This document shows, one piece after another, positions 1 to 64,000 of a DNA stretch of 64,000 nt. The DNA lies in the NCBI GenBank assembly GCA_964513075.1, contig CAZELR010000008.1:23876-87875 (forward strand), written 5' to 3'. Under the pieces are notes generated by a model. It ran no database searches. It was not told the DNA's origin and was given only the letters and a program-made list of their open reading frames with translations. This DNA comes from an uncultured Anaerolineales bacterium. GTDB taxonomy: Bacteria > Chloroflexota > Anaerolineae > CG2-30-64-16. How positions within the stretch are numbered: the first letter of the stretch is position 1; the number at the start of each line of letters is the position of its first letter. The position numbers were made by a program, and so were the translations under genes.

Positions 1-430
1 CTTCGGGCTTGCAATCGAACTCGTTCTCGCATTCGACCTTGAACGAGAAGTCCACCGCAGACAGGAGCGGATCGAAACCATCAGGCCGGCCCGGATCGGT
101 GGCCGAACGGGTCAGGCGAAGGGTGTAGGTCGAGAAGTCACCCGGCTGGTCGACCTCAACCACGAGCACCAACGGATCGGACGCATCGACTGCGGCTTTA
201 AGCGCATGCACATCCCGGATGCGATCGCCGCCCTCGACGCGTATATTTCCTTCCGTAAGCGCGGCCACCCCGTCAGCCTTTAGAAAATGGACGAACAGGG
301 TGCGCTGACGCCCGGCCAAGGGCAGCTCTGGCCCATCGTGCACTTCGAGGAAGTCGATCCCGTTGAGCCCGGCCTTCTTCCGAACGGCCGCCCGGCGCTT
401 CTCATCGCAGCAAAAGTAAACCGTGCTCAT
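1..430 (-). CDS. Baseplate J-like (gp6/Afp11-like) protein, 3'-truncated by the window edge
   Basis: Reverse-strand ORF starting at ATG 428-430 (MSTVYFCCDEKRRAAVRKKAGLNGIDFLEV...) with no stop before position 1. Its ATG overlaps the gp25 stop (ATGA). The N-terminal CC-D-E-RRR motif resembles eCIS baseplate-J family N-termini. It is absent from the ORF track only because it has no stop. Confidence 0.5.
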   Translation of the reverse strand, partial: MSTVYFCCDEKRRAAVRKKAGLNGIDFLEVHDGPELPLAGRQRTLFVHFLKADGVAALTEGNIRVEGGDRIRDVHALKAAVDASDPLVLVVEVDQPGDFSTYTLRLTRSATDPGRPDGFDPLLSAVDFSFKVECENEFDCKPE

Positions 431-777
431 CGCGCAAACTCCGCAAGCTGGCGTTGTCCCGTCCGCTTGACCACATACTGCACTGCCACCCGCAACTGGC
501 TCTCGAACGCCTCCACCTGCACCCCTTCGACCGCGATAACATCGCCGAGCCACTGCTGGAGGCTGCCCTGGACGATGAATTGGGTGGCCGCGGCCAGCTC
601 GGTGCTGTTGGGCGCAAACACCAGGCTCAACAAGCCGCAGCCGAAGTCGGGGCGATTCACCCGTTCGCCCGGCGAGGTGAAGAGCACCTGCTCGATCATG
701 TCGCGGATGTGCGGGTCAGTCTCGGTGGCTGCGGTGCGGCCACGGCCGTCAATCTGATACGGATAATCGAGTTGCAT
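427..777 (-). CDS. Baseplate wedge protein, GPW/gp25 family (Afp9-like)
   Basis: 116 aa with the IEQVLFTSPGERVNRPDFGCGL motif typical of gp25/GPW lysozyme-like baseplate proteins. Confidence 0.8.
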   Translation of the reverse strand: MQLDYPYQIDGRGRTAATETDPHIRDMIEQVLFTSPGERVNRPDFGCGLLSLVFAPNSTELAAATQFIVQGSLQQWLGDVIAVEGVQVEAFESQLRVAVQYVVKRTGQRQLAEFAR

Positions 778-780
778 GGC

Positions 781-1101
781 TCACATCCCCGTTACGCGCA
801 TCTGCGCGGCGACGATCATCAACGGCATGCCGTTAGGCGCGCAGATCGCCTGGCTGTCCATCAGCAGCAGCGGCTGGCCGTTCGAGGTGACCCGCGTCGC
901 CGCGGAGACCCACTGCGCCGTGATGCATGGGCTGGGTGCGCCGCCAGCGTTGAAGACGCAGCCGGCCACCACGTATGGCGCAGCCATCGTCACCGTGGGC
1001 ATGCCGCCCACCAGCACCCGCGGGTTCGGCACAGTCGGTTGGGCCTGGCCGGCGTGCGCACACAATACGGTGGCGCCGACGTGAAGCAATGGACCTGGCA
1101 T
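781..1101 (-). CDS. PAAR-like (DUF4280) spike-tip protein
   Basis: 106 aa with a conserved Cys/Gly pattern (VLCAHAGQAQP, GCVFNAGGAPSPC, SQAICAPNGMPLMIV) matching DUF4280 PAAR-like proteins. It sits next to the spike gene. Confidence 0.7.
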   Translation of the reverse strand: MPGPLLHVGATVLCAHAGQAQPTVPNPRVLVGGMPTVTMAAPYVVAGCVFNAGGAPSPCITAQWVSAATRVTSNGQPLLLMDSQAICAPNGMPLMIVAAQMRVTGM

Positions 1102-1102
1102 A

Positions 1103-1621
1103 TCACACCACCACCAGCGCGCCCTGGTTGATCGTCACCGTGGGTCCGACCATCATGATGGACGCGCCCTTGCCGTTCTGGATATAGATGCCGCTGTCGT
1201 TCACAACGATCATCGCGCCGGTCAGGGTCTTCAGCACGATCCCCCCACTGACCGGGGTCGGCGCGGAGTCGCTGAGCAGCAGCGTGTTCTGGGCCGTGGT
1301 CTGCAAGACAACGTTCTGGCCCGGCGGCATCGCGGGCGGCACCAGGGCCAGCGCGGGCACCTCGGCCATGGATCCCCAAAATCCGCCCACCCAGATCGGA
1401 TAGTCAGGATCGCCGCGCTCGAACTCGACCCACACCCCGGACCCGATCGGCGGCGTCATGAACGCGCCCGCCTGCACGCCTGCATACGGCACGCACGGCA
1501 TCGCCCAAGTGGCTGGGATCAGATTGACATCCGAAACGCTGACCTGGATGCGCCCGATCTGCAGCGGATCGATGTTATTGACCACCGTCCCGCGGTACTT
1601 GCCATAGAATTTCTCGTTCAT
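1103..1621 (-). CDS. Baseplate spike protein, gpV/Gp5 N-terminal OB-fold family (VgrG-like, Afp8-like)
   Basis: 172 aa starting YRGTVVNNIDPLQIGRIQVSV..., the canonical phage baseplate assembly protein V motif. Confidence 0.75.
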   Translation of the reverse strand: MNEKFYGKYRGTVVNNIDPLQIGRIQVSVSDVNLIPATWAMPCVPYAGVQAGAFMTPPIGSGVWVEFERGDPDYPIWVGGFWGSMAEVPALALVPPAMPPGQNVVLQTTAQNTLLLSDSAPTPVSGGIVLKTLTGAMIVVNDSGIYIQNGKGASIMMVGPTVTINQGALVVV

Positions 1622-1641
1622 AGGTTTGTCCTATAACTCTC

Positions 1642-2772
1642 TCATGCCGGCACAACCGGCACGGTCGAAATCAGCCCGTTCCGCACCAACGTAAAACTCT
1701 GCTTGTACTCCCCGCGCTTGATCGTGTGCGTCACGCCCTTGACGTAGTACAGTCCATCGAACGCCGTGCCCGCGCCGCGCACGCCCACAAGCTGCCGTGC
1801 CTTGAGCACCCGGCCGTAGCGCAGCACATCCAGCGACCCGCTGCCGGTCACCGCATCGGATGAACGCGAGGCCCGTGTCAGCCCGAACACGGCCGCCCGG
1901 ATCGGCGACAGGTGCGCCGTGTCATGCAGCGGCTCGATATTCTTCGGTATAGGCGGCACCAGGCCCAGCGGCGGGTTGAGCAGCGACACGTCCGGAATCG
2001 GGATCGGAATCGGCGCCTTGGTCAGTTGGTTGTGGATGAACACCACCGGCAGCGTCGCCCGCTCATTGCTGAAGGTAAAGCTGAGTGACTCCACGTTGGT
2101 CAGCGCGTCCATGTTGTAGTTGAGCGCCGGCTGCGGCAGACCGACCCGCACCTCGGGCCCCCAATATGCGACGCTCATGCCTGGCAGCGGGCCAAAATTC
2201 AGATAGAAACTGTAGCCCACCTCTTCAGCCAGTTGCTTAATGTATGGCAGGTCCTTCCCGCGGTGGGCCGGGATACGCTCCACCGGAATCGGCACATCCA
2301 TCAGCACCGGCGGGATCACCATCGGCACAATCCCGAAGACCGCGTACTTGGCCAGGATCAACGCCACGCGGGCGAACTCGGGCATGGCCGGATAAGGGAT
2401 GCCGCTGAAATCGATGGCATCCATCACCGCAGTCAGGTCTTTGCCCTTGATCCGCAAGCTGAAGTGATCGGGATCGCTACCCGGCCCCACTTCGTGCTGG
2501 GTCATCACGCCATCCATAAGCACTTCCGGCGTCCCGTTGACCGTGGCCGCGATCACCACGCGCACCAGCGGGATAGAAGCGCCGCCGGAGAGCAGAAAGA
2601 CCGTCTGCAGCGGTGAGTTCTTGCCCAGGTCGAAGCTCAGCTCGAAGCCGCTGGTCGTCTCGCCCGAGGTCGTCATGACCTGGATTTCGGTCAACGCGTC
2701 CAGCATTTCCTGCGGCGCCGGCGCCGGCACCGCCGGCCCGATCATCAACGTGAGGTTGATACCCTTGAGCAT
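1642..2772 (-). CDS. Phage late-control gpD-like / baseplate hub protein
   Basis: Probable start MLKGINLTLMIGPAVPAPAP (an internal Met of the table ORF). This N-terminus is typical of tail/eCIS gpD-family proteins. It lies between the LysM-like and spike genes. Confidence 0.55.
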   Translation of the reverse strand: MLKGINLTLMIGPAVPAPAPQEMLDALTEIQVMTTSGETTSGFELSFDLGKNSPLQTVFLLSGGASIPLVRVVIAATVNGTPEVLMDGVMTQHEVGPGSDPDHFSLRIKGKDLTAVMDAIDFSGIPYPAMPEFARVALILAKYAVFGIVPMVIPPVLMDVPIPVERIPAHRGKDLPYIKQLAEEVGYSFYLNFGPLPGMSVAYWGPEVRVGLPQPALNYNMDALTNVESLSFTFSNERATLPVVFIHNQLTKAPIPIPIPDVSLLNPPLGLVPPIPKNIEPLHDTAHLSPIRAAVFGLTRASRSSDAVTGSGSLDVLRYGRVLKARQLVGVRGAGTAFDGLYYVKGVTHTIKRGEYKQSFTLVRNGLISTVPVVPA

Positions 2773-2779
2773 AATCGGC

Positions 2780-3169
2780 CTACGCTCCCGCGCCCGGTAT
2801 CCCCGCCGGCAGGGTAATCCGCACGACACGGCCCTCCGCCTCCAGCTCCTCCGGGGCCAGCACCGCGTTGGCGTCGCAGATGCGCCAGAACTGCTCAGGA
2901 TCGCCGAGGGCGCGGGCAGCCAGGGTATCCAGCCGGTCGCCCTGGGCCATCACGACCTCCTGCAACAGAGCATACGTCTCGGGTGGGGGAATGAAGCGCC
3001 GGCGCACGTAGGCCACCGGCGTGCCATCCGCTCGCGTGAGCACCGCGATCTCGACGCCGTGATAGCGGCTGGTGGGCGGAAACTGCGGCGCCGCGCCCCC
3101 GGCGCCGCCCAGCAGCGCCTGCAACGCCATGAATGGCGCCGCTGCGTTGGGGTCGACAATTCCACTCAT
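2780..3169 (-). CDS. LysM-like phage tail protein X (gpX) family
   Basis: 129 aa with the C-terminal DRLDTLAARALGDPEQFWRICDANAV LysM-like motif. It overlaps the next gene by 4 bp. Confidence 0.6.
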   Translation of the reverse strand: MSGIVDPNAAAPFMALQALLGGAGGAAPQFPPTSRYHGVEIAVLTRADGTPVAYVRRRFIPPPETYALLQEVVMAQGDRLDTLAARALGDPEQFWRICDANAVLAPEELEAEGRVVRITLPAGIPGAGA

Positions 3170-3816
3170 GGGAGACCTCCCAGTCCAAGGGTACTGAGCG
3201 TCCCGGCACCGCTGCGGGCCGCCAACTGCTCCTTCTGCTGCTGATAGGCCATGTAGAGGCTGCCCCCTTTCCCGCCGAAGCCCAGGTCATCCACGCTGAG
3301 CACGCGCATCCCTACACTCACCTTGGCCCGGATCGGGTTGAGGGCCGGGTCGAATGCCTCTTCGGTGATGCTGAATTCGGTGATGCGGACCGGCACCACC
3401 CGGTTCTTGCTCCAGACGAACAACGTCAGGCTGCCGATCATCGGCGCAATCTCCAGGGTCCCGCCCTGTGCCTTGGCATTGGCCGCCGTGAGCTGCGCCG
3501 TGGTCGGATAGACCAGCGTCTCCAGCGCTGCGAGCTGCGGGTGGATGCCCACCTCGGCCGCCTGCGCGTCCCCTGCAGCCAGCAGGTCGGTCGCGTCGAT
3601 CTCGGCCTCCAGCTTAAGGGTCTCGACCGGCGGCCCTTTCAACCGCAGTGCCTCCGAGCGGTCCGTGCTCTCGCCCGGCGACTTGGGCGCCAGCGAGCGT
3701 GTCAGCGTGTCCGGGTTGTATTGCAGCGCGATGACCCGCCGAACCACGCCGCTGTCCGGGTCGATCAGGACGATGCCGCCTTTCAAGAGGCGGGGGGAGT
3801 TGGTAAAAGTGGTCAT
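3166..3816 (-). CDS. Tail tube-family protein (second tube paralogue or tube initiator)
   Basis: 216 aa. IVLIDPDSGVVRRVIALQYNPDTL resembles the gp19/tube-fold signature. It is translationally coupled to its flanks. Confidence 0.5.
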   Translation of the reverse strand: MTTFTNSPRLLKGGIVLIDPDSGVVRRVIALQYNPDTLTRSLAPKSPGESTDRSEALRLKGPPVETLKLEAEIDATDLLAAGDAQAAEVGIHPQLAALETLVYPTTAQLTAANAKAQGGTLEIAPMIGSLTLFVWSKNRVVPVRITEFSITEEAFDPALNPIRAKVSVGMRVLSVDDLGFGGKGGSLYMAYQQQKEQLAARSGAGTLSTLGLGGLP

Positions 3817-5258
3817 GGCGCACTCACCGCTTCATCTGTGCTTTCTGCCTGGCTTGCCGGCGCACCGGGCGCCGCACCTGGGCCAACGCCCGGATTGGGA
3901 CTCTGGCCCGCCGCAGGTGCGGGCGCAGGTGTCACAATCTGCACCGTTGCCTCGTCGGTGTTCGTATTGCCCCGCACGCTGTCGCGCACCTGCACGGTCA
4001 CGCTGCCGGCCTGGTTCCCTGCCGTGAGCACGCCAGTGCGCGCATCGATGGTGCTGCCGAGCGCCGCTCCCTGGATGCTGAAACGCAGCGCGTGCCCCGC
4101 GGGCAACGTGCCGGGCAAGGTGTCGGCGATGACGGTGGTGCGGCTGAGCGTGCGCGCGTTGGTTGTGGGCGGAATGACGGCCGGCGTGGCGCGCGCCCCG
4201 GTGATGGCCGGCTGCCCCCTATAGGGATCGGTGTGTTCCTCGCCGTTGACGCTCGTGGCAAACTCTAGATCGTTCCCCACGACGCGCAGCGTGCGCACAT
4301 GCGACACGTCGCTGATCTTGTTCCACTGGGCTGCCTGCCGGCAGAACCAGTGAAGCTCTTGGGTGACGCTGAAGCTCACGGGAAGGGTATGCGCCGGTGT
4401 GGGATTGGACGCACTGGTAACGAAATCGCCCGCATTCACCAGCGAACGCTCCAAGGTGACGCTGTCGTGCGTGCCGCCAAGCTCGCCGTTTGTAATGAAC
4501 CAGTTCTGGCCGTTGGCAGGCGCAGCCGGCAGATTCCGCGTAGCCAGAGTGAACAAGCCGAAAGGTGTGGGAAGGGTGTGGCTAGTGCCAGTCGGATTCG
4601 GCAGCGCCGGGAACTGCTCTCCTACCGGCACATTCTCCAGCGAGCTAGTCAAGTTGTCGGCGCTGGTGAAAGCGTGATCGAACAGCGCGCCATAGACGGT
4701 GTTGGCGCTGGACGGCGCACCGGCATCCCGGGTGCGGTTGATGCCGGTGGGGTGGGAGCACAGAACAAGCTCTGCCAAGGCCGTACTGCTCGACCCATCA
4801 GCGAGCGTCTGACTGGCATGCACCTGGATGGTGCCGCCGGTTTGCGTGGCGCCGAAGGTGATAGCTCCCCCTGTGCTGATCCGCGTGCCGTTAGCAACCT
4901 GGGCCGTACCTGCGGCCAGCGACCAGGCCACGGCGCCGGGCAAATTCGCAGGCACTGTGGTGGCCATCACCTGGGTGATGCCGCACAACGGCACTTGCAC
5001 CGCGGTGCTGCCCGTAGTAAAAGCAACACCACTCAATGCCGCCGCGGCGAGCGCTGTCTGCGCTGGCGCGGGCGTCGCTTCCGCGCCTTCTCCCTCAGCC
5101 TGACCATGGCCTGTTGTGAACAGCTTGGCCGGCCGGTTGATGCTCAGTCTGGCCGATGCCAGGCCAGGCGCGGGATGCAGGACAGACGTCGCAGCAGTTT
5201 CAGTCTGTCGAACCAAGCGTGCGGCATGCATGCCGATCGAATGCTGCGCGTGTCCCAT
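3813..5258 (-). CDS. Hypothetical T/S/G-rich protein with a C-terminal Big_2-like Ig domain (tail fibre or cargo candidate)
   Basis: 481 aa of beta-rich low-complexity composition. The C-terminal FSIQGAALGSTIDARTGVLTAGNQAGSVTVQVRD resembles bacterial Ig-like group 2. Confidence 0.45.
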   Translation of the reverse strand: MGHAQHSIGMHAARLVRQTETAATSVLHPAPGLASARLSINRPAKLFTTGHGQAEGEGAEATPAPAQTALAAAALSGVAFTTGSTAVQVPLCGITQVMATTVPANLPGAVAWSLAAGTAQVANGTRISTGGAITFGATQTGGTIQVHASQTLADGSSSTALAELVLCSHPTGINRTRDAGAPSSANTVYGALFDHAFTSADNLTSSLENVPVGEQFPALPNPTGTSHTLPTPFGLFTLATRNLPAAPANGQNWFITNGELGGTHDSVTLERSLVNAGDFVTSASNPTPAHTLPVSFSVTQELHWFCRQAAQWNKISDVSHVRTLRVVGNDLEFATSVNGEEHTDPYRGQPAITGARATPAVIPPTTNARTLSRTTVIADTLPGTLPAGHALRFSIQGAALGSTIDARTGVLTAGNQAGSVTVQVRDSVRGNTNTDEATVQIVTPAPAPAAGQSPNPGVGPGAAPGAPASQAESTDEAVSAP

Positions 5259-5267
5259 CTTGCGTCT

Positions 5268-6134
5268 CTACACTTTCTTAGCCGTCTCTTTGACGGTGTT
5301 TGTTGGGCCGGCCTGGCCGATGCTGCTTTTATCGATGTCAACTTCGTACTTGATGATCGCGGTCTGTCCGTCCCGTAAATGAAGCGGATCGTAGGCCGCC
5401 AGGACGAACTTGGCCGAGTACTTCAGCGGAAAATCCTCGCTTTTGAGATCCTTGCGACACCATCCCGGCGCGTCTGCGATCACCAACTTGTCGTCGGTCG
5501 CCGTCTTGATCTCGTGGACGGGAGGTCCATCATCCCCATTCTTGGTGAAAGTCTGTCCGCGGCCCTCAGCCTTGCGATCCACCAGCCGTTTAGCCGATAA
5601 CTGGCTCGACTTGCCCCGATCCAAGTGGAAATGCACCTGGTGGACGTTGGCTATACTGCCGCCAGTTGTGTCGTTGTAGGGTCCCGGCTTGTTGAGCGTG
5701 AGATCGCACAGATCCTCTTTGGCCGGGTAGCCGCCCACGGCCCCGGTTGGACTAGTGACCAGGGTGATGTTGTCGACGTGTGGGTCGCCACTGCCAACCT
5801 GATATTGGGCCTTGTCACCGGGTGCTGTGACCTGCTCCTCCAGCATCGGTTGATCATTTTCCGCCCCCACCTGCGCTTGGTCGACCGCGGGGGCCGCCGC
5901 TTCCAGCTCCACCGCGGTGGCATCTTGCGGCATCGGCGCGCCACCGGCCCGCGTCACCGGCAGCCGGCCCAGCGCTGCCGCCGCAAGCGATGCTGCGCCG
6001 GGCCGTTCCGTAGCCGTATGCTCAGCTCCGCTGCGATCATGCAGCGAACGAAAGGCCAGGCGGCTGGGTACCAGCGGCTCCGACCGTCGAACCATCGCGA
6101 TCCGCGGCCGCGCCAGTTGCGTGAACTCGCTCAT
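5268..6134 (-). CDS. Hypothetical protein, eCIS cargo/effector candidate
   Basis: 288 aa. An N-terminal Ala/Pro-rich disordered leader of about 100 aa is followed by a roughly 190-aa globular domain with no motif I recognise. Its start overlaps the stop of the upstream small gene (ATGA). Confidence 0.5.
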   Translation of the reverse strand: MSEFTQLARPRIAMVRRSEPLVPSRLAFRSLHDRSGAEHTATERPGAASLAAAALGRLPVTRAGGAPMPQDATAVELEAAAPAVDQAQVGAENDQPMLEEQVTAPGDKAQYQVGSGDPHVDNITLVTSPTGAVGGYPAKEDLCDLTLNKPGPYNDTTGGSIANVHQVHFHLDRGKSSQLSAKRLVDRKAEGRGQTFTKNGDDGPPVHEIKTATDDKLVIADAPGWCRKDLKSEDFPLKYSAKFVLAAYDPLHLRDGQTAIIKYEVDIDKSSIGQAGPTNTVKETAKKV

Positions 6135-6429
6135 GAAACTGACCTTTCCGTCGCACCAGTCGGGCGACTCAGTTGCGTGAGGCCCTGGTGCAACGCCTGA
6201 TAGACTGCCTCTACCGCGCCCACGCCCACGGCCGCACCGGCCGCACCGGGGGCCAATGTAAACCGGCCGGAAGGCGTCAGCTCCACTCCGACGCCGTCAG
6301 CCAAGCCAGCTGGCAGACCGCGTTCGAGAATCAAGCGTGCCAACTCAGTTTCCAACGCGGCGGCAATCGCGTGCCGGTCGCCGGCCGGAAAGCCGTGCAA
6401 CACCAATTCATCGATCTCAATCGTCACGT

Positions 6430-6433
<4 letters not shown>
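6131..6433 (-). CDS. Small hypothetical protein coupled to the AAA+ ATPase
   Basis: 100 aa ORF with 4-bp overlaps at both ends inside the operon. Confidence 0.45.
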
Positions 6434-8243
<1,810 letters not shown>

Positions 8244-8247
<4 letters not shown>

Positions 8248-9548
8248 GTGATCTTCACCTTGGGGCTGGCGAACTTGCCGGTCCCGTCGACGCTCAAAAT
8301 ACTCTCTGCACCGTCCACCTGCACCGTCACCAGGTAATCCCCCGTCTCGACATTGCTGAACGCGAAATCGATGGCCGCGGTTTCGGTCGCAAGGCCGGTG
8401 ATTCCATTATCGCGCGGGGCCGGGAAGCTGTATGAGCGCGCGGGACGATCTTCCGGCGCATCGAGCTCATACAGAAACAGCGTCACCCGCTGGACCTTGC
8501 CCACCGCAGGGGTAAATTTGATATTAAGCGTCCCGGTGGCTGCGGCGACGGACGCCGGCACGGTGACAACCGGGTGCAGGACGAGGGCGGCCGCGTTGGA
8601 CTCGACCCCGCGATGCGGCACGCCAGGGTCCGGCTCGCCCATCAACACCTCCTGCACCACCTGCACGCCCAGCACACCGGCTCGCAAGCCGGCGATTCCC
8701 ACCAGCGGGAAGGTGATGCGGTTTGGCGTGACCGTGAGGCTCGGGGGCGGGACGAATGCCTCTCCCAGCCGCACACGCGTCACTTCGCCCTTCAGGCTGC
8801 TGCCGGCGATTTCAACCGTGCTGGCTGCCGTGATCCGCGGGTCGGCCGGCAGGGGCGCGGTGGAAGCCACGGCCGCGATCTGCGGCCGCACCAACGGCAG
8901 GACGATGCTCTTGTACTTCAACACCGGCAGCGCCGAGCGGGTGGATTTCTGACTCTCGATCAGGACCACCGAGGCACGGTACGTCGCGGTCAGCCGGTAA
9001 TGCGTCTGAAACGCAGCCCAGAGCTTGGACAACTCCTCCGCACCCAGCGCTTCAGGCGTGATCTTCACCTGTTCCACTTGGTCGGCCAAGTCGGCCGCGA
9101 CGAGCGTCATAAACGCAGGGGGAAGCTGTGCGCCGGTGACCGGCGATGGAAGCTCCAACGCCTTGCGGATGGCCTCACGGCTGAGCCCCGGGGTCTCGTG
9201 CAAGACCTGCATCGCATAACCCAGCAGGATCTCGGCTACAAAGTCATCACCCCCATAGGCCGACAGCAGATAATGCAGGTCCAACGCCAGGGGCGGGTTG
9301 GCGATGCGGGCGCCCAACGCGTCCCTGGCTGGCAGCGCGTGATTGCGCCACCCCTGATTTGGCGTCACCTGATACAAAAACAGATTGAGCTGCGGCTGCT
9401 CGTTGGGACCGGTGGCGATCATGTCCGGCGGCTTGGTGGTGACTCGAACAACGCCGACGGCTGCAGCCAAGTCGTGTTGGATCACGCCATTATTCAGCAG
9501 ATCCCGCAGCACCGCAGTGGTTGCGGCGATGGCCAGTGCACTGCTCAT
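8244..9548 (-). CDS. DUF4255 (Pvc16/Afp16-like) tail terminator/cap protein with a C-terminal extension
   Basis: An N-terminal TAVLRDLL...LNLFLYQVTPNQGWRN matches the DUF4255 signature. Confidence 0.7.
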
Positions 9549-10279
9549 GGTTGCCCTCCGCTGTCGCCGCGCCGGCCCTCGGTGCTCAGATAGTCGGCGA
9601 GCGACGTTCGTTTCGCAGCCGGCTGGGAGGAGGTCGCCGCTTTAGGGCCAGGCGCCGGTGCGGCCCGCACCTCGATGCGACCGATATGCACATGGATCGT
9701 GGGCTCCTGCAGCGCCGGCGGTTCAGAGGCAAGCGCCTGCGCCTGATCGCGCGCCCTATATACTGTAATCCTATCCGTACTGCTTGTTTCTACCGCTGGC
9801 CGGACGTCCTTGGGGCGAATGGCTATGCGCACGGAGTCGCGCGGCGCGGCTCCAGCCGGTGACAGCGCCAGGGTGCGCCGTTCGAGCCGATCCCCCAGCG
9901 GCGCCCCATCGCGCACGGTCAGCGCAGGCCGCAGCCGCCCCAGCTGAACCGGCAGGAGCGAGTCGGGGCGTGTCGTCACCTGAAGTGCAGTCCGGGCGGC
10001 AACTTGGGCTCCGGCGGCCGGAGTCAGCTGTGGCGGCTCACCGCGGGCAGACGGAGCTTGTCCGCCTGCCAGACGCCTCCCAGCCTCGTCGACGGCCAAC
10101 TCATCGAAATCGCTCGCGCTACCCAGCGGCGCCACGTATGGCGCTACCACGTCTGTGGCGCCGGCATCACGGGCGCCACGTGTGGCGCGTTGATAGACGA
10201 TCGGCAGCAGAGGCCGGATCGCCGCATCCACGCCCACTGTGCGCCGTGCCAGATCTGCCAGGTAATTCATCGCTGCCAT
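9545..10279 (-). CDS. Hypothetical Ala/Arg/Pro-rich protein with a C-terminal HIGRIEVRA motif (possible tape-measure-like or assembly protein)
   Basis: 244 aa of low complexity. It lies between the tube and cap genes with a 4-bp overlap. Confidence 0.5.
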   Translation of the reverse strand: MAAMNYLADLARRTVGVDAAIRPLLPIVYQRATRGARDAGATDVVAPYVAPLGSASDFDELAVDEAGRRLAGGQAPSARGEPPQLTPAAGAQVAARTALQVTTRPDSLLPVQLGRLRPALTVRDGAPLGDRLERRTLALSPAGAAPRDSVRIAIRPKDVRPAVETSSTDRITVYRARDQAQALASEPPALQEPTIHVHIGRIEVRAAPAPGPKAATSSQPAAKRTSLADYLSTEGRRGDSGGQP

Positions 10280-10286
10280 GAGTGCC

Positions 10287-11084
10287 TCATCCCTGCACCA
10301 TCTCGATATAGCCCTGTCGCCGCGCCGGGGTCAAAGCCAGGATGTCCGCTTCATGCCAACCGTAAGCACGGGCCAGGATATCAACTTCGCGTAACAGTTG
10401 TCTGGCCTGGGCCGCAATCTCCGCCCAGAAGAACCCGGCAATGTCGAACGGCGACTGCCAGCGGTGACCGCAAGCCGGACACGCCAGGTCCAGCAGGATC
10501 TCCGCCTGCGGATCGTGTGCGGCAGCCGTCGCCCCGATCGCAGCGCTCACCTCGGCCGCAATATCCTCGGGAAGCTCAGCGCCCCCAACGGCAACCCCGT
10601 CCAGATTAGCCGCCAACACGCACCGGGTCAGCAGCGCCCGCTCCGCCGCCGCAGCCACAGCCAGATCCCCGACGGCCTCCAGGTCTCCGGCGGCCGGCAG
10701 TCGAAAAGTCACCTGGCTGCCCGGCCGCGACCACTGGAACGAAGCCTTTCCCGCATCCGCGACCTGCGTCTCTTCGGATAGTCGCAGGTCGCGCGTCCGG
10801 GCAGTGAACTCCAACGCCTCGTCGCAGGCCGGGCAGTGTGCGGTCGCCGCCAGTTCCGGGCCGAACGTCCGCTCGCGAGCCTCCAGCAGCAGTGCATCCC
10901 TGCATCCCACCGTCAGCCCGGCCGGCGCGTCCGGGGCCAACTCAGGACACGCTGCAGCCAGGATGGCCAGCCCACGGCCGCCGCTGTTGCGCTGCGCCCC
11001 ACGCTCCCAGACATCGAGAATGTCGTCGCCCGTGAGCGCTCTTACGGGAGTGAACGTCCTCACCGGGGTGAGCGCTTGCATCAT
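10287..11084 (-). CDS. Hypothetical protein with two CPAC motifs (zinc-ribbon-like)
   Basis: The start is moved to the internal MMQALTPV so that it does not overlap the tube gene. It carries C-P-A-C-(x)n-C-P-A-C. Confidence 0.5.
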   Translation of the reverse strand: MMQALTPVRTFTPVRALTGDDILDVWERGAQRNSGGRGLAILAAACPELAPDAPAGLTVGCRDALLLEARERTFGPELAATAHCPACDEALEFTARTRDLRLSEETQVADAGKASFQWSRPGSQVTFRLPAAGDLEAVGDLAVAAAAERALLTRCVLAANLDGVAVGGAELPEDIAAEVSAAIGATAAAHDPQAEILLDLACPACGHRWQSPFDIAGFFWAEIAAQARQLLREVDILARAYGWHEADILALTPARRQGYIEMVQG

Positions 11085-11094
11085 CACAAATCCG

Positions 11095-11616
11095 CTACGG
11101 TTCAACGAACAACGGCTCGGACGGCTCGACGACATCGTAGTCCCGTTCCCAACCCTCGTTCTCCAGCTTGATGCTCTGGATCAACACCGCATTGGCGTTG
11201 GCATCCAGGTCGGCCTGGGCCTGGAACTCAGAGACCCAGCAGCGGTAGACCTTATACGACAGGGCGAGCTGGCCGGCCTCGTTGAAGACATCGATGATGA
11301 TGTCCTTACGAAAGTCCTTCAGCGAGACCTCGGCGCCCAGTCCCGACCCGAAATTCCATACTTTATTGGCCCACTGCTCGAATTCCTTGTCGTGGGTCAC
11401 GCCCCGCTCCAGGGTGATGGCTTCGTATTCGGTGCGGCCGGGCGACTTCCGGCTGCTGCTGGGGTCGCCGCCTTCACGGTGCTTGACCACTTCGGTGGTG
11501 CGCTTGAGCGCGCTCACCTTGCTGATTCCGGCGACATAGCGGCCATCCCACTTAACGCGGAACTTGAAATTCTTGTAGGGATCGAAACGTTGTGCGTTGA
11601 CACTGAATTGAGCCAC
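11095..11616 (-). CDS. Contractile tail tube protein (T4 gp19-like/Afp1-like)
   Basis: 173 aa with FDPYKNFKFRVKWDGRYVAGISKVSAL, the canonical tube motif. Confidence 0.85.
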   Translation of the reverse strand: MAQFSVNAQRFDPYKNFKFRVKWDGRYVAGISKVSALKRTTEVVKHREGGDPSSSRKSPGRTEYEAITLERGVTHDKEFEQWANKVWNFGSGLGAEVSLKDFRKDIIIDVFNEAGQLALSYKVYRCWVSEFQAQADLDANANAVLIQSIKLENEGWERDYDVVEPSEPLFVEP

Positions 11617-11628
11617 GGCTGCCTCCCC

Positions 11629-13158
11629 TTACGCCTGGAGTTGTCCGGCTATCTGCTGGATCTTGAGGATCACGAACTCGGCCGGTTTGAGCGGAGCGAA
11701 GCCCACAAGGATGTTGACGATGCCCCGGTTGCGATCACTTTGAGTGGTCGTGTCTTTGTCGCACTTCACGAAATAGGCGTCGCGCGGGGTGACGCCTTGA
11801 AACGCGCCCTGGCGGAACAGGTCATGCATAAAGGCACCGACGTTGAGGCGGATTTGCGCCCACAACGGCTCGTCGTTGGGCTCGAAGACCACCCACTTGA
11901 GGCCGCGGTAGAGGCTCTCCTCCAGGAACAACGCAAGCCGGCGCACCGGCACGTATTTCCACTCCGAGCCGCGCTCGTCGTTGCCTTGCAGGGTGCGCGC
12001 CCCCCAAACCACGTTGCCGTAAACGTTGAAATTGCGGATGCAGTTGATCGCCTGAATGTTGAGGGCGCCGTTCTCCAGGTCGGTCAACGGCGCAGTCACG
12101 CCGCTGACACCCGTCAGGCTGGCCTCTGTTCCCGCTGGCGCCTTCCACACGCCGCGACTTACATCCGTGCGTGCGTAGATGCCGGCAACGAAGCCCGAAG
12201 GCGGGAAAGCCCGCAGCCGGTTCTCCTGTTTCGGATCGGCCGCCTTGACCCAGGGGAAGTATAACGCCGCATTAATTGCGTCCGCGCCGGTCAAACTGTT
12301 GTTGAGGCCGGCATTTAGGCTGGAGAAGGTGGCGGATTCGGCGCTGTCGACTATGAGGAAGGCCCGGTGATCACGAGCGAACTTCTGAAGTTGTCCCACC
12401 GTGGCCGCCTCTGTTTCGCCCGGCACGATCAACAGATTGAAGAGGTCGACCCGGTCTAGCAGATTGACGCCACCGCTGCCACCCCCCGCCTGCAGCGCGG
12501 TCTCGAACGCCCCGGCCGGATCACTGGGAACCAACACCGTACCGTCCGAGCCGCTTCCCAGCATTGCCGGGGTCGCGATATCCGCACTGAAAGTGGGCGC
12601 CGGGCTTTCGGGCACGATCAGCGCCGCATCGACGAGGGCCGATCCTGCCGACAGCACATGCGGTGCGTAGCGCGCATCTTTGCTGTCCAACGAGAGGTTC
12701 TCGAACGACTCGACGACCACAGGTGTTGCGACGCCCACCGGCTTATAGGCCACCTGCAGGCGGAACCGCGTCAGGTCATCTGCGCGGCGCTTGATCGTGA
12801 CCCCGTAGGCCTCGGCCCAGTCGCCGGCGCTGCGCGCCGTCACTTTGAGCTTGCCGTCGAGGGTCGCTTCGGCCACGGCCTGATCACCGGCCACCAGACG
12901 AATGATGTAGGCCTGCTGGCCACCGTTGTTGAAGAAGTGGTAGATGCTGTAACCGAGCAGGCTCCGGACGTCAAGCCCGCCGTAGGTGCGCTCGAAGTCA
13001 GACCAACTCAAAACAAGCTGGGCGCGGTCGGTGGGCCCCTTGGCCGCCCAGCCCACAAACGCGGCGATCGAGGTCGCCACCCCACCGATGGTCCGCACGC
13101 CGCTGGGGATCTCCTCGACATACACCCCAGGGTAGGTCGGTGTCACTGGCATGCTCAT
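11629..13158 (-). CDS. Contractile tail sheath protein
   Basis: 509 aa with N-terminal PGVYVEEIPSGVRTIGGVATSIAAFVG, the canonical sheath signature. An AGGAGG RBS lies 5 bp upstream. Confidence 0.9.
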   Translation of the reverse strand: MSMPVTPTYPGVYVEEIPSGVRTIGGVATSIAAFVGWAAKGPTDRAQLVLSWSDFERTYGGLDVRSLLGYSIYHFFNNGGQQAYIIRLVAGDQAVAEATLDGKLKVTARSAGDWAEAYGVTIKRRADDLTRFRLQVAYKPVGVATPVVVESFENLSLDSKDARYAPHVLSAGSALVDAALIVPESPAPTFSADIATPAMLGSGSDGTVLVPSDPAGAFETALQAGGGSGGVNLLDRVDLFNLLIVPGETEAATVGQLQKFARDHRAFLIVDSAESATFSSLNAGLNNSLTGADAINAALYFPWVKAADPKQENRLRAFPPSGFVAGIYARTDVSRGVWKAPAGTEASLTGVSGVTAPLTDLENGALNIQAINCIRNFNVYGNVVWGARTLQGNDERGSEWKYVPVRRLALFLEESLYRGLKWVVFEPNDEPLWAQIRLNVGAFMHDLFRQGAFQGVTPRDAYFVKCDKDTTTQSDRNRGIVNILVGFAPLKPAEFVILKIQQIAGQLQA

Positions 13159-13159
13159 A

Positions 13160-13340
13160 CCCTCCTACAATTGAAGTCCGACTGTCAGTGCGACTATCAG
13201 TGCGACTATCAGTCGCGACTTGCAGTCGTCCGTCGAAGCACTGTCGTCCACTTCGAACGCTAAAAACGTCTATACTATTGAATCATAATTGCAACGGTTT
13301 TGTATGGTATTTGTATTACAAACAAGTCAACAAAAATCCC
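13160..13340 (-). promoter_or_regulatory. eCIS operon leader/promoter region
   Basis: An AT-rich block (13262-13340) that is unusual for this genome, followed by four tandem 12-bp units and then the RBS and sheath start. Confidence 0.5.
13180..13228. repeat. Four tandem 12-bp units (GACTNTCAGTGC), each an inverted repeat GACT-n3-AGTC
   Basis: Read directly: gactgtcagtgc gactatcagtgc gactatcagtcgc gacttgcagtcg. The array lies 22-70 nt upstream of the sheath ATG. Confidence 0.8.
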
Positions 13341-13363
13341 GTTTCCCACTGAGAAACGGGATT
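13331..13363 (-). terminator. Intrinsic terminator after the lipoprotein gene
   Basis: A perfect 11-bp stem aatcccgtttc/gaaacgggatt with a 7-nt loop, followed on the minus strand by TTTTT. It begins 12 nt after the stop. Confidence 0.65.
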
Positions 13364-13374
13364 GCACAGTTGAA

Positions 13375-14475
13375 TCACTGAATCTCAAACGTCCAGAACC
13401 AAGTCACCGGCTCCCCGCTTTTCGGCGTGATCACGATCTGGACGCTGTGGGGACCTTTTTGCAAATCTGCGCCGCCCGGCCATCTGTTGCCGTGCTCGGA
13501 GAAACGCCACACGGTGCAATCCGGCTCACCGCCGCCGAAAACACAGTAGCCCGCGTTGCGTTCGGTGCGCTGGTGCACCGTCCGGTTGCTGTCATTGATC
13601 GTGAAGCTAACGGAGTCGATGCCCGCGCCATCGGTCCGCCCGACGTTGGTGTCGAAAACTTCCACCTGAAACACGATACGATCGCGGAAGACCATCGGGT
13701 TGCTGACCTCGTATGACTCGAAGCCGGGCAGCGCCACGTTGCATCCCCCCTTCACGTTCCGGCTGTTGCGGATGTTCGGGGTTTCCGAGCAACCGCCATC
13801 AACGGGCAAGATCGCGATCGCTGGAATTCGCGTTGGGGTCGCGGGCGGTGGGGTGGCCGTGACCGGTCGCGGGGTGGGAGTCGGAGGCGCGCTGCCGGCA
13901 GGTAGTGATGCCACGTCAAGATTGCATGCGACAAACTGCGCGCCCGCGCTGATCCACCCGCGCTGCCCGCCGGCATCCACCTGCACTTCGATCCATTGAC
14001 CGCTGGGGAACCCGCGACTCACAAACGATAGCGGTGTCAACGCAGCACCCTGCGGAAGGGTGCGCAGCGGCGGATTGAAGACCGTGCCGGGCCCGCCGCG
14101 CAGGTTCAATCCTGCCGACATGACCTCGCAGCGCGGAGCCGTGATTGCCGGCGTCTCTGGCGGCCGGGTCGCGGTGGCCTCGACGACCACAGGCGGCTCA
14201 GTGGGCGCCGCCTCGCCGGGAGTCGACGTAGCCCCGTTGTCGGCCGGAACAACATCAGTCGAAGCGCTCCCTGCGCCGGCTTGCACCACCTGGGTGGCGG
14301 CCACCGCGGCATCGACGGTCGCCTGGAGGCGCCCCTGCGCGGATGCGGTCGCAACAACCGCTGCATCTACGGTCGCCTGCACATTGGCCTCGCCTCCGCT
14401 GCCGCAACCCGCCAACACAGCGGCAAAAAGGACGAACCCTATCAGCCTGAGCCAAGCGCCCTTCTTCATCATCAC
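13375..14475 (-). CDS. Secreted lipoprotein with an SH3b-like domain
   Basis: Signal peptide plus lipobox (LAGC), a Thr/Pro-rich linker, and GLNLRGGPGTVF...GQWIEV, which is SH3b-like. Confidence 0.6.
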   Translation of the reverse strand: MMMKKGAWLRLIGFVLFAAVLAGCGSGGEANVQATVDAAVVATASAQGRLQATVDAAVAATQVVQAGAGSASTDVVPADNGATSTPGEAAPTEPPVVVEATATRPPETPAITAPRCEVMSAGLNLRGGPGTVFNPPLRTLPQGAALTPLSFVSRGFPSGQWIEVQVDAGGQRGWISAGAQFVACNLDVASLPAGSAPPTPTPRPVTATPPPATPTRIPAIAILPVDGGCSETPNIRNSRNVKGGCNVALPGFESYEVSNPMVFRDRIVFQVEVFDTNVGRTDGAGIDSVSFTINDSNRTVHQRTERNAGYCVFGGGEPDCTVWRFSEHGNRWPGGADLQKGPHSVQIVITPKSGEPVTWFWTFEIQ

Positions 14476-16901
14476 CCTCCGATCCCCTGCAACGCATCTT
14501 CCACCTGCTGCCTACCGGGTTGGCAGACAGCAGCGACGATCTTCTCGCCTAACGTGCGATCCTCCGGCAGCCTGCGCGCCTGTTCCTCGCAGCCGTCGAA
14601 GGCGCCGCGGGCCTCGCTGAGCAGGCTGGCTGCGCGGGTCCTGTCGCCCGCACGCAGGGCCAGATTGCCCTGCTGCAGCCTGGCGACGCCCAGGTAAGCG
14701 TAGCCCTGACCCAACAGCCGGTACTGCTTCAACTCGTCCAACGGCGCCAGAAGCAGACGCAGGTCCGCCGCCGCCCGCTCAAAGAGCTGCTCGGCCGCCA
14801 GGTCGCCGGCCTCGGGATCATCCAGTTGGTAGGTGGCGGTCGCCCGCGCCAGGGTGGCATTGGCCAGCGCCAATCGCGCTACCAATTCCATGCGCGTGTC
14901 TCGAGATGCGACGGACAGGCCAACCGCCTGTTTGTAGGCCGCCTCCGCCTGTTGGAGCAAGCCGTCTTCGACCAACTGGTCTGCAGGTGGAAGGGCTGCG
15001 GCGCTGCGCAGGTACGCGCCGCCCAGCACGATCGCCGCGCGCTCGCGTTGGGGGTTCAAGGCGAGCGCTTGCTCAGCAGCCATCTCAGCCTCTGCGTTGC
15101 GCCCCAGGAACAGCGCCTGCCGCGCGATAAAATAGTAGAGCACGTCGCCTCCGCCGCCCGGCCGGCGCGCCGTTGGGGTTGTCGACTCCACGGTCCGCAG
15201 CAGCGCCAATGCCTCTTCGTGACGTCCCAACACATCGTCGCGCAGCGCTAATAGCACCCCGAACAGCAGGGACGCGCGGTCCCGAATCGGGCCGGCGGCC
15301 GCCTCGCGCGCCAGGCTGTCGGCCGATGCCAGGTTAGCCGCCAACACGAGATCGTCTCCCAACTGGTAGCGACCGATGGTCTCGTTGGCTTCGGGACGTT
15401 GGCGAGCCGACACATAAAACTCCTGCACCAGGTGTTCCGTATCCCCGTCAGACGCCAGGTGGCTATAGAGCACCACGTCGGCGCCAACGCGGGCCGCCAG
15501 CGCCTCGGCAGCCGCGGCTCGCTGCTCGGCAGTGGCCCCGACAATCGCGCCGAGCCGGACCCGCTTCTGCATAAACGACATCCCGTCGTGCCAGATGCCT
15601 ACGCGCTGACCGGGCTCCAGCGCGTCGTTCGCCGCGGCCAGGGCGTTCACCATCCAGTCGCGGATCAACCGGCCATCCGGCGTCGCGCTTGCCGCGCCGG
15701 CCGCGTCCAGGCGGGGCACTTCGGCCACCGCGATATTAAGCGTGTTCGTCGCATCCATGGTCGTGGGCACGGCCATGTTGTAGACGCCAAAGAGGACAAG
15801 GATGAGCAAAAGCAGGATCCCTGCCGGCAGTGCTATCTTCTTGCGCCAATTGAGGGGTCCCGGCTCCGGCTGGCGCCACAACTGCCCTTCGGCGGATCGC
15901 ATGTAGAGGACCGGCGTGGCCCATTCCTCAGCGCAGCAGCCGGTGAAGAGCGCCTTGCGCGCCTCGGCCAGGGCTGAGTCTACCCCAGCGCCGTTGGCCA
16001 GCGCGGCGTAGAAGCTGCGTGCCAACGCAATCGCGGCCTGATCACTGATCGCCGTGCGCATGGCGATCACCGCGGGCACGCCGCCGCGCACCAAGCGCTG
16101 CGCCACGCCGGCATATGGGTCGCGGTCGGAAGATTCCGCACCCTGGCACGCGTTGAGCAACACCAGGCGCAACTGATCATGCCCCTGCAGCAGGGTGCTG
16201 AACGCCTGGCCGGTCACCGCCTGGGCCGCACCGTCCTCAGCCTGAAACATCAGCACGCTGTCATTGCCCGCGGGATCGAAGGCGCCATGGCCGAGGAAGT
16301 GCAGGATATGATACTCCTGCTGCTGCAACTGCCGCTGCAGCGCCTCCAGTGTGGGCGGCTCCAGCCGGTCGAGGGTGACGATGCCGCGGCTCCGCAGCTC
16401 CTCCAGCGCAGCGGACAAATTGGCCCACTCACGCTCGACATCCAGCACGGGGTAACCGGCCGGACTGGCAATCACGGCCAATACTCGCAGACGCAGCCCA
16501 GGCGCCAGATTAGGGGGCGGCTCGGGCAAATCCATGTAGCGGACCAGGGGGGTCTCGGACGAAAGCGCGAGGAAGCGGTCGCGTGAGCCGTCGTAGATCA
16601 GCTCCCACGGCAGGTTGGCCAGTTCGGGCACTTGTGTCAGCCGCAGGCGGAGGCGCAGCCCACGGTCCTGCTGCTGGGCCATATCCAGGCTGCGCCGCCA
16701 GCACGTCAGCACCTCGCCGCGGAAGGTCGCATCAAAGAGCTGAGCGCCAACCTCCTGGCTGGCAGCCGCCACGTCGAGGCTCTCGAGCGGCAGCAGGTCC
16801 GCCCGGGCCTCGCCTGCGGGCGAGCTGAGCACCTGGCCGCGGTAGCCCTGTGCAGTGCGCTCGATCTCCAGATCGAAGTTGAGATATCCTGCTTCTGCCA
16901 T
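14472..16901 (-). CDS. CHAT-domain (caspase-like) protease with a transmembrane segment and C-terminal TPR repeats
   Basis: 809 aa. The N-terminus (LNFDLEIERTAQGYRGQVLSSPAGEA) is typical of CHAT proteins. The His/Cys dyad sits in HILHFLGHG ... LVLLNACQGAES. The TM helix is KIALPAGILLLLILVLFGVY. TPR-like repeats occupy the C-terminal half. Confidence 0.8.
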   Translation of the reverse strand: MAEAGYLNFDLEIERTAQGYRGQVLSSPAGEARADLLPLESLDVAAASQEVGAQLFDATFRGEVLTCWRRSLDMAQQQDRGLRLRLRLTQVPELANLPWELIYDGSRDRFLALSSETPLVRYMDLPEPPPNLAPGLRLRVLAVIASPAGYPVLDVEREWANLSAALEELRSRGIVTLDRLEPPTLEALQRQLQQQEYHILHFLGHGAFDPAGNDSVLMFQAEDGAAQAVTGQAFSTLLQGHDQLRLVLLNACQGAESSDRDPYAGVAQRLVRGGVPAVIAMRTAISDQAAIALARSFYAALANGAGVDSALAEARKALFTGCCAEEWATPVLYMRSAEGQLWRQPEPGPLNWRKKIALPAGILLLLILVLFGVYNMAVPTTMDATNTLNIAVAEVPRLDAAGAASATPDGRLIRDWMVNALAAANDALEPGQRVGIWHDGMSFMQKRVRLGAIVGATAEQRAAAAEALAARVGADVVLYSHLASDGDTEHLVQEFYVSARQRPEANETIGRYQLGDDLVLAANLASADSLAREAAAGPIRDRASLLFGVLLALRDDVLGRHEEALALLRTVESTTPTARRPGGGGDVLYYFIARQALFLGRNAEAEMAAEQALALNPQRERAAIVLGGAYLRSAAALPPADQLVEDGLLQQAEAAYKQAVGLSVASRDTRMELVARLALANATLARATATYQLDDPEAGDLAAEQLFERAAADLRLLLAPLDELKQYRLLGQGYAYLGVARLQQGNLALRAGDRTRAASLLSEARGAFDGCEEQARRLPEDRTLGEKIVAAVCQPGRQQVEDALQGIGG

Positions 16902-16971
16902 CTCTGTTCCCTTCGATGATGATTATAACAGGATAAAACTAGCACAAAGTAATCACAAACACAAAACACAA

Positions 16972-17006
16972 AAGAAACCGGGTTTCTTGGAGAAACCCGG
17001 TTTCTT
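16972..17006. repeat. REP-like double palindrome (AAGAAACCGGGTTTCTT gg AGAAACCCGGTTTCTT)
   Basis: Read directly. It is intergenic, between the aminotransferase stop and the CHAT gene start. Confidence 0.8.
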
Positions 17007-17029
17007 AAGCTCAGTTCAGCCCAAGAGCC

Positions 17030-18202
17030 TCACGGTTCACGCCGCAGCCCAGGAAGCACACGCGCCAGCCCTGCGATGAGCGCATCCGCATCCGCCCGGT
17101 CGTTGTAGGCCTGGAAGGAAACGCGCACAAACGGCTGCCCGTTCCAGCGGACCATGGGTGCCTCCACCCGGTATTCGTCGACCAGCCGGGCCTTAAGCGC
17201 ATCCAGATCGCACTCGGGCAGACGCGCGGCAAAAAACTGAGCGAACCACCCCTCCGGGTGGCAGATCGGCGGCAGGCCGGTCAGATCGACGATGCGGTCG
17301 CGGGTGGCGGCTGCCAGTGCATGGCAGCGGCTGCGCACCGCAGGCCAGTCGTGCTCGGCCTGGAACCGGATGGCGGCGGGAACGGAAAGGAAGGCGGCGA
17401 CATCGCGCGTGCCCTGCCATTCATGCCAATCCACGAAGCGTGACAATCCGGGCCGCTCCGCCTCCCACCCCCAGCTCACCACCAGCGGCTCCAGCCAGGG
17501 CTGGACCTCGGGCCGGGCATAGAGAAATGCGGCTCCTTTCGGCGCGCAAAGCCACTTGTGACACGCGCCCGCATAGATATCCGCGCCCATCTCGCCCAGA
17601 TTCAATGCCACCTGGCCTGGCGCGTGTGCGCCGTCCACGATGGTCAGGATGCCCGCCGCGCGCGCGCGGCGACAGATCTCGGCCACCGGGAAGATCAGTG
17701 CAGTGGGGCTGGTGATGTGGCTGATGAAGATGATGCGCGTGCGCTCAGTGACGCCGGCCATGAAGCGTTCAACAAAATCGGCATGGGTCGTCACCGGCAG
17801 CGGGATCGGCTGCCGCACGGTGCGGGCGCCGGTCTGGTGGCATACATAACGCCAGGTGCGCTCCAGCGCGCCATACTCGTGATCGGTGGTCAGGATCTCG
17901 TCCCCCGGGCACAGATGGGCCGGACAATCCGGCCGCGCCAGGTTGCGGATCACCATGTTGAGCGCGGTGGTCGGGTTGGGGAAGTAGACCACGTCGTCCG
18001 CGGCCGCGCCCAGGTAAGCGGCCAGCGCAGAGCGACTCTCGGCCAGCAGGTCGTTCACCCGGCGGCCGAGGAACGCGACCGGCTGCCGCTCCAGTTCGGC
18101 CTGCCAGTACTGATACGCCTCGAAGACGGGCCGGGGACATGCGCCGAACGAGCCGTGGTTGAGGAAGTGGATGTCGGGGTCAAGGAGAAATGATAATTTC
18201 AT
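17030..18202 (-). CDS. Class V aminotransferase-fold PLP enzyme (isopenicillin-N epimerase/cysteine desulfurase-like)
   Basis: 390 aa with a PLP-lysine region ...AGACHKWLCAPKGAAFLY... and an overall class V fold pattern. Confidence 0.8.
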   Translation of the reverse strand: MKLSFLLDPDIHFLNHGSFGACPRPVFEAYQYWQAELERQPVAFLGRRVNDLLAESRSALAAYLGAAADDVVYFPNPTTALNMVIRNLARPDCPAHLCPGDEILTTDHEYGALERTWRYVCHQTGARTVRQPIPLPVTTHADFVERFMAGVTERTRIIFISHITSPTALIFPVAEICRRARAAGILTIVDGAHAPGQVALNLGEMGADIYAGACHKWLCAPKGAAFLYARPEVQPWLEPLVVSWGWEAERPGLSRFVDWHEWQGTRDVAAFLSVPAAIRFQAEHDWPAVRSRCHALAAATRDRIVDLTGLPPICHPEGWFAQFFAARLPECDLDALKARLVDEYRVEAPMVRWNGQPFVRVSFQAYNDRADADALIAGLARVLPGLRREP

Positions 18203-18320
18203 GCTATTCCCATTCAGACCGATTGGTGCATAAGAGTATTAATCGAGGCGGCCCGTGCAGTCCTTTCGGACAACATGGGCCGCCTGGCGTCTGATTTTCG
18301 GACGCAACACGCGTGAGAGC

Positions 18321-20630
18321 TTACTTCATTGCGAAGGGCAGGTAGCTCATGTAGATGTTACTTGCCACGACACCGGACACGCTGATGGATTGCACCGGGT
18401 TCGTCACCCCGGGATTTGCACTCGAGGCCACGATGACGATGACGGCGCTATACTTACCTACCGGCGTACCGGGTTTGATGCTGACCGTCATGGTCGTCGG
18501 CTGATTGGGATTCGTCACGCCACTGGCGGGTGCGAAGACCAACCAGTCCACTGCTTCCACCTGGTTGCCATCGATCAACAAGCCCTCCGCAGAAATCACC
18601 GCCTCACCAGCAGCGATCTTCTCGGCCACAGCAGCATAGCTCTGCGCCGGCAAAGCGGCTGCGGACCAAGTGGCCGTGCCGCCCGGCCGCCAGATCGTCA
18701 CGCTCCGCGTGACAACGGGTGCACCGGTCTTCTGCCAGATCGAGATCGCAGACGGCGCAACCACGAAGCCAGGATCGGGCACCGTGAGCCTCACAGTGAC
18801 GTACTGGTCGGGGTTTGCCACCTGGCTATCCTGTGTGTAAACGTGGATGGTGCCAACGTGGGAACCGGGCCCGGCGGCGGCAGAATTCACCGAGACGCCC
18901 AGGTCAGTGGGGGTCGTGCCTTGAAACGCGCTCAGCACCAGCCACCCCTGGCCCTGTAAGATTTCGGCCTTCCAGCCGAAGGCGGCGCTGCCGCCCACAC
19001 TGCGAATACTAACGGCCTGCACCGGTGATGGCTTGCCGTACTCGACGGTAAACGACAACGAGGTCGGCGAAACGCTCAGCGCAACCCCCGTCAGCGTCAA
19101 GCTCACCGTGATATCCTGTGGTGTGCCGGCCACCCCAGCCGTCGTGGCGCTGACGCGAACTGTGCCTGTGTAGTTGCCGGGGTTGATGGCCGACGTGTCA
19201 ACGGAAACGCCCAGGCTCCCAGGCGTGACGCCGCTCGTCCGATCGATCCTGAGCCAAGAGGCGCCCGACGTTACCTCGGCCCCCCAGGCAATCTGTGCGG
19301 CTGTGCCGGTATTGGAAACCATGACCGTTTGCGTCGGCGAGACCTGGCTGTATTCCAGGTTGAAAGTCAGGGCCGTCGGTGAGACAGATAGGGTCGGGCC
19401 GAGCGTCTGACCCGCCCCATCGACGTTCGCCACCGCCATGGTCGGCGTGTTGGACGTTTCTGGAGTTACATAGAAGCTGCCTGTCGTGTCGATGAAGTCA
19501 TCGTTCGCCGCCGGCGCGCCATAAATGCGATACCGATCGCCTCGAAGCACCACGATCTCATCCAGGGCATCACCGTCGGTGTCACCTACACGCACCAGCT
19601 TCCAGGCAGCGGAGCCGAAGCCGATCGTTTGAGCAAAGTCGCGCATGTCGTTCCCGGCAGGATTGATAGCAAGCAGTGCCACCTTATTCTCAATCGGGTT
19701 GCGCAGCATCACGATCTCATCATCGGCGTCGCCGTTCAGATCACCGAGGGCCAGCGAAGCGAAATCGGGATTGTACTTGTAGTTCGCCCCCGCCCCGATA
19801 TCTGTCAGCGCAGAGCCGGAAACCCGCAGCAGAATCAGCGCGTTCGTCACCGCATTCGCGCTGTCACGTTCCAGCGCGATCTCATCGCCCGCATAGGTGG
19901 CAGTGATGTTCCCCCCTGCCACCGCCAACCAATTCGTGGCATACCCACTCTGCCCCGCCAGGCTGCTCAAGCCTGAAGGCCCGCCCTTGTAAACCGAGAC
20001 CCGTCGATCGGCATTGCGCACAAGGACCAGATCATCATAACCATCGCTGTTAAAATCACCGACTGCCATATCCTGCCACGTCGCAGCGAAATCTGCTGAG
20101 TACCACAGGATCCATTCGGAAGCTGTAGCAGCCGTGCCGCCGTCGTACACGCGCAGAACCCAGGCCCCGGCCGGAGCATCGTAGACCGTGAGGGCGACCT
20201 CGTCCTTCAGATCGCCGTCAAAGTCGCCGGTTGCGAGCAATTGGATGGTCCGCGAAGTGCCCAAGTTCAGCTCATAGGACACGGTCTGTGATCCGAACTG
20301 GACGACCGGATCAAAGACCTTGAAGGTGTTGCTTTTGGCAGCGACAATCTCTGCATCGCCGTCTTTATTGAAGTCACCGGCTGCAACCTTGGTCCACCCG
20401 ATATCGCTCCCCGAATTCCAGGCCACCGGCTTAACACCGGAGGGTGTATACGGATCATCAACGCGTATTTGTCCGGTCGATGTAAGCAAAACGATCTCGT
20501 CGTCCGCAGTCGCATCAGGCGCAGCCACTTCTGCTGATGCCGTCTTCGGCAAAAGCGCCACGGACGCGACAAGCGGCGTGACAACAACGGCCAACGCGAG
20601 TAAAATGCTCAACCACGATGAGCGGTGCAT
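18321..20630 (-). CDS. Large secreted FG-GAP/VCBS repeat protein with Ig-like domains
   Basis: The start is moved to MHRSSWLSILLALAVV (signal peptide). Repeated GDFNxDGxDE FG-GAP motifs are followed by Ig-like repeats. Confidence 0.7.
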   Translation of the reverse strand: MHRSSWLSILLALAVVVTPLVASVALLPKTASAEVAAPDATADDEIVLLTSTGQIRVDDPYTPSGVKPVAWNSGSDIGWTKVAAGDFNKDGDAEIVAAKSNTFKVFDPVVQFGSQTVSYELNLGTSRTIQLLATGDFDGDLKDEVALTVYDAPAGAWVLRVYDGGTAATASEWILWYSADFAATWQDMAVGDFNSDGYDDLVLVRNADRRVSVYKGGPSGLSSLAGQSGYATNWLAVAGGNITATYAGDEIALERDSANAVTNALILLRVSGSALTDIGAGANYKYNPDFASLALGDLNGDADDEIVMLRNPIENKVALLAINPAGNDMRDFAQTIGFGSAAWKLVRVGDTDGDALDEIVVLRGDRYRIYGAPAANDDFIDTTGSFYVTPETSNTPTMAVANVDGAGQTLGPTLSVSPTALTFNLEYSQVSPTQTVMVSNTGTAAQIAWGAEVTSGASWLRIDRTSGVTPGSLGVSVDTSAINPGNYTGTVRVSATTAGVAGTPQDITVSLTLTGVALSVSPTSLSFTVEYGKPSPVQAVSIRSVGGSAAFGWKAEILQGQGWLVLSAFQGTTPTDLGVSVNSAAAGPGSHVGTIHVYTQDSQVANPDQYVTVRLTVPDPGFVVAPSAISIWQKTGAPVVTRSVTIWRPGGTATWSAAALPAQSYAAVAEKIAAGEAVISAEGLLIDGNQVEAVDWLVFAPASGVTNPNQPTTMTVSIKPGTPVGKYSAVIVIVASSANPGVTNPVQSISVSGVVASNIYMSYLPFAMK

Positions 20631-20768
20631 ATCTGTTGCCTCCTTTGTGAGTAGTGGCCCGTTGACAAACGAGCGCAACGAATTATAGCACACCGAAGAA
20701 CTCACACCAAATGCCTGTCGAGCCAGGCGTATTTCAAACGGCATATTTATTACGGTGGATTTCACAAC

Positions 20769-21251
20769 ATGAAGACAGCCAAGACGCTTGCCATGCGCCT
20801 CCTTGATGGTAAAGGCATTCCCTATGACGTGATGAGCTACGAAGTCGTGGATCATTTGTCCGCCTCCGAGGTTGCTGCGGCTATCGGCCTACCGCCGGAA
20901 CAAACCTTCAAGACATTGGTGGTCCTGCCCGAACGCGCAGGGGCCCGCCCGCTCCTGGCGCTCATCCCAGGCAGCAGCCAGCTCGACCTGAAAAAACTTG
21001 CGGCTGCAGCGGGCGAAAAAAAGGTTCAGATGGCTGCTCACAAGGAAGCCGAGCGGCTGACTGGACTAGAGAAAGGCGGGATCTCGCCGCTGGCGCTGAT
21101 GGATAAGGGATGGGCAGTCTACGTTGATGAGACGGCGATCCTCTTCGAACGTATCGAGATCAGCGCTGGCAAGGTGGGGATGGGCGTCCTGGTGCCTGTC
21201 GAGCCCTTGCTTGCGCTGCTGAGTCCTACACTGGTGGATATTGCGGGATAA
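20769..21251 (+). CDS. ybaK: Cys-tRNA(Pro)/Cys-tRNA(Cys) deacylase YbaK
   Basis: 160 aa with YbaK/ProX family motifs (KTLVV..., GGISPL). Confidence 0.8.
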   Translation: MKTAKTLAMRLLDGKGIPYDVMSYEVVDHLSASEVAAAIGLPPEQTFKTLVVLPERAGARPLLALIPGSSQLDLKKLAAAAGEKKVQMAAHKEAERLTGLEKGGISPLALMDKGWAVYVDETAILFERIEISAGKVGMGVLVPVEPLLALLSPTLVDIAG

Positions 21252-21349
21252 CTCATTGAGAGAAACCGGGTTCTTGGTCCTGGGTGATAATAGTTCGTCA
21301 CGACACGGACAAGCTAACGGTGAATTACCTATCAGGTCTTAGGGACATC

Positions 21350-22108
21350 TCACTCCGGTCGTTGAATTTCGCGCCACAGAGATTCGAGCATCTTAACCAC
21401 GTCGGCCCGCAGCACTACATCCATTTGGTCGTCCAATGCGGTCGCGGACTCGTTGATCAAGATCAAACGCGCGCCGCGGCGCTTGGCCAACAAGGGCAGA
21501 TCAGCGGCAGGCATCACTTCCAGCGAGGTGCCGACCACCAACATGACGTCACATGCCAGGGTTTCCTGCTGTGCGGCGCTGAGGATATCGTAGGGCAATG
21601 GCTCGCCGAACAAGATAATATCCGGCTTCAGCACTCCTGCGCACTGCGAACAAGGAATACCAGGGCCGCCGTTCAGGATGTTTTCCAGCAACAGCTCTGC
21701 CGACTCCTGATGCCGGCAACTCAGGCAGGTAGCGGTCCGCGTATGGCCGTGCAACTCGAATACCCGCCGGCTGCCCGCACGCTGATGGAGCGAGTCTATA
21801 TTCTGCGTGATCACCGACCGCAAGCGCCCCATCTGTTCCATCTCGGCCAAAACATGATGCGCTCCGTTAGGCCGGACGCTCGCTGCCTTCCGGTACATCG
21901 GTGCAAACCAACGGTAGAAACGCTGAGGCTGGTCGTAAAACCCCCACAGCGAGGCCATTTCAAATGGATCGGTGTAATTCCAGAGGCCTGAGCGTTCGCT
22001 GCGAAAATCGGGGATGCCAGAGTGAGTGCTGATTCCCGCACCGGTAAGTGCGACCCAGTAGTTCGCTGTGCGCAGCAGTTCGGCAGCTTGACGCGCAGGC
22101 TGAGACAT
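21350..22108 (-). CDS. cobB: NAD-dependent protein deacylase (Sir2 family)
   Basis: GAGISTHSGIPDFR, the QNIDSLH motif, and a Zn ribbon C-x2-C...C-x2-C. Confidence 0.85.
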   Translation of the reverse strand: MSQPARQAAELLRTANYWVALTGAGISTHSGIPDFRSERSGLWNYTDPFEMASLWGFYDQPQRFYRWFAPMYRKAASVRPNGAHHVLAEMEQMGRLRSVITQNIDSLHQRAGSRRVFELHGHTRTATCLSCRHQESAELLLENILNGGPGIPCSQCAGVLKPDIILFGEPLPYDILSAAQQETLACDVMLVVGTSLEVMPAADLPLLAKRRGARLILINESATALDDQMDVVLRADVVKMLESLWREIQRPE

Positions 22109-22205
22109 GATCGCTCCTGATCTGCTCCGCTTCGTTAAGGTGGAAAATCAAAAGCACGCCACTCATCAACAATCTAACACATTCACCGCTAGTTCGCAAG
22201 GATGG

Positions 22206-22234
22206 TTGACACGACCTTATCGGTAGTGTAAGAT
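22206..22234 (+). promoter_or_regulatory. Sigma70-like promoter: TTGACA, 17-bp spacer, TAAGAT
   Basis: Read directly, about 40 bp upstream of the CDP-alcohol phosphatidyltransferase start. Confidence 0.5.
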
Positions 22235-22274
22235 GGACACAGCATCATACACACCTTCCTCATGAGGCTTAACC

Positions 22275-22859
22275 ATGATCACCAACCTTGCCCGTGCCTG
22301 GGGGGCACACATTCTCGAACCCATCGCACGCTTCTTCGGCGCCATCGGGCTCACGCCTAACATGCTAACCTGGTTGGGGTTGGGGTTGACGATCGCCGTC
22401 AGCCTGATCCTGGCCTCAGGCTCCATGCCCCTCGCCGGATTGTTGCTCATCGTGACGCTGGGCTTCGACGGGCTAGATGGCACCCTGGCGCGGCTCACCG
22501 GCGCCACCAGCCGCTTCGGAGCTTTCCTGGATTCCACCCTGGATCGCTGGGCGGAGGTTGTCTTATACAGTGCGCTGATCTGGCGCTTCTTACAAACAGG
22601 CGATGATCGCGGCGTCATGCTCGCAACGGCCGCCATGGCCACATCGCTGCTCGTCAGCTACACGCGTGCGCGCGCCGAAGGGGTCGGCCTCCAATGCAAA
22701 GAGGGCGTGCTCACGCGGTTTGAGCGGTTAGCCATCCTCATCATCGGGCTTATAACGGGACTGATCGTCTGGGCATTGTGGATCATTGCTGTCCTTGCGG
22801 GTTTCACTGCTTTTCAGCGGATTTGGGTCACTTGGAAGGCGGATCGCGGCGTCTCTTAG
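22275..22859 (+). CDS. CDP-alcohol phosphatidyltransferase family protein
   Basis: D-G-x2-A-R...G-x3-D-x3-D motif (DGLDGTLARLTGATSRFGAFLDSTLDR) and multiple TM helices. Confidence 0.8.
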   Translation: MITNLARAWGAHILEPIARFFGAIGLTPNMLTWLGLGLTIAVSLILASGSMPLAGLLLIVTLGFDGLDGTLARLTGATSRFGAFLDSTLDRWAEVVLYSALIWRFLQTGDDRGVMLATAAMATSLLVSYTRARAEGVGLQCKEGVLTRFERLAILIIGLITGLIVWALWIIAVLAGFTAFQRIWVTWKADRGVS

Positions 22860-22881
22860 CCAGAAAACGTCAGTAGATGGC

Positions 22882-23502
22882 ATGTTTCTGCTAAATTGGC
22901 TAAACTGCGCGTTATCTTTTGCGGCCTCAAGCGTCTTGAACAGTGATAGGACGCACAGCGAGGACAGGCCGGAACAGGACGCGCTCATCGAACGAGCCCG
23001 TTACGCCGATCCAGGCGCGCTGGCGGCGCTGTACGATCAGTACGTCGACAAAATCTACAGCTACATCTATCACCGGGTGAATAACGCCCAACTAGCTGAA
23101 GACCTTACCGGCCAGGCGTTTGTACGAATGCTGGAGGCGGTGAAGACAGGCAGAACGTGGCAGACGTCCTTCTCGGGTTGGCTGTATCGTATTGCGCACA
23201 ATCTGGTGATCGATCATTATCGACGACGCGAGCGCGCTTCGTTCGTGGATCTGGACGAGACGATACCGATTCAAACGCAGGACTGTGATCCGGCCAGGAG
23301 TATCGAAACGCGGCTCGACAAAGAACGGCTCCACGCCGCACTCGCTCGGCTGACCGAAGAACAGGCGCAAGTGATCGTGCTGCGTTTTCAGGATGAGTTA
23401 AGCATTGCCGAGGCTGCTGAGGTCATGGGCAAAACCGATGGCGCCATCAAGGCTCTACAATACCGGGCCGTGCTGGCACTGAAGCGGGTGATGCGATCAT
23501 GA
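22882..23502 (+). CDS. ECF-type RNA polymerase sigma factor (sigma-70 family)
   Basis: Region 2 (YIYHRV...AEDLTGQAFVRM, WLYRIAHNLVIDHYRRR) and region 4 (LSIAEAAEVMGKTDGAIKALQYRA). The start is moved to an internal ATG to avoid overlapping the upstream gene. Confidence 0.75.
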   Translation: MFLLNWLNCALSFAASSVLNSDRTHSEDRPEQDALIERARYADPGALAALYDQYVDKIYSYIYHRVNNAQLAEDLTGQAFVRMLEAVKTGRTWQTSFSGWLYRIAHNLVIDHYRRRERASFVDLDETIPIQTQDCDPARSIETRLDKERLHAALARLTEEQAQVIVLRFQDELSIAEAAEVMGKTDGAIKALQYRAVLALKRVMRS

Positions 23503-25367
23503 GTCGGGAAGATATCCTGATCAAACTCATGGCAGAATGCGCCGACCCAGTGATGGCAGGCGCCAGTATCGACGCGTGCCTGGAACACCAGCCGCTGTAC
23601 GCTCCGGAACTCAAGCCTTTGCTCAACACCGTGGTCGCTGTGCACGAGTTGCGCGTCGTGCCTGCACGGTCGGCCGCCGTGGCAGCCCAAAGCCGAACGG
23701 AATTCCTGGCCGCAATGCGCGCGCTCAGCACCGGGGACGCAAGGGGCTGGGATCCCCTCGGCCAACTGTCGGCATGGTGGCTTGGGCTGCGCCGCTGGGG
23801 CACCAATTTGCTGGGCGCAGGCGGTCTGCCCCGCATGATGCCTTCAGGCCTGACTGCCGCGCTGTTGATTGTGCTTCTTGGCGGTCTCCTGCTCACCGAG
23901 ATGGTCACTGTATCGGCAAGCGCGCTGCCAGGCAACCCACTCTACCCCGTGAAGACAACTGCAGAACAGTTTCAGGTCTTCTTCGCCTTTGACAGCCAGA
24001 CACGAGCACAACTGCTGACTGAGATCGAGGAGCGCCGCATCGACGAAGCCAAGGCCGTCGTCGAGCTGGGCCGCAGGGTCGCCAACGTACCACTGCATGG
24101 CATCATCGAGGCGATCACGGGTAACACCTGGGAGATTTCCGGGTTGATCGTGACGATTGCGCCCGACAGCCGTATCTTCGGCACGCCACAGGTGGGCAGT
24201 CGCGTACAAGGCCGGGCACGCGCGCCCGGTGATGGCTCACTCATCGTAGGCTACGTGAAGGTGCAATCATCCGCGCAGACGCAGCCGGCAGTTCCGCCAG
24301 CAACACCTACGCCGACTCGATTAACCCCAAGCGCTACAGCGACAGCGACGGCTACCAGCATCGGCACCCTCGGCCCCGCCCCAGCAACCGGAGGGGGTTC
24401 GCGCTGGCTTCCAGCGCCGTACTATGAGCCGACGGAGACGCTCACTCCCAAACCTACCGGGACGCCGACTGCCAGGCCGACAGCAACACCGACCAGCACG
24501 CAGCTCGCCACGGCCACAGCGACGACTACCCCATCGCCGGCGCCGACGCGCGAACAGACGAAGGAACGCATCATCGGCCGCGTGGACAGCCGCAATGGCA
24601 GCGTCTGGGTCATTAGCGGCATTACGGTCGAGGTTGACGGCAATACTCGCATCTCCGGCGCCTGCGAGGTGGGCGCAAAAGTGGAGGCGGTCGTCGTTGC
24701 CAAGCCCAGCGGGGGGTATCTGGCTTTATCGATCACCCAGATTGCATCGCCGGATCGCACCCCTGAGCCGCTGGAGTTCGTCGGCACAGTCGAAGCCATC
24801 GAGGGCCCGGTCTGGATTATCGATGGTCTGCGGGTGTTGGAGACCGGTGATACAGTGTTGGTAAACGACCCAGGCATCGGGGACTTGGTCGAAGTGAAAG
24901 CCGAACGTCGCGCTGATGGAGAGATTTATGCGCGACGCATCACGGCCATCCGTGAGAACATCGTGGATTTCGAGGGCGTGATTGAAGCCATGAACGGGGA
25001 CACCTGGCAAATTGGCAGCCACGCCGTGCTTGTGACTGCTGAGACGCAGGTCTACGGCGATCCGATCATCGGTTCGCTCGTTCAAGTGAGAGCGGTGGAA
25101 AAGGCTTACAAACGCCTGATTGCCCAAATCATCTCAGTAGTAATGCCCACGCCGACACCAACTGCTACGCCAACACCGACTGCAGCGCCGACTGCGACCG
25201 AAACGCCAGAGCTAATCGCAACGCCGACTGTGACCGCCGTGCCGGAGCCAACAGCAACCCAGACGGCGACCGCCGCACCGGAGCCAACCGGAACAGCTAC
25301 GCCGGAAATCAAAGAAACAACACCCACGACGATGTGGATGCGGACCCTGGCAGGGGGCGTCGCCTGA
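23499..25367 (+). CDS. Anti-sigma factor-like membrane protein with a DUF5667 domain and repeated DUF5666-like domains
   Basis: Its ATG overlaps the sigma factor stop. There is one TM helix, LPGNPLYPVKTTAEQFQVFFAFD (DUF5667-like), repeated G-x-W-x-I-x-G beta domains, and PT-rich linkers. Confidence 0.6.
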   Translation: MSREDILIKLMAECADPVMAGASIDACLEHQPLYAPELKPLLNTVVAVHELRVVPARSAAVAAQSRTEFLAAMRALSTGDARGWDPLGQLSAWWLGLRRWGTNLLGAGGLPRMMPSGLTAALLIVLLGGLLLTEMVTVSASALPGNPLYPVKTTAEQFQVFFAFDSQTRAQLLTEIEERRIDEAKAVVELGRRVANVPLHGIIEAITGNTWEISGLIVTIAPDSRIFGTPQVGSRVQGRARAPGDGSLIVGYVKVQSSAQTQPAVPPATPTPTRLTPSATATATATSIGTLGPAPATGGGSRWLPAPYYEPTETLTPKPTGTPTARPTATPTSTQLATATATTTPSPAPTREQTKERIIGRVDSRNGSVWVISGITVEVDGNTRISGACEVGAKVEAVVVAKPSGGYLALSITQIASPDRTPEPLEFVGTVEAIEGPVWIIDGLRVLETGDTVLVNDPGIGDLVEVKAERRADGEIYARRITAIRENIVDFEGVIEAMNGDTWQIGSHAVLVTAETQVYGDPIIGSLVQVRAVEKAYKRLIAQIISVVMPTPTPTATPTPTAAPTATETPELIATPTVTAVPEPTATQTATAAPEPTGTATPEIKETTPTTMWMRTLAGGVA

Positions 25368-25374
25368 CCGGAGG

Positions 25375-27357
25375 ATGAAGAAGGTGGACGCGCAAACCCG
25401 CGGTCGGATCACAGGACTCACCGTCATGATGTGCATTCTTGTGCTCATCTTGATAGCGGCGGTTCCTCCGCGCTCAGCCGCCGGTGTGCTGCCGACCCGA
25501 CCGGACGATGGGGTGTCCATCCGTTTCGAGGGTTATCTCAAAGCTATCGGCCCCGGCAAGTGGCTGGTCGGTGACTCCATTGTACTTGTTGATACTCAAA
25601 CGATCATCATTGAGAAGCGGGGGCGCGCCGAAGTCGGCGCGTGGGTGGTGGTCTGGGGCCTCCAGAGCCAGACTGGCGCAATTACCGGAGAACTTATCCA
25701 GGTAGAGCGTCCGGCGGGGAACTCTGGGCCAATCTGGCAATTCTCAGGCTTGGTCTCAAAACATATCGTCCAGGCGGACGGCACCGAATGGTGGGTCATC
25801 AACGGGCTGGCGGTTCAATCCACGGGGAATACACAATTCAGAGGCACGCCCGACACGGGCTGGCTGGTGTGGGTGGTGGCCGAGTACCAGGAGTCATTTC
25901 TTCGCGCCCTGGTGATCGAGGCCATCGCCGAGACTCCCGAATCGATGCCCGTAGAATTCGAAGGGACCCTGGAGGCGTTCGGACCGGATGGGGGGCAGAT
26001 AGATGGTCACGCGTTCATCCTGGCTGACAAGCCGGTCATCATCGGACAGCCGGCAGCTGGTCTCCAGGTGCAAGTGCGGGCCACCCAAAACGCATCCGGC
26101 TTGCTGGTAGTTTACCTGCTGAGGGTGGTCGAGACAGCCGCCTCATGGGCCTGGAGGCACGGCAGCTACATGAATACAAGCGCCGCCCAGGTCGATGTCG
26201 CCCCGCCGGACTCCCCAGCGCCGACTGCTCTTGCGGGAGCCAGGGTGCCAAACGCCACCTCGACCCCCTGGGGCACGCCTGAACTCGTGATCACCGGGCT
26301 GACCGATGCGGCCCGGCCAGCTCTCGCAGACACCGGCGATGGCACGACGCATGCGCTGTGGGAATCAGGCGGCAACGTGTTCTGGGCCACGCGGGCGCCG
26401 GGCCAGGGCTGGAGCCAGGCCCAACGCATCGCTTCCGGCAGTGAGCCCACTCTGGCTGTGGATAGTGCGGGCCACCTTCACGTACTCTTCACCAAGCAAT
26501 TCCTGGACAACTACGAGATTTATCATGTCATGTACAAGGAAGGGACATGGACCCTGCCGATCAACGTCTCGCGCACATCCGGGGTGTCAACGAAACCTGC
26601 GCTGGCGGCCGGCAAAGATGGCCGACTTTACGCCACCTGGATGGATGACACCCCCGGCTACTCGATCATCTACAGTGCAAAATGGTCCTACAGTGCACGC
26701 TGGCCCAACGGTTTCTGGCGCAATCAGCCCATCCCTTACGGCCGTGGGCAATTTCCAGCCATCGCCGTGACACAGGATGAGACGATCTTCTTGGCGTGGC
26801 AGGACCTTGTCCCAACCATCGACAACCCGACCGGCTTTTCCAATATCTTTTTAAGCGAATGGCAGAAGGATAGCTGGTCACTGCCGATCAATATCTCGGA
26901 TTGCGAAGATGTAGACGCCAAGGAGGTCAGCATCACCACCACAGCCGATGGGCTGGCGCACCTCGTGTGGATCGAGGATACTCGCAGTATACGCTACGGC
27001 TTTGGGCAAGGCCGGTCCTGGCCATTGCCGCGCACCGTTACCACAGCCGCGGTCCTGGCACGTGGCCCCCGCATTGCAACTGTGGATGGCTACTTCCTGC
27101 ACATCGCCTGGGATGAGGCAGCAATACTGCGCGCCACTTCGGCTCCTGGCAGGTCAGCGATCTGGCCGACACCGATAGCTGTCACAACGTTGCAAGGAAC
27201 GTTTAAGGATGTAGGACTAAATATCACGCTGGAAAACGAGATGACTCTCAGTTGGGTCCAAATCTCGCAGACCGGCGAGACCAGCATATACGAAAGCCGC
27301 TGCGAGCGGCTCATACCCAACCGTATTTGGTTGCCGGCGATCTTGAACGGTCAGTAA
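25375..27357 (+). CDS. Membrane-anchored protein with DUF5666-like repeats and a C-terminal Trp-rich beta-propeller-like domain
   Basis: An N-terminal signal-anchor. Its repeats are paralogous to those in the anti-sigma protein. The C-terminal repeats (TWMDDT, AWQDL, VWIEDT) resemble a BNR/sialidase-like propeller. Confidence 0.55.
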   Translation: MKKVDAQTRGRITGLTVMMCILVLILIAAVPPRSAAGVLPTRPDDGVSIRFEGYLKAIGPGKWLVGDSIVLVDTQTIIIEKRGRAEVGAWVVVWGLQSQTGAITGELIQVERPAGNSGPIWQFSGLVSKHIVQADGTEWWVINGLAVQSTGNTQFRGTPDTGWLVWVVAEYQESFLRALVIEAIAETPESMPVEFEGTLEAFGPDGGQIDGHAFILADKPVIIGQPAAGLQVQVRATQNASGLLVVYLLRVVETAASWAWRHGSYMNTSAAQVDVAPPDSPAPTALAGARVPNATSTPWGTPELVITGLTDAARPALADTGDGTTHALWESGGNVFWATRAPGQGWSQAQRIASGSEPTLAVDSAGHLHVLFTKQFLDNYEIYHVMYKEGTWTLPINVSRTSGVSTKPALAAGKDGRLYATWMDDTPGYSIIYSAKWSYSARWPNGFWRNQPIPYGRGQFPAIAVTQDETIFLAWQDLVPTIDNPTGFSNIFLSEWQKDSWSLPINISDCEDVDAKEVSITTTADGLAHLVWIEDTRSIRYGFGQGRSWPLPRTVTTAAVLARGPRIATVDGYFLHIAWDEAAILRATSAPGRSAIWPTPIAVTTLQGTFKDVGLNITLENEMTLSWVQISQTGETSIYESRCERLIPNRIWLPAILNGQ

Positions 27358-27380
27358 GGTCCAGGCACCCACTGACCAAC

Positions 27381-27845
27381 TTACCCACTGATCCCGGACC
27401 AGTGTCGATCCTCAAAACTCAGACCGCTGCGGAGCAGTTCCTGGCGAATCGTCTCAGCACTGATATCGGACAACACTCCCCGTTGAATCAACTGCGTACG
27501 CAAGCGTTGTAAGGACCAGGTCTCGAATTCCAGCCCCAAATCTTGGGGCTGAGTCGTTGCGAGACCAATGATCGCCTGGCGCTGCTCATTGCTGAACAGT
27601 TTCGGCCGTCCAGGGGAACGCTGCGGCTGCAGCCCTTTGAGTCCGCAACGATTGAAGCGGTGAAGCCACTTCCGCACATTGATTGGATGTAGACCAATCT
27701 CCCGACTGATCTCGTGTACTCCGATGCGCCGCGCAGACAGACTCACGATCTTTGCCCTCCGGGCGATCTCCGGATCCGTGCCGCACAGCATCTCTTCAAG
27801 TTGGCTGACTTCGTCAGCCTTAAGTGTCCGCACATAGAGCGCCAT
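27381..27845 (-). mobile_element. IS630-family transposase N-terminal (HTH) fragment; the DDE domain is missing
   Basis: A 154-aa ORF with the winged-helix/HTH of IS630/Tc1 transposases (GRPKLFSNEQRQAIIGLATTQP). There is no downstream catalytic domain. It sits in a lower-GC intergenic stretch. Confidence 0.6.
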
Positions 27846-28075
27846 ACCTTGCCTCCCTGATGCAATTGTGCCTGGTGAAGTCCCTCGCGCAAGAGCCTTG
27901 TCCCAGGCAAAACACCTTCACTCATCAAGACGCACGCGGCCACAAAAGGTAACGCGATTTGTCTGCGCGTTTTTGAATTTCGTCCAGCATATCTACATCC
28001 GTTTTGTTTCAGATCCGACTACAGACAGGGACGCCGCCCGGGCTCACAAGCGACAGTCCTAACCCATCGAGCAAA

Positions 28076-28093
28076 ACATGACATCTGTCATGT
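28076..28093. promoter_or_regulatory. Perfect inverted repeat ACATGACA-tc-TGTCATGT (operator-like) upstream of fhs
   Basis: Read directly. It is 22 bp upstream of a TATAAT box (28115-28120), so it would overlap a -35 position. Confidence 0.45.
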
Positions 28094-28175
28094 CGGTTGT
28101 GGCCGGCCTCAAGATATAATAACATCTCAGATATTGAGCTTGTTTCATATTCGCCACTCTGGAGGTTCAACAGCC

Positions 28176-30047
28176 ATGCAACGCGTCAAACCCGTCCCCA
28201 GCGACCTGGAGATCGCCCAGGCAGTCGAACTGAAGCCTATCATCAAGATTGCAGAGTCTATGGGCCTCTCTGTTGACGATATAGAGCTCTTCGGTAAGTA
28301 CAAAGCCAAAGTCCACCTGGACGTGCGCGAGAAATTTGCCGACCGGCCCCAGGGCAAATACATCGATGTCACAGCCATTACTCCCACTCCTTTGGGAGAA
28401 GGCAAAACCACCACAACTGTCGGCCTGACCCAAAGCTTGGGGGTTCTTGGCAAGAACGTCGTTGCTTGCATCCGCCAACCATCGCAGGGCCCCACCTTCG
28501 GCATCAAGGGCGGCGCGGCCGGCGGCGGCTATTCTCAGATCGTCCCTATGGAGGACTTCAACCTCCATCTCACCGGCGACATTCACGCCATCACCGCGGC
28601 CCATGACCTCATCGCGGCGGCGATTGACGCACGCATGCTGCACGAATCTTCCACCGAGCCGCAGGCGATGTTCGACCGCTTGTGTCCCACGGATAAGGCT
28701 GGCAAGCGCAGCTTCTCGCCCACCATGCTGCGCCGCCTGGCCAAGCTCGGCATCGCCAAGACCGATCCTGAGGAGCTCACCCCCGAAGAGCGCACCCGCT
28801 TCGCCGTCCTCGACATCGATCCTGCCAGCATCACCTGGAACCGCGTCATCGACATCTCCGACCGCTTCCTCCGCAAGATCGAAATCGGTCTGGGGCCGGA
28901 GGAAAAGGGCCTTACCCGCATCACCGGCTACGATATCACCGTCGCCTCTGAGTTGATGGCCATCCTGGCCCTCACTACCAGCCTGGAAGACTTGCGCGAC
29001 CGCATCGGCCGCGCAGTGGTCGGCACCAGCAAGACTGGCGAGGCCGTGACCGTGGAGGACCTGGGCGTAGCCGGGGCAGCCACCGTCCTGATGAAGGACG
29101 CCATCATGCCCAATTTGATGCAGACCGTGGAGGGCCAACCCGCCTTCGTGCACGCCGGACCGTTCGCTAACATCGCTCACGGCAACTCCTCCATCGTCGC
29201 CGATCAAATCGCGCTCAAGTTAGCCGATTACGTGGTGACCGAGTCGGGCTTCGGCGCAGATATGGGCATGGAGAAGTTCCTGGATATCAAGTGTCGCTAT
29301 TCCGGCTTGATCCCCAACTGCATCGTGTTAGTGGCCACGGTGCGCGCCCTCAAGATGCACGGCGGCGGCCCCAGGGTCGTGGCCGGCAAACCGCTGGATC
29401 ACGCCTACACCAGCGAGAATCTGCCGCTGCTGGAGAAGGGCTGCGCCAACCTGGAAGCGCACATCGAGAACATCAAGCGCTATGGCGTCCCGGTCGTGGT
29501 GGCAATCAATATGTTCAAAGATGATACTCCGGCTGAAATCGCCCTGATCCGCGAGAAGGCGATCGCGGCCGGCGCTGAGGATGCGGTGCTGAGCGCCCAC
29601 TGGGCCGAGGGCGGCGACGGCGCGATCGAACTAGCCGAGGCCGTCATCAAGGCATGCGACAAGCCCAGCAACTTCCAGTTTCTATACCCGCTGGAGTGGA
29701 GCATCAAAGAAAAGATCGAAAAGATCGCCAAGGATATCTATGGCGCCGGCAGCGTGAGCTACACGCCCGAGGCCGAGGCCAAGATCGAGCTCTACACCCG
29801 CCTCGGCTTCGACAAACTGCCCATCTGCATGGCCAAGACGCACCTCAGCCTGAGCCATGAGCCGGCAGTCAAAGGCCGGCCGCAGGGCTACGTCTTCCCC
29901 GTCCGCGACGTACGTGCTTCGGTCGGCGCGGGCTTCCTCTACCCGCTCTGCGGCGAGATGCGCACCATGCCCGGCCTGCCCACCCGCCCCGTCTTCTATG
30001 ACGTCGACCTCGACCTGGAAACCGGCCGCGTCGTGGGCCTATTCTAG
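28176..30047 (+). CDS. fhs: Formate--tetrahydrofolate ligase
   Basis: [15 protein letters not shown]-loop plus full-length similarity to FTHFS. A GGAGG RBS lies 10 bp before the chosen ATG. Confidence 0.9.
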
Positions 30048-30055
30048 TCCTCTGA

Positions 30056-30102
30056 CGTCGTCACAAACCAGGTTTCTCGGAGAAACCTGGTTTGTGACGA
30101 CG
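30056..30102 (+). repeat. Long perfect palindrome (CGTCGTCACAAACCAGGTTTCTC / GAGAAACCTGGTTTGTGACGACG); REP-like or terminator for fhs
   Basis: Read directly. It starts 9 bp after the fhs stop, with no clear T-run. It is the CCAGG variant of the GAAACCGGGTTTC family. Confidence 0.6.
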
Positions 30103-30118
30103 ATTCGATGTGAGTGAT

Positions 30119-30186
30119 TTGTCAAACCCCGCTCACTCTAGTATAATGTTACTGACCTCCGCAGAACGACGTTCTGCGGAGGTCAG
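30119..30186 (+). promoter_or_regulatory. Consensus promoter (TTGTCA, 17-bp spacer, TATAAT) followed by a perfect 17-bp inverted-repeat 5' hairpin
   Basis: The -35 is at 30119-30124 and the -10 at 30142-30147. The hairpin CTGACCTCCGCAGAACG a CGTTCTGCGGAGGTCAG (30152-30186) begins at the predicted transcription start. Confidence 0.55.
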
Positions 30187-30220
30187 AGTGTTGAAAGAGT
30201 GACTCACAGGGGAACATCTG

Positions 30221-30514
30221 ATGCCGATTTACGAGTATGAATGTGAACATTGCGGCGTGCGATTCGAAAAAATGCAGCGCATGGCAGACCCGGTGTTGAC
30301 CGATTGCCCTGAATGCGGTGGACATATCCATCGCGTCATGCAGCCGGTAGGCATCATCTTTAAGGGTTCCGGTTTCTACGTCACCGACAACAAGGGCAAG
30401 TCCTCCACGGGAGTGCCAACCAAGAAGAAAGAGGACGAGAGCAAGCCGGCCGCCGCGTCAACCAGCAGCGAGAGCAGCACGCCAGCCGCGGGGACCGAGA
30501 AGAAAGCAGACTAG
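30221..30514 (+). CDS. FmdB-family zinc-ribbon protein
   Basis: MPIYEYECEHCG...CPECGG, a CxxC...CxxC FmdB signature, with an acidic/Ser-rich tail. Confidence 0.8.
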   Translation: MPIYEYECEHCGVRFEKMQRMADPVLTDCPECGGHIHRVMQPVGIIFKGSGFYVTDNKGKSSTGVPTKKKEDESKPAAASTSSESSTPAAGTEKKAD

Positions 30515-30534
30515 GCCCTTCTCCACAATCTTAG

Positions 30535-31863
30535 TCATTCGTACTTGAGCGCGCGCAGTGGGTCGAGACTGGCGGCCCGCAGCGCAGGATAGACGCCGCT
30601 GATCAACCCTATCAACACCGCAAATACGATGGCAAAAAGTGGCAACCAGGCCGGCGTAAATGCGATATCCGAGCTGGCGCTTGGCCCAAAGATGCCGCCT
30701 CCGTTGCTCTGTTGCAGCAGGCTGCCGATCACAATGTTGGCGGCTCCGCTCAATCCCATTCCCAGCAGAACCCCCACCACCCCACCCAGCAGCCCGATAC
30801 ACCCCGCTTCACCCAGAAAGATGAACATGACATCCCGGTTGTGCGCGCCGAGCGCCTTCATCAGGCCAATCTCGCGCGTACGCTCCAAAATTGCCATGCT
30901 CAGGGTGTTCACGATGCCCAGAGCGGCCACCAGCAGCGCAATCGCGCCGATGCTCCCCAACACAGCCTGCAACACGCTAAAAAAGCGGTTGATCGATTGC
31001 ACCGTGTCCATGGCCGAAAAAGCCTCCAGGCCCAGATCACGAATCTGCTGCTGGAGGGCCTGCACGTCGCGACTGTCCGCCACCTGCACAAAAGCGCGCG
31101 GATAGCCTTCCTTGTTGCGATCGATCCGCTTGCCCGCGAACCATTCGTTGATCGCCTGGGCCTCGCGCAGCGGGATAAACACCTGATAGTCGGTTTCGCC
31201 GCCCTCTGCCAACACGCCGGAGACTTCGTAGCGCCAGGCGTGCGACGTTTGCTCGCCCTCACTGCCGAACTTGATTCCTTCCAGCGTCAATGTCTCGCCC
31301 AACAGCACATCGACCTTCGCAGATTCGCCCTTCTGAGGATTCCAAAAAGACTCGCTCAGCCGTGCACCGGCCAAAAGCTGGCCGCGCGCCAAACTCAGCG
31401 CTCCCTGATCCACGGTCAGGCCCATCTGCTCCAGCGCCTCGGGAGCAACGCCGACCAGTGACATCCCGCCGTACAACTTACGGTAGCGCATTTGGATTGC
31501 ACCCTGGATGTCTTCCAGGGGAATCACCGCACTGACGCCTGGAAGACCGCGTAACTCGTCCAGGACCGCGTTGGTGAGCGTGGTGGCTTTGCCTCTCTGG
31601 CTCTGTGTCGACACGGCCGCCGCCGGCCCGCTGGCCGAGACCGCCTTGACGAATTCCGAGTTGCCACCCATCACTGTAATCCGCTTCAGATCGGCAATGT
31701 TGCCCAGGCTGCCGGTGGCGCTGCGCTGCAAGCCGGCGCCCAAACTCACCAATACCATCACGGCCGCGGTGCCGATGACCACGCCAAACGCGGTCAGCGC
31801 CACCCGCCCCCGCATCCGGTTGAGGTTCGCCCAAACCATCCGCAGCCAATCACCGAAGAACAC
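30535..31863 (-). CDS. ABC transporter permease, FtsX/MacB-like
   Basis: An N-terminal TM, a large periplasmic domain, and a C-terminal FtsX 3-TM domain. Confidence 0.85.
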   Translation of the reverse strand: MFFGDWLRMVWANLNRMRGRVALTAFGVVIGTAAVMVLVSLGAGLQRSATGSLGNIADLKRITVMGGNSEFVKAVSASGPAAAVSTQSQRGKATTLTNAVLDELRGLPGVSAVIPLEDIQGAIQMRYRKLYGGMSLVGVAPEALEQMGLTVDQGALSLARGQLLAGARLSESFWNPQKGESAKVDVLLGETLTLEGIKFGSEGEQTSHAWRYEVSGVLAEGGETDYQVFIPLREAQAINEWFAGKRIDRNKEGYPRAFVQVADSRDVQALQQQIRDLGLEAFSAMDTVQSINRFFSVLQAVLGSIGAIALLVAALGIVNTLSMAILERTREIGLMKALGAHNRDVMFIFLGEAGCIGLLGGVVGVLLGMGLSGAANIVIGSLLQQSNGGGIFGPSASSDIAFTPAWLPLFAIVFAVLIGLISGVYPALRAASLDPLRALKYE

Positions 31864-31881
31864 TCGCCGCCCCCTCTCCGT

Positions 31882-33549
31882 TCAGCCGCTGCCCAAGCCA
31901 AGCAGCCCCAATAGCAGCCGCAGCAGCCACGGCCGCGGCGCCGGCTGGGGCTCCTGCCGCTCGCTGCTGCCGCCCGGTTCGACCGGGCCCAATGGCGGCG
32001 CGTCAAGCACCTGCACCACCTTCACCCCCTCGAAAACTTGGGGTTGGTTAAAATCATCGATGTAATAAACACGGATGCGAATCTGCTGCTCGCCGGGACT
32101 GCTCGCCAGGGCCGTCGCGTCGAACGTGACGGATGAACCGGCGTCCAGCGGGCCCACATAGGAACGCGGCGTCTCGACCTGCACCCCGTCGCCCAGCACT
32201 TCGATATCGCTGCTGGCTACCCGAGTGCGGCCGACATTCATCACCTCGATAGGCAAATCGATCACCTCGCCCGCATTGACCGGCATCAGCGGACGGTAGA
32301 AATTAAAGAGCAACTGTGGACGCGCCTTGACTACCAGCGCCACCTGCTCCTTGCGCGTCAATGGCTTGTCGTCAGTCCCGCTATACTCAAGACCGATGGC
32401 CAGAACGTAGACGCCCGCGGCCGCCGCGCCATCCACGATAAACTGCGACACCACATCAGCGGCCGCGCCCGCTTCCACCGCGGGCAGATAGCGCACGTTG
32501 CCGCTCCCTAGTGGCGCGATGGCGGAGCTCCGACTCAGGTCGGCCTGCTCGCCCAACGTCAACGTCACGCGGCGCGCCGCCACCGGACCCACATTGATCA
32601 CTGACAGCGTCAATGTAAACGGCTGGCCGGGGCTCAAAGGCTCCGGCGCAACGTGGTAGGCCTGCACAACCACCAACGGTCCCAGCGTCCCAGCGTCGGC
32701 CGCGCCGACCCCCACCTCGATGCTGACGTTCTGCGCCGACGTAGTATGCTCGCCGCTGGCCGAATCGTAGTCCAGCGTGATCGGGTGGATGTTCCGACCG
32801 GCCTTGGCCGTCTGGTCCACTACCAACGGCACAGCCACCTGGATGCTCTGCTGCCAGCCGATCGCGCCGATGCCGATGACGTTACCTGTGCCGGCCGCGG
32901 CAAAGACGCTGGGCGCGCCGTTTGTCAGCAACACGTTGCGCGCCCCGCCGGTGCCTGTGTTGTGCAACGTCACGCTGAGAGTGAACGGCTTGCCCGGGGC
33001 GGGCGCGGGCGGCTCAGTGGCAAACGACTCAATGACCAGCAACGGCCGGCCAGCCGCGGCGGGCTTGGGGGTGGGCGTGGCTGCCTGCACCTTGACGCCC
33101 ACAGTCTCGGTACTGGTGCTGCTGCGGCCGTTTTCATCGTCGTAGTTCAGTTGGACGGTGATGGGATACACGCCACCAGCGACGCCTGACGCCACGCGAA
33201 ATTCCTGCCAGACCGTAGCGTGCTCGTTGGGCTGCATGCTGCTCACCGTCTTGACGCTGCTCGTCAGCTCCGGGACGAAATTCGCCCCGCTGAGACTGAC
33301 CACGATCTTGATCGCCGCAGCGTCCCCGATGTTGTGCAGCTCAAGATACAGGCGAAACAGCCCACCGGCCGCCACCTGGTCCGGCTCGACCCAGCTGCTG
33401 CGCACAAAAATCAGCGGGCGCTGCGGTTGCAGTTGAACCGCTGTCGGCGTTTCCGACTGGGCCAGCGCCGACCCCGGAAGTCCCGTCACCAGAAGCAGAC
33501 CGATGATGAGAATGACCTTCATTCTTAACATAGAGCGTCTCCGCGTCAC
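31882..33549 (-). CDS. Secreted repeat protein (CARDB/DUF11-like Ig-fold domains)
   Basis: A signal peptide and repeated roughly 100-aa beta domains (PFTLSVTLHNTGTGGARNV). It is co-operonic with the ABC genes. Confidence 0.5.
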   Translation of the reverse strand: MTRRRSMLRMKVILIIGLLLVTGLPGSALAQSETPTAVQLQPQRPLIFVRSSWVEPDQVAAGGLFRLYLELHNIGDAAAIKIVVSLSGANFVPELTSSVKTVSSMQPNEHATVWQEFRVASGVAGGVYPITVQLNYDDENGRSSTSTETVGVKVQAATPTPKPAAAGRPLLVIESFATEPPAPAPGKPFTLSVTLHNTGTGGARNVLLTNGAPSVFAAAGTGNVIGIGAIGWQQSIQVAVPLVVDQTAKAGRNIHPITLDYDSASGEHTTSAQNVSIEVGVGAADAGTLGPLVVVQAYHVAPEPLSPGQPFTLTLSVINVGPVAARRVTLTLGEQADLSRSSAIAPLGSGNVRYLPAVEAGAAADVVSQFIVDGAAAAGVYVLAIGLEYSGTDDKPLTRKEQVALVVKARPQLLFNFYRPLMPVNAGEVIDLPIEVMNVGRTRVASSDIEVLGDGVQVETPRSYVGPLDAGSSVTFDATALASSPGEQQIRIRVYYIDDFNQPQVFEGVKVVQVLDAPPLGPVEPGGSSERQEPQPAPRPWLLRLLLGLLGLGSG

Positions 33550-34229
33550 TGCTCCAACACCCGGCCATCGCGCATGTGGAGCACATCCCGCGCGTGGCCA
33601 GCGATTCCTGCATCGTGCGTCACCATCAGCACGGTCAGGTGGCCTTCTCGGTGCGCCTGTGAAATCAGCGCCATGATCTCGCCGCCGGTCTGCGTATCCA
33701 GATTACCGGTCGGCTCGTCGGCCAACAGCAGCCGAGGCGAGTTGGCCAGCGCCCGCGCAACTGCTACTCGCTGCTGCTCGCCGCCCGATAATTCAGTAGG
33801 TCGGTGGCTCACCCGGTCTGCCAAGCCCACGGCTCCCAGCAGATAGCGGGCCCGACGCCGTCGCTCGCCGGCCGGCACCCGCGCAAACACCATGGGAAAC
33901 TCGACGTTTTGCTGCGCCGTCATGGTGCTCACCAGATTAAAGGACTGGAAAATAAAGCCACACACCTGCTGCCGGAAGTTCGCCAGCCTGTTTTCGTCCA
34001 TGCGCGTCAGATCCTGGCCGGCCACGCGCAGCTCCCCCGCGCTGGGGCGATCCAGCCCTCCTACCAAGTTCAGCAGAGTAGATTTGCCGGACCCAGATGG
34101 TCCCATGATCGCCAGGAAGGCGCCCTCAGGGATAGCGACCGTGACGCCGGCCAACGCGCGCACGAGGACCCGACCCATCGGATAGATGCGCTGCAGATCA
34201 GAGGACGTCACCATCGGCTCAGGCGCCAC
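33546..34229 (-). CDS. ABC transporter ATP-binding protein (MacB/LolD-like)
   Basis: Walker A GPSGSGKST, signature LSGGEQQR, Walker B LLLADEPT. Confidence 0.9.
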   Translation of the reverse strand: MAPEPMVTSSDLQRIYPMGRVLVRALAGVTVAIPEGAFLAIMGPSGSGKSTLLNLVGGLDRPSAGELRVAGQDLTRMDENRLANFRQQVCGFIFQSFNLVSTMTAQQNVEFPMVFARVPAGERRRRARYLLGAVGLADRVSHRPTELSGGEQQRVAVARALANSPRLLLADEPTGNLDTQTGGEIMALISQAHREGHLTVLMVTHDAGIAGHARDVLHMRDGRVLEQ

Positions 34230-35073
34230 CGAATAATCCCTGTGTCACCAACTGGCTCAGGCTCACAGCCAACGACAGCACAACGTAGATGATCACTACG
34301 CGTGCCGTCTTGCCGCGGCCAAGCTGGGCCGCGGCAAGCACCGCCAGCCCCAACAGCACAACATACCACAGCGTGAACAGATCAATGCGCCCTAACACTA
34401 GGGCGGGGATTGTAAGCGGGGCTGTCCCCGCGGCCGCAACCGGCGTGGCCGCGACCTTGACGACCGCGGACGCCGCCCCTGTTGCTGCCCCGGGCAGCGC
34501 AGACGGCGCCGCGGTCAACAGCCCAGAGAGGCCCGCGCCCTGGATCACCGACCCCGTCGCGGCCAGGTAGATCGTCTGCACGAGATCACGCAGCAGCAGT
34601 GGGAAGGACGCCCAAGCCGCCGTCCGATAGATGCTGCCATAGCTCTGCCGGCCACCCATCGCCAGGCTGCTGACATGCAAAACCGCGGCGCGCACCAGCC
34701 ACCCCAGCAGAATGCCGGCCACGGCCGACGCCATCGGCACCCACAGCACCAGAACCTGGCTCGGTTCGGGGACCGCCGTCATCTCTTCCGGCAAGGTGTC
34801 CCGGTATTCCTCGGGCACCGACTCAATCTGAGCCGCGATCATTGCCTCGTTTTGCACCCGTTGCCTGGCGGTCGCGCCGGGCGCGGCGGCCAGGCTGTGG
34901 CCGACCGACAGGGCCAGCGCCAAGATGACCGGGATCAGCCAGAGCCAGGCCGGGCCGATGGCAATTGCGGCCAGGGCGCGGCGCGGCTGCACCCAAATCT
35001 GGGCCAGCAGGCTCAATACGTTGGGGCCACGCTCAGGCGGCGGCGCGGCCTGGATGGCAGCAGGGTCAAACAT
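34219..35073 (-). CDS. Yip1-like multi-pass membrane protein
   Basis: Five or six predicted TM helices. It overlaps the ABC ATPase gene. Confidence 0.45.
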   Translation of the reverse strand: MFDPAAIQAAPPPERGPNVLSLLAQIWVQPRRALAAIAIGPAWLWLIPVILALALSVGHSLAAAPGATARQRVQNEAMIAAQIESVPEEYRDTLPEEMTAVPEPSQVLVLWVPMASAVAGILLGWLVRAAVLHVSSLAMGGRQSYGSIYRTAAWASFPLLLRDLVQTIYLAATGSVIQGAGLSGLLTAAPSALPGAATGAASAVVKVAATPVAAAGTAPLTIPALVLGRIDLFTLWYVVLLGLAVLAAAQLGRGKTARVVIIYVVLSLAVSLSQLVTQGLFGGA

Positions 35074-35176
35074 CTCGCCTCCATTGAGGGTCAGACAGAT
35101 TCGGCGCAGTATAACACAAAATATCTGACTTACCCTCTTTTGACAACCGCGGCCGCTGATGCTAATCTTGACTTCT

Positions 35177-36361
35177 ATGTTTGATTTTCAGATCACCGGC
35201 CGCGACCCGCAGACCGCGGCGCGCACCGGCAACTTCATGACACCGCACGGCAACCTGGCAACGCCTGTATTCGCCCCTGTGGGCACCCAGGCGACGGTGA
35301 AGACACTGACCCCGCGCGATCTGCACCAAGCGGGCGCCACCCTGGTACTGGCCAACACGTACCACCTTTACCTGCGTCCGGGCACCCGCCTGGTGGCGGA
35401 TTTCGGCGGGCTGCACAGCTTCATGGGCTGGACAGGCCCGATGCTGACGGACTCGGGCGGATTTCAAGTCTTCAGCCTGGCCCAAATGCGGAAAGTCGAT
35501 CCAGACGGTGTGACATTTCGCTCGCACATCGACGGCAGTCAACACCGCTTCACCCCAGAAAGCACGATTGCAGCGCAAGAAGAGCTCGGCGCAGATATCA
35601 TCATGTGTTTGGATGAATGTCCGGAGCCGCTAGATCGCCGCTACAACGAGGAAGCATTGGTCCGCACGCACGCCTGGGCCGAGCGCTGCCGGACGGCCCA
35701 GCGCCGGCCCGATCAAGCCCTCTTCGGCATTGTTCAGGGCGGCATCTTCCCCGATCTGCGGGCGGAAAGCGCACGCACCCTGGTCGGCCTGGACTTTCCG
35801 GGCTACGCGGTTGGTGGGCTGAGTGTAGGAGAAACTAAGGAACAGATGTACGCCACCCTGGACCTGGTTATCCCCGAGTTGCCGAGCCACAAACCCCGCT
35901 ACCTGATGGGCGTGGGTGCGCCGGAAGACGTGGTGGAAGGCGTGGCGCGTGGGATAGACATCTTCGACTGCGTGCTGCCGACGCGCGTCGCTCGCAACGG
36001 CGGCCTGCTGACGCGTCAGGGCCGCATCAACTTGCGCAACGCCCGCTACGCCGCCGACCCGCTGCCGGTCGAACCGGGATGCGACTGCTACGCCTGCCAA
36101 CACTTCAGCCGCGCCTATCTCCGTCATCTATTCAAAGCGGAGGAGACGCTTGGCCTGCACCTGGCAACCATGCACAATGTCCGCTTCATGATCCGACTGA
36201 TGGAGGAGATCCGCCACCACGTTACAGCAGGCACGTTTGCCGCATTCCGCGCCGCGTTCCTCGCCGATTACCAATTACCAGATCAAGCCGTGCGCCACGC
36301 GCAAAAAGAAAAACGCAGGCAGCGGCTGGCGAAGGTTGAAGGTCATAAGGTTGAAGGTTGA
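35177..36361 (+). CDS. tgt: Queuine tRNA-ribosyltransferase
   Basis: LVLANTYHLYLRPG, DSGGFQVFSL, and the Zn motif C-x-C-x2-C...H. The C-terminal KVEGHKVEG is encoded by GGTTGAAGG repeats. Confidence 0.9.
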   Translation: MFDFQITGRDPQTAARTGNFMTPHGNLATPVFAPVGTQATVKTLTPRDLHQAGATLVLANTYHLYLRPGTRLVADFGGLHSFMGWTGPMLTDSGGFQVFSLAQMRKVDPDGVTFRSHIDGSQHRFTPESTIAAQEELGADIIMCLDECPEPLDRRYNEEALVRTHAWAERCRTAQRRPDQALFGIVQGGIFPDLRAESARTLVGLDFPGYAVGGLSVGETKEQMYATLDLVIPELPSHKPRYLMGVGAPEDVVEGVARGIDIFDCVLPTRVARNGGLLTRQGRINLRNARYAADPLPVEPGCDCYACQHFSRAYLRHLFKAEETLGLHLATMHNVRFMIRLMEEIRHHVTAGTFAAFRAAFLADYQLPDQAVRHAQKEKRRQRLAKVEGHKVEG

Positions 36362-36415
36362 AGGTCTAGGATTGAAGGTCGCACCTTGCACCTTGAACCT
36401 TGCACCTTGAACCCG
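36336..36415. repeat. Tandem GGTTGAAGGT / ACCTTGAACC decamer repeats
   Basis: Read directly. They overlap the tgt 3' end and the tgt-uppP spacer. Confidence 0.8.
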
Positions 36416-36426
36416 AAAGGATAACG

Positions 36427-37290
36427 ATGGACATCATCCGCGCAATCATCCTGGGCATCATCCAGGGCCTGACCGAGTTCATTCCGATATCGAGCTCGGC
36501 CCACCTGATCGTCGTCCCGTGGCTCTTCGGGTGGAACGATAAGAACATCGGCAGCCTCGCATTTGATGTGGCGCTGCATCTGGGCACGCTGACCGCTGTG
36601 CTGTGGTTCTTCTTCGCGGACTGGGTCAGGCTGATCCGCGCAGGCATCGCCAGCATCCGAGAACGCAAGATCGGCGCGGATCCCGATCGTAGGTTGGCGT
36701 GGCTGCTCATCATCGGCTGCATCCCCGGGGGGATCATCGGCGCACTGGCCGAGAGCAGGGTCGAGGCGCTGTTCCATCAGCCGAACCAGCCGCACCAACC
36801 GGCTGCCATGTTTGCCATGGCCGGCGTAATCGCCCTGGCCGGCGCGGCCATGCTGCTGGCAGACCGGTTGGCACGACATCTGCGCGGCCTGACCAGTATC
36901 GGCCTCCGAGACGCGCTGATCATTGGATGCTGTCAGGCGTTGGCTATCTTTCCTGGCGTTTCCCGCTCGGGCGCCACGATGACGGCCGGGCTCGCCCTGG
37001 GGCTGGAACGCCCGGCGGCCGCGAAGTTTTCCTTCCTGCTTTCCGCGCCGATCATCGCCGGCGCGGGTCTGAAGAGCCTCTGGGATGTACTGGAGGCCTT
37101 GCGCGGCGGCGAATTAGCCACTTCCAGCGTGGCGGTCTTCGTGATCGGCGTGGTCGCCGCGGCCGTCAGCGGCTATTTCTGCATCAGGTTCCTGCTCCAG
37201 TATCTGCACCGGCACTCCATCGCCCTCTTCACCTATTACCGCTGGGGGCTGGCCGCGCTGATTGTCATTGTCACGTTGCTGAGGCTATAA
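36427..37290 (+). CDS. uppP: Undecaprenyl-diphosphate phosphatase
   Basis: GLTEFIPISSSAHL and the PGVSRSGATM motifs of BacA/UppP. Confidence 0.9.
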   Translation: MDIIRAIILGIIQGLTEFIPISSSAHLIVVPWLFGWNDKNIGSLAFDVALHLGTLTAVLWFFFADWVRLIRAGIASIRERKIGADPDRRLAWLLIIGCIPGGIIGALAESRVEALFHQPNQPHQPAAMFAMAGVIALAGAAMLLADRLARHLRGLTSIGLRDALIIGCCQALAIFPGVSRSGATMTAGLALGLERPAAAKFSFLLSAPIIAGAGLKSLWDVLEALRGGELATSSVAVFVIGVVAAAVSGYFCIRFLLQYLHRHSIALFTYYRWGLAALIVIVTLLRL

Positions 37291-37291
37291 G

Positions 37292-38230
37292 ATGACCGTT
37301 AAGGCGAGGCATTCTCTGGCAGATGAGGGCCTGCCACGGCCTCACCTCCCGGGAAACCCCCTTGGTTGCGGCGGATCGTGGGCAGAATGCCTCGCCCCCA
37401 CGCTGGTAACGATTGTGACCTTGATGCTGGCCACGACGTTGTCGGCGTGCTCCGCCGGCTGGACCGGTACGCCGGCGCCTGTTGTACTGCGCATCGCGGG
37501 ATCTACCAGCCTCCAGCCCGTGCTGAAGGAATTGGCAACCGCCTACCAGTCCGCACATCCCAACGTACTGATAGATGTCCGTGGCGGTGGCACGGCCATC
37601 GGCATACAACAACTGCGCGACGGACAGATCGATCTCGCAGCCGTTTCCTGGCGGTCTGAGGACGAGAAGCTTCCGGACAATATACAAGCCATCCCTGTCG
37701 CCCGCGACGGCATCGCCGTCATCGTACACCCCACCAATGCCATCACGAACCTGACCTCCCTGCAACTGCACGCGATCTACCGCGGCGAGATCCTCGATTG
37801 GGCCGCGCTCGGCCACACCAGCAGCATGCCCACTGTGATCAGCCGAGAAGAAGGATCCGGCACGCGCGCGGCGTTCGAGACACTGGTGATGGGAGACGAA
37901 CGGGTTACCCTTAACGCACTGGTGCTGCCGACCGGCGAAGCGATCATAGATTATGTCGCCTCGCATCGAGATGCCATCGGCTATACATCCAGTGTTGCGC
38001 TGGCCGGCGAAGGCGCAGCAGCACCCGATAGCGCGCGGGTACGCGTTGTGCCGGTGGAGGAGGTCGCGCCCACCCCAGCAACGCTGAGGGCTGGTGCCTA
38101 TCGCCTGGGCCGCGTGTTGCACCTGTACGTAGCAACTCCAACCGAGGCTGAAGCGCGGGCCTTCCTGGATTTCGTCCTCAGCCCGGCCGGGCAGGCCATC
38201 GTTGCCAGGCAGTTAACGCCGATACGCTAG
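37292..38230 (+). CDS. PstS-family (phosphate-binding) periplasmic substrate-binding lipoprotein
   Basis: A signal peptide with a Cys, then GSTSLQP...GGGTAIGIQQL...AIPVARDGIAVIVHP, the PBP/PstS pattern. No adjacent pstCAB genes. Confidence 0.65.
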   Translation: MTVKARHSLADEGLPRPHLPGNPLGCGGSWAECLAPTLVTIVTLMLATTLSACSAGWTGTPAPVVLRIAGSTSLQPVLKELATAYQSAHPNVLIDVRGGGTAIGIQQLRDGQIDLAAVSWRSEDEKLPDNIQAIPVARDGIAVIVHPTNAITNLTSLQLHAIYRGEILDWAALGHTSSMPTVISREEGSGTRAAFETLVMGDERVTLNALVLPTGEAIIDYVASHRDAIGYTSSVALAGEGAAAPDSARVRVVPVEEVAPTPATLRAGAYRLGRVLHLYVATPTEAEARAFLDFVLSPAGQAIVARQLTPIR

Positions 38231-38346
38231 GGGCATGCACTCCTGACGGTTCTGCGCGGCCAGGGTTATCGCCTCGAGTGCGACAAAGCGAGTTGCTATA
38301 GTAGTTGGACGGAGTGCCTCGTCTCTACAATCGTGATCTTCTCAAC

Positions 38347-38375
38347 TTGCAACTTCCCGCCCCCTGTGGTAAACT
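38347..38375 (+). promoter_or_regulatory. Promoter candidate: TTGCAA, 17-bp spacer, TAAACT
   Basis: Read directly, upstream of the nusA leader. Confidence 0.4.
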
Positions 38376-38407
38376 GTTTTTATCGTAAACCTCAGGCCTT
38401 GATCTTT

Positions 38408-38439
38408 GAAAGTGGGGACCCCCCCACTTTCTTTATTGT
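38408..38439 (+). terminator. Intrinsic terminator/attenuator hairpin in the nusA leader (GAAAGTGGGG accc CCCCACTTTC TTTATT)
   Basis: A 10-bp GC-rich stem plus a T-run. It is about 35 nt downstream of the candidate promoter and 65 nt upstream of the nusA ATG. Confidence 0.55.
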
Positions 38440-38503
38440 ACAAGCCTGAGCGGATCAACATGGCAAGCAGATGCCGCAAGAATCTGAGGAGTAGGGGTAC
38501 GGG

Positions 38504-40153
38504 ATGAAGAGCGACCTGATCATGGCTGTCAACCAGATCTGCGTGGAAAAAGATCTGCCGCGCGATGTCATCATGGGAGCCATCGAGGAAGCCCTGGTGC
38601 ATGCCTATCGGCGGAACTATGCCAGTAACACAGCAGAGGCCAAGGTGGAGATCGACGCGACCAGCGGCGATCTACGCATCTTCTGCCAAAGAACAGTGGT
38701 AGAGTCTGTGCAAGACCCCATCACCGAAGTCAGCCTGGCCGATGCACGCAAACTTGACCGCACAGCCGAAATCGGAAGTACTGTGCTTGAAGAACGCGAT
38801 CCCGCGGGCTTCGGCCGTATTGCCGCGCAAACAGCCAAACAGGTCATCTTGCAGCGTATCCATGAAGCCGAGCGAGATGCCTTGTACGATCACTTCCACG
38901 AGCGCGAAGGCGAGCTGATTACCGGCGCCGTACAGAACATCGAGTACCGCTCCAATCAGGTCACCATCACGCTGGGCAAGAAGGCCGAGGGCATTTTAGC
39001 TGCCGAAGATCAGCTGCCCAATGATCGTTACCGTGTTGGCCAGAACGTGCGCTGCTTGCTCGCCGAAGTGTCCAAGGGCGCGCGCGGCCCGCAGATTCGC
39101 CTATCGCGCACCCATCGCAACATGCTGCGCCGCCTGCTGGAACGCGAGATCCCGGAGATTTACAACGGCACGGTGGAGATCAAAAGCATTGCCCGCGAGC
39201 CGGGCCAGCGATCCAAAGTTGCCGTGGGAGCCAGCCAGCCCGGCATCGATCCGGTAGGTTCGTGCGTAGGCCTGCGCGGCACGCGCATCCAGAATATCGT
39301 CGATGAATTGATGGGCGAAAAGATCGACATTGTGGAATGGTCGAGCGATGTCCGCCAGTTCATCAGCAACGCCCTGAGTCCTGCACGCCCCACCGACACC
39401 ATCCTGATGGAAGAAGGCGATGTTCGCACCGCAGTCGTGATCGTACCCGATCGCCAACTTTCGCTGGCCATCGGTAAAGAGGGCCAGAACGCGCGCCTGG
39501 CTGCCAAGCTGACCGGGTGGCGCATTGACATCAAGAGTGAAACCGAGTCCAGCACGGAGGGCATCGCCGAGATTAAGCGCCAACAGTTGCAGGCGATGAA
39601 GCAGCGCACGCTTGAAGCTAAGGTGGCCGCGCTGCCGCCGAGCGACGACCTGCTCAGTCGTGCCGAGTGGCTGCTGCAGGAGAAGGATAGGACCTCCATG
39701 ACACTGGACGAGGCGGCGCGCAAGCTGGTCGAAGTCGAAGCCGAAAAGCAAAAGGCGCCAGGCCCGCTCGTGGCCGAAGAGCTGGTTGCGCCGGAGATCA
39801 CGCCCAGCAGCGAGGCCGTTGCCGCGGAGCTCCCCGTCGAATCCGCCGCGGCCGCAGAAGTTGTCGCCGAGACAGCCGCGCCCGAAGCGCCGGCTGCTGA
39901 GGTGCAACCCGAGGCCGAAGTTCAGCCGGCGATCTTTGCAGGGGCGGAAGCCGCGGAGTATCCGGAGTACGCCGGCGAGGTCGAGACCACCGACCAGGAC
40001 GAAGGTGTGGATGGCAAGAAACCGGAGAAACGCGGCAGCAAAAAGGACAGCAAGAAGCGCGAGCTGGTCTTCGACGAGACTCTGGGCCAAGTTGTTGCCC
40101 GGCGCAAGCGCAAGCCCAGCCGCGAGGGCTGGGAAGATCAAGACGAGTATTAG
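38504..40153 (+). CDS. nusA: Transcription termination/antitermination factor NusA with an acidic/Ala-rich C-terminal extension
   Basis: N-terminal domain, S1, KH1 and KH2 are recognisable (ERDPAGFGRIAAQTAKQVI...; GxxG motifs). Confidence 0.9.
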   Translation: MKSDLIMAVNQICVEKDLPRDVIMGAIEEALVHAYRRNYASNTAEAKVEIDATSGDLRIFCQRTVVESVQDPITEVSLADARKLDRTAEIGSTVLEERDPAGFGRIAAQTAKQVILQRIHEAERDALYDHFHEREGELITGAVQNIEYRSNQVTITLGKKAEGILAAEDQLPNDRYRVGQNVRCLLAEVSKGARGPQIRLSRTHRNMLRRLLEREIPEIYNGTVEIKSIAREPGQRSKVAVGASQPGIDPVGSCVGLRGTRIQNIVDELMGEKIDIVEWSSDVRQFISNALSPARPTDTILMEEGDVRTAVVIVPDRQLSLAIGKEGQNARLAAKLTGWRIDIKSETESSTEGIAEIKRQQLQAMKQRTLEAKVAALPPSDDLLSRAEWLLQEKDRTSMTLDEAARKLVEVEAEKQKAPGPLVAEELVAPEITPSSEAVAAELPVESAAAAEVVAETAAPEAPAAEVQPEAEVQPAIFAGAEAAEYPEYAGEVETTDQDEGVDGKKPEKRGSKKDSKKRELVFDETLGQVVARRKRKPSREGWEDQDEY

Positions 40154-40168
40154 TGGATCCGGCGGACC

Positions 40169-40516
40169 ATGCCTAAACCTAAGGGACCACGCCCCAAACA
40201 TGTGCCGCTGCGCACCTGTATCGTCTGCCGCCAGGAACGCGGCAAGCGCGAACTGGTGCGGATCGTTCGCACGCCAAGCGCCGGGGTCCAGGTAGATCCG
40301 ACGGGCAAGCTTGCGGGGCGCGGGGCGTATCTGTGCCGGACGCGCGCGTGTTGGGAAGCAGCCCTGCAAGGCCAGCGCCTGGCCGGGGCATTGAAAGCCA
40401 CTCTGGACGCCGAAGAGCTCGTAGTCCTTCGCGCGTTTGCGGCCTCGCTGCCAGAAGCAGCGGCGGCGCAGCCTTTGGCGGCGGCGCAGCCAAAGGCTGC
40501 GTTGGCTGAATCGTAA
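40169..40516 (+). CDS. ylxR: YlxR-family (DUF448) RNA-binding protein
   Basis: PLRTCIVCRQERGKRELVRIVR...GRGAYLC signature. Confidence 0.8.
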   Translation: MPKPKGPRPKHVPLRTCIVCRQERGKRELVRIVRTPSAGVQVDPTGKLAGRGAYLCRTRACWEAALQGQRLAGALKATLDAEELVVLRAFAASLPEAAAAQPLAAAQPKAALAES

Positions 40517-40756
40517 CGGCAATCGACGACAGGAGATATCGCATGCTGGCGGCCCGACGTTGGCCGATGGGTGGTGGGTGAGGTAAGAGTATGTAGACAA
40601 GGCCGCAGCTCTTTCTCCCGTATTTCTCCGCCTCCCTCGCCGCCCTGGCATCTGATACATGATAACGCACCATATTGAACGATGGGGCAGCTCTGCGTGG
40701 GCCAGTATCATCCACGCGTCGGCCGCAGGCGCCCTTGGCGAGGAGGCATTAGACTC

Positions 40757-43216
40757 ATGGCAAACGAAAACGACAAAGACACTCAGGCCAAAAAACAGCA
40801 ACCCGCCAAGCAGGGGCAACGCCCCGGCAATCAGGGGAAGAGGGACGACGTCCAGCCAAGCAGCAAAGGTGAGCCGGCGGCCGCGCCCAACATGCACCCA
40901 TCACGCCAGCCTGCATCCTTGAAGCCGATGAGCCCGGCTAAGCCAGGCGCCGACCTGGTCAGCAATGCAAACGACCGCCGTCCTACCGAGGGGCGCGGCC
41001 CTGAAACCCGCCAGCCAAGTCGCGACGGCGCCGATGAGGTATTCTCTCAACGCGTCTTCGACCCTGATAACCCCGACACCGTCCCCGTTCGCAGCGGCGG
41101 CGGAGCCAGCCGGCCGGTTGGTGGCCAACGCGGCCGCGACACGGAACGCAGCCTGGGTATCGGTGGCGGTCACAAGCCGCCGAGCCAGGGCAGCCGGCCC
41201 AGCAGCCCCGTGCAGCAAAGCGGTGGCGGACAGTTTCGGAGCGACAGCAACAGCCGGACCGGCCGCAGCCCCGAGCCGCCGCGGCCCGCCTCCCAACCAT
41301 CCAGAGGCAACGCCGGCAGGTCACAGCCCAAGCGGCAGCAACGCATGTCCTCGCACTCACGATCCCAGGATCCCATGGGGATGGCAGGGTCGCAAACCGG
41401 ACCTGCTGTGCCGCGCCAGCCAGCGGCCGCAACTATCTCCGAACTGATCCTCCCGGCTTCGATCACCGTCCGTGAATTTGCTGAGCGAATGCACCGCAGC
41501 CCCATTGAGGTGATCAAGACCCTGATGAACTACGGGATGATGGTGCCCATTACCGAGTCCATCGACTTCGATACCGCACAACTCATCGGTGAGGAGCTCG
41601 GCGTGACTGTCACGGCTGAATCGCTCCCAGAGCCCGAGGTGGCCGAGGTCGTCGAGGAAGCCCCGAAGACGTTGCGGCAACGCATCCTGGCTGCGGAGAA
41701 GGAAGAGAACCTGGTGATCCGCCCACCCGTCGTGACGGTGCTAGGCCACGTGGATCATGGCAAGACCACGCTGCTGGATGCGATCCGCGAGACACGCGTG
41801 GTAGAGGGCGAAGCTGGCGGCATCACCCAGCACATCGGTGCTTACCAGGTAATGAAGAATGAGCGTCTGATCACCTTCCTGGATACGCCGGGCCACGAAG
41901 CATTCACCGCCATGCGCGCGCGCGGCGCCCAGGTGACCGATATCGCGGTAGTGGTGGTCGCTGCGGATGATGGCGTGATGCCCCAGACCAAAGAGGCTAT
42001 TTCACACGTCAAAGCCGCACAGGTGCCCATCATCGTGGCACTGAACAAGATCGATAAGCCACAAGCCAACCCTGAACGCGTCAAACAAGAGCTGGCCGAC
42101 AACGGCGTATTGATCGAGGAATATGGCGGCGACGTCATGTGCGTGCCGGTGTCGGCTAAGTTCCGCCGGGGCATCGGTGATCTGTTGGAGAGCATCCTGC
42201 TGGTCGCGGATATCGAGCCGCAGAAGGCGAACCCAGACGGCGAATGCGTCGGTACGGTGATCGAAAGCCGGCTGGACAAGACGCGCGGCGCCACGGCCAC
42301 CGTGCTGGTGCAGAACGGCACGCTGCATGTGGGCGATGCCATTGTGACCGGCAACACGTATGCCAAGATTCGTGCCATGTACAACGACAAGGGCGAACCG
42401 ATCGTCGAGGCTGCGCCGGCTGCGCCCGTGCAGATTCTCGGCCTGGCTGAAGTGCCTGTGGCCGGCGACACCTTCAAGGTGGTGGCCGACGAACGCACCG
42501 CACGCGGCATCGCCTCCGAACATCAGGCAGAAAAACGGGCTACGACTGCGGCCATCCCGACCCCTGCACTGACGCTAGAAACGATCTTTGCGCAGGCCGA
42601 AGCCGGCAAAGTCAAAGAGCTCAATCTCATCCTGAAAGCCGACGTACAAGGCTCCATCGAGCCCATCGCTAACTCGCTGGAAAAGCTAGGGGACGAGAAG
42701 CTCAAAGTCAAGATCCTGTACCAGGGCACAGGCAATATCAGCGAGAGCGACGTGATGCTGGCCCTCGCTTCCCATGCCATCATCCTGGGCTTTTCCGTCA
42801 GCGTTGACACCACCGCCCAGAGTACGGCTGAGGCCGAAGGGGTGGACATCCGCCTCTACAACATCATCTATAACATCATCGAAGACGTGCAAAAAGCGCT
42901 GACCGGCCTGCTCGAACCGGTATACAAAGAAGTCATTACGGGTCACGCCGAGGTGCGCACGGTCTTCAAGGTCACAAAGGTAGGCAAAGTCGCAGGCAGT
43001 TATGTCACCGATGGCGAGATCAGCCGCAACTCCTCGGTGAGGCTGAAGCGCGCTGGCCAGGTGGTAACCGAAGACAAAATCGCGACCCTGAAGCGTTTCC
43101 AAGAAGACGTCGCCGAAGTCAAGACGGGGTTCGAGTGCGGCATCAACCTGCACAACTTCAACGACTTTGAAACAGGCGACATCTTGGAGACTTACAAAAA
43201 GGAACGAGTGCGCTAA
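40757..43216 (+). CDS. infB: Translation initiation factor IF-2
   Basis: An AGGAGG RBS sits 10 bp upstream of the chosen ATG. There is a low-complexity N-terminus. The GTPase carries [25 protein letters not shown] and NKIDK. Confidence 0.9.
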
Positions 43217-43220
43217 CGCG

Positions 43221-43619
43221 ATGGTAACCCGACGTCAAGAACGCGTCTCAGAATTGCTGCGCGAGGAGCTGAGCATCCTGATCGTAGATCTCATCGACCC
43301 GCGCCTGGCGGACGCCTTGGTAAGTGTTTCTGATGTAGAGGTCTCACCCGACCTCCGCAGCGCGCGCGTCTTCGTACAGCATGTGCTGCCGCCGACATCC
43401 TCACGCCAGGTGCTCTCGGCATTGAAACACGCCGAGAGCTTCCTGCGGCAAGCGCTGACGGAGAATCTGAGCTTGCGCTTCGTGCCCGAGCTGCATTTTC
43501 AGATCGATACGACCGAAGACCGCGCCGGCCGCATCGATGCGCTGCTGGACACCCTTGCAGCGGCGGCACAAACGCAAGATCAGCCGGCGAAGGACAGCCA
43601 GGGTGGAGCCCACCAATAA
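43221..43619 (+). CDS. rbfA: Ribosome-binding factor A
   Basis: RVSELLREELSILI...VSVSDVEVSPDLRSARVF, the RbfA pattern. Confidence 0.85.
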   Translation: MVTRRQERVSELLREELSILIVDLIDPRLADALVSVSDVEVSPDLRSARVFVQHVLPPTSSRQVLSALKHAESFLRQALTENLSLRFVPELHFQIDTTEDRAGRIDALLDTLAAAAQTQDQPAKDSQGGAHQ

Positions 43620-43650
43620 GCGGCGCAAGAACGCTCCATCCGCATCGGTG

Positions 43651-44649
43651 ATGCCAGTATCACCGATGCATTCGTTGGACAAGGTGACCGCCGCGCTGCG
43701 TGGCGCAACCAGCGTGTTAGCCATGTGCCACGTCAACCCCGACGGCGATGCCATCGGCTCGCTGCTGGGGCTGGCGTGGGTCTTGCGCGACCTGCCGCAT
43801 CCCCCTGAGGTCTGCCTGGCGTGCGCTGACCCCATACCGTCTCAGCTCGAGTTCCTGCCGGGGGCCGACGAGATTCGACAGGACGCACCGAAAGGGCCCT
43901 GGGATGTGGTCGTGGGCCTTGATGCCAGCGATCCGGCCCGTCTGGGACCGATCTATACGCCGGCAGCCTATGGACAAACTCCGATCATCGTCCTCGACCA
44001 TCATGTCACCAACCTGCATTTCGGCACCCTGAATTATGTCGATACGCGGGCAGCCGCCACTTCACAAATTGTGGTGGATCTTGCCGATGCGTTGAGTGCG
44101 CCGATCAGCTACAACGCGGCCGTTTGCCTGCTGGCCGGCCTGGTGACCGACACTCTCAGCTTTCGCACCAGCAATGTGACGCCCAAGCTGTTCAACACGG
44201 CCGCTCGGCTCATGGCAACGGGCGCGGATGTTGCAGCCATCACGCAGCGCAGTCTGTACGACCGTCCGGCGGCCATCCTGCGCCTATGGGGCGCCGGGTT
44301 AAGCCAGATGCAGTTGAACGGACACGTTGTTTGGACGGCAATCAGCCTCGCCACGCGCAGTCAACTCGGCCTGACCGGCAATAACGAGAATGGATTGACA
44401 AGCCAGTTGATCAACGCGAGCGAAGCCCAGGTCGCAGCTGTTTTCAATGAAATCGAGACCCACCAGGTCGAGGTAAGTTTGCGCTCCCGGCCCGGCTACG
44501 ATGTGGCCACCATCGCTTTGCACCTGGGAGGTGGCGGCCATCCCCAAGCGGCGGGGTTCACCCTCCCCGGCTCTCTGGATGCGGTACAGGCGCGCGTCTT
44601 GCCCCTATTGGCCGCAGTGGCCGAGGCGAAAAACACCTTACGCCCATGA
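43651..44649 (+). CDS. nrnA: DHH-family phosphoesterase (NrnA-like oligoribonuclease/pAp phosphatase)
   Basis: HVNPDGDAIGS DHH motif and a DHHA1 C-terminal domain with a GGGH motif. Confidence 0.75.
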   Translation: MPVSPMHSLDKVTAALRGATSVLAMCHVNPDGDAIGSLLGLAWVLRDLPHPPEVCLACADPIPSQLEFLPGADEIRQDAPKGPWDVVVGLDASDPARLGPIYTPAAYGQTPIIVLDHHVTNLHFGTLNYVDTRAAATSQIVVDLADALSAPISYNAAVCLLAGLVTDTLSFRTSNVTPKLFNTAARLMATGADVAAITQRSLYDRPAAILRLWGAGLSQMQLNGHVVWTAISLATRSQLGLTGNNENGLTSQLINASEAQVAAVFNEIETHQVEVSLRSRPGYDVATIALHLGGGGHPQAAGFTLPGSLDAVQARVLPLLAAVAEAKNTLRP

Positions 44650-45539
44650 ATGGTATCCTGAATCTGCACAAGCCGTCCGAATGGACCTCTCACGACGTGG
44701 TGGCCCGGGTGCGCCGGCTGCTCAAGATCAAACGCGTGGGGCACGCGGGCACGCTGGACCCGATGGCCACCGGCGTGTTGTTGGTTTGCGTCGGCCAGGC
44801 CACGCGGGTGGCCGAATATTTGATGGCCAGCCCAAAGTCCTATCGCGCCCGCGTGCAATTGGGTATTGTCACCGATACGTATGATGCGGAAGGCGCCGTT
44901 ATGGCCACGGCCCCGGTGCCCGATTTCACACCGGAGAATCTGCGCCGGGCCTTGGCGCAATTTGTCGGCGCCATCCAGCAAACACCACCAGCCTTCTCGG
45001 CCATCAAACAAAATGGCGTCCCTATGTACCGCCGAGCGCGTCGCGGCGAGGCGGTGGAGGTCGCTCCCCGTCCCGTCACGATCCATCGCATCGAGCTGCT
45101 CAATTGGCAGACGCCCTTTCTGGAGATTACGGTGGATTGTGATCCAGGCACCTATATCCGTAGTTTGGCGCGCGATGTGGGCGAAGTCCTGGGCTGCGGC
45201 GCGACGCTGGCCGCGCTGGTGCGTACGCAAAGCGGCGCATTCACATTGGATAGCGCATTGACCCTCGACGCGCTGGCTGAAGAGATCACGGCTGGCCGCC
45301 TCGCCGCCCACCTGCACCCGCTGCGGGCTGCGCTGGATCGCTTCGTGCCTGTGCCTGTCTCTGCGGCCGAAGTCGATGCGCTACGCAAGGGCCAGGCCAT
45401 CGCCTGCTCTGAACCACCACCAGCCACCGGCGGATATGCACTAACAGAGGCCGGCGCGGTCGCCGCCATCCTGGTCTATGATGCCGGCCGAAACGCCTGG
45501 CAGCCCGATAAGGTCTTCTCGGCCGCTGACGCAGACTAG
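44646..45539 (+). CDS. truB: tRNA pseudouridine(55) synthase
   Basis: LNLHKP...HAGTLDPMATGVL catalytic Asp motif. Confidence 0.9.
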   Translation: MNGILNLHKPSEWTSHDVVARVRRLLKIKRVGHAGTLDPMATGVLLVCVGQATRVAEYLMASPKSYRARVQLGIVTDTYDAEGAVMATAPVPDFTPENLRRALAQFVGAIQQTPPAFSAIKQNGVPMYRRARRGEAVEVAPRPVTIHRIELLNWQTPFLEITVDCDPGTYIRSLARDVGEVLGCGATLAALVRTQSGAFTLDSALTLDALAEEITAGRLAAHLHPLRAALDRFVPVPVSAAEVDALRKGQAIACSEPPPATGGYALTEAGAVAAILVYDAGRNAWQPDKVFSAADAD

Positions 45540-45571
45540 AACTACGGCATTACGGAGCGCGCACCAGAGCT

Positions 45572-46972
45572 ATGGAAACCCTCCTTGGCTTCTCTGCCCA
45601 GGCCTTTACCGGCCCCATTTATCTCACCATCGGCAACTTCGATGGCGTGCATCGCGGACACCAGGCGCTGATCAGCGACATGGCCAAGGCCGCGCATGCC
45701 GCCGGCGCCCAAGCCGGGCTGCTGACCTTTGAGCCGCATCCGCTGACCATCCTGCGCCCCGGCGCGACGACGCTGCGCCTGACCAGCAACGAGGAGCGCG
45801 CCAGCCTGTTGGCCGCCCTGGGATTGGATTTTGTACTGGTGCTGCCGTTCACGCGCGCGACCGCAGACACTAGCGCCGCGGAGTTCATGAGCACCCTGGT
45901 CGGCTACGTGCAGCTCAAAGAGTTGTGGATCGGGCCTGACTTCGCCCTGGGCCGCGGCCGCGAAGGGAACGCGGCGCGTCTCACTGCACTGGGGCAAGAC
46001 CTGGGCTACCAGGTGCAAGTCGTTCCCCCTTACCACTGGCTTGGCGAGCAGGTGCGCAGCAGCCGCGTGCGCGCCTATCTGGCTGACGACGGTGCGGTCG
46101 AATCCGCCGCAACGCTGTTGGGCCGACCCTATCAGCTATGGGGACAGGTAACCCAAGGCGCGCGACGGGGCCGGCGGCTCGGCTTTCCTACCGCCAACAT
46201 GGCCGTCCCGGACGACCGGCTGACCCCGGCACATGGCGTCTATGCGTGCTGGGCCTGGCGTGACGCCCGTGAGAACACACAGGCCGGTTACCCGGCAGTG
46301 GTCAACATCGGCGTGCGCCCCAGCTTTGACAACGGCCCGCGCTCGGTGGAGGCATATCTGCTGGACTTCACTGACGATTTGTACGGAGAGATGTTGGGGC
46401 TCAGCTTTATTCAGCGGCTGCGGGGGGAGATGCGTTTCAACGATGTATCAGCGTTGATCAGCCAGATCAAGATGGATGCCGAGGCTGCGCGTGCGCTCCT
46501 GGCCGACCCGCCCGACGACACCGGGAACTGGAAGCTGGAAGCTGGAAGCTGGAAGCTAGAGGCTGGCACATCATTCTGGGGAGAAATCCCCCACACCGCC
46601 GATTGGGCCATCCGTGTGACGGGAGTCTCCCCGCGCCAGCTCTTTGCCCGGACGGCCGCCGTGATGTACCTGCTGCAGGGTGCCGACCCCAGTCAACCGA
46701 TCACCCTGGCGCGCAGCATCGAGGCGGAAGCGGCCAACACTCCCGAGCTGCTGGTGGCATGGCTCAACCGCTTGCTGGTGGGGCAAGATATCGGACAGGA
46801 ACTCTATACGAGATTCGAGATCCACGAAATATCTGAGCGCGGGCTGCGCGGGGTGGCCTACGGCTATCGCGGCACACCTACGCACACGACGATCAAAGCG
46901 GTGACCTATTACGATCTAAGCGCCGCACAAACGGCGGAGGGTTGGGAGGCCATCGTCACGTTCGACGTGTGA
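45572..46972 (+). CDS. ribF: Bifunctional riboflavin kinase/FMN adenylyltransferase fused in-frame to a C-terminal archease domain
   Basis: Residues 1 to about 318 are RibF (GNFDGVHRGH; riboflavin kinase PTAN motif). Residues from about 335 to the end match archease (GEIPHTADWAIRVTG...; IKAVTYYDL...W..IVTFDV). They are joined by a linker encoded by (CTGGAAG)4. Confidence 0.8.
   Translation: METLLGFSAQAFTGPIYLTIGNFDGVHRGHQALISDMAKAAHAAGAQAGLLTFEPHPLTILRPGATTLRLTSNEERASLLAALGLDFVLVLPFTRATADTSAAEFMSTLVGYVQLKELWIGPDFALGRGREGNAARLTALGQDLGYQVQVVPPYHWLGEQVRSSRVRAYLADDGAVESAATLLGRPYQLWGQVTQGARRGRRLGFPTANMAVPDDRLTPAHGVYACWAWRDARENTQAGYPAVVNIGVRPSFDNGPRSVEAYLLDFTDDLYGEMLGLSFIQRLRGEMRFNDVSALISQIKMDAEAARALLADPPDDTGNWKLEAGSWKLEAGTSFWGEIPHTADWAIRVTGVSPRQLFARTAAVMYLLQGADPSQPITLARSIEAEAANTPELLVAWLNRLLVGQDIGQELYTRFEIHEISERGLRGVAYGYRGTPTHTTIKAVTYYDLSAAQTAEGWEAIVTFDV
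46524..46565. repeat. Heptanucleotide tandem repeat (CTGGAAG) x4 plus a degenerate copy
   Basis: Read directly. It lies inside the ribF-archease ORF and encodes NWKLEAGSWKLEAG. Confidence 0.85.
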
Positions 46973-47065
46973 CCCCTCAAGATCCAGGTTTGAGGCTCCC
47001 GCACCACGCGGGCTTCCCAAAAAACCGGCCGCCGCCTTGAGTCCAGTTTGCCAATAACAACCGGA

Positions 47066-47866
47066 TCACACGGCCACGTCCGCCTTGATGCGCGGATGAG
47101 GATCATATCCTTCCAAACAAAAATCCTCGTACTTGAAGTCAAAAATCGACTTAACCTCCGGATTGAGGATCATGTGGGGCAGCGGACGCGGCGCGCGCGT
47201 AAGCTGAAGCTGCGCCTGCTCGATATGATTCAAGTACAGATGCGCGTCACCAGAGGTGTGCACGAAATCACCAGGCTGCAGGCCACAGACCTGCGCCACC
47301 ATCATCGTCAGCAGCGCGTACGATGCAATGTTGAACGGCAGTCCCAGGAACACATCCACCGAGCGCTGATAGAGCTGGCACGACAGCCGTCCCTCCGCCA
47401 CATAGAACTGGAACAACACGTGACACGGCGGCAGCGCCATCTCCTCGATGTCACCCACGTTCCATGCGCTGACAATGAGGCGTCGCGAATCAGGGTTACG
47501 CCGAATCTGCGCCACCACCTCGGCAAGCTGGTCGACCGTCCGGCCGTCGGCCGCCTGCCACGACCGCCACTGCGCGCCGTACACCGGCCCCAGATCCCCC
47601 GCCTGGTCCGCCCATTCATCCCAGATGTGCACGCCCTGCTCCTGCAGCGAGCGCACGTTGGTCTCGCCCCGGATGAACCAGAGCAGTTCATGAATGATCG
47701 ACTTGGTATGCAGCTTCTTGGTGGTCAGCAGCGGGAAGCCGGCGGCCAGGTCGAACCGCATCTGATAGCCGAAGACGGAGCGCGTGCCCGTGCCGGTCCG
47801 ATCGGGTTTGACCGCGCCGTGCTCCAGGATGTGTTGCATCAGGTCGAGATAGGGCTGCACACTCAT
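47066..47866 (-). CDS. thyA: Thymidylate synthase
   Basis: Full-length ThyA, including the RxxGE...catalytic-Cys region and C-terminal ADVAV. Confidence 0.9.
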
Positions 47867-47876
47867 CTCCTCACAA

Positions 47877-47909
47877 GAAACCCGGTTTCTCGGAGAAACC
47901 GGGTTTCTG
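47877..47909. repeat. REP-like double palindrome (AGAAACCCGGTTTCT cgg AGAAACCGGGTTTCT)
   Basis: Read directly, between the CBS-ACT gene stop and the thyA start. Confidence 0.8.
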
Positions 47910-47962
47910 ATAACGAGAGCAACCGGCTAAAGCCTTCATTCCGGATTCGACTTGTTAGCGCC

Positions 47963-48607
47963 TCACGCGCCGCGCAGGTCCACCAATGTGATGCCGGACT
48001 CGGACACCGCCGCGCGTGCGGCAGCCTCGTCCAGGCCGGAAACCTTGGTGGTGATGCGCCAATAGTCCGGCTTTGCCGCGGCATAGATTACCAGGCTGAC
48101 GATATTGCCCCCTCGATCCGCGATCGCCTTGGTGAGCTTCGCCACGGTGCCCTTTTGATCGATCGTCTCGGCAGTGAGCCGCAGCCCGGCTTTGCGTGCG
48201 CCCAGCAGCTCCACCAGAATCTTGAAGATGTCGGTCTCAGTGATGATGCCGGCCAGCTTGCCATCCACCACCACAGGCAGGCCGCCGATCTTGTTGTCCG
48301 CCATGACGCGGGCGGCCTCTTCCAGCGGCGTATCGGCCGTCACGGTGATGACCGGGTGGGCCATCACTTGCTTGACCGACAGCTTGGACAGCAAATAGTG
48401 CAGCTCATAAACGCTGAGCGATGTAGCCGGCGAAGGTGCTGCATGCAGCAGATCCTTGTCGGAGATGATGCCGACCATCTGGCCGGACGCGTCCATGACG
48501 GGCAGGCGGCGCACCTTGCGCTCACGCATAAGGTGGATGCCATCATCGATGCTGGCTGTTTCGAGAATCGTAACGGGATTGCGGGTCATTCGATCGCCAA
48601 CGAGCAT
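47963..48607 (-). CDS. CBS-pair plus ACT domain protein (AcuB-like)
   Basis: Two CBS motifs and a C-terminal ACT-like domain. Confidence 0.8.
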   Translation of the reverse strand: MLVGDRMTRNPVTILETASIDDGIHLMRERKVRRLPVMDASGQMVGIISDKDLLHAAPSPATSLSVYELHYLLSKLSVKQVMAHPVITVTADTPLEEAARVMADNKIGGLPVVVDGKLAGIITETDIFKILVELLGARKAGLRLTAETIDQKGTVAKLTKAIADRGGNIVSLVIYAAAKPDYWRITTKVSGLDEAAARAAVSESGITLVDLRGA

Positions 48608-48771
48608 ATTGTCCTCCTGAAAGTGTTGATCTGTATTCTATATCGAAAGGCTGACCTGTCAAAGTAGGGGCGAGACGCTCTGTCCCAAACCCTGACAGAC
48701 TGCTTTTTGGCCCCGGTGGCAGAACCCTCGGCAACCCGGAACCGCCCAGGAGCACCTGGCCCTTACAAAGC

Positions 48772-49755
48772 TCACCGCTGCGCCCGGGCCCCTCTTTTTT
48801 GCGCTTTTTGCTTGGGCTTCTGGTAGCCCAACCGGCGCAACTGTTCTTCGTCGGTGCGCCACTTAGGACGCACCTTCACCCACAGCTCAAGATAGACCTT
48901 CGTCTCCAGCAGCTCCTCAATCTGGACGCGTGCAGCCTGACCGATCCGTTTGATCATCTCGCCGCCCTTGCCCAGAACGATCATCTTTTGGCTGTCGCGT
49001 TCGACATAGACGACTGCCGAAATGTAGGTCATCGTCGCGTCGCGCTCCTCGAATCGATCGACCAGCACCGCGACCGAGTGGGGCACCTCGTCACGCAGGT
49101 TGAGCAGCACCTGCTCACGCACCAATTCGGCCGACATGAAACGGATCTGCTGATCGGTGACCTGGTCTTCGGGGTAAAGCTGCGGCCCCAACGGCAGCGC
49201 CCCGACGATGCGCGCCACCAGCAGGTCCAGGTTGTCGCCGCGCACCGCAGACACCAAAAGTGTCTCAGCTCCGGGCGCCAGCGCAGCATAGGCCGCGGTG
49301 TTCTCCTGAACATGCTCCGGCAGCAGCCGGTCGCACTGATTCAGCGCCAGGATGACCGGCAACTTGCGGCGGTCTCCTGCCAGCAGCGCCGCCACCTGGC
49401 GGTCCTCATTGTTGGGCCGCCCAGCGACGTCCACCACCCACACCACCGCGTCCGCATCGGGCAGTGCAGCGGCCGCGGTCGCCACCAGCACCTCGCCCAG
49501 CCGGTGCAGCGGCGCGTGGATGCCGGGCGTGTCCAGGAAGACGATCTGGCAATCCGGCCGCGTCAATATGCCCAACAGCCGGTTGCGGGTCGTCTGCGGC
49601 TTGGGCGAGACAATGCTCACCTTCTGCCCCAGCAGCCGGTTGATCAGCGTAGATTTGCCGACGTTCGGCCTTCCGACCACGGCGATGAAACCGGAACGGT
49701 AGTCAACAGCTTCGGGGCTGGACAACGTCAATTCATCTTTCAGATCATTCAACAT
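48772..49755 (-). CDS. era: GTPase Era
   Basis: GRPNVGKST, DTPG, a C-terminal KH domain. The start is moved to MLNDLKDE. Confidence 0.85.
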   Translation of the reverse strand: MLNDLKDELTLSSPEAVDYRSGFIAVVGRPNVGKSTLINRLLGQKVSIVSPKPQTTRNRLLGILTRPDCQIVFLDTPGIHAPLHRLGEVLVATAAAALPDADAVVWVVDVAGRPNNEDRQVAALLAGDRRKLPVILALNQCDRLLPEHVQENTAAYAALAPGAETLLVSAVRGDNLDLLVARIVGALPLGPQLYPEDQVTDQQIRFMSAELVREQVLLNLRDEVPHSVAVLVDRFEERDATMTYISAVVYVERDSQKMIVLGKGGEMIKRIGQAARVQIEELLETKVYLELWVKVRPKWRTDEEQLRRLGYQKPKQKAQKRGARAQR

Positions 49756-49804
49756 GAGTGCTAGTTTAGCACAGAGCGCCGAGGGGGGCAAACCGATTCT
49801 GATC

Positions 49805-50542
49805 TCACCGTGCCAAAGACGATGGCGGCAGCTTGAACGGATTAAAGTCCGTGCCCACGTCGTAATAGTCTTCCTGCTCAGCCCGTTTTAGCGCGGCAAC
49901 GACGCGATAGGTGACCGGCGTGAACAGCACCTCGATCCCCACCTTGAAGATGTAGTTGGCTGCGATGATGCTGGCCGCGGCAGCCCAGGGGAAGACGCCG
50001 AACGCGCAGGCGATCAGCACGAAGAGGACAGAGTCAACGCCCTCGCCCACCAGCGTCGAGCCGATGGTGCGGCTCCACAGCCAGCGGCCGCGGGTCAGCA
50101 CTTTCATGCGGGCCAGGACGTAGGAGTTGCTGAACTCGCCCGCGAAATAGGCGACCAGGCTGGCCACGATAATGCCGCCGTTGCTCACGCCGCCCAGGAT
50201 CGCATCGTACGCGGCCTGCCCGGCCGATGCCTCCCAGGCCGCCTCGCCAGGCAGGCGGGCTACCAGCCACAGCGTGGCGCCCATGAGCGCAGCCAGCGCA
50301 AAGCCGGTCCAGATCACCCGCCGGCCCCGTGCGTAACCGTACACCTCGGTCAGTACGTCGCCGAAAATGTAGCTGATGGGGAAAAGCAGCGTGCCCGCGT
50401 CGAACGCCAGCGGCAGTCCGATCACGGGCAGCGAGATGCCCCAATCGATGATCTTGGCCGATGAGGCAATGTTGCTGACCAGCAGCACCGCCACGAACGC
50501 GGCCATGATCAGGTCGTAGTAACGGTAAGCTCTGTGTGTCAT
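49805..50542 (-). CDS. yhhQ: Queuosine precursor transporter (YhhQ/DUF165 family)
   Basis: Six TM helices, with FPISYIFGDVLTEVYGY and GEFSNSYVLARMK signature regions. Confidence 0.8.
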   Translation of the reverse strand: MTHRAYRYYDLIMAAFVAVLLVSNIASSAKIIDWGISLPVIGLPLAFDAGTLLFPISYIFGDVLTEVYGYARGRRVIWTGFALAALMGATLWLVARLPGEAAWEASAGQAAYDAILGGVSNGGIIVASLVAYFAGEFSNSYVLARMKVLTRGRWLWSRTIGSTLVGEGVDSVLFVLIACAFGVFPWAAAASIIAANYIFKVGIEVLFTPVTYRVVAALKRAEQEDYYDVGTDFNPFKLPPSSLAR

Positions 50543-50610
50543 TCTGAGCGGATTGACGACTCAACACTCATCACGGCGAAACCCCAGCGAAGAATCTCGC
50601 CGCCGCACTT
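50537..50610. repeat. Dispersed copy of the 79-bp TGTCATTCTGAGCGG...CCAGCGAAGAATCTCG element
   Basis: Read directly. Its first bases supply the ATG (cat on the plus strand) of yhhQ. Confidence 0.75.
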
Positions 50611-50780
50611 CAACCGAGATGCTTCGCTGGTCATTCGCCGCACCTGACCTTGAGCTGTCGACCCACTCGGCATGACAATGAGTGCCGTGTAACTGTCTCT
50701 ACTCCTGCCCAAGCCCCAGGGGGTCAAAGACCGGCCCTAGCGATGGGGATCCCCTTCAACCTTAAACCTTGAACCTTCCA

Positions 50781-52583
50781 TCACCCCAGTCTCTCGCGCA
50801 ACGCTGCCACCTGCGCGGCCAGCCGTTCCGGCAACCGGTCGCCAAACTGGGCGAAATGCTGCTCGATGCTGGGAACCTCTCGGCGCCACGCATCGACGTC
50901 CACGCGCAGCAGCTCCTGAACGGCCTCCGGCGCGATCTGCAGCCCCGCCAGGTCCAGATCCTCGGGTTGTGGCAGACAGCCGATGGCAGTCTCTTCAGCG
51001 CCGGCCGCACCGGCCACCCGCTCGCACATCCACTTCAGGACGCGGCTGTTCTCGCCGTAGCCCGGCCACAGCCACTTGCCCTCGGCCGTCTTGCGGAACC
51101 AGTTGACGTAGAAGATCTTCGGGGCTTTGTCGCCCAGCCGGTCGCCCATGTCCAGCCAGTGCTGGAAGTAATCCGCCATGTTGTAACCGCAGAACGGCTG
51201 CATGGCGAAGGGGTCGCGACGCAGGTTGCCAACCGCACCGATGTTGGCCGCAGTGGTCTCAGACGAAGCGGTCGCGCCCATGAAGACGCCGTGATCCCAA
51301 CTGTACGCCTCAGTCACCAGCGGCACCACGCTTGCGCGGCGGCCGCCAAACACGAAGATGTCGATGGGCACCCCTTCCGGCTTCTCCCAATCGCGGCTGA
51401 TCACCGGGCACTGCGCGGCGGGGGCGGTGAAGCGCGCGTTCGGGTGCGCGGCCGGCTCCTTGCTGCCTGGTTCCCAATCACGGCCTTTCCAGTCGATGGC
51501 ATGAGCCGGAGCCGGCCCATCCATCCCCGCCCACCACACGTCGCCGTCGTCAGTGAGCGCGCAATTGGTGAAGATGACGTTCTCCTTGATCGTATCCATC
51601 GCCATCGGGTTCGAGGCGTAGGAGGTCCCCGGTGCCACGCCGAAGAAGCCGGCCTCTGGATTGATAGCATACAGACGGCCATCCGGCCCGATCTTCATCC
51701 ATGCGATATCGTCGCCGATCGTCTCTGCCTGCCAGCCGGGGATCGTCGGCTGGATCATGGCCAGGTTGGTCTTGCCGCAGGCCGATGGGAACGCGGCCGC
51801 GATGTGGTACTGCTTGCCTTCAGGGCTAGTCAGGCGCAGAATCAACATGTGCTCGGCCATCCACCCCTCGCGGCGGGCCATCGGCGAGGCGATGCGCAGC
51901 GCGAAGCACTTCTTGCCCAGCAGCGCGTTGCCGCCGTAGCCCGAGCCGTAGGACCAGATCAGATTCTCGTCCGGGAAGTGGCTGATATACTTCTGCTCCA
52001 TCGGTGCGCACGGCCACAGGCAATCCTGCTGGCCCGGCTGCAGGGAGGCGCCGATCGAATGCAGGCAGGGCACAAACTCGCCATCAGCGCCCAGCGCTTT
52101 GATCACCTTCTTCCCGACACGGGTCATGATGTGCATGTTGCAGACCACATACGCGCTGTCGGTGATCTCGACGCCGATCTTGGCCATCGGTGAGCCGAGC
52201 GGCCCCATCGAGAATGGGATGACATACAACGTGCGGCCCCTCATGCAGCCCTTGTACAACGCCCGCATGGTGTCCTTAAGTTCATCCGGCGCAACCCAGT
52301 TGTTCGTGGGGCCGGCATCGTCCCGGTCGACCGAGGCGATATAGGTGCGCGCCTCCACACGGGCGACATCGCTGGGATCCGAACGAAACAGGAACGAATT
52401 GGGGCGCTTGGCGAGCGGAGTGGCGCTGCCGCAGGCAACCATTGACGCCATGAGCCGGTCGTACTCGGTCTTGCTCCCATCGCACCAGTGAACATGCTGC
52501 GGCTCGCACAGTGCGACAACCTCGTGGACCCAATCCACCAGGCGTTGATTCGTGACTTTGTAAGACACGCGGTTCCTCCTCAA
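50781..52583 (-). CDS. pckG: Phosphoenolpyruvate carboxykinase (GTP)
   Basis: 600 aa matching GTP-PEPCK throughout (kinase-1a and GTP-binding motifs). Confidence 0.9.
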
Positions 52584-52597
52584 ATGACGAAAATAGC

Positions 52598-53521
52598 TCA
52601 GAACTTCAGGCTGGCCATGGTGCCGCGAATCAGATCGGCCGAACGCTTCATTGCGGTCTTCTCTTCGTCATTGAGGTCAAGCTGGATGATCCGTTCGACG
52701 CCCCCCTTGCTCAAGACGACGGGCACGCCGAAACAGATGTCCTCCAACCCATATTCGCCGTGCAGATAGACGGACGCGGGGTAAATGTGATGCGCATCCT
52801 TGACGATCGCCTGGGCCATCTTGCAGGCCGACGCGCCCGGCGCATAATAGGCGCTGCCGGTCTTGAGATAGCGCACGATCTCCGCACCGCCATCTCGGGT
52901 GCGCGCGATGATCCGGTCAAGCTGCTCCGGGCTTAGAAAGTATGGCAACGGGATGCCGCCGATGCTGGAAAAGCGCGCCAACGGCACCATTTCGTCGCCG
53001 TGGCCGCCCAGCACGGTGGTGTGAATGTTCTCGGGATCGAGGCCGGTCTCCTGCGCAATGAAGGTCTTCATCCGGCCGCCGTCCAACACGCCCGCTTGAC
53101 CGATCACCCGCTCGCGCGGGAAGCCGCTCAGCTTGTACGCCAGGTAGGTCATGGTGTCCAAGGGGTTCGTCATCATGATGATCACGCAGTTCGGTGAGTA
53201 CTTCACGACTTCCTTCACCACCCCGCCGACGATGCCGGCGTTGATGGCGACCAAGTCCTCCCGCGTCATCCCCGGCTTGCGCGCGACACCGGCGGTGATG
53301 ATGACGATGTCAGAGTTCGCGGTCTCGACATAGTCCGTCGTACCGATAGCATCGATTGCATGGCCAGCGATCGGGCCGGCCTGGATCAGATCCAGCACCT
53401 TCCCCTTAGCCAGGCCATCCACCACATCCAGCAAGACAATCTGGCAGCCGCCCGAAATCATTGCCCAGTGGGCGACCGTCGAACCGACGTAACCTGCACC
53501 GATGATGCTGATCTTGCTCAT
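52598..53521 (-). CDS. mdh: Malate dehydrogenase (LDH-like family)
   Basis: GAGYVGST Rossmann motif, catalytic His region, length 307 aa. Confidence 0.9.
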
Positions 53522-53547
53522 GAATAATCTCCTGTGAGGTGTTCGAG

Positions 53548-53562
53548 AGAAACCGGGTTTCT
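53548..53562. repeat. Single GAAACCGGGTTTC-type palindrome (AGAAACCGGGTTTCT)
   Basis: Read directly, between the mdh start and the upstream gene stop. Confidence 0.7.
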
Positions 53563-53566
53563 GTTG

Positions 53567-54151
53567 CTAACGCTGCTTGTTGAGCACAAAGCCGATGAAC
53601 TCGATCAAGATGGCCACGAACAGCGTCACAATCAACGTGACCAGTCCGCCCAAAGCCGCCAGACCCAGCCCCTGGCTTTCACTGCGCTCGACTTCGCGCA
53701 ATGAACGGCCCGCCAGCACGAAACCGGGCCGCTGCCCCGCGTAGGCTTGCACGACCGCCGCGATCCGAACGCCCGGCAGGGGTTCCCACGTGATCCGATC
53801 CTGACCGTGCGTCCGTGTGAACTCAAATACACCATCCGGCAGGGTGGGCACGCCGCCAGCCAGGTAGGCCGATGTGGCCACAGGCGTTCCGTCGGCGTTG
53901 AACACGATCAGGAACGGCGTCAAGCTGCTGTCAAAGGCCACTCGCTGCGCCGGCAGGACCGCCTCATAGGGCTGGCCGGAGGCGAGTGCAGCGGCTGCAT
54001 CTTCCGCCATGGCGATCTGTGGGCTATTGGCCCCCTGGCGCAAGATCTGCTGGCCGACCCCGTAGATCACGAACGATAGGCAGATCACCGCCGCCGCGAG
54101 GATGATCCACCGGCCGAAGACGTGCCCGATACGTTGTTCCATCGCACTCAT
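53567..54151 (-). CDS. Hypothetical membrane protein (two TM helices)
   Basis: A good ORF that overlaps the next gene. No motif recognised. Confidence 0.45.
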   Translation of the reverse strand: MSAMEQRIGHVFGRWIILAAAVICLSFVIYGVGQQILRQGANSPQIAMAEDAAAALASGQPYEAVLPAQRVAFDSSLTPFLIVFNADGTPVATSAYLAGGVPTLPDGVFEFTRTHGQDRITWEPLPGVRIAAVVQAYAGQRPGFVLAGRSLREVERSESQGLGLAALGGLVTLIVTLFVAILIEFIGFVLNKQR

Positions 54152-55278
54152 CTGAAAGTGACACCCTCACTCAACGGCGCCAGGCAGCCCACCCGCTGAT
54201 ACTCCTGGAACAGATGGCCCCAGTCCGTCGCGGCCTGCCATTCCTCTGCAACCCGCTTGAACTTCAGCGGCCAATACATATAGTCCTGTTCGGCCTCGCC
54301 GATGAAAGTGGGCACCGCCACCAGAGGCGTGCGGAAGAGCAACTTCTGGAAGACCCGGGTGGGACCATACCAGGACAGCCAGGCCAGGAAGGTGTGGGTG
54401 CTGTAACCCACCTCGAAGCCCCAGTCTTCGCCGGACACATCGTCGCCCACCCACTCGATCTCGCGCACGTCGCCAACCCCCAGGCCGCGCTCATGGGCCA
54501 GCCGGATATACTTGATGCTGAGAGGGTCGAAGCCCATCAGCTTGGCGGCGACGGCATCGATTGCCACCTGGTCGGCCGATGCCAGGATCACGTTCTTGAC
54601 CACCGGCTGCATCAGGCGCGGGCCGGGGCCATTGCCGGCCGTTGTGCCGTCCATGACGGCAAACATGCCCGGGTGGATCTCCTGCTGGATGGCCAACAAG
54701 TCCACCAGCGTCTCGTGAATCCAGGTGTGCGTGTAGTGTCGATACTTGCTGAGCAGCCCACCGAAGGCATTCTTCATCGCACCGGTGGTCGTCGTATACA
54801 TGTGGGTTTTGACGGTCGGCAGATGCACAATGTTCTTGCCGATGAAGTAGTCCGGGATGCGGATGCCCTCCGGGTAGATGTGATCCAACGCCAGCATCTG
54901 TGCCTTAGGTCGATAGGGCACCCAGGTCATATCCTGCTCGCGGAAGTTATAGAGCGCCGGAACATTGTGACCCCGAAAGATCGGCACGTAGCCGTTCAGA
55001 TCCTCGCCCTTGAACGCGTTCGTGACGACGGTCTGGTTCTGGACGCAGACCAAATCATTGAACCCTGCCTTTCGCAGTGCCAGGATCACACCCTCCAACT
55101 GCCAGGGGGTCGTATTGGCGCCGGGCATGGGGAAGTGCCAGGAGATGTTATCCTTGAGGATCGTGGTCGTATTGGGCGCCAGCGCCTGCGCACCGCCGGC
55201 CAAATCGAACAAGCGCTGATAGTCCCGCAGCACCGTTTCGGGCTGCGTGCGCAGAACCGCGACTTTTGCTCTGCTCAT
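54148..55278 (-). CDS. DUF362 domain protein
   Basis: VMDGTTAGNGPGP motif. Confidence 0.7.
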   Translation of the reverse strand: MSRAKVAVLRTQPETVLRDYQRLFDLAGGAQALAPNTTTILKDNISWHFPMPGANTTPWQLEGVILALRKAGFNDLVCVQNQTVVTNAFKGEDLNGYVPIFRGHNVPALYNFREQDMTWVPYRPKAQMLALDHIYPEGIRIPDYFIGKNIVHLPTVKTHMYTTTTGAMKNAFGGLLSKYRHYTHTWIHETLVDLLAIQQEIHPGMFAVMDGTTAGNGPGPRLMQPVVKNVILASADQVAIDAVAAKLMGFDPLSIKYIRLAHERGLGVGDVREIEWVGDDVSGEDWGFEVGYSTHTFLAWLSWYGPTRVFQKLLFRTPLVAVPTFIGEAEQDYMYWPLKFKRVAEEWQAATDWGHLFQEYQRVGCLAPLSEGVTFR

Positions 55279-55294
55279 TGGCGAACTCCAGAAT

Positions 55295-56230
55295 TCAGGC
55301 GGCCGCAGCGACCGGCAGCGGCCGGGATTCCACGACAGCCGCCTCGATCCCGTCCGCGGCCAGCACGGGTTTCAGCGCGGCGATGGCGCATTCCAGCATG
55401 GCGGCATCGGGCTCGCGCGTGGTCAGGCGCTGCAGCAGCAGGCCAGGTGTAATCAGCGCCCGCACGATGGGCTGATCCACGTGCGCCGCGCTGAAGCGTT
55501 GGAACTCATAGGCAATTCCGGCCACCACGGGGATCAGCACGAGGCGCGACGCCAGCCGCAGCAGCAGGTTGTCGAAGTGGAACGGCGCAAACACCAGGAT
55601 CGCAATGATCATCACCGACAGCATGAAGCTGGTGCCGCAGCGCGTGTGCGCGGTAGTGAAACGGCCAACCGATTCCGGGGTGAGCACCGCGCCGGCCTCG
55701 TAGGCGTTGATGGTCTTGTGCTCGGCGCCATGATAGGCAAAGACCCGGCGAATATCGGGCATGAAGGCGATGGCCCACAGGTAGAGCAAGAACAGGGCCA
55801 ACCGGATCACGCCCTCAACGATGCTGACCAGCAAGCCGCTGCCCGTCGCAGGCGAAAGCCATTTGGCCGCCGCGGTGGGCAGCAAGAAGAACAGCGCCAC
55901 GGAAAACGCCAGCGAGGCCGCGATCGTGGTCCAGGCCACCGGGCCGGAGAAAGTGACCTGCTGCTCCTGCCCTTCCTCCTTGAGCGACACATCGGCCGAC
56001 CAAAGCAGCGCGCGCATGCCCAGCCCCAACGCATCCCACAACATGCGCAGCCCGCGCACGAACGGCCACCCGCCCCATTTCTTAGTGTAGATCGCCGCAG
56101 TCAGCGGCTCTTCGTGGACAACGATCTCGCCGTTCGGGGCGCGCACCGCCACTGCCATCTGGTTGCGCCCGCGCATCATCACACCCTCGATAACCGCCTG
56201 TCCCCCATAGTAAAACTTAGCCAAAATCAA
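55295..56230 (-). CDS. DUF1385 domain membrane protein
   Basis: [13 protein letters not shown] motif and TM helices. Confidence 0.7.
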
Positions 56231-56277
56231 ATCTCCTATTCTATCTCACTGAACACCCTGAGCGGAGCAGTGTACAT

Positions 56278-56312
56278 CCACGCACCACGCACCACGCACC
56301 ACGCAATACGCG
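56278..56312. repeat. Microsatellite (CACGCAC)n
   Basis: Read directly. The same motif flanks the 79-bp repeat array near 61.65 kb. Confidence 0.8.
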
Positions 56313-56475
56313 CTTGTGTGAGCATTGTACATTACTCCAGCGGGAGTGTCAAAGCAAGGCTCCGGAGGGCGGCAAGTCCAGATTATCCGGAATCGAGCCT
56401 TCAGGCGGTCAGGTCCGGTTAGGCGAGTGACCGGCTGAAGCCTCCAGTCCGGAAACGCGACAAGACCCGCCCTCT

Positions 56476-57018
56476 TCAATTCTCAAGATCCGAGCCCTCC
56501 GGCTCATCTTCCTCGCCCTCCAACCCCAGCGCGATCAAGTAGCCGTGCGCACGCTCGACCTTGGGATAGCGATTCACCAACTTCCAGAAGCGCGGGCCAT
56601 GATTGGCCTCTTTGAGGTGCGCCAACTCGTGCACGAGGATATAGTCACGCACCCAGGCCGGCATGGCTGCCACGCGGTGCGAGATGCGAATGGCGCCGGT
56701 GGCGGTGGTGCAGCTTCCGTAGCGTTTCTGCTGGTTCGTCACGTAGCGAAGCTCGCTCCAGCGCAGCTTGCCCTCGAAGTACTCCCGGTTGAGCTCGGCT
56801 GCGCGGCGAGCCAGGGCGCGATCATCGGCCGTCTCAGCTTTGGCCTTGTGACGCAACAGGCGCCCCTTGAGCTGCTCTATGAACGGCGCCAATTGGGCGT
56901 CGGTGGCCGCCGCGGGCGCCAGCACTTCGATGGCCGCGCCGCCGTCGACCAGTCGGGCCGAAATGGTCTTGCGCCGGTTCGCACTGCGAACGATACGAAT
57001 CTCGATGTCGTCGGGCAT
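56476..57018 (-). CDS. YgjP-like M48-family metallopeptidase (DUF45)
   Basis: HELAHL HExxH motif in a DUF45 context. Confidence 0.75.
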   Translation of the reverse strand: MPDDIEIRIVRSANRRKTISARLVDGGAAIEVLAPAAATDAQLAPFIEQLKGRLLRHKAKAETADDRALARRAAELNREYFEGKLRWSELRYVTNQQKRYGSCTTATGAIRISHRVAAMPAWVRDYILVHELAHLKEANHGPRFWKLVNRYPKVERAHGYLIALGLEGEEDEPEGSDLEN

Positions 57019-57083
57019 GTGGGGATGATAACACGCGATATGACATTTGAGAAACCGACCCTCTATGTTACACTGTCCTCACT

Positions 57084-57848
57084 ATGCTCGACGCCATGAA
57101 CCGCATCGCCCGATTCTTTGACCTCGAATTCGCCGGCTACGACGACGATCTTCCGGTGCTGGAGGCGTATGCCGCGCGCACTGGCGGACCGATCCTGGAG
57201 CTGGGGTGCGGCACGGGCCGCGCGTTGATCCCTTTAGCGCAGGCGGGCTATACGGTGACCGGCGTGGAGCTCAGCCCGGAGATGCTGCAGAGAGCGCGCA
57301 CCAAGGCGGCTGCGTCCGGCGCGACGAAACGAATCACGCTCCTGGAGGGCGACTACACCGAAGCGGCCCTGGGCGGACCGTATCGTTTCGCCTTCAGCGT
57401 GATGAACACCTTCCTGCACCTGCCGGACCAGGAAACCCAACTGCGCGCACTGGCTCATTGGCGGCGCCACCTGGCCCCGCGCGGGCTCCTGCTCATCGAT
57501 ATCCTGCATCCCGATGTGACCACCCTCGCCGGCCTGGATGGCCGGCTGGAGCTGATGCGATCCTGGACCGATCCTGAGTCCGGACACGAAACCCTCAAAT
57601 TCATGGCCCGCACCGTCGATTTGGCGGAGCAGATCCTGCACGTCCATCATATCTACGACGAGATCGACCCGGACGGGCAGATCCACCGCACCGTTGCACC
57701 GTATGACCTGCGCTATTTGTGGCGCTTCGAGGCGGAACTGCTGCTGGAAAAGGCGGGGTATGCGCTTGAGGCGATCTACGGTGGGTGGGATATGGGGCCG
57801 TTCGAGAGCGCCAGCGAACGCATGATCTTCGTGGCGCGGTGCAAATAG
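57084..57848 (+). CDS. Class I SAM-dependent methyltransferase
   Basis: ILELGCGTGR motif I. Confidence 0.8.
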   Translation: MLDAMNRIARFFDLEFAGYDDDLPVLEAYAARTGGPILELGCGTGRALIPLAQAGYTVTGVELSPEMLQRARTKAAASGATKRITLLEGDYTEAALGGPYRFAFSVMNTFLHLPDQETQLRALAHWRRHLAPRGLLLIDILHPDVTTLAGLDGRLELMRSWTDPESGHETLKFMARTVDLAEQILHVHHIYDEIDPDGQIHRTVAPYDLRYLWRFEAELLLEKAGYALEAIYGGWDMGPFESASERMIFVARCK

Positions 57849-57936
57849 AGAGGCGGCAAGCTCACCACCAAGACACGAAGCCCCAAAGACGGGCTAAAAA
57901 GCCTGGTGTCTCCGTGTCCTGGTGGATATATGTTTT

Positions 57937-59238
57937 TTATCCCGCGGTCGGCGCCGGTGTGACCGCGGGGGTCTCGCTGGGCGCGGGCGCGGGCGTGCTG
58001 TCCGGCGCAGTCTCGGACGCAGCTTCCGGCGTCGCAGTCGGCGTCAACAGCCATGGCGGCAGCCCCGGCGTCGGGCATTTGTCAGTCGTTCCTTCTCGAC
58101 CCTGGACCGCGAGGGGTTGGCCTGCGAAGAGGCCGGCCAGTTCTTTGTCAAACTGGGCGCGGTCCGCGATCTTGAGGACCGAGGCATCCCCTACCATCAC
58201 TTGTTGGATGGCCAGGCTGCTAAAAACCAGGCCGTGCACTTGGCTGCCTTGCAGCTTGGTCCCCAGATTGGCCAGACGAACTACTTCGACCAGACCGAGA
58301 TCGGTCTTAAACGTGCTCGCCAGTGTGCGCCAAAGCTCCGGAATCTTCGGAATCGCATCTACCCGCAGCGCCTGCTCACGGATCGCCCAGATCAACTGCT
58401 GTTGGCGACGGGCGCGCGAAAAGTCACTGCTGGCGTAGCGATAACGTGCAAACTTGGCCGCGGCTTCGCCGTCCAGGAAGTTTTCGCCGGCAGGCAAATC
58501 GAAACTCAGATAAGCCTGCGGATCCGCGGGATCAGGCGTCACCTCGTGCAGCGCGCAATCAAGCGTCACGGTCACGCCGCCCAGGGCATCCACCAGCTCG
58601 GGCAGCGCCTCCAACCGCAGGCGCACCCAATGCTGCGTGGGGATGCCCAGGGTTGCTGAAATGATATCCCCTGCCAACTTTGGCCCGCCGCCGGGGTATT
58701 TGTGGTATTCGCCCTGGAAGTCGGCCTGGTTGATCCGCCCGTATTGATACTCATAGCCGGGAATCTCAACCCACAGGTCGCGCGGGATGCTGACGATGCC
58801 GACCTGGTTCGCCTCATAGTCGATGGCCGCTACCATGATCGTATCAGTGCGCCACACCCCCTCGCCGGGCCGCTGATCCATGCCGAGCAGCAGGATGTTG
58901 TCCGTCTCCCGGATGGTCTTGGGCGCCACGGTGGCCGTCGGCGTCGCGGTATTGGCCGGTGTGAACGTGGCCGTCGGCGCCGGCGTATACGTGGGCGCCG
59001 CGGTGAGCGTAGGTGACATCGGCTCGTCCGTCCGGGTCGCGGTAGCCGCGGCCGAGAACGTGGCGGACGTGGCCGCAGCCGAGGCGGTCTCCGCTTTCGG
59101 TTCGCAGCCGGCCAGCAGCAACGTCGCGAACAGAAGGACGGTCAGCCACGCCCACGGCGTGGAACCTGCCCGAGAGCCCCACGGCCGGTCATCCTTCGAC
59201 AGGCTCAGGATGACTGGCGTATCTCTTCTAGCACTCAT
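57937..59238 (-). CDS. LytR-CpsA-Psr (LCP) family cell-envelope protein, lipoprotein form
   Basis: LLAGC lipobox, a PT-rich linker, and an LCP core (ILLLGMDQRPG...SIPRDLWV). Confidence 0.8.
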   Translation of the reverse strand: MSARRDTPVILSLSKDDRPWGSRAGSTPWAWLTVLLFATLLLAGCEPKAETASAAATSATFSAAATATRTDEPMSPTLTAAPTYTPAPTATFTPANTATPTATVAPKTIRETDNILLLGMDQRPGEGVWRTDTIMVAAIDYEANQVGIVSIPRDLWVEIPGYEYQYGRINQADFQGEYHKYPGGGPKLAGDIISATLGIPTQHWVRLRLEALPELVDALGGVTVTLDCALHEVTPDPADPQAYLSFDLPAGENFLDGEAAAKFARYRYASSDFSRARRQQQLIWAIREQALRVDAIPKIPELWRTLASTFKTDLGLVEVVRLANLGTKLQGSQVHGLVFSSLAIQQVMVGDASVLKIADRAQFDKELAGLFAGQPLAVQGREGTTDKCPTPGLPPWLLTPTATPEAASETAPDSTPAPAPSETPAVTPAPTAG

Positions 59239-59244
59239 ATGCCC

Positions 59245-59757
59245 TCAACCAGCCTTATAACCGATCCTGCGCAGGAAACCTGTGCGCCAGGCCACGCCGT
59301 CGGCCTCCTCGAGGCCCTGCGTGTGGCTGCCGTCGATCACGCCCAAGATGCCCCGTCCCTGTGCACTCTCGGCCAGGATCACCTGGACGGGATTAGCAGA
59401 TGCGCAGTAAATATTCACGACTTCGGGCACCATCTTGATAGCATTCAGGACGTTGATCGGGAACGCGTCGCGCAGGAACAGGATGAACACGTGGCCGGCG
59501 CCCAGGGCCAACGCGTTGCGTTCGGCCAACGCCTTCAACTCGGCATCGGTCCCGCTGGAGCGCACCAACGCCGGCCCGGATGACTCGCAGAAAGCCAGGC
59601 CGAATTTGGCGCCCGGGATGCCCGTCACCACCGTCTCGTGGATGTCCTCCACGGTCTTGATGAAGTGGCTCTGCCCCAGGATGAAGTTCAGCTCCTCCGG
59701 GTTTTCAATCTGAACCAGCTTGAGCTGGAATGGAATATCGGTCATAAAGACCTCCAT
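59245..59757 (-). CDS. Adenosine-specific kinase family (PF04008-like) protein
   Basis: 170 aa. The overall pattern is similar to the former DUF355 family, but the assignment is uncertain. Confidence 0.5.
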   Translation of the reverse strand: MEVFMTDIPFQLKLVQIENPEELNFILGQSHFIKTVEDIHETVVTGIPGAKFGLAFCESSGPALVRSSGTDAELKALAERNALALGAGHVFILFLRDAFPINVLNAIKMVPEVVNIYCASANPVQVILAESAQGRGILGVIDGSHTQGLEEADGVAWRTGFLRRIGYKAG

Positions 59758-59763
59758 ATATTA

Positions 59764-59830
59764 TGTCATTCTGAGCGGGTTGACAGCTCAACTCTCGTCA
59801 TAGCGAAACGCCAGCGAAGAATCTCGCCAC
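59764..59830. repeat. Dispersed copy of the 79-bp TGTCATTCTGAGCGG element
   Basis: Read directly. It lies immediately upstream of the minus-strand start at 59757. Confidence 0.75.
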
Positions 59831-59833
59831 CCA

Positions 59834-61162
59834 TTACACCATCAGCATCGCCTGTGCGCGAATATCGCGCAGCCGCTTGGCGATCTCCACGGACTCGGCG
59901 CCTTCGCGCTGGCCCATATCATCGGCCATCCGGGCCATGATATCCAGCACCTCCGGGGTGAACTCCTCCCGGCGGTCACGCAACATCTGGCGCGTTCCCT
60001 CGGGATAGGGCTGGCCCAGCAACTCGTTGACCAGTTGGATCTCCGGCGGGTAGCTCTCCTCAATCAGGTCCGCCACCTCTTCGTAGACCATCTGCAAGCG
60101 AGCCAGCAACTCCTCATCCTTTTTCTCGCTGGCTTGCTGGATATTCGCCGCCAAAACGTTCATGAAGACCTCGTCCAACTCATCCACGTGCTCGCGCAAC
60201 GCACTGCGCGGGCTCGGCGAGTTGATGATCTCCTGAAGCAGCGCGACGCCGTCCGCAACACTCTCCCGAGCGGCCTTGTCTAAATCCTGCGTCATCTCCA
60301 ACAGTTGTTCGCGCAAGGCGGTCAAACGAGCACGTTCTGCGCCCTGGGCCGCGTCGATGTGCGCAGTCAGTTTCTGGAAAAACTCATAGTCCATCAACGG
60401 CCGTGCGGCGATGGCGATAGCGGCCAACTCGTCCGTGTCTGCGGCGAGCACCCGCTCGAAGAACGCCTCAGGGGTCTGCACCTCTTTCAGCGATGCGATC
60501 GCGGCCTGCTGCTTCAAGAAGCGCTTTCCGAAATCGGTGAGCGGCAGCAGGTTCTGCTGCAGCAAGCGCAGCCGTTCCACTGACTTCTCATCGCCGGCTG
60601 CCGCGGCCTGCTGCTGCATGCCCGCCACGATGGAGAAAAACTCCTGATCCAATTGCGCTGCGTTCCCCTTCAGCATCATCTGAAGGCCCTTCGGATCATC
60701 GGCCATCACCATGAACTGCTCGACCAGCTTCATCTTCTTACGCTGGCGGTCGAGCTCCTCCTGGCTGATGCCCATGGTCCCCAACACGGCATCCATCAGG
60801 CTCTCGCGCGTAGCGAACTGCCGCGGGCTCAGGAAGTAGCCCTTGCGCTGCTCTGGCGACAGCGAGCGCATCAGCGACTGGGTCAGCTCCCCGATCATCT
60901 TCTGCTTTTCCATTTCGGGAATGCGGAGCTGCTGGGGGAAATAGACCGCCAGGAACTCTGCGGCCGGATCGTGATACACCAGCGGCACCTCCAGCAGGCC
61001 GCCGGTATTGCATTTCGGGCAGACCGCCACGTTGACCTGTCCGGCGAGGAACGCCTGCCGAAGCTGGGGCTGCTGCCCCACGTCGATGATCGTGCGCACC
61101 GGCGCCTGGTATTGGTTGCCGCAATTCGGGCACTTGATCGGAAGAGCGTTGGTTTCAGGCAT
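59834..61162 (-). CDS. CpXC-domain (zinc-ribbon) protein with a long helical C-terminal region
   Basis: N-terminal CPNCGNQY...CPKCN. Confidence 0.6.
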   Translation of the reverse strand: MPETNALPIKCPNCGNQYQAPVRTIIDVGQQPQLRQAFLAGQVNVAVCPKCNTGGLLEVPLVYHDPAAEFLAVYFPQQLRIPEMEKQKMIGELTQSLMRSLSPEQRKGYFLSPRQFATRESLMDAVLGTMGISQEELDRQRKKMKLVEQFMVMADDPKGLQMMLKGNAAQLDQEFFSIVAGMQQQAAAAGDEKSVERLRLLQQNLLPLTDFGKRFLKQQAAIASLKEVQTPEAFFERVLAADTDELAAIAIAARPLMDYEFFQKLTAHIDAAQGAERARLTALREQLLEMTQDLDKAARESVADGVALLQEIINSPSPRSALREHVDELDEVFMNVLAANIQQASEKKDEELLARLQMVYEEVADLIEESYPPEIQLVNELLGQPYPEGTRQMLRDRREEFTPEVLDIMARMADDMGQREGAESVEIAKRLRDIRAQAMLMV

Positions 61163-61182
61163 GGTGATGAAAGAGATCCTTT

Positions 61183-61212
61183 CGTGTTGCGTGTTGCGTG
61201 TTGCGTGTTGCG
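61183..61212. repeat. Microsatellite (GTGTTGC) x4
   Basis: Read directly. It is the reverse complement of the (ACGCAAC)/(CACGCAC)-type repeats at 61652-61721 and 56278-56312. Confidence 0.8.
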
Positions 61213-61217
61213 TATTA

Positions 61218-61447
61218 TGTCATTCTGAGCGGGTTGACGACTCAACTCCCGTTGCGACGAGACCCCAGCGAAGAATCTCGACGCCATAGCGTCTCCTGTC
61301 ATTCTGAGCGGGTTGACGACTCAACTCCCGTTGCGACGAGACCCCAGCGAAGAATCTCGACGCCATAGCGTCTCCTGTCATTCTGAGCGGGTTGACGACT
61401 CAACTCCCGTTGCGACGAAACTCCGGCGAAGAATCTACTCCGGGTGC
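61218..61447. repeat. Tandem array of three 79-bp units (TGTCATTCTGAGCGGGTTGACGACTCAACTCCCGTTGCGACGAGACCCCAGCGAAGAATCTCGACGCCATAGCGTCTCC)
   Basis: Read directly. Units begin at 61218, 61297 and 61376, and the third is diverged. Microsatellites flank both sides. Confidence 0.85.
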
Positions 61448-61720
61448 GTCACCGCGGCCCACCAAACTGAGCGGAGCATCCTGAGCGGAGCACCGCAGTG
61501 CGCAGTCGAAGGGTGCGGAGCGGTCTCCTGTCCAAGGCCGTATCCTTCGACTGGTCGCTATTCGTCAAGCACGTTGGCTCGCAGACCCGCTCAGGATGCT
61601 CGCGCCCCGGAACCGAAACACACCCATTCTGATCTGGATAATTGAGCATGTCACGCACCACGCACCACGCAACGACCCGCAGGTCGCCGCAATACGCAAT
61701 ACGCAGTACGCACCACGCAC

Positions 61721-63865
<2,145 letters not shown>

Positions 63866-63871
63866 TCACAC

Positions 63872-63900
63872 ATAGAAACCAGGTTCCTTCGCGAAACCTG
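63872..63900. repeat. REP-like palindrome, CCAGG variant (GAAACCAGGTT cc ttcgcg AACCTGGTTTC)
   Basis: Read directly, upstream of the ligA start. Confidence 0.7.
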
Positions 63901-64000
63901 GTTTCCTGATTATAACTCCGATAAGAGCGCATGGCAAAGGCGCGACCCCGGCTGCCAGAAATTCCAAAACTGGTCGCTGTAGACGTCTGGAATGGAGGCC

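Follow-up and report, generated by a model that had tools for sequence, protein, structure and literature searches.

What is a run of sheath, tube and baseplate genes doing in this DNA: is it a phage tail, a contractile injection system (CIS, a phage-tail-like machine that injects proteins) of a new kind, or a member of a known CIS branch? And if it is a CIS, where is its cargo, and where does the machine act? We analysed the whole 64-kb stretch, here called the window, which comes from an uncultured bacterium, probably of the Chloroflexota. With a probability of about 85%, its positions 1-13374 are the 5′ three-quarters of a chromosomal CIS operon of the Afp/PVC superfamily, lineage II.

A contractile operon on the minus strand

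Sixteen close-packed genes fill window positions 1-13158 on the minus strand, all with intact reading frames, the last cut by the window edge. Their proteins were searched with Pfam profiles; the matches of the second tube-family, LysM-like and PAAR-like proteins fell below the Pfam cut-offs. From the 5′ end the order is:

13159-13374, minus strand: 5′ leader and promoter region, the sole long intergenic gap (216 nt)
11629-13158, minus strand: sheath (Cis2, Afp2-4 type), single gene; PF04984 and PF17482
11095-11616, minus strand: inner tube (Cis1, Afp1/5); PF06841, E 1.6e-45
10287-11135, minus strand: T4_baseplate-like protein, 282 aa; PF12322 (T4_baseplate), E 6e-9
9545-10279, minus strand: 244-aa protein, fast-evolving and of low complexity, directly upstream of the cap; no Pfam or NCBIfam match
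8244-9548, minus strand: cap/tail terminator (Afp16/Pvc16); Pvc16_N/DUF4255, E 2e-49
6430-8247, minus strand: AAA+ ATPase (Afp15/Cis15 position); PF00004, E 4e-27, and PF22977 (WHD), E 3e-16
6131-6433, minus strand: conserved small protein, 100 aa; no family match in Pfam or NCBIfam
5268-6134, minus strand: slot protein 1, 288 aa, putative cargo; no Pfam match
3813-5258, minus strand: slot protein 2, 481 aa, putative cargo; no Pfam match
3166-3816, minus strand: tube-initiator-like, second tube-family protein (tube part of Afp7/Cis7); CIS_tube, E 7.6e-5, below cut-off
2780-3169, minus strand: LysM/gpX-like small protein (LysM part of Afp7/Cis7); Phage_tail_X, E 3e-3, below cut-off
1642-2772, minus strand: spike hub, gp27-like N-terminal half of VgrG/Afp8 in its own reading frame; family profile against solved spikes
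1103-1621, minus strand: spike OB-fold protein (gpV/gp5-like half of VgrG/Afp8); PF04717, E 7e-21
781-1101, minus strand: PAAR-like spike tip (Afp10 position); DUF4280, E 1.4e-4, below cut-off
427-777, minus strand: gp25-like baseplate wedge (Afp9); PF04965, E 3.6e-17
1-430, minus strand: J-like baseplate protein (Afp11/Cis11a), first 143 codons, cut by the window edge

An earlier note on this DNA had described a minus-strand CIS locus of 16 or more genes with seven ATGA overlaps. The genes lie where it placed them, with Pfam support for the core parts, and the overlaps number exactly seven (9545-9548, 8244-8247, 6430-6433, 6131-6134, 3813-3816, 3166-3169 and 427-430). In the 5′ leader, the upstream gene has its intrinsic terminator at 13335-13363, where a T run comes after a 13-bp stem. 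Three 12-nt repeats stand in tandem at 13175-13210, shortly before the ribosome-binding site of the sheath gene.

The sheath is indeed a single gene, as that note had said, and carries both of its Pfam domains. The nearest solved sheaths are those of Halogeometricum (9ezm, E 4e-73) and Streptomyces (8bky, second best at E 8e-73, and 8bl4), with weaker matches to All3325 of tCIS (E 9e-40) and, remotely, pyocin (E 1.7e-13). Sheath homologues of at least 65% identity are spread over many phyla. The tube matches solved tube chains of AlgoCIS, tCIS and the Salmonella CIS, that of AlgoCIS only distantly (E 5e-16). Two genes after the tube had been listed as unknown, which holds for the 244-aa protein but not fully for the 282-aa protein, given the PF12322 match of the latter. 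The 282-aa protein had no match in PDB or NCBIfam; relatives carry the same family at the same position, and its true start probably lies after the tube stop, near 11087. The 244-aa protein has only 9 relatives among 1.84 billion representative proteins. Its family ranges from about 120 to 650 aa and has a C-terminal motif, [IV]xVxIGR[IVL]E[VIL]R...SL[DE][DE]YL, which seven loci of several phyla share at this position; we infer that it is a candidate assembly or tape-measure-like factor.

The ATPase has an N-terminal winged-helix domain followed by one Cdc48/VCP-like AAA module, and its best PDB matches are VCP/Cdc48 AAA domains. It adjoins the cap in all related loci and is always followed by the small protein (85-118 aa in the family), homologues of which hold this position in 22 loci. 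The tube-initiator-like protein is 63-74% identical in relatives, and its family profile weakly matches the Salmonella CIS chain 9rce_H. The LysM-like protein, conserved in position, has a family profile with weak matches to LysM of Kbp, the tCIS protein All3321 and a Streptomyces LysM protein. The hub has no Pfam match, but its family profile aligns with residues ~36-342 of solved VgrG/Cis8 chains (9rce_F, the best at E 1e-12, 7aef_q, 7b5h_AJ and 9gtr_q); relatives point to 2772 (MLKGINL) as its most likely start, rather than the GTG at 2829. In the PAAR-like protein the Cys/His columns and the place after the spike are conserved; its profile gave a non-significant match in PDB, to the phiKZ PAAR protein. 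The J-like proteins of relatives are 800-900 aa at full length, with Baseplate_J. Below position 1 the J gene most likely runs on, joined by genes for another J-like protein, a Mu gp48/P2 gpI-like protein and a DUF6519 tail fibre. This content is predicted, like the completeness of the operon, from relatives of at most 75% identity.

Myophage tails also have genes for sheath, tube, gp25, gpV, J and LysM/gpX-like proteins, and the window stops inside the operon, leaving one flank outside view. That the region is a prophage tail module or an R-type tailocin is nevertheless extremely improbable. R-type pyocins and myophage tails (P2, Mu, T4) are likewise contractile machines with gp25, gpV, gpJ, gpI/gp48-like and LysM/gpX-like parts, but they have no AAA+ ATPase, DUF4255 cap or DUF4157 cargo genes, and the pyocin sheath is only a remote match. 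Here a strong DUF4255/Pvc16 cap adjoins an AAA+ ATPase, and both match the eCIS marker families in profile searches; these two core markers of the eCIS superfamily serve to exclude prophages and R-type bacteriocins (PMC6899500). Upstream of the sheath, the side expected for phage head genes, lie cellular genes: an SH3 protein, a CHAT/TPR protein, a class-V aminotransferase and an FG-GAP/BACON protein at 13375-20855, and then the 30 largest genes of 21350-64000, which have housekeeping or envelope functions (nusA, infB, truB, ribF, era, PEPCK, mdh, ligA, fhs, tgt and uppP among them). As previously claimed, the 64-kb window holds no capsid, portal, terminase, integrase or lysis genes. In relatives the side beyond our view carries J2, the gpI-like protein and the fibre, the sheath flank carries mutL or transposases, and the operons bear DUF4157 cargo genes. 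An eCIS-type locus of the Afp/PVC superfamily, as first proposed, is the reading that we follow below.

A known gene order and its named relatives

The order had been called non-canonical and taken as the sign of a different eCIS lineage. It is not non-canonical, because it is conserved in every related locus retrieved: cap, AAA+ ATPase, small protein, slot, second tube protein, LysM-like, hub, gpV, PAAR, gp25, J, J2, gpI-like and DUF6519 follow one another in 59 loci of species-representative genomes (about ten phyla) and 80 metagenome loci. The lineage is distinct from Afp/PVC, but it is not new, as order and features fit the published lineage II. Chen et al. (2019, PMC6899500) describe subtype-specific gene orders in that lineage, with VgrG split in IIa, IIb and IIc, two Afp11 copies in IIa and IIc, Afp10 missing only in IIb, and Afp14 undetectable. 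VgrG split into gp27 and gp5 reading frames, the presence of Afp10 and two Afp11 (the latter in relatives) all apply to our locus, and no Afp14 homologue was found by Pfam or NCBIfam in the operon part within the window. The gene organisation fits subtypes IIa/IIc, as judged by gene content and order alone.

The CIS of Streptomyces davawensis (Nagakubo et al. 2024, PMC11126660) belongs to a 'Tme-harbouring' group with reported members in Actinobacteria, Proteobacteria and Chloroflexota. Compared by locus-tag position, its order equals that of the window. One sheath gene is followed by one tube gene, the effector gene stands between the sheath/tube block and the baseplate genes, immediately upstream of the latter (the slot is the eighth gene in both, by locus-tag arithmetic), there are two Afp11 homologues, and fibre genes stand at the end. 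The extra small reading frames after its Afp7 and after its Afp8 would correspond to the split tube-initiator/LysM and hub/spike pairs. Among the Streptomyces clusters compared in that study, only this one has a single Afp1/5 tube homologue, and its synteny differs (PMC11126660). Close relatives of the window locus (L001 and L002) have a DUF4157 protein of ~1570 aa in the slot. The difference lies in the slot of the window, which holds two short all-beta proteins with no DUF4157, nuclease domain or transmembrane-like segment.

The nearest solved sheath is that of the Halogeometricum borinquense CIS, an archaeal T6SS of clade IIa (Zachs et al. 2024, PMC11566945). This system also has two cis11 genes, no recognisable Cis14 (tape measure) or Cis6 homologue, and a variable mid-cluster 'interspacing region' with DUF4157 proteins and toxin-immunity pairs. 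In contrast to our locus it is archaeal and plasmid-borne, and its two structural subclusters are separated by an 8.7-kb spacer of nine genes. It also has a conserved six-helix membrane anchor gene, Hbor_38620, whereas the window has no anchor candidate. Its membrane-bound, contact-dependent action is proven.

The other named systems are less alike. Afp of Serratia entomophila and PVC of Photorhabdus (subtype Ia) share tube, sheath, Afp7-like, Afp8-like, gp25, PAAR, J-like, ATPase and cap genes with the window. Their sheath is encoded by three genes and their tube by two, VgrG is fused, an Afp14 tape measure can be recognised, ATPase and cap close the structural block, and the payload genes lie at the 3′ end. 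Our locus has a single sheath gene and VgrG in two parts; its cap and ATPase separate the tube module from the baseplate module, and its putative cargo lies in mid-operon. AlgoCIS of Algoriphagus machipongonensis differs in its recognisable tape measure Alg14, its fused Cis8 spike (7aef_q, 581 aa), its much larger sheath (692 aa) and its proven extracellular release (PMC8894135). The Streptomyces coelicolor/lividans CIS (IId) and the Anabaena tCIS are also lineage II with associated DUF4157 proteins, and act intracellularly or are thylakoid-anchored; subtype IId differs in having a fused VgrG and a single Afp11 (PMC6899500).

The mid-operon slot and its putative cargo

The mid-operon slot is the conserved cargo position in the lineage of this locus. 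It is hypervariable, from 34 to 6281 nt across related loci, and empty in three. DUF4157/eCIS_core toxin fusions occupy it in 37 of the 46 relatives whose loci cover the whole slot. Ten slot proteins from relatives were tested, and apart from a SUFU-like and a small one, all carried PF13699. Among the ten is a fusion of DUF4157 with a GH-E nuclease, followed by a SUFU-type immunity-like gene. The motif HExxH occurs in 66 of 114 slot proteins and GHDFSxV in 39, while none of 389 core proteins has either. The earlier note had placed a possible toxin beyond position 1. The slot in relatives coincides instead with its 'two unknown proteins', and a payload beyond position 1 is improbable.

In the window the slot holds the 288-aa and 481-aa proteins, and homologues of both occupy the same slot in other loci. 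The families are rare (87 homologues for the former and 16 for the latter among 5.8 billion proteins) and absent from most related loci. The model of the 288-aa protein has a disordered N-terminus of 114 aa and a C-terminal beta-sandwich of 170 aa. That of the 481-aa protein is disordered at residues 1-69 and 456-481 around an all-beta, multi-domain, Ig-like core (pLDDT 85-97 across residues 70-455) that matches only generic Ig/Big_2 families. An N-terminal DUF4157/eCIS_core domain is present in 9 of its 16 homologues and missing from the window copy. No toxin or enzyme fold was found in either protein, so that the cargo reading draws on position, family context and architecture. In AlgoCIS, cargo pairs a disordered N-terminal leader with a C-terminal domain that varies, and DUF4157 is an optional further domain. 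The leader-plus-body slot proteins, with disordered leader and confident fold, match this architecture. AlgoCIS loading needs the AAA+ ATPase and the N-terminal leader, while DUF4157 is dispensable (bioRxiv 10.64898/2026.05.27.728243); elsewhere DUF4157 proteins are reported to bridge effectors to the spike complex (PMC13277306). We infer from this that the two slot proteins are cargo.

They could instead be structural or assembly parts, such as a tape measure, a tube plug or a baseplate accessory, which we consider unlikely. Neither has an enzyme or toxin fold, and Ig-like domains such as make up the 481-aa protein are frequent in the structural proteins of phages. The operon has no recognised Afp14 homologue, and the 481-aa gene lies directly upstream of the baseplate-hub genes, like a phage tape-measure gene. 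The S. davawensis slot protein Tme is itself a remote tape-measure homologue that binds the spike and the tube initiator (PMC11126660). However, a slot that is empty in three loci and varies so widely in length can hold no obligatory part. The rarity of both families and their absence from most related loci argue the same way, as do the family members fused to the cargo marker DUF4157, and both proteins are all-beta, whereas tape measures are helical or coiled-coil.

A purpose-built HMM showed no DUF4157 domain in any part of the 64-kb window (best E 0.67), and the leader motifs of both slot proteins are degenerate relative to their families. This might point to a locus in decay that, with its DUF4157 effectors gone, makes no working machine. 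Such decay is very improbable, since all 16 reading frames are intact with coupled starts and stops, the slot genes keep coding-type GC3, and the core proteins, none of them truncated, share 55-79% identity with their counterparts in relatives. Nine of the 46 relatives likewise have no DUF4157 in the slot, and AlgoCIS cargo loads without that domain. We continue to read the locus as an intact CIS with putative cargo in mid-operon.

Assembly and site of action

If the proteins work as their homologues do in solved CIS, the baseplate would be formed by the hub, the gpV spike and its PAAR tip, gp25 and the J-like proteins. The tube would be seeded by the tube-initiator-like protein and the LysM-like one, and on it gp19-like tube and sheath subunits would polymerise until the DUF4255 cap stops growth. 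The AAA+ ATPase would load cargo into or onto the tube and spike through its disordered N-terminal leader, and sheath contraction would then drive spike, tube and cargo into the target.

The label 'extracellular' is unproven for the window CIS. Lineage-II systems with imaged deployment (Streptomyces coelicolor/lividans, Anabaena, Halogeometricum) are all cell-bound or intracellular. A machine acting while attached inside or on the producer cell, either membrane-bound like a T6SS or cytoplasmic, rather than a released eCIS, is a serious possibility, at somewhat below even odds. The nearest solved sheath belongs to the Halogeometricum CIS, a contact-killing machine attached to the cytoplasmic membrane (PMC11566945). 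The next belong to Streptomyces, where the particles of S. lividans and other model species are described as intracellular; the tCIS of Anabaena is anchored to thylakoids. The S. davawensis authors speculate on particles attached to the cell envelope (PMC11126660), and the window has no lysis genes. Against this, no transmembrane segment was found in the operon proteins within the window, nor a homologue of a known anchor, although anchors may be encoded elsewhere. Furthermore, the operons of relatives end in a protein with both DUF6519 and a beta-helix. Under the name eBAP5, DUF6519 has been catalogued as a domain that anchors tail fibres of eCIS (PMC12923769), and a fibre favours a free or exposed particle that binds its target.

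Whether its particles are released or cell-bound, the locus is real but fairly ordinary: its gene order is the normal one of a widespread, previously described CIS branch.

An intact CIS operon and its surroundings

Positions 1-13158 of the window hold a real and intact contractile injection system (CIS) locus of an already described branch. The earlier note had read it as a minus-strand locus of 16 or more genes, and we found an unbroken chain of 16 ORFs, all intact, with exactly the seven ATGA overlaps it had counted. Because all the ORFs are intact and coupled, it is unlikely that the locus is a decayed remnant.

Features of the CIS operon in the window, sheath end first
11629-13158, minus strand: sheath; PF04984 and PF17482, CIS sheath matches in PDB
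11095-11616, minus strand: tube; PF06841 (E 1.6e-45), CIS tube matches in PDB
10287-11135, minus strand: T4_baseplate-like protein; PF12322 (E 6e-9)
9545-10279, minus strand: 244-aa protein directly upstream of the cap
8244-9548, minus strand: DUF4255/Pvc16 cap (Afp16); Pvc16_N E 2e-49 (168 bits; cut-off 27)
6430-8247, minus strand: AAA+ ATPase with N-terminal winged-helix domain; AAA E 4e-27, WHD E 3e-16
5268-6134, minus strand: 288-aa slot protein
3813-5258, minus strand: 481-aa slot protein
3166-3816, minus strand: tube-family protein (tube2); CIS_tube E 7.6e-5, below the Pfam cut-off
2780-3169, minus strand: LysM/gpX-like protein; Pfam E 3e-3, below the cut-off
1642-2772, minus strand: gpD-like hub; true start almost certainly the ATG at 2772
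1103-1621, minus strand: gpV OB-fold spike; Pfam E 7e-21
781-1101, minus strand: PAAR-like DUF4280 protein (afp10); DUF4280 E 1.4e-4, below the Pfam cut-off
427-777, minus strand: gp25 (Afp9); Pfam E 3.6e-17
1-430, minus strand: J-like gene, starting at 430 and cut after 143 codons at the window edge; full-length relatives match Baseplate_J

The proposed AAA+ ATPase and DUF4255 cap both have strong Pfam matches. The ATPase, whose AAA module is Cdc48/VCP-like, is assigned as Afp15-type from its Pfam domains and its position: its gene adjoins the cap gene in the window and in all relatives. Neither the cap nor the T4_baseplate-like protein found a match in a PDB search. The tube-family, LysM/gpX-like and PAAR-like calls of the earlier note all fall below Pfam cut-offs, but each protein keeps its place and sequence in every relative, and the family profiles of tube2 and the LysM-like protein give weak matches to solved CIS parts. 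The PAAR-like family profile has no significant match in PDB; its Cys/His columns are conserved, as is its gene position directly after the spike. The hub has no Pfam match; its family profile matches four solved CIS VgrG spikes over their N-terminal, gp27-like half (best E 1e-12).

A conserved cysteine motif stands at the start of each Baseplate_J-type protein of this lineage: 'FCCDExRR' in the first protein, 'CGCCxG' in the second (window 1-430; L003:9998-12535 and L003:12532-15006, in a related locus from an Abditibacteriaceae MAG; the corresponding genes of other loci). The cysteines may bind metal or form disulfides; to our knowledge, neither motif has a known function.

The operon is preceded by a leader of 216 nt (13159-13374, minus strand), which starts with the strong intrinsic terminator of the upstream gene.

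Features of the leader and the genes immediately upstream
13175-13210, minus strand: three tandem 12-nt repeats, GACAGTCGGACT, then GATAGTCGCACT twice
13335-13363, minus strand: intrinsic terminator, 13-bp stem plus T run
13375-14475, minus strand: SH3-domain lipoprotein-like protein; a GTGA overlap couples its translation with that of the CHAT/TPR gene
14472-16901, minus strand: CHAT-protease/TPR protein with one transmembrane segment

The tandem repeats lie some 15 nt before the ribosome-binding site of the sheath gene and could be an operator or leader element. Rfam has no match in the window, the operon leader included. The CHAT/TPR and SH3 pair (13375-16901), immediately upstream of the operon, was considered as part of the CIS and rejected: a strong terminator lies in between, and the pair is not beside the CIS in the relatives checked. 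It is probably unrelated.

The statement that the window has no capsid, portal, terminase, integrase or lysis genes holds, and nothing phage-like was found in the other 50 kb, which carries housekeeping and envelope genes (nusA, infB, truB, ribF, era, PEPCK, mdh, ligA, fhs, tgt, uppP), an ECF sigma cluster and an ABC/FtsX cluster. At 22786-27357, two large DUF5666/DUF5667 proteins (622 and 660 aa) come after the gene of an ECF-type sigma factor; they may form an anti-sigma or envelope module and have no evident link to the CIS operon. An 844-aa secreted-looking protein with FG-GAP repeats and BACON-like Ig domains is encoded at 18321-20855 (minus strand), where GC is lower (0.57-0.62). The two tRNAs (Met, Thr) that ARAGORN called at 35386-35461 and 41126-41209 fall within coding sequence of tgt and infB; as Rfam gave no tRNA at gathering score, both calls are most likely spurious.

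Gene order and probable place within lineage II

Sheath relatives number more than 8000. Copies of at least 64% identity occur in Acidobacteriota, Nitrospira, Verrucomicrobiota, Myxococcota, Proteobacteria and Chloroflexota, and the closest named relative is from an Anaerolineae MAG (86%). We gathered related loci with the J-like N-terminus as query, scanning one genome per species and, in addition, metagenome collections; the best relatives in these scans reach at most 73-75% identity. The genome scan gave 59 loci from about ten phyla and the metagenome scan 80 more. They share one order: cap, ATPase, small protein, a variable stretch, tube2, LysM-like protein, hub, gpV, PAAR-like protein, gp25 and J. 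For the upstream half, contigs found through sheath and slot-protein homologues carry sheath, tube, T4_baseplate-like protein, a short low-complexity gene, cap and ATPase, as in the window. The order that the earlier note had called non-canonical is the usual one in this branch, recurring in 59 genome and 80 metagenome loci, and the arrangement is already in the literature. Its suggestion of a different eCIS lineage stands in so far as the arrangement differs from that of the Serratia and Photorhabdus reference systems, Afp and PVC, but the lineage has been described before (PMC6899500, PMC11126660).

Downstream of J, the relatives encode another Baseplate_J protein (~930 aa), then a Mu gp48/P2 gpI-like protein (~690 aa), and lastly a DUF6519 protein that in many cases has a beta-helix. 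The predicted content beyond position 1 is accordingly the remainder of J (about 820-900 aa in the nearest relatives), another Baseplate_J protein (~840-930 aa), the gpI-like protein (~690 aa) and a DUF6519 fibre (~870-1000 aa), with cellular genes after them. DUF6519 is catalogued as an eCIS tail-fibre anchoring domain (PMC12923769). These baseplate and fibre genes, on the side that lies beyond position 1, argue against reading the locus as a prophage tail or R-type tailocin, as do the presence of a cap and ATPase and the cellular genes found where head genes would be. Such an origin is very unlikely. Nor is the locus a canonical T6SS (i-iii), since its sheath is a single phage-type protein rather than the two-part TssB/C sheath; no Tss membrane-complex family (TssJLM) was found among the window proteins.

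Chen et al. (2019, PMC6899500) divided the superfamily into lineages I and II, with a gene order for each subtype. Their core set is represented: Afp1/5 tube, Afp2/3/4 sheath, Afp16, an Afp15-type ATPase, Afp7 (by the weak tube2 and LysM matches), Afp8, Afp9 and Afp11 (cut by the window edge). A split of afp8 into a gp27-like and a gp5-like ORF marks subtypes IIa-IIc; afp11 is present twice in IIa and IIc, and afp10 is missing in IIb only (PMC6899500). The window has hub and gpV as separate ORFs with a 20-nt gap, and the PAAR-like gene represents afp10, as in IIa and IIc; a second afp11 would lie beyond position 1, where relatives have another Baseplate_J protein after the J-like gene. Judged by the features readable from its genes (split afp8, afp10 present), the window fits subtype IIa or IIc. 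The closest solved sheath in the PDB comparison belongs to clade IIa, by a tiny margin over IId sheaths.

The characterised CIS of S. davawensis belongs to a group spread over distant phyla, including Chloroflexota (Nagakubo et al. 2024, PMC11126660). By published locus-tag positions, its sheath, tube, effector, Afp7, Afp8, both Afp11 copies and fibres are arranged as in the window and its relatives. Its effector gene lies immediately upstream of the baseplate genes, the same position as the variable stretch, or slot, of the loci described here.

The mid-operon slot and its putative cargo

The slot, between the small gene after the ATPase and tube2, is the sole stretch that fails to align between loci. 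In relatives it holds one to eleven genes, mostly with eCIS_core (DUF4157, PF13699), a published marker of eCIS toxins (PMC8213781). Among the 46 loci with complete slot coverage, the slot measures 34 to 6281 nt and is empty in three. An HMM purpose-built from 50 DUF4157 domains found this domain in the slot of 37 of these 46, making the nine without it a minority. The window is in the DUF4157-less state: Pfam gave no match in the slot proteins at E up to 10, and the purpose-built HMM none in a six-frame translation of all 64 kb. This absence is noteworthy because DUF4157 proteins reportedly link effectors with the spike complex (PMC13277306). The Tme-type group also differs from the window, as tme is the largest ORF of its cluster and has an N-terminal DUF4157, whereas the window slot genes encode only 288 and 481 aa. 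Two close relatives (L001 and L002) have a DUF4157 protein of ~1570 aa. In four other loci (L011, L047, L048 and L049), a single slot protein of 1530-1712 aa has no match to the purpose-built HMM; these four may be giants of the Tme type whose marker domain is missing or has diverged.

Other relatives show what a slot can carry. In L003 (slot at L003:2584-6104) a 974-aa fusion of DUF4157 and a GH-E (HNH/EndoVII) nuclease is followed by a SUFU-family gene. This looks clearly like a toxin-immunity pair and suggests antibacterial use of this CIS branch. A haloarchaeal clade-IIa system has toxin-immunity pairs in a mid-cluster spacer (PMC11566945). A metagenome locus (L062:3727-13566; JGI 3300086681, Ga0683308_0000040) has the largest slot, with eleven genes in about 10 kb; it holds four DUF4157 proteins and homologues of both window slot proteins, showing that cargo cassettes accumulate in the slot.

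Nine of the 16 homologues of the 481-aa protein have an N-terminal 'LQRxCACG ... DUF4157 (HExxH)' ahead of a common 370-aa core; in its place, just a short disordered N-terminus is present in the window protein and those closest to it. A search of Logan with this protein gave only two 3.2-kb contigs, and exact-protein look-ups for gp25, the spike and an identical sheath gave no record. Homologues of the 288-aa protein number 87, and in the two loci whose context was checked they sit in the same slot. A 'GHDFSxV' stump of DUF4157 is present in 35 of 46 aligned members of its family and the HExxH core in none. Both slot families of the window occur with and without DUF4157, most 288-aa members retaining only the short leader stump.

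Cargo of AlgoCIS consists of a disordered leader and a folded body, and its loading needs the leader and the AAA+ ATPase, not DUF4157 (bioRxiv 10.64898/2026.05.27.728243). The window slot proteins have the same layout of disordered leader, then folded body. On this likeness, and on the slot and family context, we read both as putative cargo, with moderate confidence and odds a little better than even. The two could instead be structural parts, a possible but disfavoured role given that the slot is variable and both protein families are rare. The earlier note allowed for a toxin beyond position 1, but a payload more likely lies inside the window, in the slot with the "two unknown proteins". On the boldest and less probable reading, the locus is a working variant without any DUF4157, and its beta-sandwich and Ig-like slot proteins would load solely through a vestigial leader; in their families this is 'LQRKCxCG...GHDFSxV', which would be the stump of a DUF4157 domain that has lost its HExxH core. 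The N-termini of the two window proteins gave no sign of a common loading sequence (local alignment score 45, reached by 44 of 500 shuffles).

Tail length, mode of action and what the locus adds

No Afp14-like tape measure was detectable, and Afp14 is unrecognisable in lineage II (PMC6899500). Since the slot can be empty, it cannot hold an obligatory ruler. The 244-aa protein upstream of the cap evolves fast: a whole-sequence search of 1.84 billion representatives found only nine relatives, and most of these matches span the C-terminal 60 residues alone. This end carries a motif, [IV]xVxIGR[IVL]E[VIL]R ... SL[DE][DE]YL (IGRIEVR...SLxDYL), kept in loci of Nitrospira, Desulfobacterota, Betaproteobacteria, SAR324, Acidobacteriota, Actinomycetota and Chloroflexota (besides the window, the related loci L017, L020, L023, L025, L029, L037 and L057). 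Across loci the protein varies from about 120 to 650 aa, and it is longest in L025, where the slot is empty. We infer from these patterns that it is a candidate length (tape-measure) or assembly factor of lineage-II CIS. Taken jointly, a working DUF4157-less variant with two new non-enzymatic cargo families, and with the 244-aa protein as the real length or assembly factor that had been supposed missing from lineage-II systems, has in our estimate a probability of about 0.25.

By homology, the machine would assemble and contract as other CIS do. The nearest solved sheaths are those of a membrane-bound archaeal system, then of Streptomyces systems, and in the model Streptomyces species CIS particles are reported to be intracellular (PMC11126660, PMC13277306). 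The window has no lysis genes either. On the side of a released particle, no protein of the visible operon has a TM-like segment that could serve as a membrane anchor, and the relatives have a fibre gene (DUF6519). The signs go both ways, and a released and a cell-bound particle are about equally probable.

The practical value of the locus is modest and it does not overturn current views. It contributes an intact locus, from an uncultured genome that is probably Chloroflexota, a phylum without a studied CIS, to a branch of which few members have been studied; the only studied members with this gene organisation are S. davawensis and a haloarchaeal cousin. The conserved C-terminal motif makes the protein upstream of the cap a concrete candidate for the tape-measure or assembly factor that has gone unrecognised in lineage II. 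Slot families with leader stumps agree with recent evidence of loading directed by the leader rather than by DUF4157, and may offer natural minimal leaders. The comparison shows cargo kept in a defined mid-operon slot, which can be empty or carry genes totalling up to about 6 kb, and so gives specialists a simple rule for finding effectors.

What the first reader, a model, noticed from the sequence alone, without database searches (positions are those of the whole stretch)
5268..6134. Orphan protein with a ~100-aa disordered leader: candidate eCIS cargo
A 288-aa protein is coupled (ATGA) to the small gene next to the loading ATPase. It has a roughly 100-residue Ala/Pro/Gly-rich, probably disordered N-terminus, followed by a roughly 190-aa globular domain with no motif I recognise. 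Characterised PVC cargo proteins carry N-terminal disordered packing signals and sit near the Pvc15 ATPase. Position and architecture therefore fit a lumen-loaded effector of unknown activity.
Basis: inference. Interest (0 to 1): 0.7.

Follow-up and report, generated by a model that had tools for sequence, protein, structure and literature searches.

The report
Leader-bearing cargo protein of an eCIS
This gene most likely encodes a protein that a phage-tail-like injection machine loads through a floppy N-terminal leader; that kind of cargo is already known, but its compact beta-sandwich payload domain is uncharacterised and may act on bacterial cell walls.

Summary
The anatomy is real. A 288-aa ORF (5268-6134, minus strand) overlaps the stop of a 100-aa gene by ATGA, and that gene overlaps the AAA+ ATPase of a complete eCIS operon. 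Residues 1-115 are Ala-rich with no predicted structure (pLDDT 38-53). Residues 118-288 form a confident all-beta sandwich (pLDDT mostly above 90).

It is not an orphan. There are 87 homologous clusters at 90% identity and 124 at 50%. Every context with enough flanking DNA is the same eCIS slot, between the ATPase plus small gene and the second tube gene.

That slot varies widely:
- In 49 other eCIS loci it spans about 0 to 8.2 kb.
- 34 of 49 hold DUF4157 (eCIS_core) genes, none holds this family, and about 10 are almost empty.

So the gene is not a structural part.

In 21 of 30 longer relatives the same C-terminal domain follows a full DUF4157 domain, the architecture of the proven AlgoCIS cargos Cgo1 and Cgo2. 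In 7 of 30 it also follows a peptidoglycan-binding module.

The window's leader keeps only a faint relic of the first DUF4157 motif. The window has no DUF4157 domain at all.

Verdict: the cargo reading is supported by comparative evidence. It is a new member of a known kind. The payload activity is unknown; a cell-wall target is my guess.

The parts
5268..6134 (-). Target gene: a 288-aa candidate eCIS cargo protein (stop codon at 5268-5270).
   Evidence: The ORF is. It has 87 homologs. dN/dS is 0.08-0.13 in the domain. The family is found only in eCIS slots.
5790..6134 (-). N-terminal leader, residues 1-115: Ala-rich, predicted unstructured, fast-evolving. I propose it is the loading sequence.
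   Evidence: pLDDT is 38-53 with no DSSP elements. Composition and the absence of a TM segment are. dN/dS is 0.52-0.58. Family leaders run from 76 to 227 aa.
5955..5972 (-). Residues 55-60 (LGRLPV): a degenerate relic of the family motif GHDFGxVxV, which is the first motif of DUF4157/eCIS_core.
   Evidence: The family consensus is. 11 of 76 members give a weak partial PF13699 hit. The target leader scores 11.1 bits against a leader profile built without it and its two closest relatives; 0 of 1000 shuffles reach that score.
5916..5927 (-). Residues 70-73 (QDAT): the counterpart of the family leader motif NDQT. D71 is invariant in all 76 aligned members.
   Evidence: Invariant column D71; leader listing; aligned by the leader profile.
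5271..5789 (-). C-terminal all-beta sandwich domain (residues 116-288; folded core 118-288). It is an uncharacterised payload module.
   Evidence: AF2 model: 10-residue blocks with mean pLDDT 81-98, ten strands. No Pfam, NCBIfam, PHROG or PDB match. The residues conserved family-wide are Q166, R183, D202, D221, Y263 and K269 (that output numbers residues 3 too low).
6131..6433 (-). Conserved small gene (100 aa), overlapping by 4 nt both the ATPase gene upstream and the target downstream.
   Evidence: Homologs of 84-127 aa sit at the same place in related loci. It has no family hit.
6430..8247 (-). Pvc15/Alg15-like AAA+ ATPase (605 aa), the presumed cargo loader.
   Evidence: PF00004 at 4e-27 and PF22977 (WHD) at 3e-16. 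The role of this ATPase class in loading comes from the literature.
3813..5258 (-). Second gene of the slot (481 aa): a second cargo candidate, a DUF4157-less form of a family that is usually fused to DUF4157.
   Evidence: Residues 76-441 are 53% identical to the C-terminal part of a 606-aa eCIS_core protein in L004. 9 of 15 homologs carry PF13699.
3166..3816 (-). Second tube-family gene (216 aa). It marks the downstream edge of the variable slot.
   Evidence: PF19266 CIS_tube at 7.6e-5, below the curated cut-off. Conserved at this position in all related loci.
8244..9548 (-). Pvc16_N protein (434 aa; DUF4255, called the tail terminator protein in Geller 2021). Part of the eCIS context.
   Evidence: PF14065 at 2e-49.
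11095..13158 (-). ORFs I read as the tube (173 aa) and sheath (509 aa) genes at the head of the operon. These two window ORFs were never scanned themselves.
   Evidence: ORFs. Assigned from gene order and from syntenic genes in related loci that carry PF06841 and PF04984/PF17482. As phmmer queries they found ORFs at those syntenic positions.

Best explanation
The 288-aa protein is a cargo (effector) of the eCIS encoded around it.

Shown:
- It is a real, conserved gene, overlap-coupled to the small gene and through it to the AAA+ ATPase gene.
- It has a ~115-aa leader with no predicted structure and a ~171-aa beta-sandwich domain.
- Its family occurs only in the variable slot between the ATPase and the second tube gene.
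- The same C-terminal domain is a portable module that in other genomes follows a full DUF4157 domain, and in some also a peptidoglycan-binding domain.

Inferred, by analogy with AlgoCIS Cgo1/Cgo2 and the PVC payloads:
- The disordered leader is recognised by the AAA+ ATPase.
- The ATPase unfolds the protein and feeds it into the inner-tube lumen during assembly.
- Sheath contraction expels it into a target.

The leader looks like a decayed derivative of the DUF4157-type leader. Only a faint LGRLPV...QDAT relic of the GHDFGxVxV...NDQT motifs is left. The window has no DUF4157 domain anywhere. That fits the experimental report that the disordered NTD is required for loading and DUF4157 is not.

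My most speculative step (about 35% confidence) is that the payload acts at the peptidoglycan layer of a bacterial target.
For: eCIS operon context. ATGA coupling and a Shine-Dalgarno-like motif.

Leader unstructured, domain confidently folded. No TM or Sec-like segment.

Context of the family:
- Eight fully read contexts are all in the same slot.
- 33 of 35 metagenomic loci have eCIS or DUF4157 neighbours; the other two contigs are too short to tell.

The slot is variable and dispensable:
- In 49 complete slots from many phyla the length runs from -25 to 8244 bp. 34 hold DUF4157 ORFs, none holds this family, and about 10 are empty.
- Close relatives differ in the neighbouring gene. The window has a 481-aa gene. 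L087 has an unrelated 865-aa DUF4157 gene. L089 has several genes including a Col-Pyo_DNase.

Modularity:
- PF13699 lies N-terminal to the same domain in 21 of 30 longer relatives. PG_binding_1 is present in 6 of 30, an OmpA-like domain in 1 of 30 and thioredoxin in 2 of 30.
- In L003-L005, truncated QRKC/HDFSRV leaders are fused to unrelated C-terminal domains.

The leader relic is beyond chance: 11.1 bits, reached by 0 of 1000 shuffles.

Literature:
- Cgo1 and Cgo2 (NTD-DUF4157-CTD) fill the tube lumen (PMC8894135).
- The NTD is required for loading, DUF4157 is dispensable, and the AAA+ protein mediates loading (bioRxiv 10.64898/2026.05.27.728243).
- DUF4157 marks eCIS toxins (PMC8213781; PMC11297309).
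Against: - There is no direct evidence of loading, delivery or toxicity.
- The C-terminal domain has no enzymatic signature. Across 68 diverse copies the Cys and His residues are not conserved. Its only structural neighbours are generic Ig-like sandwiches, a fold more typical of binding modules than of toxins.
- The family is unusually constant in its own sub-lineage and can be the sole slot gene (L113). That would also fit an accessory part.
- The leader relic is at the detection limit; the 86%-identical relative scores -1.9 bits.
- A charge-hydropathy test does not call the leader disordered.
- No similarity was found between the leaders of the two slot genes of the window, unlike the cargo pairs of AlgoCIS, PVC and MAC.
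Confidence: 0.65

Rival explanations
1. It is a lineage-specific structural or assembly part of the particle, such as a lumen plug, a decoration or a receptor-binding module. On this reading its Ig-like sandwich is a binding or packing domain, not an effector.
For: The fold is a generic Ig-like beta sandwich, common in phage decoration and binding proteins. The family is present in every sampled locus of its own sub-lineage, often directly after the small gene, and is the only slot gene in L113. No catalytic residues are evident.
Against: It is absent from 49 of 49 complete slots of eCIS loci with the same ATPase-to-tube layout, about 10 of which have nothing in the slot. It matches no solved or predicted tail component. 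Its position within the slot varies. The domain occurs as the C-terminal module behind DUF4157 and PG-binding domains, which is a cargo architecture. A 115-aa unstructured N-terminus is atypical for structural parts.
Confidence: 0.12
2. It is an accessory factor for the neighbouring cargo, such as a chaperone, adaptor or immunity-like partner, and is not itself delivered.
For: The literature raises the idea that elements of cargo islands can act in trans as chaperones (PMC11297309). The family co-occurs with the 481-aa family in the window, L004, L093, L100 and L101.
Against: The neighbours differ even between close relatives while this gene stays. It can be alone in the slot (L113). It carries its own cargo-type leader, and its domain is fused in cis to DUF4157 leaders elsewhere.
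Confidence: 0.1
3. It is a producer-side cell-wall factor. The domain acts on the producer's own peptidoglycan to help release particles, rather than on a target.
For: Two unrelated peptidoglycan-binding modules (PG_binding_1 and OmpA-like) are fused to the domain in 7 of 30 longer relatives. eCIS release by lysis, and a possible contribution of toxins to that lysis, are discussed in PMC8213781.
Against: There is no signal peptide or TM segment to reach the periplasm. The leader and the DUF4157 architecture are those of loaded cargo. No holin- or endolysin-like partner is evident in the slot.
Confidence: 0.08
4. The leader is not translated, and the real product is a 221-aa protein starting at Met68, as a gene caller chose for the 86%-identical relative.
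For: The cluster of P0002 contains 221-aa calls. L089 is annotated from the internal Met. The leader's dN/dS is only moderately below 1.
Against: The long ORF is open in all three relatives, and the ATGA overlap with the small gene is seen in the window and in L089, with the same 4-nt overlap of the called genes in L087. A Shine-Dalgarno-like motif precedes the first ATG. dN/dS is below 1 at p=0.004. The part upstream of Met68 holds the relic of the family motif. All 75 homologs have leaders of 76-227 aa.
Confidence: 0.05

Closest known systems
[quoted passage not shown]
   Same: They are encoded in the eCIS cluster. They have a disordered N-terminal domain followed by a variable C-terminal domain. 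Longer relatives of the target have exactly the NTD-DUF4157-CTD layout. Cgo1 and Cgo2 fill the tube lumen, and only the NTD is needed for loading.
   Different: The target lacks the DUF4157 domain (no Pfam hit, no HExxH) and keeps at most a relic of its first motif. Its C-terminal domain is an unrelated beta sandwich. Loading has not been shown.
PVC payloads Pdp1 and Pnf with N-terminal packing signals (Photorhabdus)
   Same: They have a disordered N-terminal signal, and loading depends on the Pvc15-type AAA+ ATPase. This is as reported in the bioRxiv PROCIS paper and in the abstracts of the two Pvc15 papers listed.
   Different: I never fetched the PVC signal sequences, so no comparison was made. 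The literature reports that loading sequences are not conserved between systems. [quoted passage not shown]
eCIS-associated toxins (EATs) marked by DUF4157/eCIS_core, PF13699 (Geller 2021; Danov 2024)
   Same: The genomic signature matches: inside an eCIS operon, a disordered N-terminus, and relatives and syntenic neighbours in related loci that carry DUF4157.
   Different: The target and its neighbour carry no DUF4157, and none is present in the 64-kb window. Toxicity is untested, and the payload has no recognisable toxin domain.
BDI_2459, the CIS cargo of Parabacteroides distasonis that is active only when sent to the periplasm (PMC12210884)
   Same: It is a precedent for eCIS cargo that acts in the cell envelope. 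That fits the PG-binding fusions in the target's family.
   Different: BDI_2459 has DUF4157 and lacks the disordered NTD. That is the reverse of the target.

Membership tests
eCIS cargo with an N-terminal disordered loading sequence (Cgo1/Cgo2, Pdp1/Pnf type) | Encoded within or next to an eCIS operon that has a Pvc15-type AAA+ ATPase. | tested here: met
   The gene lies two genes downstream of the ATPase and is linked to it by overlapping start/stop codons, inside an operon that runs from sheath to gp25.
eCIS cargo with an N-terminal disordered loading sequence (Cgo1/Cgo2, Pdp1/Pnf type) | An N-terminal region of at least ~50 aa predicted to be disordered, with no Sec signal or TM segment. 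| tested here: met
   Residues 1-115 have pLDDT 38-53 and no secondary structure. 66% of residues are disorder-promoting and the maximum KD19 is 0.78. Caveat: the charge-hydropathy test is negative.
eCIS cargo with an N-terminal disordered loading sequence (Cgo1/Cgo2, Pdp1/Pnf type) | Modularity: the leader type is shared by different payload domains, and the payload domain is found behind different leaders. | tested here: met
   Truncated QRKC/HDFxxV leaders sit on unrelated C-terminal domains in L003-L005. The same C-terminal domain sits behind full PF13699 in 21 of 30 longer relatives.
eCIS cargo with an N-terminal disordered loading sequence (Cgo1/Cgo2, Pdp1/Pnf type) | Physical presence in the tube lumen, dependent on the leader and the ATPase, with release on contraction. 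| not testable with these tools
   This needs mass spectrometry or cryo-ET of purified particles and of mutants.
eCIS cargo with an N-terminal disordered loading sequence (Cgo1/Cgo2, Pdp1/Pnf type) | A C-terminal domain with effector activity on a target cell. | tested here: inconclusive
   No known toxin or enzyme domain or fold was found. PG-binding fusions in 7 of 30 relatives hint at a cell-wall role.
DUF4157 / eCIS_core domain proteins (PF13699) | A match to PF13699 above the gathering score. | tested here: not met
   The target has no hit even at E<=1. Only 11 of 76 family members give weak partial hits, the best at 1.3e-5.
DUF4157 / eCIS_core domain proteins (PF13699) | The HExxH metallopeptidase-like motif. 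| tested here: not met
   The 288-aa sequence has no HExxH.
DUF4157 / eCIS_core domain proteins (PF13699) | Descent from a DUF4157 leader, shown by a relic of the first motif (GHDFxxVxV). | tested here: inconclusive
   The target leader scores 11.1 bits against the family leader profile and no shuffle out of 1000 reaches that. Its 86%-identical relative scores only -1.9 bits.
Structural tail or baseplate components of contractile injection systems | Sequence or fold similarity to a known tail, tube, fibre or baseplate protein. | tested here: not met
Structural tail or baseplate components of contractile injection systems | Conserved presence across loci that share the same machine architecture. 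| tested here: not met
   The family is in 0 of 49 complete ATPase-to-tube slots, and about 10 of those slots are empty.
Cys/His peptidoglycan enzymes with beta-rich folds (for example YkuD L,D-transpeptidases) and M23 peptidases | Conserved catalytic Cys/His residues or HxH/HxxxD metal ligands. | tested here: not met

The most novel reading that the evidence does not exclude
The C-terminal beta sandwich is a new kind of eCIS payload that acts on the peptidoglycan layer of bacterial targets. This lineage is also a natural experiment: both cargo genes have shed DUF4157 and kept only a short relic motif within a disordered leader. That would define a minimal, DUF4157-independent loading signal usable for engineering.
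Probability: 0.2. Interest if true: 0.55.

Novelty: new member of a known kind. Interest (0 to 1): 0.4.

Why it matters
eCIS particles are being developed as programmable protein-delivery devices. What defines a loadable cargo, and what most natural cargos do, are still open questions.

This locus adds three things:
- An uncharacterised payload domain family with no Pfam model: about 124 clusters at 50% identity among 1.84 billion representative proteins.
- A clear case of a mid-operon cargo slot directly after the ATPase, which turns over even between close relatives.
- Natural short forms in which DUF4157 has been lost while the disordered leader remains. This agrees with recent experiments showing that the leader, not DUF4157, is needed for loading.

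The recurrent fusion to two unrelated peptidoglycan-binding modules gives a testable lead on function. None of this changes the current picture of eCIS biology. It extends it.

Tried and rejected
- Pfam, NCBIfam and PHROGs scans of the target gave nothing. Pfam at E<=1 on all 76 family members gave only partial eCIS_core hits and noise.
- A profile search of PDB sequences gave 0 hits at E<=10.
- The AFDB50 library was not available, so the domain was never compared with predicted structures at large.
- I considered a Cys-His enzyme, because of the 'APGWC' and 'HQVHFH' motifs (YkuD-like or M23-like). I rejected it because these residues are not conserved across the wider family.
- I looked for leader similarity between the two slot genes of the window. 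BLASTP found none. A visual 'RLx[VI]xR' resemblance could not be supported.
- I considered the 221-aa annotation starting at Met68 and rejected it.
- The window's organism could not be placed.
I could not test whether the conserved polar residues cluster, or whether Cys143 and Cys226 pair.

Full report
**Context.** The left 13 kb of the window is one minus-strand operon of an extracellular contractile injection system (eCIS). Reading from high to low coordinates it holds:
- sheath (11629-13158) and tube (11095-11616), assigned by synteny with related loci;
- a T4_baseplate/hub-like protein (10287-11135);
- a 244-aa ORF (9545-10279);
- a Pvc16_N protein (8244-9548);
- an AAA+ ATPase with a WHD domain (6430-8247);
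- a 100-aa ORF (6131-6433);
- the target (5268-6134);
- a 481-aa ORF (3813-5258);
- a CIS_tube protein (3166-3816);
- a tail-X-like ORF (2780-3169, weak Pfam hit), then ORFs I read from their sequences and gene order as gpD-like, spike, PAAR and gp25 genes.

The rest of the window is chromosomal (NusA, IF-2, LigA, formate-tetrahydrofolate ligase).

The 288-aa ORF starts with an ATG that overlaps the TGA of the 100-aa gene, and that gene overlaps the ATPase gene by 4 nt. A GGAAAGG motif lies 8 nt upstream of the start.

An AlphaFold2 model built on 76 aligned sequences gives two parts:
- Residues 1-115 have pLDDT 38-53 and no secondary structure.
- Residues 118-288 form ten beta strands, with 10-residue blocks of mean pLDDT 81-98.

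The leader is 20% Ala, 9% Pro and 7% Gly. It has no hydrophobic stretch, so no TM segment or Sec signal. A simple charge-hydropathy criterion does not classify it as disordered. The disorder call therefore rests on the AF2 confidence and on composition.

The gene is real. Against relatives that are 86% and 74% identical, dN/dS is 0.08-0.13 in the domain and 0.52-0.58 in the leader. The long ORF stays open in all three genomes, and the overlap with the small gene is kept. One gene caller started the 86% relative at Met68.

**It is not an orphan.** The word-indexed search found 87 clusters, with E-values from 1e-187 down to 1e-34. Most match only the C-terminal ~170 aa at 45-57% identity. The few that carry names are from Pyrinomonadaceae or Blastocatellia MAGs. 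An exhaustive profile search of 1.84 billion representatives found 124.

**Where the family lives.** Eight contexts read in full all place the gene between the ATPase plus small gene and the second tube gene. A metagenome scan with the family alignment returned 35 loci. In 33 of them the neighbours include eCIS core genes or DUF4157 ORFs, and the other two contigs are too short to say.

The position inside the slot varies. The gene can be first after the small gene, in the middle, or last before the tube gene. The number of DUF4157 genes sharing the slot ranges from none to seven or more. In L113 the family member is the only slot gene.

**The slot is a cargo island, not part of the machine.** I seeded an independent sample with the ATPase and marked genes locally. 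Among 49 loci from many phyla that cover the whole ATPase-to-tube interval:
- the interval runs from about 0 to 8.2 kb;
- 34 contain DUF4157 ORFs, usually starting right after the ATPase;
- about 10 contain nothing, or only the small gene;
- none contains the target's domain.

Even close relatives differ in the neighbouring gene. The window has the 481-aa gene. L087 has an unrelated 865-aa DUF4157 gene. L089 has four other genes, including a Col-Pyo_DNase.

The family's frequency in its own sub-lineage is therefore not measured.

**The leader.** Family leaders are 76-227 aa and variable, but they share several motifs:
- an optional LQRKCxCGG...C..C motif;
- GHDFGxVxV;
- NDQTPxQSGGLxExF.

GHDFGxVxV is the start of the eCIS_core (DUF4157, PF13699) domain. 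11 of 76 members give a weak partial hit to that model, and none has the HExxH core. In the same islands, other genes carry the same truncated leader on unrelated C-terminal domains.

The window's protein has only LGRLPV...QDAT at the corresponding place, and D71 is invariant in the family alignment. A leader profile built without the target and its two closest relatives scores it at 11.1 bits. None of 1000 shuffles exceeds 8.3 bits. The relic is real but at the limit of detection; the 86% relative scores -1.9 bits.

**The payload domain is portable.** I scanned 30 longer representatives against Pfam:
- 21 have a full PF13699 domain N-terminal to the same beta sandwich;
- 6 also have PG_binding_1;
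- 1 has an OmpA-like peptidoglycan-binding domain;
- 2 have thioredoxin.

This NTD-DUF4157-CTD layout is that of AlgoCIS Cgo1 and Cgo2. Those were shown by cryo-ET and mass spectrometry to fill the tube lumen and to leave on contraction (PMC8894135). For those proteins the disordered NTD is required for loading, DUF4157 is dispensable, and the AAA+ protein mediates loading (bioRxiv 10.64898/2026.05.27.728243). DUF4157 is an established marker of eCIS-associated toxins (PMC8213781; PMC11297309).

The 481-aa neighbour behaves the same way. Its residues 76-441 are 53% identical to the C-terminal part of a 606-aa eCIS_core protein. 9 of its 15 homologs carry PF13699, while the closest ones do not. 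The window has no DUF4157 domain at all.

**What the payload does is not known.**
- It has no Pfam, NCBIfam, PHROG or PDB-sequence match.
- Foldseek finds nothing in PDB or BFVD.
- Across 68 diverse copies, the conserved polar residues are Q166, R183, D202, D221, Y263 and K269.
- The Cys and His residues that looked catalytic in the close family are not conserved.

Fusion to two unrelated peptidoglycan-binding modules suggests action at the cell wall. There are precedents for envelope-acting eCIS cargo (EAT10; BDI_2459). I hold this at about 35%.

**Verdict.** The structural-component rival is weakened by the 0 of 49 result and by the fold searches. It is not excluded, because the family is constant in its own sub-lineage and the fold is a binding-type sandwich.

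This is a new member of a known kind: eCIS cargo with a disordered N-terminal loading sequence. It has an uncharacterised payload domain, and both cargo candidates of the locus have lost DUF4157, which is a mildly interesting natural deletion.

Noticed in passing
window 6131-6433 (-): A 100-aa gene overlaps both the ATPase gene and the target by 4 nt. Counterparts of 84-127 aa, starting with a shared 'I(D/E)ELVLHGF..DR..I' motif, follow the ATPase in all related loci. A similar gene was detected in 13 of the 49 more distant loci. It has no family hit and its function is unknown.
   Followed up: partly
window 3813-5258 (-): The 481-aa neighbour is a DUF4157-less form of a family that is usually fused to eCIS_core. 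It is 53% identical to the C-terminal part of the 606-aa protein in L004. It ends in a Pro/Ala/Gly-rich low-complexity tail. It co-occurs with the target family in L004, L093, L100 and L101.
   Followed up: partly
window 1-64000: No DUF4157/eCIS_core domain was found anywhere in the window with a locally built profile. By contrast, 34 of 49 comparable eCIS loci carry at least one in the slot after the ATPase.
   Followed up: yes
L089 13358-13642 (+): In the 86%-identical relative, the same slot holds four other genes. One is a 94-aa Col-Pyo_DNase (PF21431) fragment or module. This shows rapid turnover of slot content and points to a bacterial target for that system.
   Followed up: no
window 13375-16901 (-): An 809-aa CHAT-domain (caspase-like, HetF-related) protein and a 366-aa SH3_3 protein lie directly upstream of the sheath gene on the same strand. 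They may be regulators or accessory factors of the eCIS.
   Followed up: no
window 9545-10279 (-): A 244-aa Ala/Pro/Arg-rich ORF lies between the baseplate-hub-like gene and the Pvc16_N gene. It has no family hit. Its C-terminal 'IHVHIGRIEVRA' motif resembles the N-terminal motif of the 100-aa gene. It may be a tape-measure-like or assembly protein.
   Followed up: no
L061, L064, L067, L070, L075, L078, L082 (Streptomyces/Kitasatospora): In the actinobacterial loci the slot after the ATPase is filled by a single open frame of about 5.3-7 kb (stop to stop) that matches the DUF4157 profile. This contrasts with the many small genes in the acidobacterial loci.
   Followed up: no
A1 family alignment, C-terminus: Most family members end in a conserved 'KIGGAVxSPVKPKK' tail. 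The window's protein and its closest relatives lack it and end in 'TAKKV'.
   Followed up: no

Follow-up and report, generated by a model that had tools for sequence, protein, structure and literature searches.

How does a contractile injection system without Afp14 set the length of its particles? Class II systems are stated to lack Afp14 (PMC6899500), reviews and primary papers repeatedly describe them as being without a tape measure gene, and in Streptomyces coelicolor, the only such system examined at high resolution, all analysed particles are identical in length (PMC12237407). We examined this question on a stretch of 64,000 nucleotides from an uncultured Anaerolineales bacterium (hereafter, the window), in which a preliminary description, made from the sequence alone, had pointed to two uncharacterised genes between those of the tube and the cap, one of them a tape-measure candidate. 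We put at about one half the probability that the 244-aa candidate (hereafter, X) and its 265-aa neighbor are ruler and assembly factor in an extracellular contractile injection system (eCIS) of class II, which lacks Afp14.

Operon layout and gene order

The two open reading frames are genuine minus-strand genes of an operon that reads sheath, tube, 265-aa protein, X, cap and ATPase (Table 1). The Pfam annotation of the window agrees with the placement of the pair between tube and cap, and the apparent absence of Afp2-4 sheath paralogues, noted in the preliminary description, is borne out by the single sheath gene of the window. The stop codon of X overlaps the ATG of the cap gene and the stop codon of the cap gene overlaps the ATG of the ATPase gene, in both cases as an ATGA read directly from the sequence; it is the cap gene, not the baseplate genes, that is translationally coupled to X. 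Over the 83 loci compared, the order sheath, tube, gp51-like gene, X, cap and ATPase is essentially invariant, and only one locus whose slot is sufficiently flanked by sequence at either end lacks a recognisable X. The gene order of the Streptomyces coelicolor cluster differs.

Table 1. Features of the operon and of its two central proteins, from the sheath gene to the ATPase gene.
Feature	Position (nt)	Strand	Basis or remark
Sheath gene, 509 aa	11629..13158	-	Pfam Phage_sheath_1 and Phage_sheath_1C; opens the conserved block, also in related loci
Tube gene, 173 aa, T4 gp19 type	11095..11616	-	Pfam PF06841, E 1.6e-45; TIGR02241
gp51-family (PF12322) baseplate hub assembly chaperone homologue, 265 aa	10287..11084	-	Pfam, PHROG, Foldseek
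First CPAC knuckle, C84/C87	10824..10835	-	Turn joining predicted strands 77-83 and 90-96
Second CPAC knuckle, C202/C205	10470..10481	-	Turn joining predicted strands 196-201 and 208-213
Protein X, 244 aa, tape-measure candidate	9545..10279	-	Synteny and C-terminal profile
N-terminal module of X, aa 1-32, MAAMNYLADLARRTVG...IRPLLPIVY	10184..10279	-	Predicted helix 2-15
C-terminal module of X, aa 190-244, PTIHVHIGRIEVRA, Pro-rich spacer, SLADYL (nt 9587-9604)	9548..9712	-	Alignments A2 and A3
Cap / tail terminator gene, 434 aa, Pvc16_N = DUF4255	8244..9548	-	PF14065, E 2e-49
AAA+ ATPase gene, 605 aa, Afp15-like	6430..8247	-	PF00004 and PF22977

X is encoded downstream of the genes for the tube and an assembly chaperone homologue and upstream of the tail terminator gene, the generic position of a phage tape measure. 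In P2, sheath, tube, chaperone, tape measure and terminator follow one another as FI, FII, E/E', T and U, and the order is alike in R2 pyocin, whose chaperone, tape measure and terminator genes are PA0624, PA0625 and PA0626 (PA numbers as in a published table). The window thus shares with P2-like tails and R2 pyocin the succession of sheath, tube, small assembly factor, variable-length protein and terminator; neither of the two proteins, however, is detectably homologous to those of these systems, and X is neither the largest ORF nor a coiled-coil protein.

Downstream of the ATPase gene, the window encodes proteins of 100, 288 and 481 aa, none of which has a Pfam match. The 100-aa protein, with an N-terminus (NVTIEIDELVL) resembling the IGRIEVRA strand of X, was considered as X-like and set aside; it gave no match to the C-terminal profile at E≤10.

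The 265-aa protein and T4 gp51

The ORF upstream of X spans 798 nt including the stop codon, which gives 265 aa and not the 266 aa first reported. Its longest version (282 aa, to position 11135) would overlap the tube gene, from a start used neither by gene callers nor by homologues. Contrary to the preliminary description, which recognised in it no feature beyond a probable zinc ribbon, the protein passes the Pfam threshold for PF12322 (T4_baseplate; 36.3 bits vs a cut-off of 24.5, E 6.4e-9, profile positions 60-219 of 219). This family was founded on T4 gp51, a chaperone of baseplate hub assembly, which scores 177.5 bits on the model. The precomputed PF12322 assignment is found on nearly all of the 120 homologues listed and the PHROG match is phrog_150, 'baseplate hub', while a match to Phage_TAC_7 stays below threshold (E 0.014). 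The AlphaFold model has a pLDDT of 93.5. Compared by Foldseek with the structures of BFVD, which are themselves predicted models and not solved ones, it gives matches with TM 0.4-0.6 and E down to 1.3e-9, under names including 'hub assembly catalyst' and 'Gp26'; for the T4-like 'baseplate hub assembly protein' models, TM is 0.55-0.61 with a probability of 1.0. A search of the PDB by sequence with the family gave no match, and the direct similarity to T4 gp51 is very low: with hhalign, an alignment of 27 sequences against the single T4 gp51 sequence yielded a probability of 1.9% with one Cys knuckle aligned. Because this last comparison is so weak, membership in the gp51 family rests on the Pfam model and on the fold match. 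By this profile and predicted fold, the 265-aa protein is a homologue of the T4 gp51 hub assembly chaperone, and it may act as a chaperone here.

The two CPAC motifs singled out earlier are present (Table 1), and C84, C87, C202 and C205 are invariant in 27 homologues. In the predicted structure these four Cys lie in the turns of two distant β-hairpins, an arrangement that fits the proposed zinc ribbon. T4 gp51 has a CxxC knuckle and a second Cys pair at places that may be equivalent: CPKC occupies residues 85-88, and CC, at 185-186, precedes the segment 'TDIVDVF'. In the window protein, CPAC stands at 84-87 and again at 202-205, where the similar segment 'FDIAGFF' comes next; the spacing at the second site is different. 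In both cases the chaperone gene lies near the gene with the tape-measure role, the T4 order being 51-27-28-29; here, however, it belongs to a bacterial injection-system operon and occupies the position of a P2-like tail assembly chaperone.

Both gp51 and gp26 of T4 figure in the literature as hub assembly chaperones; gp51 is needed for hub assembly, is absent from the virion and has a molecular function that is unknown (PMC3004832). The preliminary description had named strong homology to known non-structural proteins as an outcome that would speak against its reading; such homology was found for the 265-aa protein only, and it has no bearing on X.

Conserved ends and variable middle of X

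X starts at the ATG at position 10279; from a second in-frame ATG, three codons on, the protein would be 241 aa long, in agreement with the family N-terminus 'MNYL...'. Pfam, NCBIfam and PHROG searches with the 244-aa protein gave no match, and a direct homologue search with the whole protein returned one relative only (39% identity), because its middle is too variable. The family is visible only via synteny with the PF12322 gene and via a profile of its C-terminus; the first profile search, which returned only proteins under 100 aa (truncated gene calls), served just for profile building. A syntenic homologue bearing the C-terminal motif is present in 61 related loci, and the C-terminal profile matches 15,470 representatives of 50%-identity clusters at E≤1e-3, and 6,486 at E≤1e-10. 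These proteins come from Chloroflexota, Cyanobacteria, Acidobacteriota, Verrucomicrobiota, Proteobacteria, Actinomycetota and an archaeon, and in the cluster representatives listed the match reaches the last residue or near it, one spurious repeat protein aside. By its sequence, X falls within a very large family, so far unnamed, and from the number of clusters and their taxonomic spread it looks like a core component rather than cargo. Searches of the PDB by sequence with the family and with its 576-aa Anabaena member, and of 50,697 phage records by tblastn with the termini, gave no match. The best PDB sequence match, 'LSLQDYLNQ' of yeast Stm1 (E 0.075), was treated as chance, and P0243 (1322 aa, 18 partial motif matches) was discarded as a translated DNA repeat.

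Family members share an N-terminal module of ~30 aa and a C-terminal module of ~55 aa (PTIQVTIGRIEVRA, a Pro-rich spacer and LSLDDYLKQR). The pattern M-S-D-F/Y-L-x-x-L-A-x-R-x-x-G ... Q/R-P ... S-x-F-x-P of the N-terminal module recurs across phyla, and in the window X its helix, residues 2-15, is predicted with a pLDDT of about 81. The HVHIGRIEVRA sequence to which the preliminary description had drawn attention corresponds to aa 196-206 (nt 9662-9694). Its conservation, which had been proposed as a check, is well beyond chance and extends over thousands of clusters, and I199, R201, A206, L227, Y230 and L231 do not vary across an alignment of 53 sequences.

Conservation of the N-terminal module, together with a gene directly upstream of those for the cap and the ATPase, could also be read as the mark of an adaptor that works with these two proteins in loading or tethering cargo, its disordered middle serving as an effector leash in the tube lumen. 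The AlgoCIS ATPase is reported to be necessary for cargo loading, and the cargo to carry N-terminal loading sequences (bioRxiv 10.64898/2026.05.27.728243). We regard such an adaptor as improbable: the position and termini of X are invariant, whereas the cargo genes alongside it differ freely from locus to locus (288- and 481-aa proteins without Pfam match in the window, a Col-Pyo DNase in locus L001, DUF4157 proteins in others), and nothing links the termini of X to cargo.

Between the same termini, family members range from 194 to 1216 aa overall, from 228 to 1216 aa in syntenic loci and from 194 to 620 aa, with a median of 298, in an unbiased sample. Several middles contain in-frame tandem repeats (225 bp x4.2 at 98% identity, 252 bp x4.1 and 258 bp x2.8), those of cyanobacterial members being recent; the X gene of the window has no tandem repeat of significance. 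On average, Pro makes up 13% and Ser+Thr 19% of the family middles. For the window X, AlphaFold gives a mean pLDDT of 58 and a pTM of 0.19, with residues 23-144 below 50 and helices predicted only at 2-15, 173-184 and 227-237, although weak helices could have been missed as the alignment is shallow over the middle. From this composition and low confidence the middle is predicted to be unstructured and not helical, and the initial view of a 'low-complexity helical' protein is not supported.

X as a candidate length ruler

The tape measures of eCIS have conserved N- and C-terminal regions around a length-variable helical middle (bioRxiv 10.64898/2026.05.27.728243). X resembles Afp14, Pvc14 and Alg14 in its conserved ends and variable-length middle and in being encoded once per cluster, and its gene adjoins the cap and AAA+ ATPase genes as that of Afp14 does in AFP. 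It differs from them in having a middle predicted to be unstructured, in its length (typically about 300 aa, vs 526 aa for Alg14 and 535 aa for Afp14) and in sequence. PF19268 (CIS_TMP), on which Afp14 scores 169.7 bits, matched neither the window X nor the family members P0300, P0246 and P0251 at E≤1, and phmmer with Afp14 and with T4 gp29 found no match in the window or the related loci. PF25671 (T4 gp29) has no sequence relation to X, and the Pfam tape-measure families matched neither the window X nor the long members, the sole trace being TMP_N at E 0.15 in one member. The original tape-measure proposal is supported by the operon slot, the strongly conserved C-terminal motif and the family architecture of conserged ends around a variable-length middle; a helical character and a relation to Afp14 or gp29 are not supported. 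The comparative evidence makes a tape-measure role for X plausible.

Apart from X, no tape measure is present in the window or in the complete, same-lineage sister cluster on pMYCSM01, which contains no CIS_TMP protein. For the length ruler that such injection systems were said to be "missing", X is the best candidate. A different ruler is suggested by work on the related CIS of Streptomyces davawensis, whose DUF4157 'tapemeasure-related effector', Tme, is a proposed tape-measure relative (PMC11126660). Tme resembles tape measures remotely and is recovered with the spike and the tube initiator on purification, and its CIS clade spans Actinobacteria, Proteobacteria and Chloroflexota, as do the relatives of the window's system. 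Length could accordingly be set by a large, Tme-like DUF4157 protein, or by no ruler at all, X having an unrelated role, e.g. in regulation. This appears quite improbable, as Pfam finds no DUF4157/eCIS_core (PF13699) protein in the cluster of the window. Sister clusters do encode PF13699 proteins, and within a single cluster DUF4157 proteins range from 359 to 1819 aa, a cargo-like behavior, while the conservation of X is far wider and more uniform. Tme and X have in common that they are largely disordered, by prediction in the case of X, and proposed to reside in the tube; Tme, however, is a ~2000-aa cargo nuclease with an eCIS_core domain encoded after the ATPase, thus another gene in another slot. 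It also counts against X as the ruler that it is not reported as significantly enriched when the tagged spike tip of S. davawensis is pulled out (PMC11126660).

Further observations count against a ruler. The characterised tape measures have helical middles (bioRxiv 10.64898/2026.05.27.728243), and that of X is predicted not to be helical. A length-variable disordered linker is also expected from neutral drift. Finally, at the slope of 0.2156-0.229 nm of particle length per tape-measure residue given in the same preprint, 244 aa would correspond to about 53-56 nm and the family median of 298 aa to about 64 nm, roughly half the ~120 nm cited for particles of AlgoCIS and of the Anabaena CIS. As a possible calibrant, the thylakoid-anchored CIS of Anabaena PCC 7120 was rejected, being a different system: its all3313 is annotated afp14, and because it carries Afp14 its 119-nm length is uninformative on X.

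An alternative is that X serves for nucleation or as a plug at the hub or in the tube lumen: its C-terminal module would help to assemble or close the central hub, its N-terminal module would bind another partner, the middle would be no more than a tolerant linker and length would be set elsewhere. Conservation restricted to the termini, a middle with the composition of a disordered linker, repeat expansions that could be neutral, a partner gene encoding a hub assembly chaperone homologue and predicted lengths that, from 244-300 aa, are short for eCIS all fit this account. We nevertheless hold it to be unlikely, since an alternative ruler is encoded neither in the window nor in the complete sister cluster, and X occupies the tape-measure slot with its coupling to the cap gene and not to baseplate genes.

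In the reading proposed here, the X family has three parts: a short N-terminal helix module, a Pro/Ser/Thr-rich middle of free length, predicted to be unstructured, and a C-terminal module in which a β-hairpin-like TIxVxIGRIEVRA is followed by a Pro-rich spacer and then by an LSLxDYL helix. If X and the gp51-like protein are a ruler and its assembly factor, the chaperone would hold X and deliver its C-terminal module to the central hub of tube-initiator, gpD-like and spike proteins; the extended X chains would then be enclosed by the polymerising tube and sheath until the tube arrives at the N-terminal module, where the Pvc16-like cap would dock and growth would stop. X would in this way be the functional equivalent of a tape measure, as an extended or disordered ruler instead of a helical one.

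A narrower proposal, possible but doubtful, is that X is an extended, Pro-rich and intrinsically disordered ruler with its own nm-per-residue constant and a length evolving by in-frame repeat expansion; if true, this would account for the control of particle length in class II systems, which have no Afp14. A parallel is offered by the rulers of type III secretion needles and hooks, YscP and FliK, which combine conserved terminal modules with a partly unfolded, Pro-rich, repeat-containing variable middle; the analogy is one of function only, the machineries being unrelated.

The gene pair offers a concrete candidate ruler and chaperone in thousands of such clusters. Confirmation of the ruler would establish a new, non-helical class of molecular ruler, give a pointer to what T4 gp51 does and open this large group of systems to the engineering of length, and hence of cargo capacity, as just achieved in length for AlgoCIS (bioRxiv 10.64898/2026.05.27.728243). 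Were the ruler function refuted, X would still be a core component with at least 6,486 protein clusters, deserving a family name. In the two plasmid records examined, RefSeq labels both genes 'hypothetical protein'.

Layout of the operon

Both genes lie in a minus-strand operon with eCIS parts (table below); the gp25 and baseplate-J genes that complete sister clusters fall beyond the window end. The lower ORF is real and encodes 244 aa, as claimed in the preliminary description (protein X hereafter). The upper one also exists, but from its ATG at 11084, ten bases past the tube stop codon, it encodes 265 rather than 266 aa; the longest ORF for this gene (282 aa) was rejected, as it overlaps the tube gene and its start is used neither by gene callers nor in the homologue alignment. 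The X stop codon overlaps the cap gene start in an ATGA, and the same kind of overlap links the cap gene to the ATPase gene.

Features of the eCIS cluster (window coordinates) and tandem repeats in X genes of related loci (locus coordinates)
Feature	Position	Strand	Remark
CHAT-domain protein	14472-16901	-	domain named after syntenic L001 gene
Putative lipoprotein	13375-14475	-	
Sheath	11629-13158	-	
gp19-type tube	11095-11616	-	
265-aa gp51-like protein	10287-11084	-	
X, 244 aa	9545-10279	-	
Pvc16_N/DUF4255 cap	8244-9548	-	
AAA+ ATPase	6430-8247	-	
100-aa protein	6131-6433	-	no family match
288-aa protein	5268-6134	-	no family match
481-aa protein	3813-5258	-	no family match
CIS_tube-like protein	3166-3816	-	
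129-aa protein	2780-3169	-	
395-aa protein, P2 gpD-like by position	1642-2829	-	match only faint, VgrG-related
VgrG-like spike	1103-1621	-	
Probable spike-tip (PAAR-like) protein	781-1101	-	from position and sequence reading
X tandem repeat	L005 7589-8529		225 bp x4.2, 98% identity
X tandem repeat	L012 6921-7951		252 bp x4.1
X tandem repeats	L063 7111-7511 and 8267-8990		258 bp x2.8 plus 135 bp x3

The 100-aa protein directly follows the AAA+ ATPase, its start overlapping the ATPase stop codon. BLAST picks it up at the equivalent place in 32 related loci; in actinobacterial clusters the slot is taken by similarly sized proteins (75-88 aa). Its N-terminus, NVTIEIDELVL, resembles the IGRIEVRA strand of X only superficially. 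The 481-aa and 288-aa proteins gave no Pfam or PHROG match; their slot holds DUF4157/eCIS_core proteins or a Col-Pyo DNase in sister clusters L001, L087, L088 and L089, and they probably represent lineage-specific cargo or effectors without the usual eCIS_core marker.

The gp51-like neighbour of X

Apart from two CPAC motifs, which are indeed present (C84/C87 and C202/C205), the 265-aa protein had been described as featureless; instead, it matches Pfam PF12322 T4_baseplate (36.3 bits, cut-off 24.5, E 6.4e-9) and phrog_150 'baseplate hub'. T4 gp51 scores 177 bits on PF12322. The domain is present in nearly all of the 120 homologues listed (238 found), and 'T4 family baseplate hub assembly chaperone' is the family name given in one source. 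All four Cys are among the 28 invariant columns of a 27-sequence alignment, and the AlphaFold model built with this alignment (pLDDT 93.5, pTM 0.88) places each CPAC at the turn of a β-hairpin (strands 77-83/90-96 and 196-201/208-213), as in a zinc ribbon whose two knuckles come from distant parts of the chain. T4 gp51 carries CPKC at 85-88 and CC at 185-186, places that correspond to the CPAC pairs. A search of solved structures returned none resembling the model; among predicted structures, BFVD matches were T4-like 'baseplate hub assembly protein', 'assembly catalyst' and 'Gp26' (TM up to 0.61, probability 1.0). In T4, gene 51 lies three genes upstream of gene 29, which encodes the tape measure. 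The T4 proteins listed as hub assembly chaperones include gp51 and gp26, gp51 being essential, absent from the particle and of a molecular function not known (PMC3004832).

A family with conserved ends and a variable middle

X had no match in Pfam, NCBIfam, PHROGs or PDB, and a direct homologue search returned a single relative. The family was uncovered by anchoring on the neighbouring PF12322 gene, for which 80 loci were fetched from Chloroflexota, Cyanobacteria, Acidobacteriota, Verrucomicrobiota, Proteobacteria, Chlorobiota and one archaeon. ORFs with the C-terminal motif lie between the PF12322 and cap genes in 61 of them; in the remaining loci with both anchor genes, ORFs in this slot are interrupted or unreadable. 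Across all loci there is essentially no departure from the order sheath-tube-gp51-like-X-cap-ATPase(-100-aa protein).

Members begin with a module of ~30 aa (M-S-D-F/Y-L-x-x-L-A-x-R-x-x-G...Q/R-P...S-x-F-x-P) and end with one of ~55 aa (P-T-I-Q-V-T-I-G-R-I-E-V-R-A, ~20 Pro-rich residues, L-S-L-D-D-Y-L-K-Q-R-x-G-G), within which the HVHIGRIEVRA noticed earlier was found at aa 196-206. The conserved, strand-like TIxVxI-GR-IEVRA alternates as a tight β-hairpin does, and such a hairpin would presumably need partners to fold. Between the modules the sequence is unalignable and differs enormously in length, giving proteins of 228-1216 aa in syntenic loci (875 to 1216 aa in Nostoc). Long forms (516 aa and more) are cyanobacterial nearly throughout and carry recent in-frame tandem repeats of 75-86 aa units, with up to 98% nucleotide identity. 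On average the middles contain 13% Pro, 19% Ser+Thr and 11% Gln+Asn, and hydrophobic residues make up only 22%. For the window X, whose alignment is deep over the C-terminus only, AlphaFold (pLDDT 58, pTM 0.19) predicts helices at 2-15, 173-184 and 227-237 only, with residues 23-144 below pLDDT 50. Given this low-confidence, Pro/Ser/Thr-rich middle, X appears to be neither the helical low-complexity protein first proposed nor the β-rich globular one set against that proposal.

When 1.84 billion cluster representatives were searched with a C-terminal module profile, 15,470 proteins matched at E≤1e-3, of which 6,486 passed E≤1e-10. In all matches listed, one artefact excepted, the match reaches the last residues of the protein, and at least 83 of the best 129 also begin with the N-terminal module (194-620 aa, median 298). 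The window X is thus a typical member, at the short end, of an unnamed family of very large size. The artefact-like top hit, P0243 (1322 aa), has 18 near-identical ~70-aa repeats, each with VQVAVGRVGVRVM, and looks like a translated DNA satellite, no relative of X. The likeness of 'KPKTAQLSLQDYLNQQ' in yeast Stm1, a ribosome-preservation factor (5mei_i residues 129-152), to the LSLQDYLKQR end of the family (E 0.075) was dismissed as coincidence.

In Streptomyces and Mycobacterium plasmids with the same cluster, the X and gp51-like genes are both 'hypothetical protein' in RefSeq, and no paper describing the X family was found in the literature searched. In these actinobacterial copies the C-terminal motif has diverged (VVVEIGRVEVRIA and VEITIDRIDVRL; L088 9711-10577 and L089 7723-8487), so the family is broader than its consensus suggests. 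The N-terminal module of the Streptomyces copy is weak, and still more divergent copies may go unnoticed in Streptomyces-type clusters.

X as a candidate ruler

Judged by sequence, X is not a tape measure by family membership: its members do not match PF19268 CIS_TMP, the family defined by pADAP Afp14, its termini were not matched in phage records, and Afp14 and T4 gp29 used as queries found nothing in the window and related loci. By function, it is nevertheless the best candidate, on several independent lines. It occupies the tape-measure slot in the conserved order sheath-tube-assembly factor-X-terminator, and afp14 likewise adjoins cap and ATPase genes. It shares the plan of eCIS tape measures, conserved ends with a variable middle (bioRxiv 10.64898/2026.05.27.728243). 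No other tape-measure-like protein is encoded in the window or in the complete sister cluster of the Mycobacterium plasmid pMYCSM01. According to the literature, Afp14 and a conventional tape measure are missing from class II systems (PMC6899500, PMC10066040, PMC11566945), yet all S. coelicolor particles analysed had identical length (PMC12237407). X is also a core gene, not cargo; cargo-adaptor and unrelated roles share most of the probability left by the two readings discussed below.

Against a ruler, the predicted non-helical character of X counts, as does its length: at 0.2156-0.229 nm per residue, 244 aa span a short 53-56 nm, and 75-90 nm would be reached only by an extended chain of roughly 0.3-0.36 nm per residue. 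A third point against a ruler comes from a related actinobacterial CIS, in which the DUF4157 effector Tme was proposed as the tape-measure relative, and the proteins reported as significantly enriched with its tagged spike tip do not include X (PMC11126660). The main rival, a scaffold in the hub or lumen for which the length of the linker does not matter, is given about half the weight of the ruler. Unlike the actinobacterial system, the window's cluster encodes no DUF4157 protein.

We consider a ruler mechanism most likely as a whole, with a probability of about 0.5. The gp51-family zinc-ribbon protein would be a non-structural chaperone, by analogy with T4 gp51 (PMC3004832), holding X and bringing its C-terminal module into the hub; growing tube and sheath would surround extended X chains, and the N-terminal module would mark the docking point of the translationally coupled cap. 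X would then be a physically different kind of ruler. Neither eCIS nor the gp51 family nor the concept of a tape measure is new; what is new is a huge unannotated family in the ruler slot of Afp14-less systems. The window copy is not unusual in it, and the value of the finding lies in the family-level inference and the experiments opened up.

Directly upstream of the sheath lie the CHAT protein (809 aa), the putative lipoprotein, which has a weak SH3_3 match, and a class V aminotransferase (13375-16901 and 17030-18202, minus strand), in an order shared with L001 1216-6316, the only close relative. The caspase-like CHAT protein attached to the eCIS operon may be regulatory. Just outside the L001-syntenic region, a secreted-looking 844-aa protein (18321-20855, minus strand) carries repeated 'GDFNxDGxDD' (FG-GAP/VCBS-like) motifs and Ig-like C-terminal repeats.

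Follow-up and report, generated by a model that had tools for sequence, protein, structure and literature searches.

A RibF-archease fusion, probably long maintained in Anaerolineae-type Chloroflexota, with a heptanucleotide array in its linker

Archease is, to our knowledge, known almost solely as an activator of the RNA ligase RtcB. The free protein is about 140 aa long and in the classical arrangement its gene shares an operon with rtcB (PMC4604427, PMC10944509), an organisation matched in related Chloroflexota that lack the fusion described below, where the archease gene lies directly 5' of rtcB. The human archease residues D51, K156 and D178 bind an extra Mn2+ and the GTP gamma-phosphate in the RtcB active site (PMC10944509). 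The second component of the present locus, the type I FAD synthetase RibF, is represented by structures from C. ammoniagenes (2X0K), S. pneumoniae (3OP1) and T. maritima (1MRZ), and its gene usually follows truB. The RibF and archease literature that was found makes no mention of a RibF-archease form, and no literature was found that joins archease with riboflavin kinase, RibF or FAD synthetase.

Heptanucleotide direct repeats between genes are described from cyanobacteria (STRR) and from Beggiatoaceae (TAACTGA) in a study that does not mention Chloroflexi (PMC4679880), and a search for literature pairing heptanucleotide tandem repeats with Chloroflexi likewise found none. In Haemophilus influenzae heptanucleotide repeats control HMW1A by phase variation (PMC8262952).

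The DNA analysed here, referred to as the window, is a 64-kb stretch from an uncultured Anaerolineales bacterium. A first-pass annotation made from the sequence had described an ORF that reads through from ribF into archease, and this is borne out by an open frame of 466 aa in which all three expected Pfam domains are found, together with the archease motifs PHTADWAIRV, KAVTYYDL and FDV that the annotation had quoted. The gene and its modules are as follows.

45572-46972, plus strand: ribF::archease fusion ORF, an open frame of 466 aa plus stop with three Pfam domains
45611-46066, plus strand: FMN adenylyltransferase (FMNAT) module (FAD_syn, residues 14-165; Pfam PF06574, E 2e-42)
46118-46501, plus strand: riboflavin kinase module with the PTAN motif (Flavokinase, residues 183-310; Pfam PF01687, E 1e-39)
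46502-46576, plus strand: linker between RibF and archease (residues 311-335), a disordered segment that is hypervariable from orthologue to orthologue
46577-46969, plus strand: archease domain (residues 336-466; Pfam PF01951, E 7e-22)
46592-46603, 46895-46897 and 46964-46966, plus strand: archease key residues, namely HTAD (D344), K442 and D465 (FDV), respectively

The protein is composed of RibF (FAD_syn, then Flavokinase), a 25-aa linker and archease, each module being complete. RibF passes the family score of the NCBIfam equivalog NF004160 (313 bits, cut-off 295), and Foldseek matches it to the C. ammoniagenes FAD synthetase 2x0k and to 3op1 with target-normalised TM-scores of 0.83-0.90 (2x0k 0.83); the riboflavin kinase part also gives fold matches to RFK modules. 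The adenylyltransferase motifs GNFDGVHRGH (G21-H30) and SSR (S163/S164/R165) are invariant or nearly so in 120 fusion proteins, and the PTAN motif (P206-N209) is invariant in the fusion proteins. Modules, motifs and arrangement are those of the type I enzymes of known structure and the position after truB is also shared; what differs is an extra 155 residues, linker and archease, at the C-terminus. We infer that RibF retains every catalytic motif and produces FMN and FAD in the usual way.

The archease domain matches PF01951 over its full length, from profile position 1 to 136 of 136, and at 78.6 bits lies above the cut-off of 25; its fold is matched by human and archaeal archeases (8odo_B, 4n2p_A and 8btx) with target-normalised TM-scores of 0.67-0.72. 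In the alignment with P. horikoshii archease 4N2P the HTAD and KA(V/I)TY motifs are in register, so that the domain resembles described archeases (PF01951; 4N2P; human ARCH-RTCB, 8ODO/8ODP) in full profile, fold and the Asp/Lys/Asp set. Within the fusion clade D344 of the HTAD motif does not vary and K442 and D465 hardly vary, D465 being equated to human D178 solely by its C-terminal position. In seven orthologue pairs dN/dS is 0.14-0.25 for archease versus 0.14-0.22 for RibF. Because purifying selection on the archease domain equals that on RibF, the domain is most likely still a working archease, a cofactor placing nucleotide and metal for an enzyme that carries out nucleotidyl transfer. A separate archease translated from an internal start was rejected, since ATG, GTG and TTG are all absent in frame from the stretch that separates the array described below from the HTAD motif.

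The architecture is not peculiar to one contig. An NCBI contig of 103,898 bp encodes a 466-aa protein with 100% identity (P0001), and PF06574, PF01687 and PF01951 occur together in 120 out of 120 best homologue clusters, drawn from NCBI, JGI, ENA and Logan assemblies (447-510 aa, 58-83% identity; the best 120 were considered). At all 31 informative metagenome loci, meaning those with upstream sequence, ribF and archease share one frame. Among the carriers with a taxon name are MAGs of Anaerolineae and Chloroflexota as well as Candidatus Amarolinea dominans; fusion-bearing assemblies include GCA_026389845.1 and, for Ca. Amarolinea dominans, GCA_016707735.1, and GCA_054030815.1 and GCA_038198935.1 are unfused. 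A mis-assembly at the repeat that joined two truly separate genes had been entertained earlier, and repeats are indeed prone to error and broken versions of the gene do exist in some public assemblies of relatives. However, one architecture recurs in independent assemblies that stem from four sources and many samples, and orthologues that lack the repeat are fused as well, so this artefact is excluded by the identical architecture of the 120 clusters and 31 loci. The companion idea, that archease is a non-functional remnant, runs against its dN/dS of 0.14-0.25 and its invariant functional residues, and artefact and decay taken together retain a negligible probability. A recent fusion, which had also been proposed, is excluded by orthologues that share the fusion with dS reaching 1.2-1.7, where synonymous sites are saturated, and by Candidatus Amarolinea dominans, which is fused too at a RibF identity of about 50%. 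The comparison of orthologous ribF loci that the first-pass annotation had called for separates close loci, which are fused, from distant ones with separate ribF and archease; separate genes were encountered only at about 40-55% identity and not, repeat-free, in close relatives. Taken as a whole, the comparisons make it probable that the fusion is genuine, old and selectively maintained as a three-module protein in Anaerolineae/Caldilineae-type Chloroflexota.

The genes on either side of the fusion place it at the end of an operon.

38504-45539, plus strand: nusA, ylxR, infB, rbfA, DHH/DHHA1 (nrnA-like) and truB, assigned by a Pfam scan of the window ORFs
47066-47866, minus strand: thyA, convergent and 3' of the fusion gene (Pfam Thymidylat_synt, E 5e-129)

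The fused locus L081 has an identical upstream gene order, as have two unfused relatives, L138 and L141. Candidatus Amarolinea dominans has a related downstream order, in which ThyX replaces ThyA and is followed by CBS, era and Vut_1, with one extra gene. Behind the fusion gene the convergent thyA follows and no rtcB. A separate rtcB, which the first-pass annotation had suggested looking for, was not found within the window or the fused loci: RtcB motifs are absent from the six-frame translation of the 64 kb and from every fused locus (L081-L117). In place of a free protein encoded before rtcB, archease is here the C-terminal domain of RibF and is inherited with ribF.

Relatives in which the two genes are separate point to the source of this arrangement. 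Separate ribF followed by archease was found at L120, L123, L126, L132, L137-L142, L148, L154, L155, L173 and L174. In L141 and L138 the order is DHH-truB-ribF-archease-rtcB with each gene separate, and tblastn with RtcB motifs gives ribF, archease and rtcB in matching order in L139. The unfused ribF/archease junctions comprise ATGA or GTGA overlaps and overlaps of 8 and 14 nt, and further junctions are in frame, with TAA directly followed by ATG or TGA separated from ATG by seven codons. Since distant Chloroflexota thus keep ribF and archease overlapping, abutting or one stop apart, the comparison shows that the fusion evidently arose from adjacent genes. RibF and archease trees, which are rough neighbour-joining trees with no support values, group the lineages alike, and the fused clade of the window is monophyletic in both. 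The comparison points to an ancestral string ...rbfA-nrnA-truB-ribF-archease-rtcB with ribF and archease translationally coupled; the two were joined when the ribF stop was lost or the frame changed slightly, and in the fused clade rtcB has ceased to be a neighbour. More than one origin of such fusions seems indicated, to judge from the window clade, the Amarolinea-type clade, L162 and an FMNAT-only::archease protein, which has its kinase module deleted and FMNAT and archease still joined.

The junction of the two enzymes was originally noticed for its repeat. The linker was said to be encoded by (CTGGAAG)4, and four perfect units are confirmed at 46528-46555, where they code for the linker NWKLEAGSWKLEAG and are followed by degenerate units.

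46524-46566, plus strand: heptanucleotide tandem array, degenerate units flanking a perfect core (TRF: period 7, 6.3 copies, 89% match)

Residues 322-332 form the sole stretch of at least three residues with pLDDT below 50 in an AlphaFold model of mean pLDDT 90, and the array lies in this one disordered part of the protein. In the approximately 107 homologues whose linker could be delimited, by an approximate regular expression, it is about 12 to about 50 aa long. Whichever of its three frames is read, the array gives one and the same heptapeptide, and it is tolerated because of this, only net length counting. Copy number and unit sequence vary between close relatives, in which GTGGAAG, CCGGAAG and CTCGAAG occur as unit variants fixed across the whole array; the comparison shows an array that evidently turns over fast in both respects with the frame kept. 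In many orthologues the fusion is kept and there is no array, and in the early-branching and Amarolinea-type fusions the linker is short and has no repeat. The array appears, on this distribution, to be a secondary expansion within a pre-existing short linker and not the cause of the fusion. Arrays also lie between separate ribF and archease genes in L126, L141 and L142, which had made it appealing to read the linker as a captured intergenic heptamer spacer. This reading was downgraded because the early-branching and Amarolinea-type linkers are short and repeat-free.

The CTGGAAG unit persists in orthologues whose synonymous sites are saturated. Neutral microsatellite turnover alone would not fully account for this persistence at saturated divergence. 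A role of the array at the RNA level was rejected, as its folding energy is not in excess (z +0.39), no Rfam family is found there or anywhere else in the 64-kb window, and no complementary array was found near the CTGGAAG array.

The array is one of many. Two-unit CTGGAAG matches occur three times in the window versus 0.02 expected from shuffles, and 10 of the 16 window arrays of at least three copies have period 7. Fusion-clade loci totalling 151 kb have 42 period-7 arrays and 849 kb from other bacteria have 4, the rates being 15.6-27.7 versus 0.5 per 100 kb. Six of the ten in the window are intergenic and two lie at the boundary of two genes. Period-7 tandem arrays are a trait of this lineage and are mostly intergenic, (CTGGAAG)n being a coding instance. 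They are like the STRR and Beggiatoaceae repeats in their tandem 7-nt units, in the many arrays, in their mostly intergenic location and in recurring families of units, but differ in their Chloroflexota host, in the units themselves and in that one array is translated as a protein linker.

As in HMW1A-type phase variation, the 7-nt unit is one whose change would alter downstream expression, and the first-pass annotation had suggested a slipped-strand switch on the grounds that gain or loss of one copy shifts the frame. In-silico deletion and insertion of units, with translation of the resulting frames, agrees with the frameshift and brings out a stop behind the array.

46557-46559, plus strand: TAG in the +1 frame, directly 3' of the array

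Loss of one CTGGAAG unit gives a 326-aa RibF-only product ending at this TAG and gain of two units leads to it likewise, whereas gain of one gives 423 aa with an out-of-frame tail and a change of three units preserves the frame. The locus could on this basis be a contingency locus in which single-unit gain or loss toggles between RibF-archease and RibF ending at TAG 46557-46559; the unit is not a multiple of three, the array lies past the essential part of RibF so that unit loss leaves RibF intact at 326 aa, and the array is mutable, as its differences between close relatives attest. Archease-less variants can also be assembled, L119 having TGA in place of Trp where the archease domain begins. 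Against this, perfect units number only four, the frame is open at each of the 31 informative loci and in every one of the 120 homologue clusters, L081 does not conserve the out-of-frame stop that lies behind the array, and the fusion is kept in many orthologues that have no array. Frameshifted cluster members are confined to two error-prone ENA assemblies, ERZ25039462 and ERZ25039459: the truncated members of 90% clusters, P0291, P0295, P0297 and P0302, were rejected as phase variants, and at three of these four loci truB or the downstream radical-SAM-like gene is fragmented too. The clearly alignable indels of such look-alikes (L164 and L166) are of 1-2 nt, not 7 nt, one of them sitting in a homopolymer, and the arrays of L163 and L165 are rearranged and unscorable. 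Two in-frame TAGs in L102 were also dismissed as errors, its otherwise identical twin L104 reading GAG at both positions. In contrast to HMW1A, the tract is short, the array is missing in many fused orthologues and no on/off polymorphism was found, as no on/off copy-number variants occur among close relatives in good assemblies, as scored on assembled sequence. The slipped-strand switch is possible in principle and stays unsupported, with every good assembly in frame; that single-unit changes toggle the gene product is highly improbable, and so, to the same degree, is the extension of this idea whereby archease function would be turned on and off across the population.

Which enzyme the archease domain serves is a more evenly balanced matter. 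We favour as client, at about even confidence, an RtcB ligase whose gene would lie elsewhere in the genome and which archease on its flexible tether would serve in trans. Further archease fusions, attributed to Anaerolineae, are MobB::archease, FMNAT-only::archease and PCMT::archease, in all of which archease is likewise C-terminal and joined to the product of the upstream gene. For MobB::archease the records give a Chloroflexota lineage. The MobB and FMNAT-only fusions differ from the window gene in that rtcB lies directly 3' of each and in linkers that have no heptamer array, and this adjacency makes fusion of the present kind compatible with an RtcB partnership. The ribF-archease pairing is also kept where no rtcB adjoins, in both fused clades and in the unfused L174, which has truB-ribF-archease and then an epimerase, and this hints at a tie to RibF itself. 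Moreover, the AlphaFold model of the whole 466-aa chain has a pTM of 0.89, and because this is above expectation for a freely floating domain, archease may dock on RibF rather than float.

These observations lend themselves to a reading that we consider unlikely, though far from negligible, in which archease has been co-opted to act on the FMN adenylyltransferase module of RibF, in cis or within an oligomer, and no longer on RtcB. Archease would then hold ATP and metal in position and assist in releasing pyrophosphate, by analogy with its part in RtcB guanylylation, and the fusion would amount to a built-in activator or specificity factor of FAD synthesis. Such co-option fits a ribF-archease linkage that outlives the archease-rtcB linkage in both fused clades and the unfused L174, the repeated origins of the fusion and the joining of FMNAT to archease even with the kinase module deleted, and the modelled pTM of 0.89 suggests that archease may hold a fixed position on RibF. 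RibF adenylylation and RtcB guanylylation are both metal-dependent nucleotidyl transfers that release pyrophosphate (archease mechanism: PMC10944509), and MobB::archease links archease to a second nucleotide-cofactor pathway. On the other hand, FMNAT::archease and MobB::archease adjoin rtcB, which makes fusion to the upstream gene look opportunistic, and PCMT is no nucleotidyltransferase although PCMT::archease exists. We also know of no biochemical precedent for archease acting on an enzyme of the FMNAT fold. A broader version appears more doubtful still: archease would be a general helper of nucleotidyl transfer, activating the FMNAT of RibF, with the MobB fusion hinting at molybdopterin guanylylation and the 7-nt arrays promoting such fusions. 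If this were true, abundant intergenic 7-nt arrays would ease frame change and stop loss, and hence fusions.

Whether service to RtcB in trans or a role at RibF applies, archease is inherited with a flavin-cofactor enzyme across a deep bacterial radiation, as a translationally coupled neighbour first and later as a fused domain that is under strong purifying selection. Either RtcB activation would be supplied from a housekeeping enzyme in a translation-factor operon, or archease would have another nucleotidyl transferase as a second client. The fusion is already present in public databases, where it is annotated simply as RibF and the archease part is hidden from users. The heptanucleotide arrays are in strong excess in these Chloroflexota, and the ribF-archease linker shows one route by which such an array may enter a protein.

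The open reading frame at 45572-46972 on the forward strand encodes 466 residues and joins RibF to archease; the RibF part scores 313 bits with the NCBIfam equivalog model, whose cut-off is 295.

Domains and repeats of the fusion gene
Residues 14-165: FAD_syn (Pfam)
Residues 183-310: Flavokinase (Pfam)
Residues 336-466: Archease (Pfam, match spanning the whole profile)
46524-46566: tandem repeat of period 7, 6.3 copies (Tandem Repeats Finder)
46528-46555: four perfect CTGGAAG units, followed by degenerate ones, between RibF and archease

The first-pass annotation had described a RibF-archease ORF with a heptamer linker in which a change in copy number would shift the frame, and this was borne out in every detail. 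In simulation, loss of one unit leaves a 326-aa RibF that stops at a TAG (46557-46559), gain of one unit yields 423 aa whose tail is out of frame, and a change of three units in either direction keeps the frame. The CTGGAAG linker array, the complete domains and the simulated frame changes therefore confirm the observation.

The fusion is genuine, is conserved and evolves under purifying selection. The best 120 clusters from a search of 5.8 billion proteins show 58-83% identity and lengths of 447-510 aa, and the three Pfam domains occur in 120/120. These clusters stem from NCBI, JGI, ENA and Logan assemblies, which removes the earlier suspicion of an assembly artefact; their named members come from Chloroflexi or Anaerolineae MAGs and are annotated as RibF only. 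Clustering at 50% reduces the window's fusion clade to one full-length representative, and the 150 nearest archease relatives include four further RibF-archease clusters, most of the others being free proteins of 130-150 aa. The same architecture is found in a more distant cluster that includes Candidatus Amarolinea dominans (Chloroflexota, Caldilineales). Its downstream order is related (thymidylate synthase, CBS, era, Vut_1, with one extra gene between), the thymidylate synthase gene being thyX there and thyA in the window.

A metagenome scan with the archease part as query yielded 80 loci. Among the 35 closest (60-77% identity), RibF and archease share one frame in all 31 with enough upstream DNA. 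One of the scanned loci, L102, carries in-frame TAG codons at 2896-2898 and 2917-2919; L104, which is otherwise identical to it, has GAG at both sites, and the TAGs are probably sequencing errors. In the 36th locus, L119, the archease domain is interrupted at its start (1970-1972), where TGA stands in place of a conserved Trp codon. Seven orthologue pairs, with dS up to 1.2-1.7, gave dN/dS values of 0.14-0.25 (archease part) and 0.14-0.22 (RibF). Since the two values are similar at high dS, the constraint on archease is as strong as that on the essential enzyme and has acted over a long time. The fusion is thus old, as these dS values and the architecture common to the best clusters indicate, and not recent as had been proposed.

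The fusion arose from neighbouring genes. In the window it closes the string nusA-ylxR-infB-rbfA-DHH-truB-ribF::archease and is convergent with thyA, and the order is identical in the related locus L081. ARAGORN calls a tRNA-Met at 35386-35461 (+) and a tRNA-Thr at 41126-41209 (-), both inside predicted ORFs and the latter opposite infB; Rfam detected no tRNA or other family in the window, and both calls are probably false positives. In more distant relatives (about 40-55% RibF identity) ribF and archease are separate neighbours. The order DHH-truB-ribF-archease-rtcB is confirmed by Pfam in L141 and L138 (RtcB E about 1e-167), and L139 has ribF, archease and rtcB in the same order as judged by tblastn and RtcB motifs. 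The junctions of the unfused relatives form a graded series.

Junctions between ribF and archease in unfused relatives
L138, L148: ATGA and GTGA overlaps
L154, L155, L174: overlaps of 8 and 14 nt
L123, about 236-247: ribF TAA directly before the archease ATG, same frame
L173, 880-910: ribF TGA, seven codons, then the archease ATG, same frame
L126, L141, L142: spacer of heptamer arrays

In L173 and L123 the stop codon is the sole barrier and one substitution separates the pair from fusion; a single base change would be enough to fuse several of these junction types. Neighbour-joining trees built for RibF and for archease, both of them rough, show matching lineage groups, and each recovers the fused clade of the window as a monophyletic group. 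Near the base of this clade the rough trees intermix fused and unfused forms, so more than one fusion or fission took place.

The linker (residues 311-335) contains the only segment with pLDDT below 50 in an AlphaFold2 model built from 120 sequences (mean pLDDT 90.2, pTM 0.89), namely residues 322-332; their codons lie in the heptamer array, and they are predicted to be disordered. Because the unit length, 7, is not divisible by 3, the array specifies the same heptapeptide in whichever of the three frames it is read. Linker length ranges from about 12 to about 50 aa among about 107 homologues that could be delimited by an approximate regular expression. CTGGAAG recurs in the linkers of L081, L083/L084, L086, L091, L095, L098 and L116/L117 and in the frameshifted loci L163, L164 and L166. 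Array-wide variants of the unit are GTGGAAG in the closest relative, L082, CCGGAAG (four copies) in L111, CTCGAAG in L087 and L165, and CTAGAAG in L105. Many orthologue linkers, including those of early-branching members and of the Amarolinea-type fusions, have no repeat. This suggests that a short linker came first, that the array expanded within it later and that its units then turned over in concert. Differences of 7 aa between some relatives are consistent with in-frame changes of three units. The CTGGAAG unit is retained almost free of synonymous change in orthologues whose synonymous divergence has reached saturation, a persistence for which neutral microsatellite turnover alone does not fully account. 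In several orthologues CTGGAAA/GCTGGAA arrays of the same unit family, together with complement arrays, lie directly after the stop codon of the fusion gene (L083 1999-2065; L097 3405-3432 and 3455-3487; L091 757-780 and 920-955), and the archease-coding segment is thus bracketed by heptamer arrays.

The frame effect had led the first-pass annotation to propose a slipped-strand switch, which finds no support at the level of assemblies, where no good assembly is out of frame; low-frequency variants are a matter for individual reads. With only four perfect units the tract is short, the stop codon lying out of frame behind it is not conserved, and many orthologues have no array at all. Four RibF-length cluster members (L163-L166, from the ENA assemblies ERZ25039462 and ERZ25039459), in which the gene is split into RibF-sized and archease-sized ORFs, were considered as switch variants and rejected. 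Small indels also break up truB or the downstream radical-SAM-like gene in three of these four loci, and the clearly alignable indels in the fusion gene are not of 7 nt (1 nt in a homopolymer in L164, 2 nt in L166); L163 and L165 have rearranged arrays and so could not be scored. As a result, public protein sets list RibF and archease of this clade in spurious 'separate' entries. An RNA-level role of the array is likewise without support (folding z-score +0.39, no Rfam match, no complementary array nearby).

The repeat in the linker belongs to a class of repeats that is genome-wide. The window contains three two-unit CTGGAAG matches where shuffled sequences predict 0.02, and among its 16 arrays of three or more copies 10 are of period 7. 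Such arrays amount to 15.6 per 100 kb in the window, 27.7 in the fusion-clade loci (151 kb) and 20.4 in more distant archease loci, where they are concentrated in the ribF-archease-rtcB group, as against 0.5 in other bacteria (80 loci, 849 kb), an excess of about 30-50 fold.

Further period-7 arrays in the window
36331-36365
36381-36413
50753-50777
56278-56305
61183-61213
61652-61671
61688-61712
63249-63289
63319-63358

Six of the ten are intergenic, two lie at the boundary between two genes and two fall within one long ORF, in its predicted 5' part; thyA contains one weak match, and the ribF-archease linker array is the only strong one that is clearly translated. Recurring units are GAAGGTT (equivalent to GGTTGAA) and CCACGCA (equivalent to CACGCAC). 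Two minus-strand ORFs are separated by a gap of 560 nt that contains, within 61183-61719, 2.8 copies of a 79-bp unit (61218-61436, 97% match), and the heptamer arrays on either side of these copies (61186-61216 and 61652-61719) are reverse complements, 86-91% complementary and about 440-480 nt apart. The window arrays resemble the cyanobacterial STRR and the Beggiatoaceae heptamer repeats. Intergenic heptamer repeats are known in cyanobacteria, Beggiatoaceae and some Bacteroidetes (PMC4679880), and no description of them in Chloroflexi was found in the literature.

The archease part can be aligned with 4N2P, the archease of P. horikoshii, so that the HTAD and KA(V/I)TY motifs coincide, and its modelled domain matches the fold of human archease in the RTCB complex and of the archaeal protein. 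In the human complex an extra Mn2+ and the GTP gamma-phosphate are bound by archease D51, K156 and D178, which are needed for RTCB guanylylation (PMC10944509). Of their counterparts, D344 is invariant among 120 fusion proteins and K442 and D465 are nearly so, D465 being matched to D178 by its C-terminal position. Judged by these residues the module looks functional, and we infer that it still positions nucleotide and metal for a nucleotidyl-transfer enzyme.

Many free archease genes in the sample have rtcB directly downstream, as do two other fusions: MobB::archease (306 aa, 44 cluster members from Anaerolineae/Chloroflexota; L167-L169, 5001-5921) and a form with the FMNAT module only, the kinase module being deleted (323 aa; L170, 5001-5972). 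Fusion to an upstream partner hence does not exclude partnership with RtcB. A PCMT::archease also exists (P0225, 359 aa). The favoured reading, given roughly even chances, is that the enzyme served by the archease module is an RtcB encoded elsewhere, because no other client has been demonstrated, rtcB stays beside archease in sister lineages even when the latter is fused, and the fusion partners of archease are varied. A distinctly less probable reading is that archease serves the adenylyltransferase module of RibF itself. In its favour, the ribF-archease pair persists without adjacent rtcB: none was found in any fused ribF::archease locus examined or within the 64-kb window, and in L174 the unfused pair is followed by an epimerase. 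The kinase-less FMNAT::archease form and the high pTM of the model, which suggests a docked archease domain, point the same way.

Archease and RibF are both known families and the fusion architecture is already present in public databases under the name RibF; no papers joining archease with RibF terms were found. The interest of the fusion would be higher if archease had indeed been co-opted to serve RibF.
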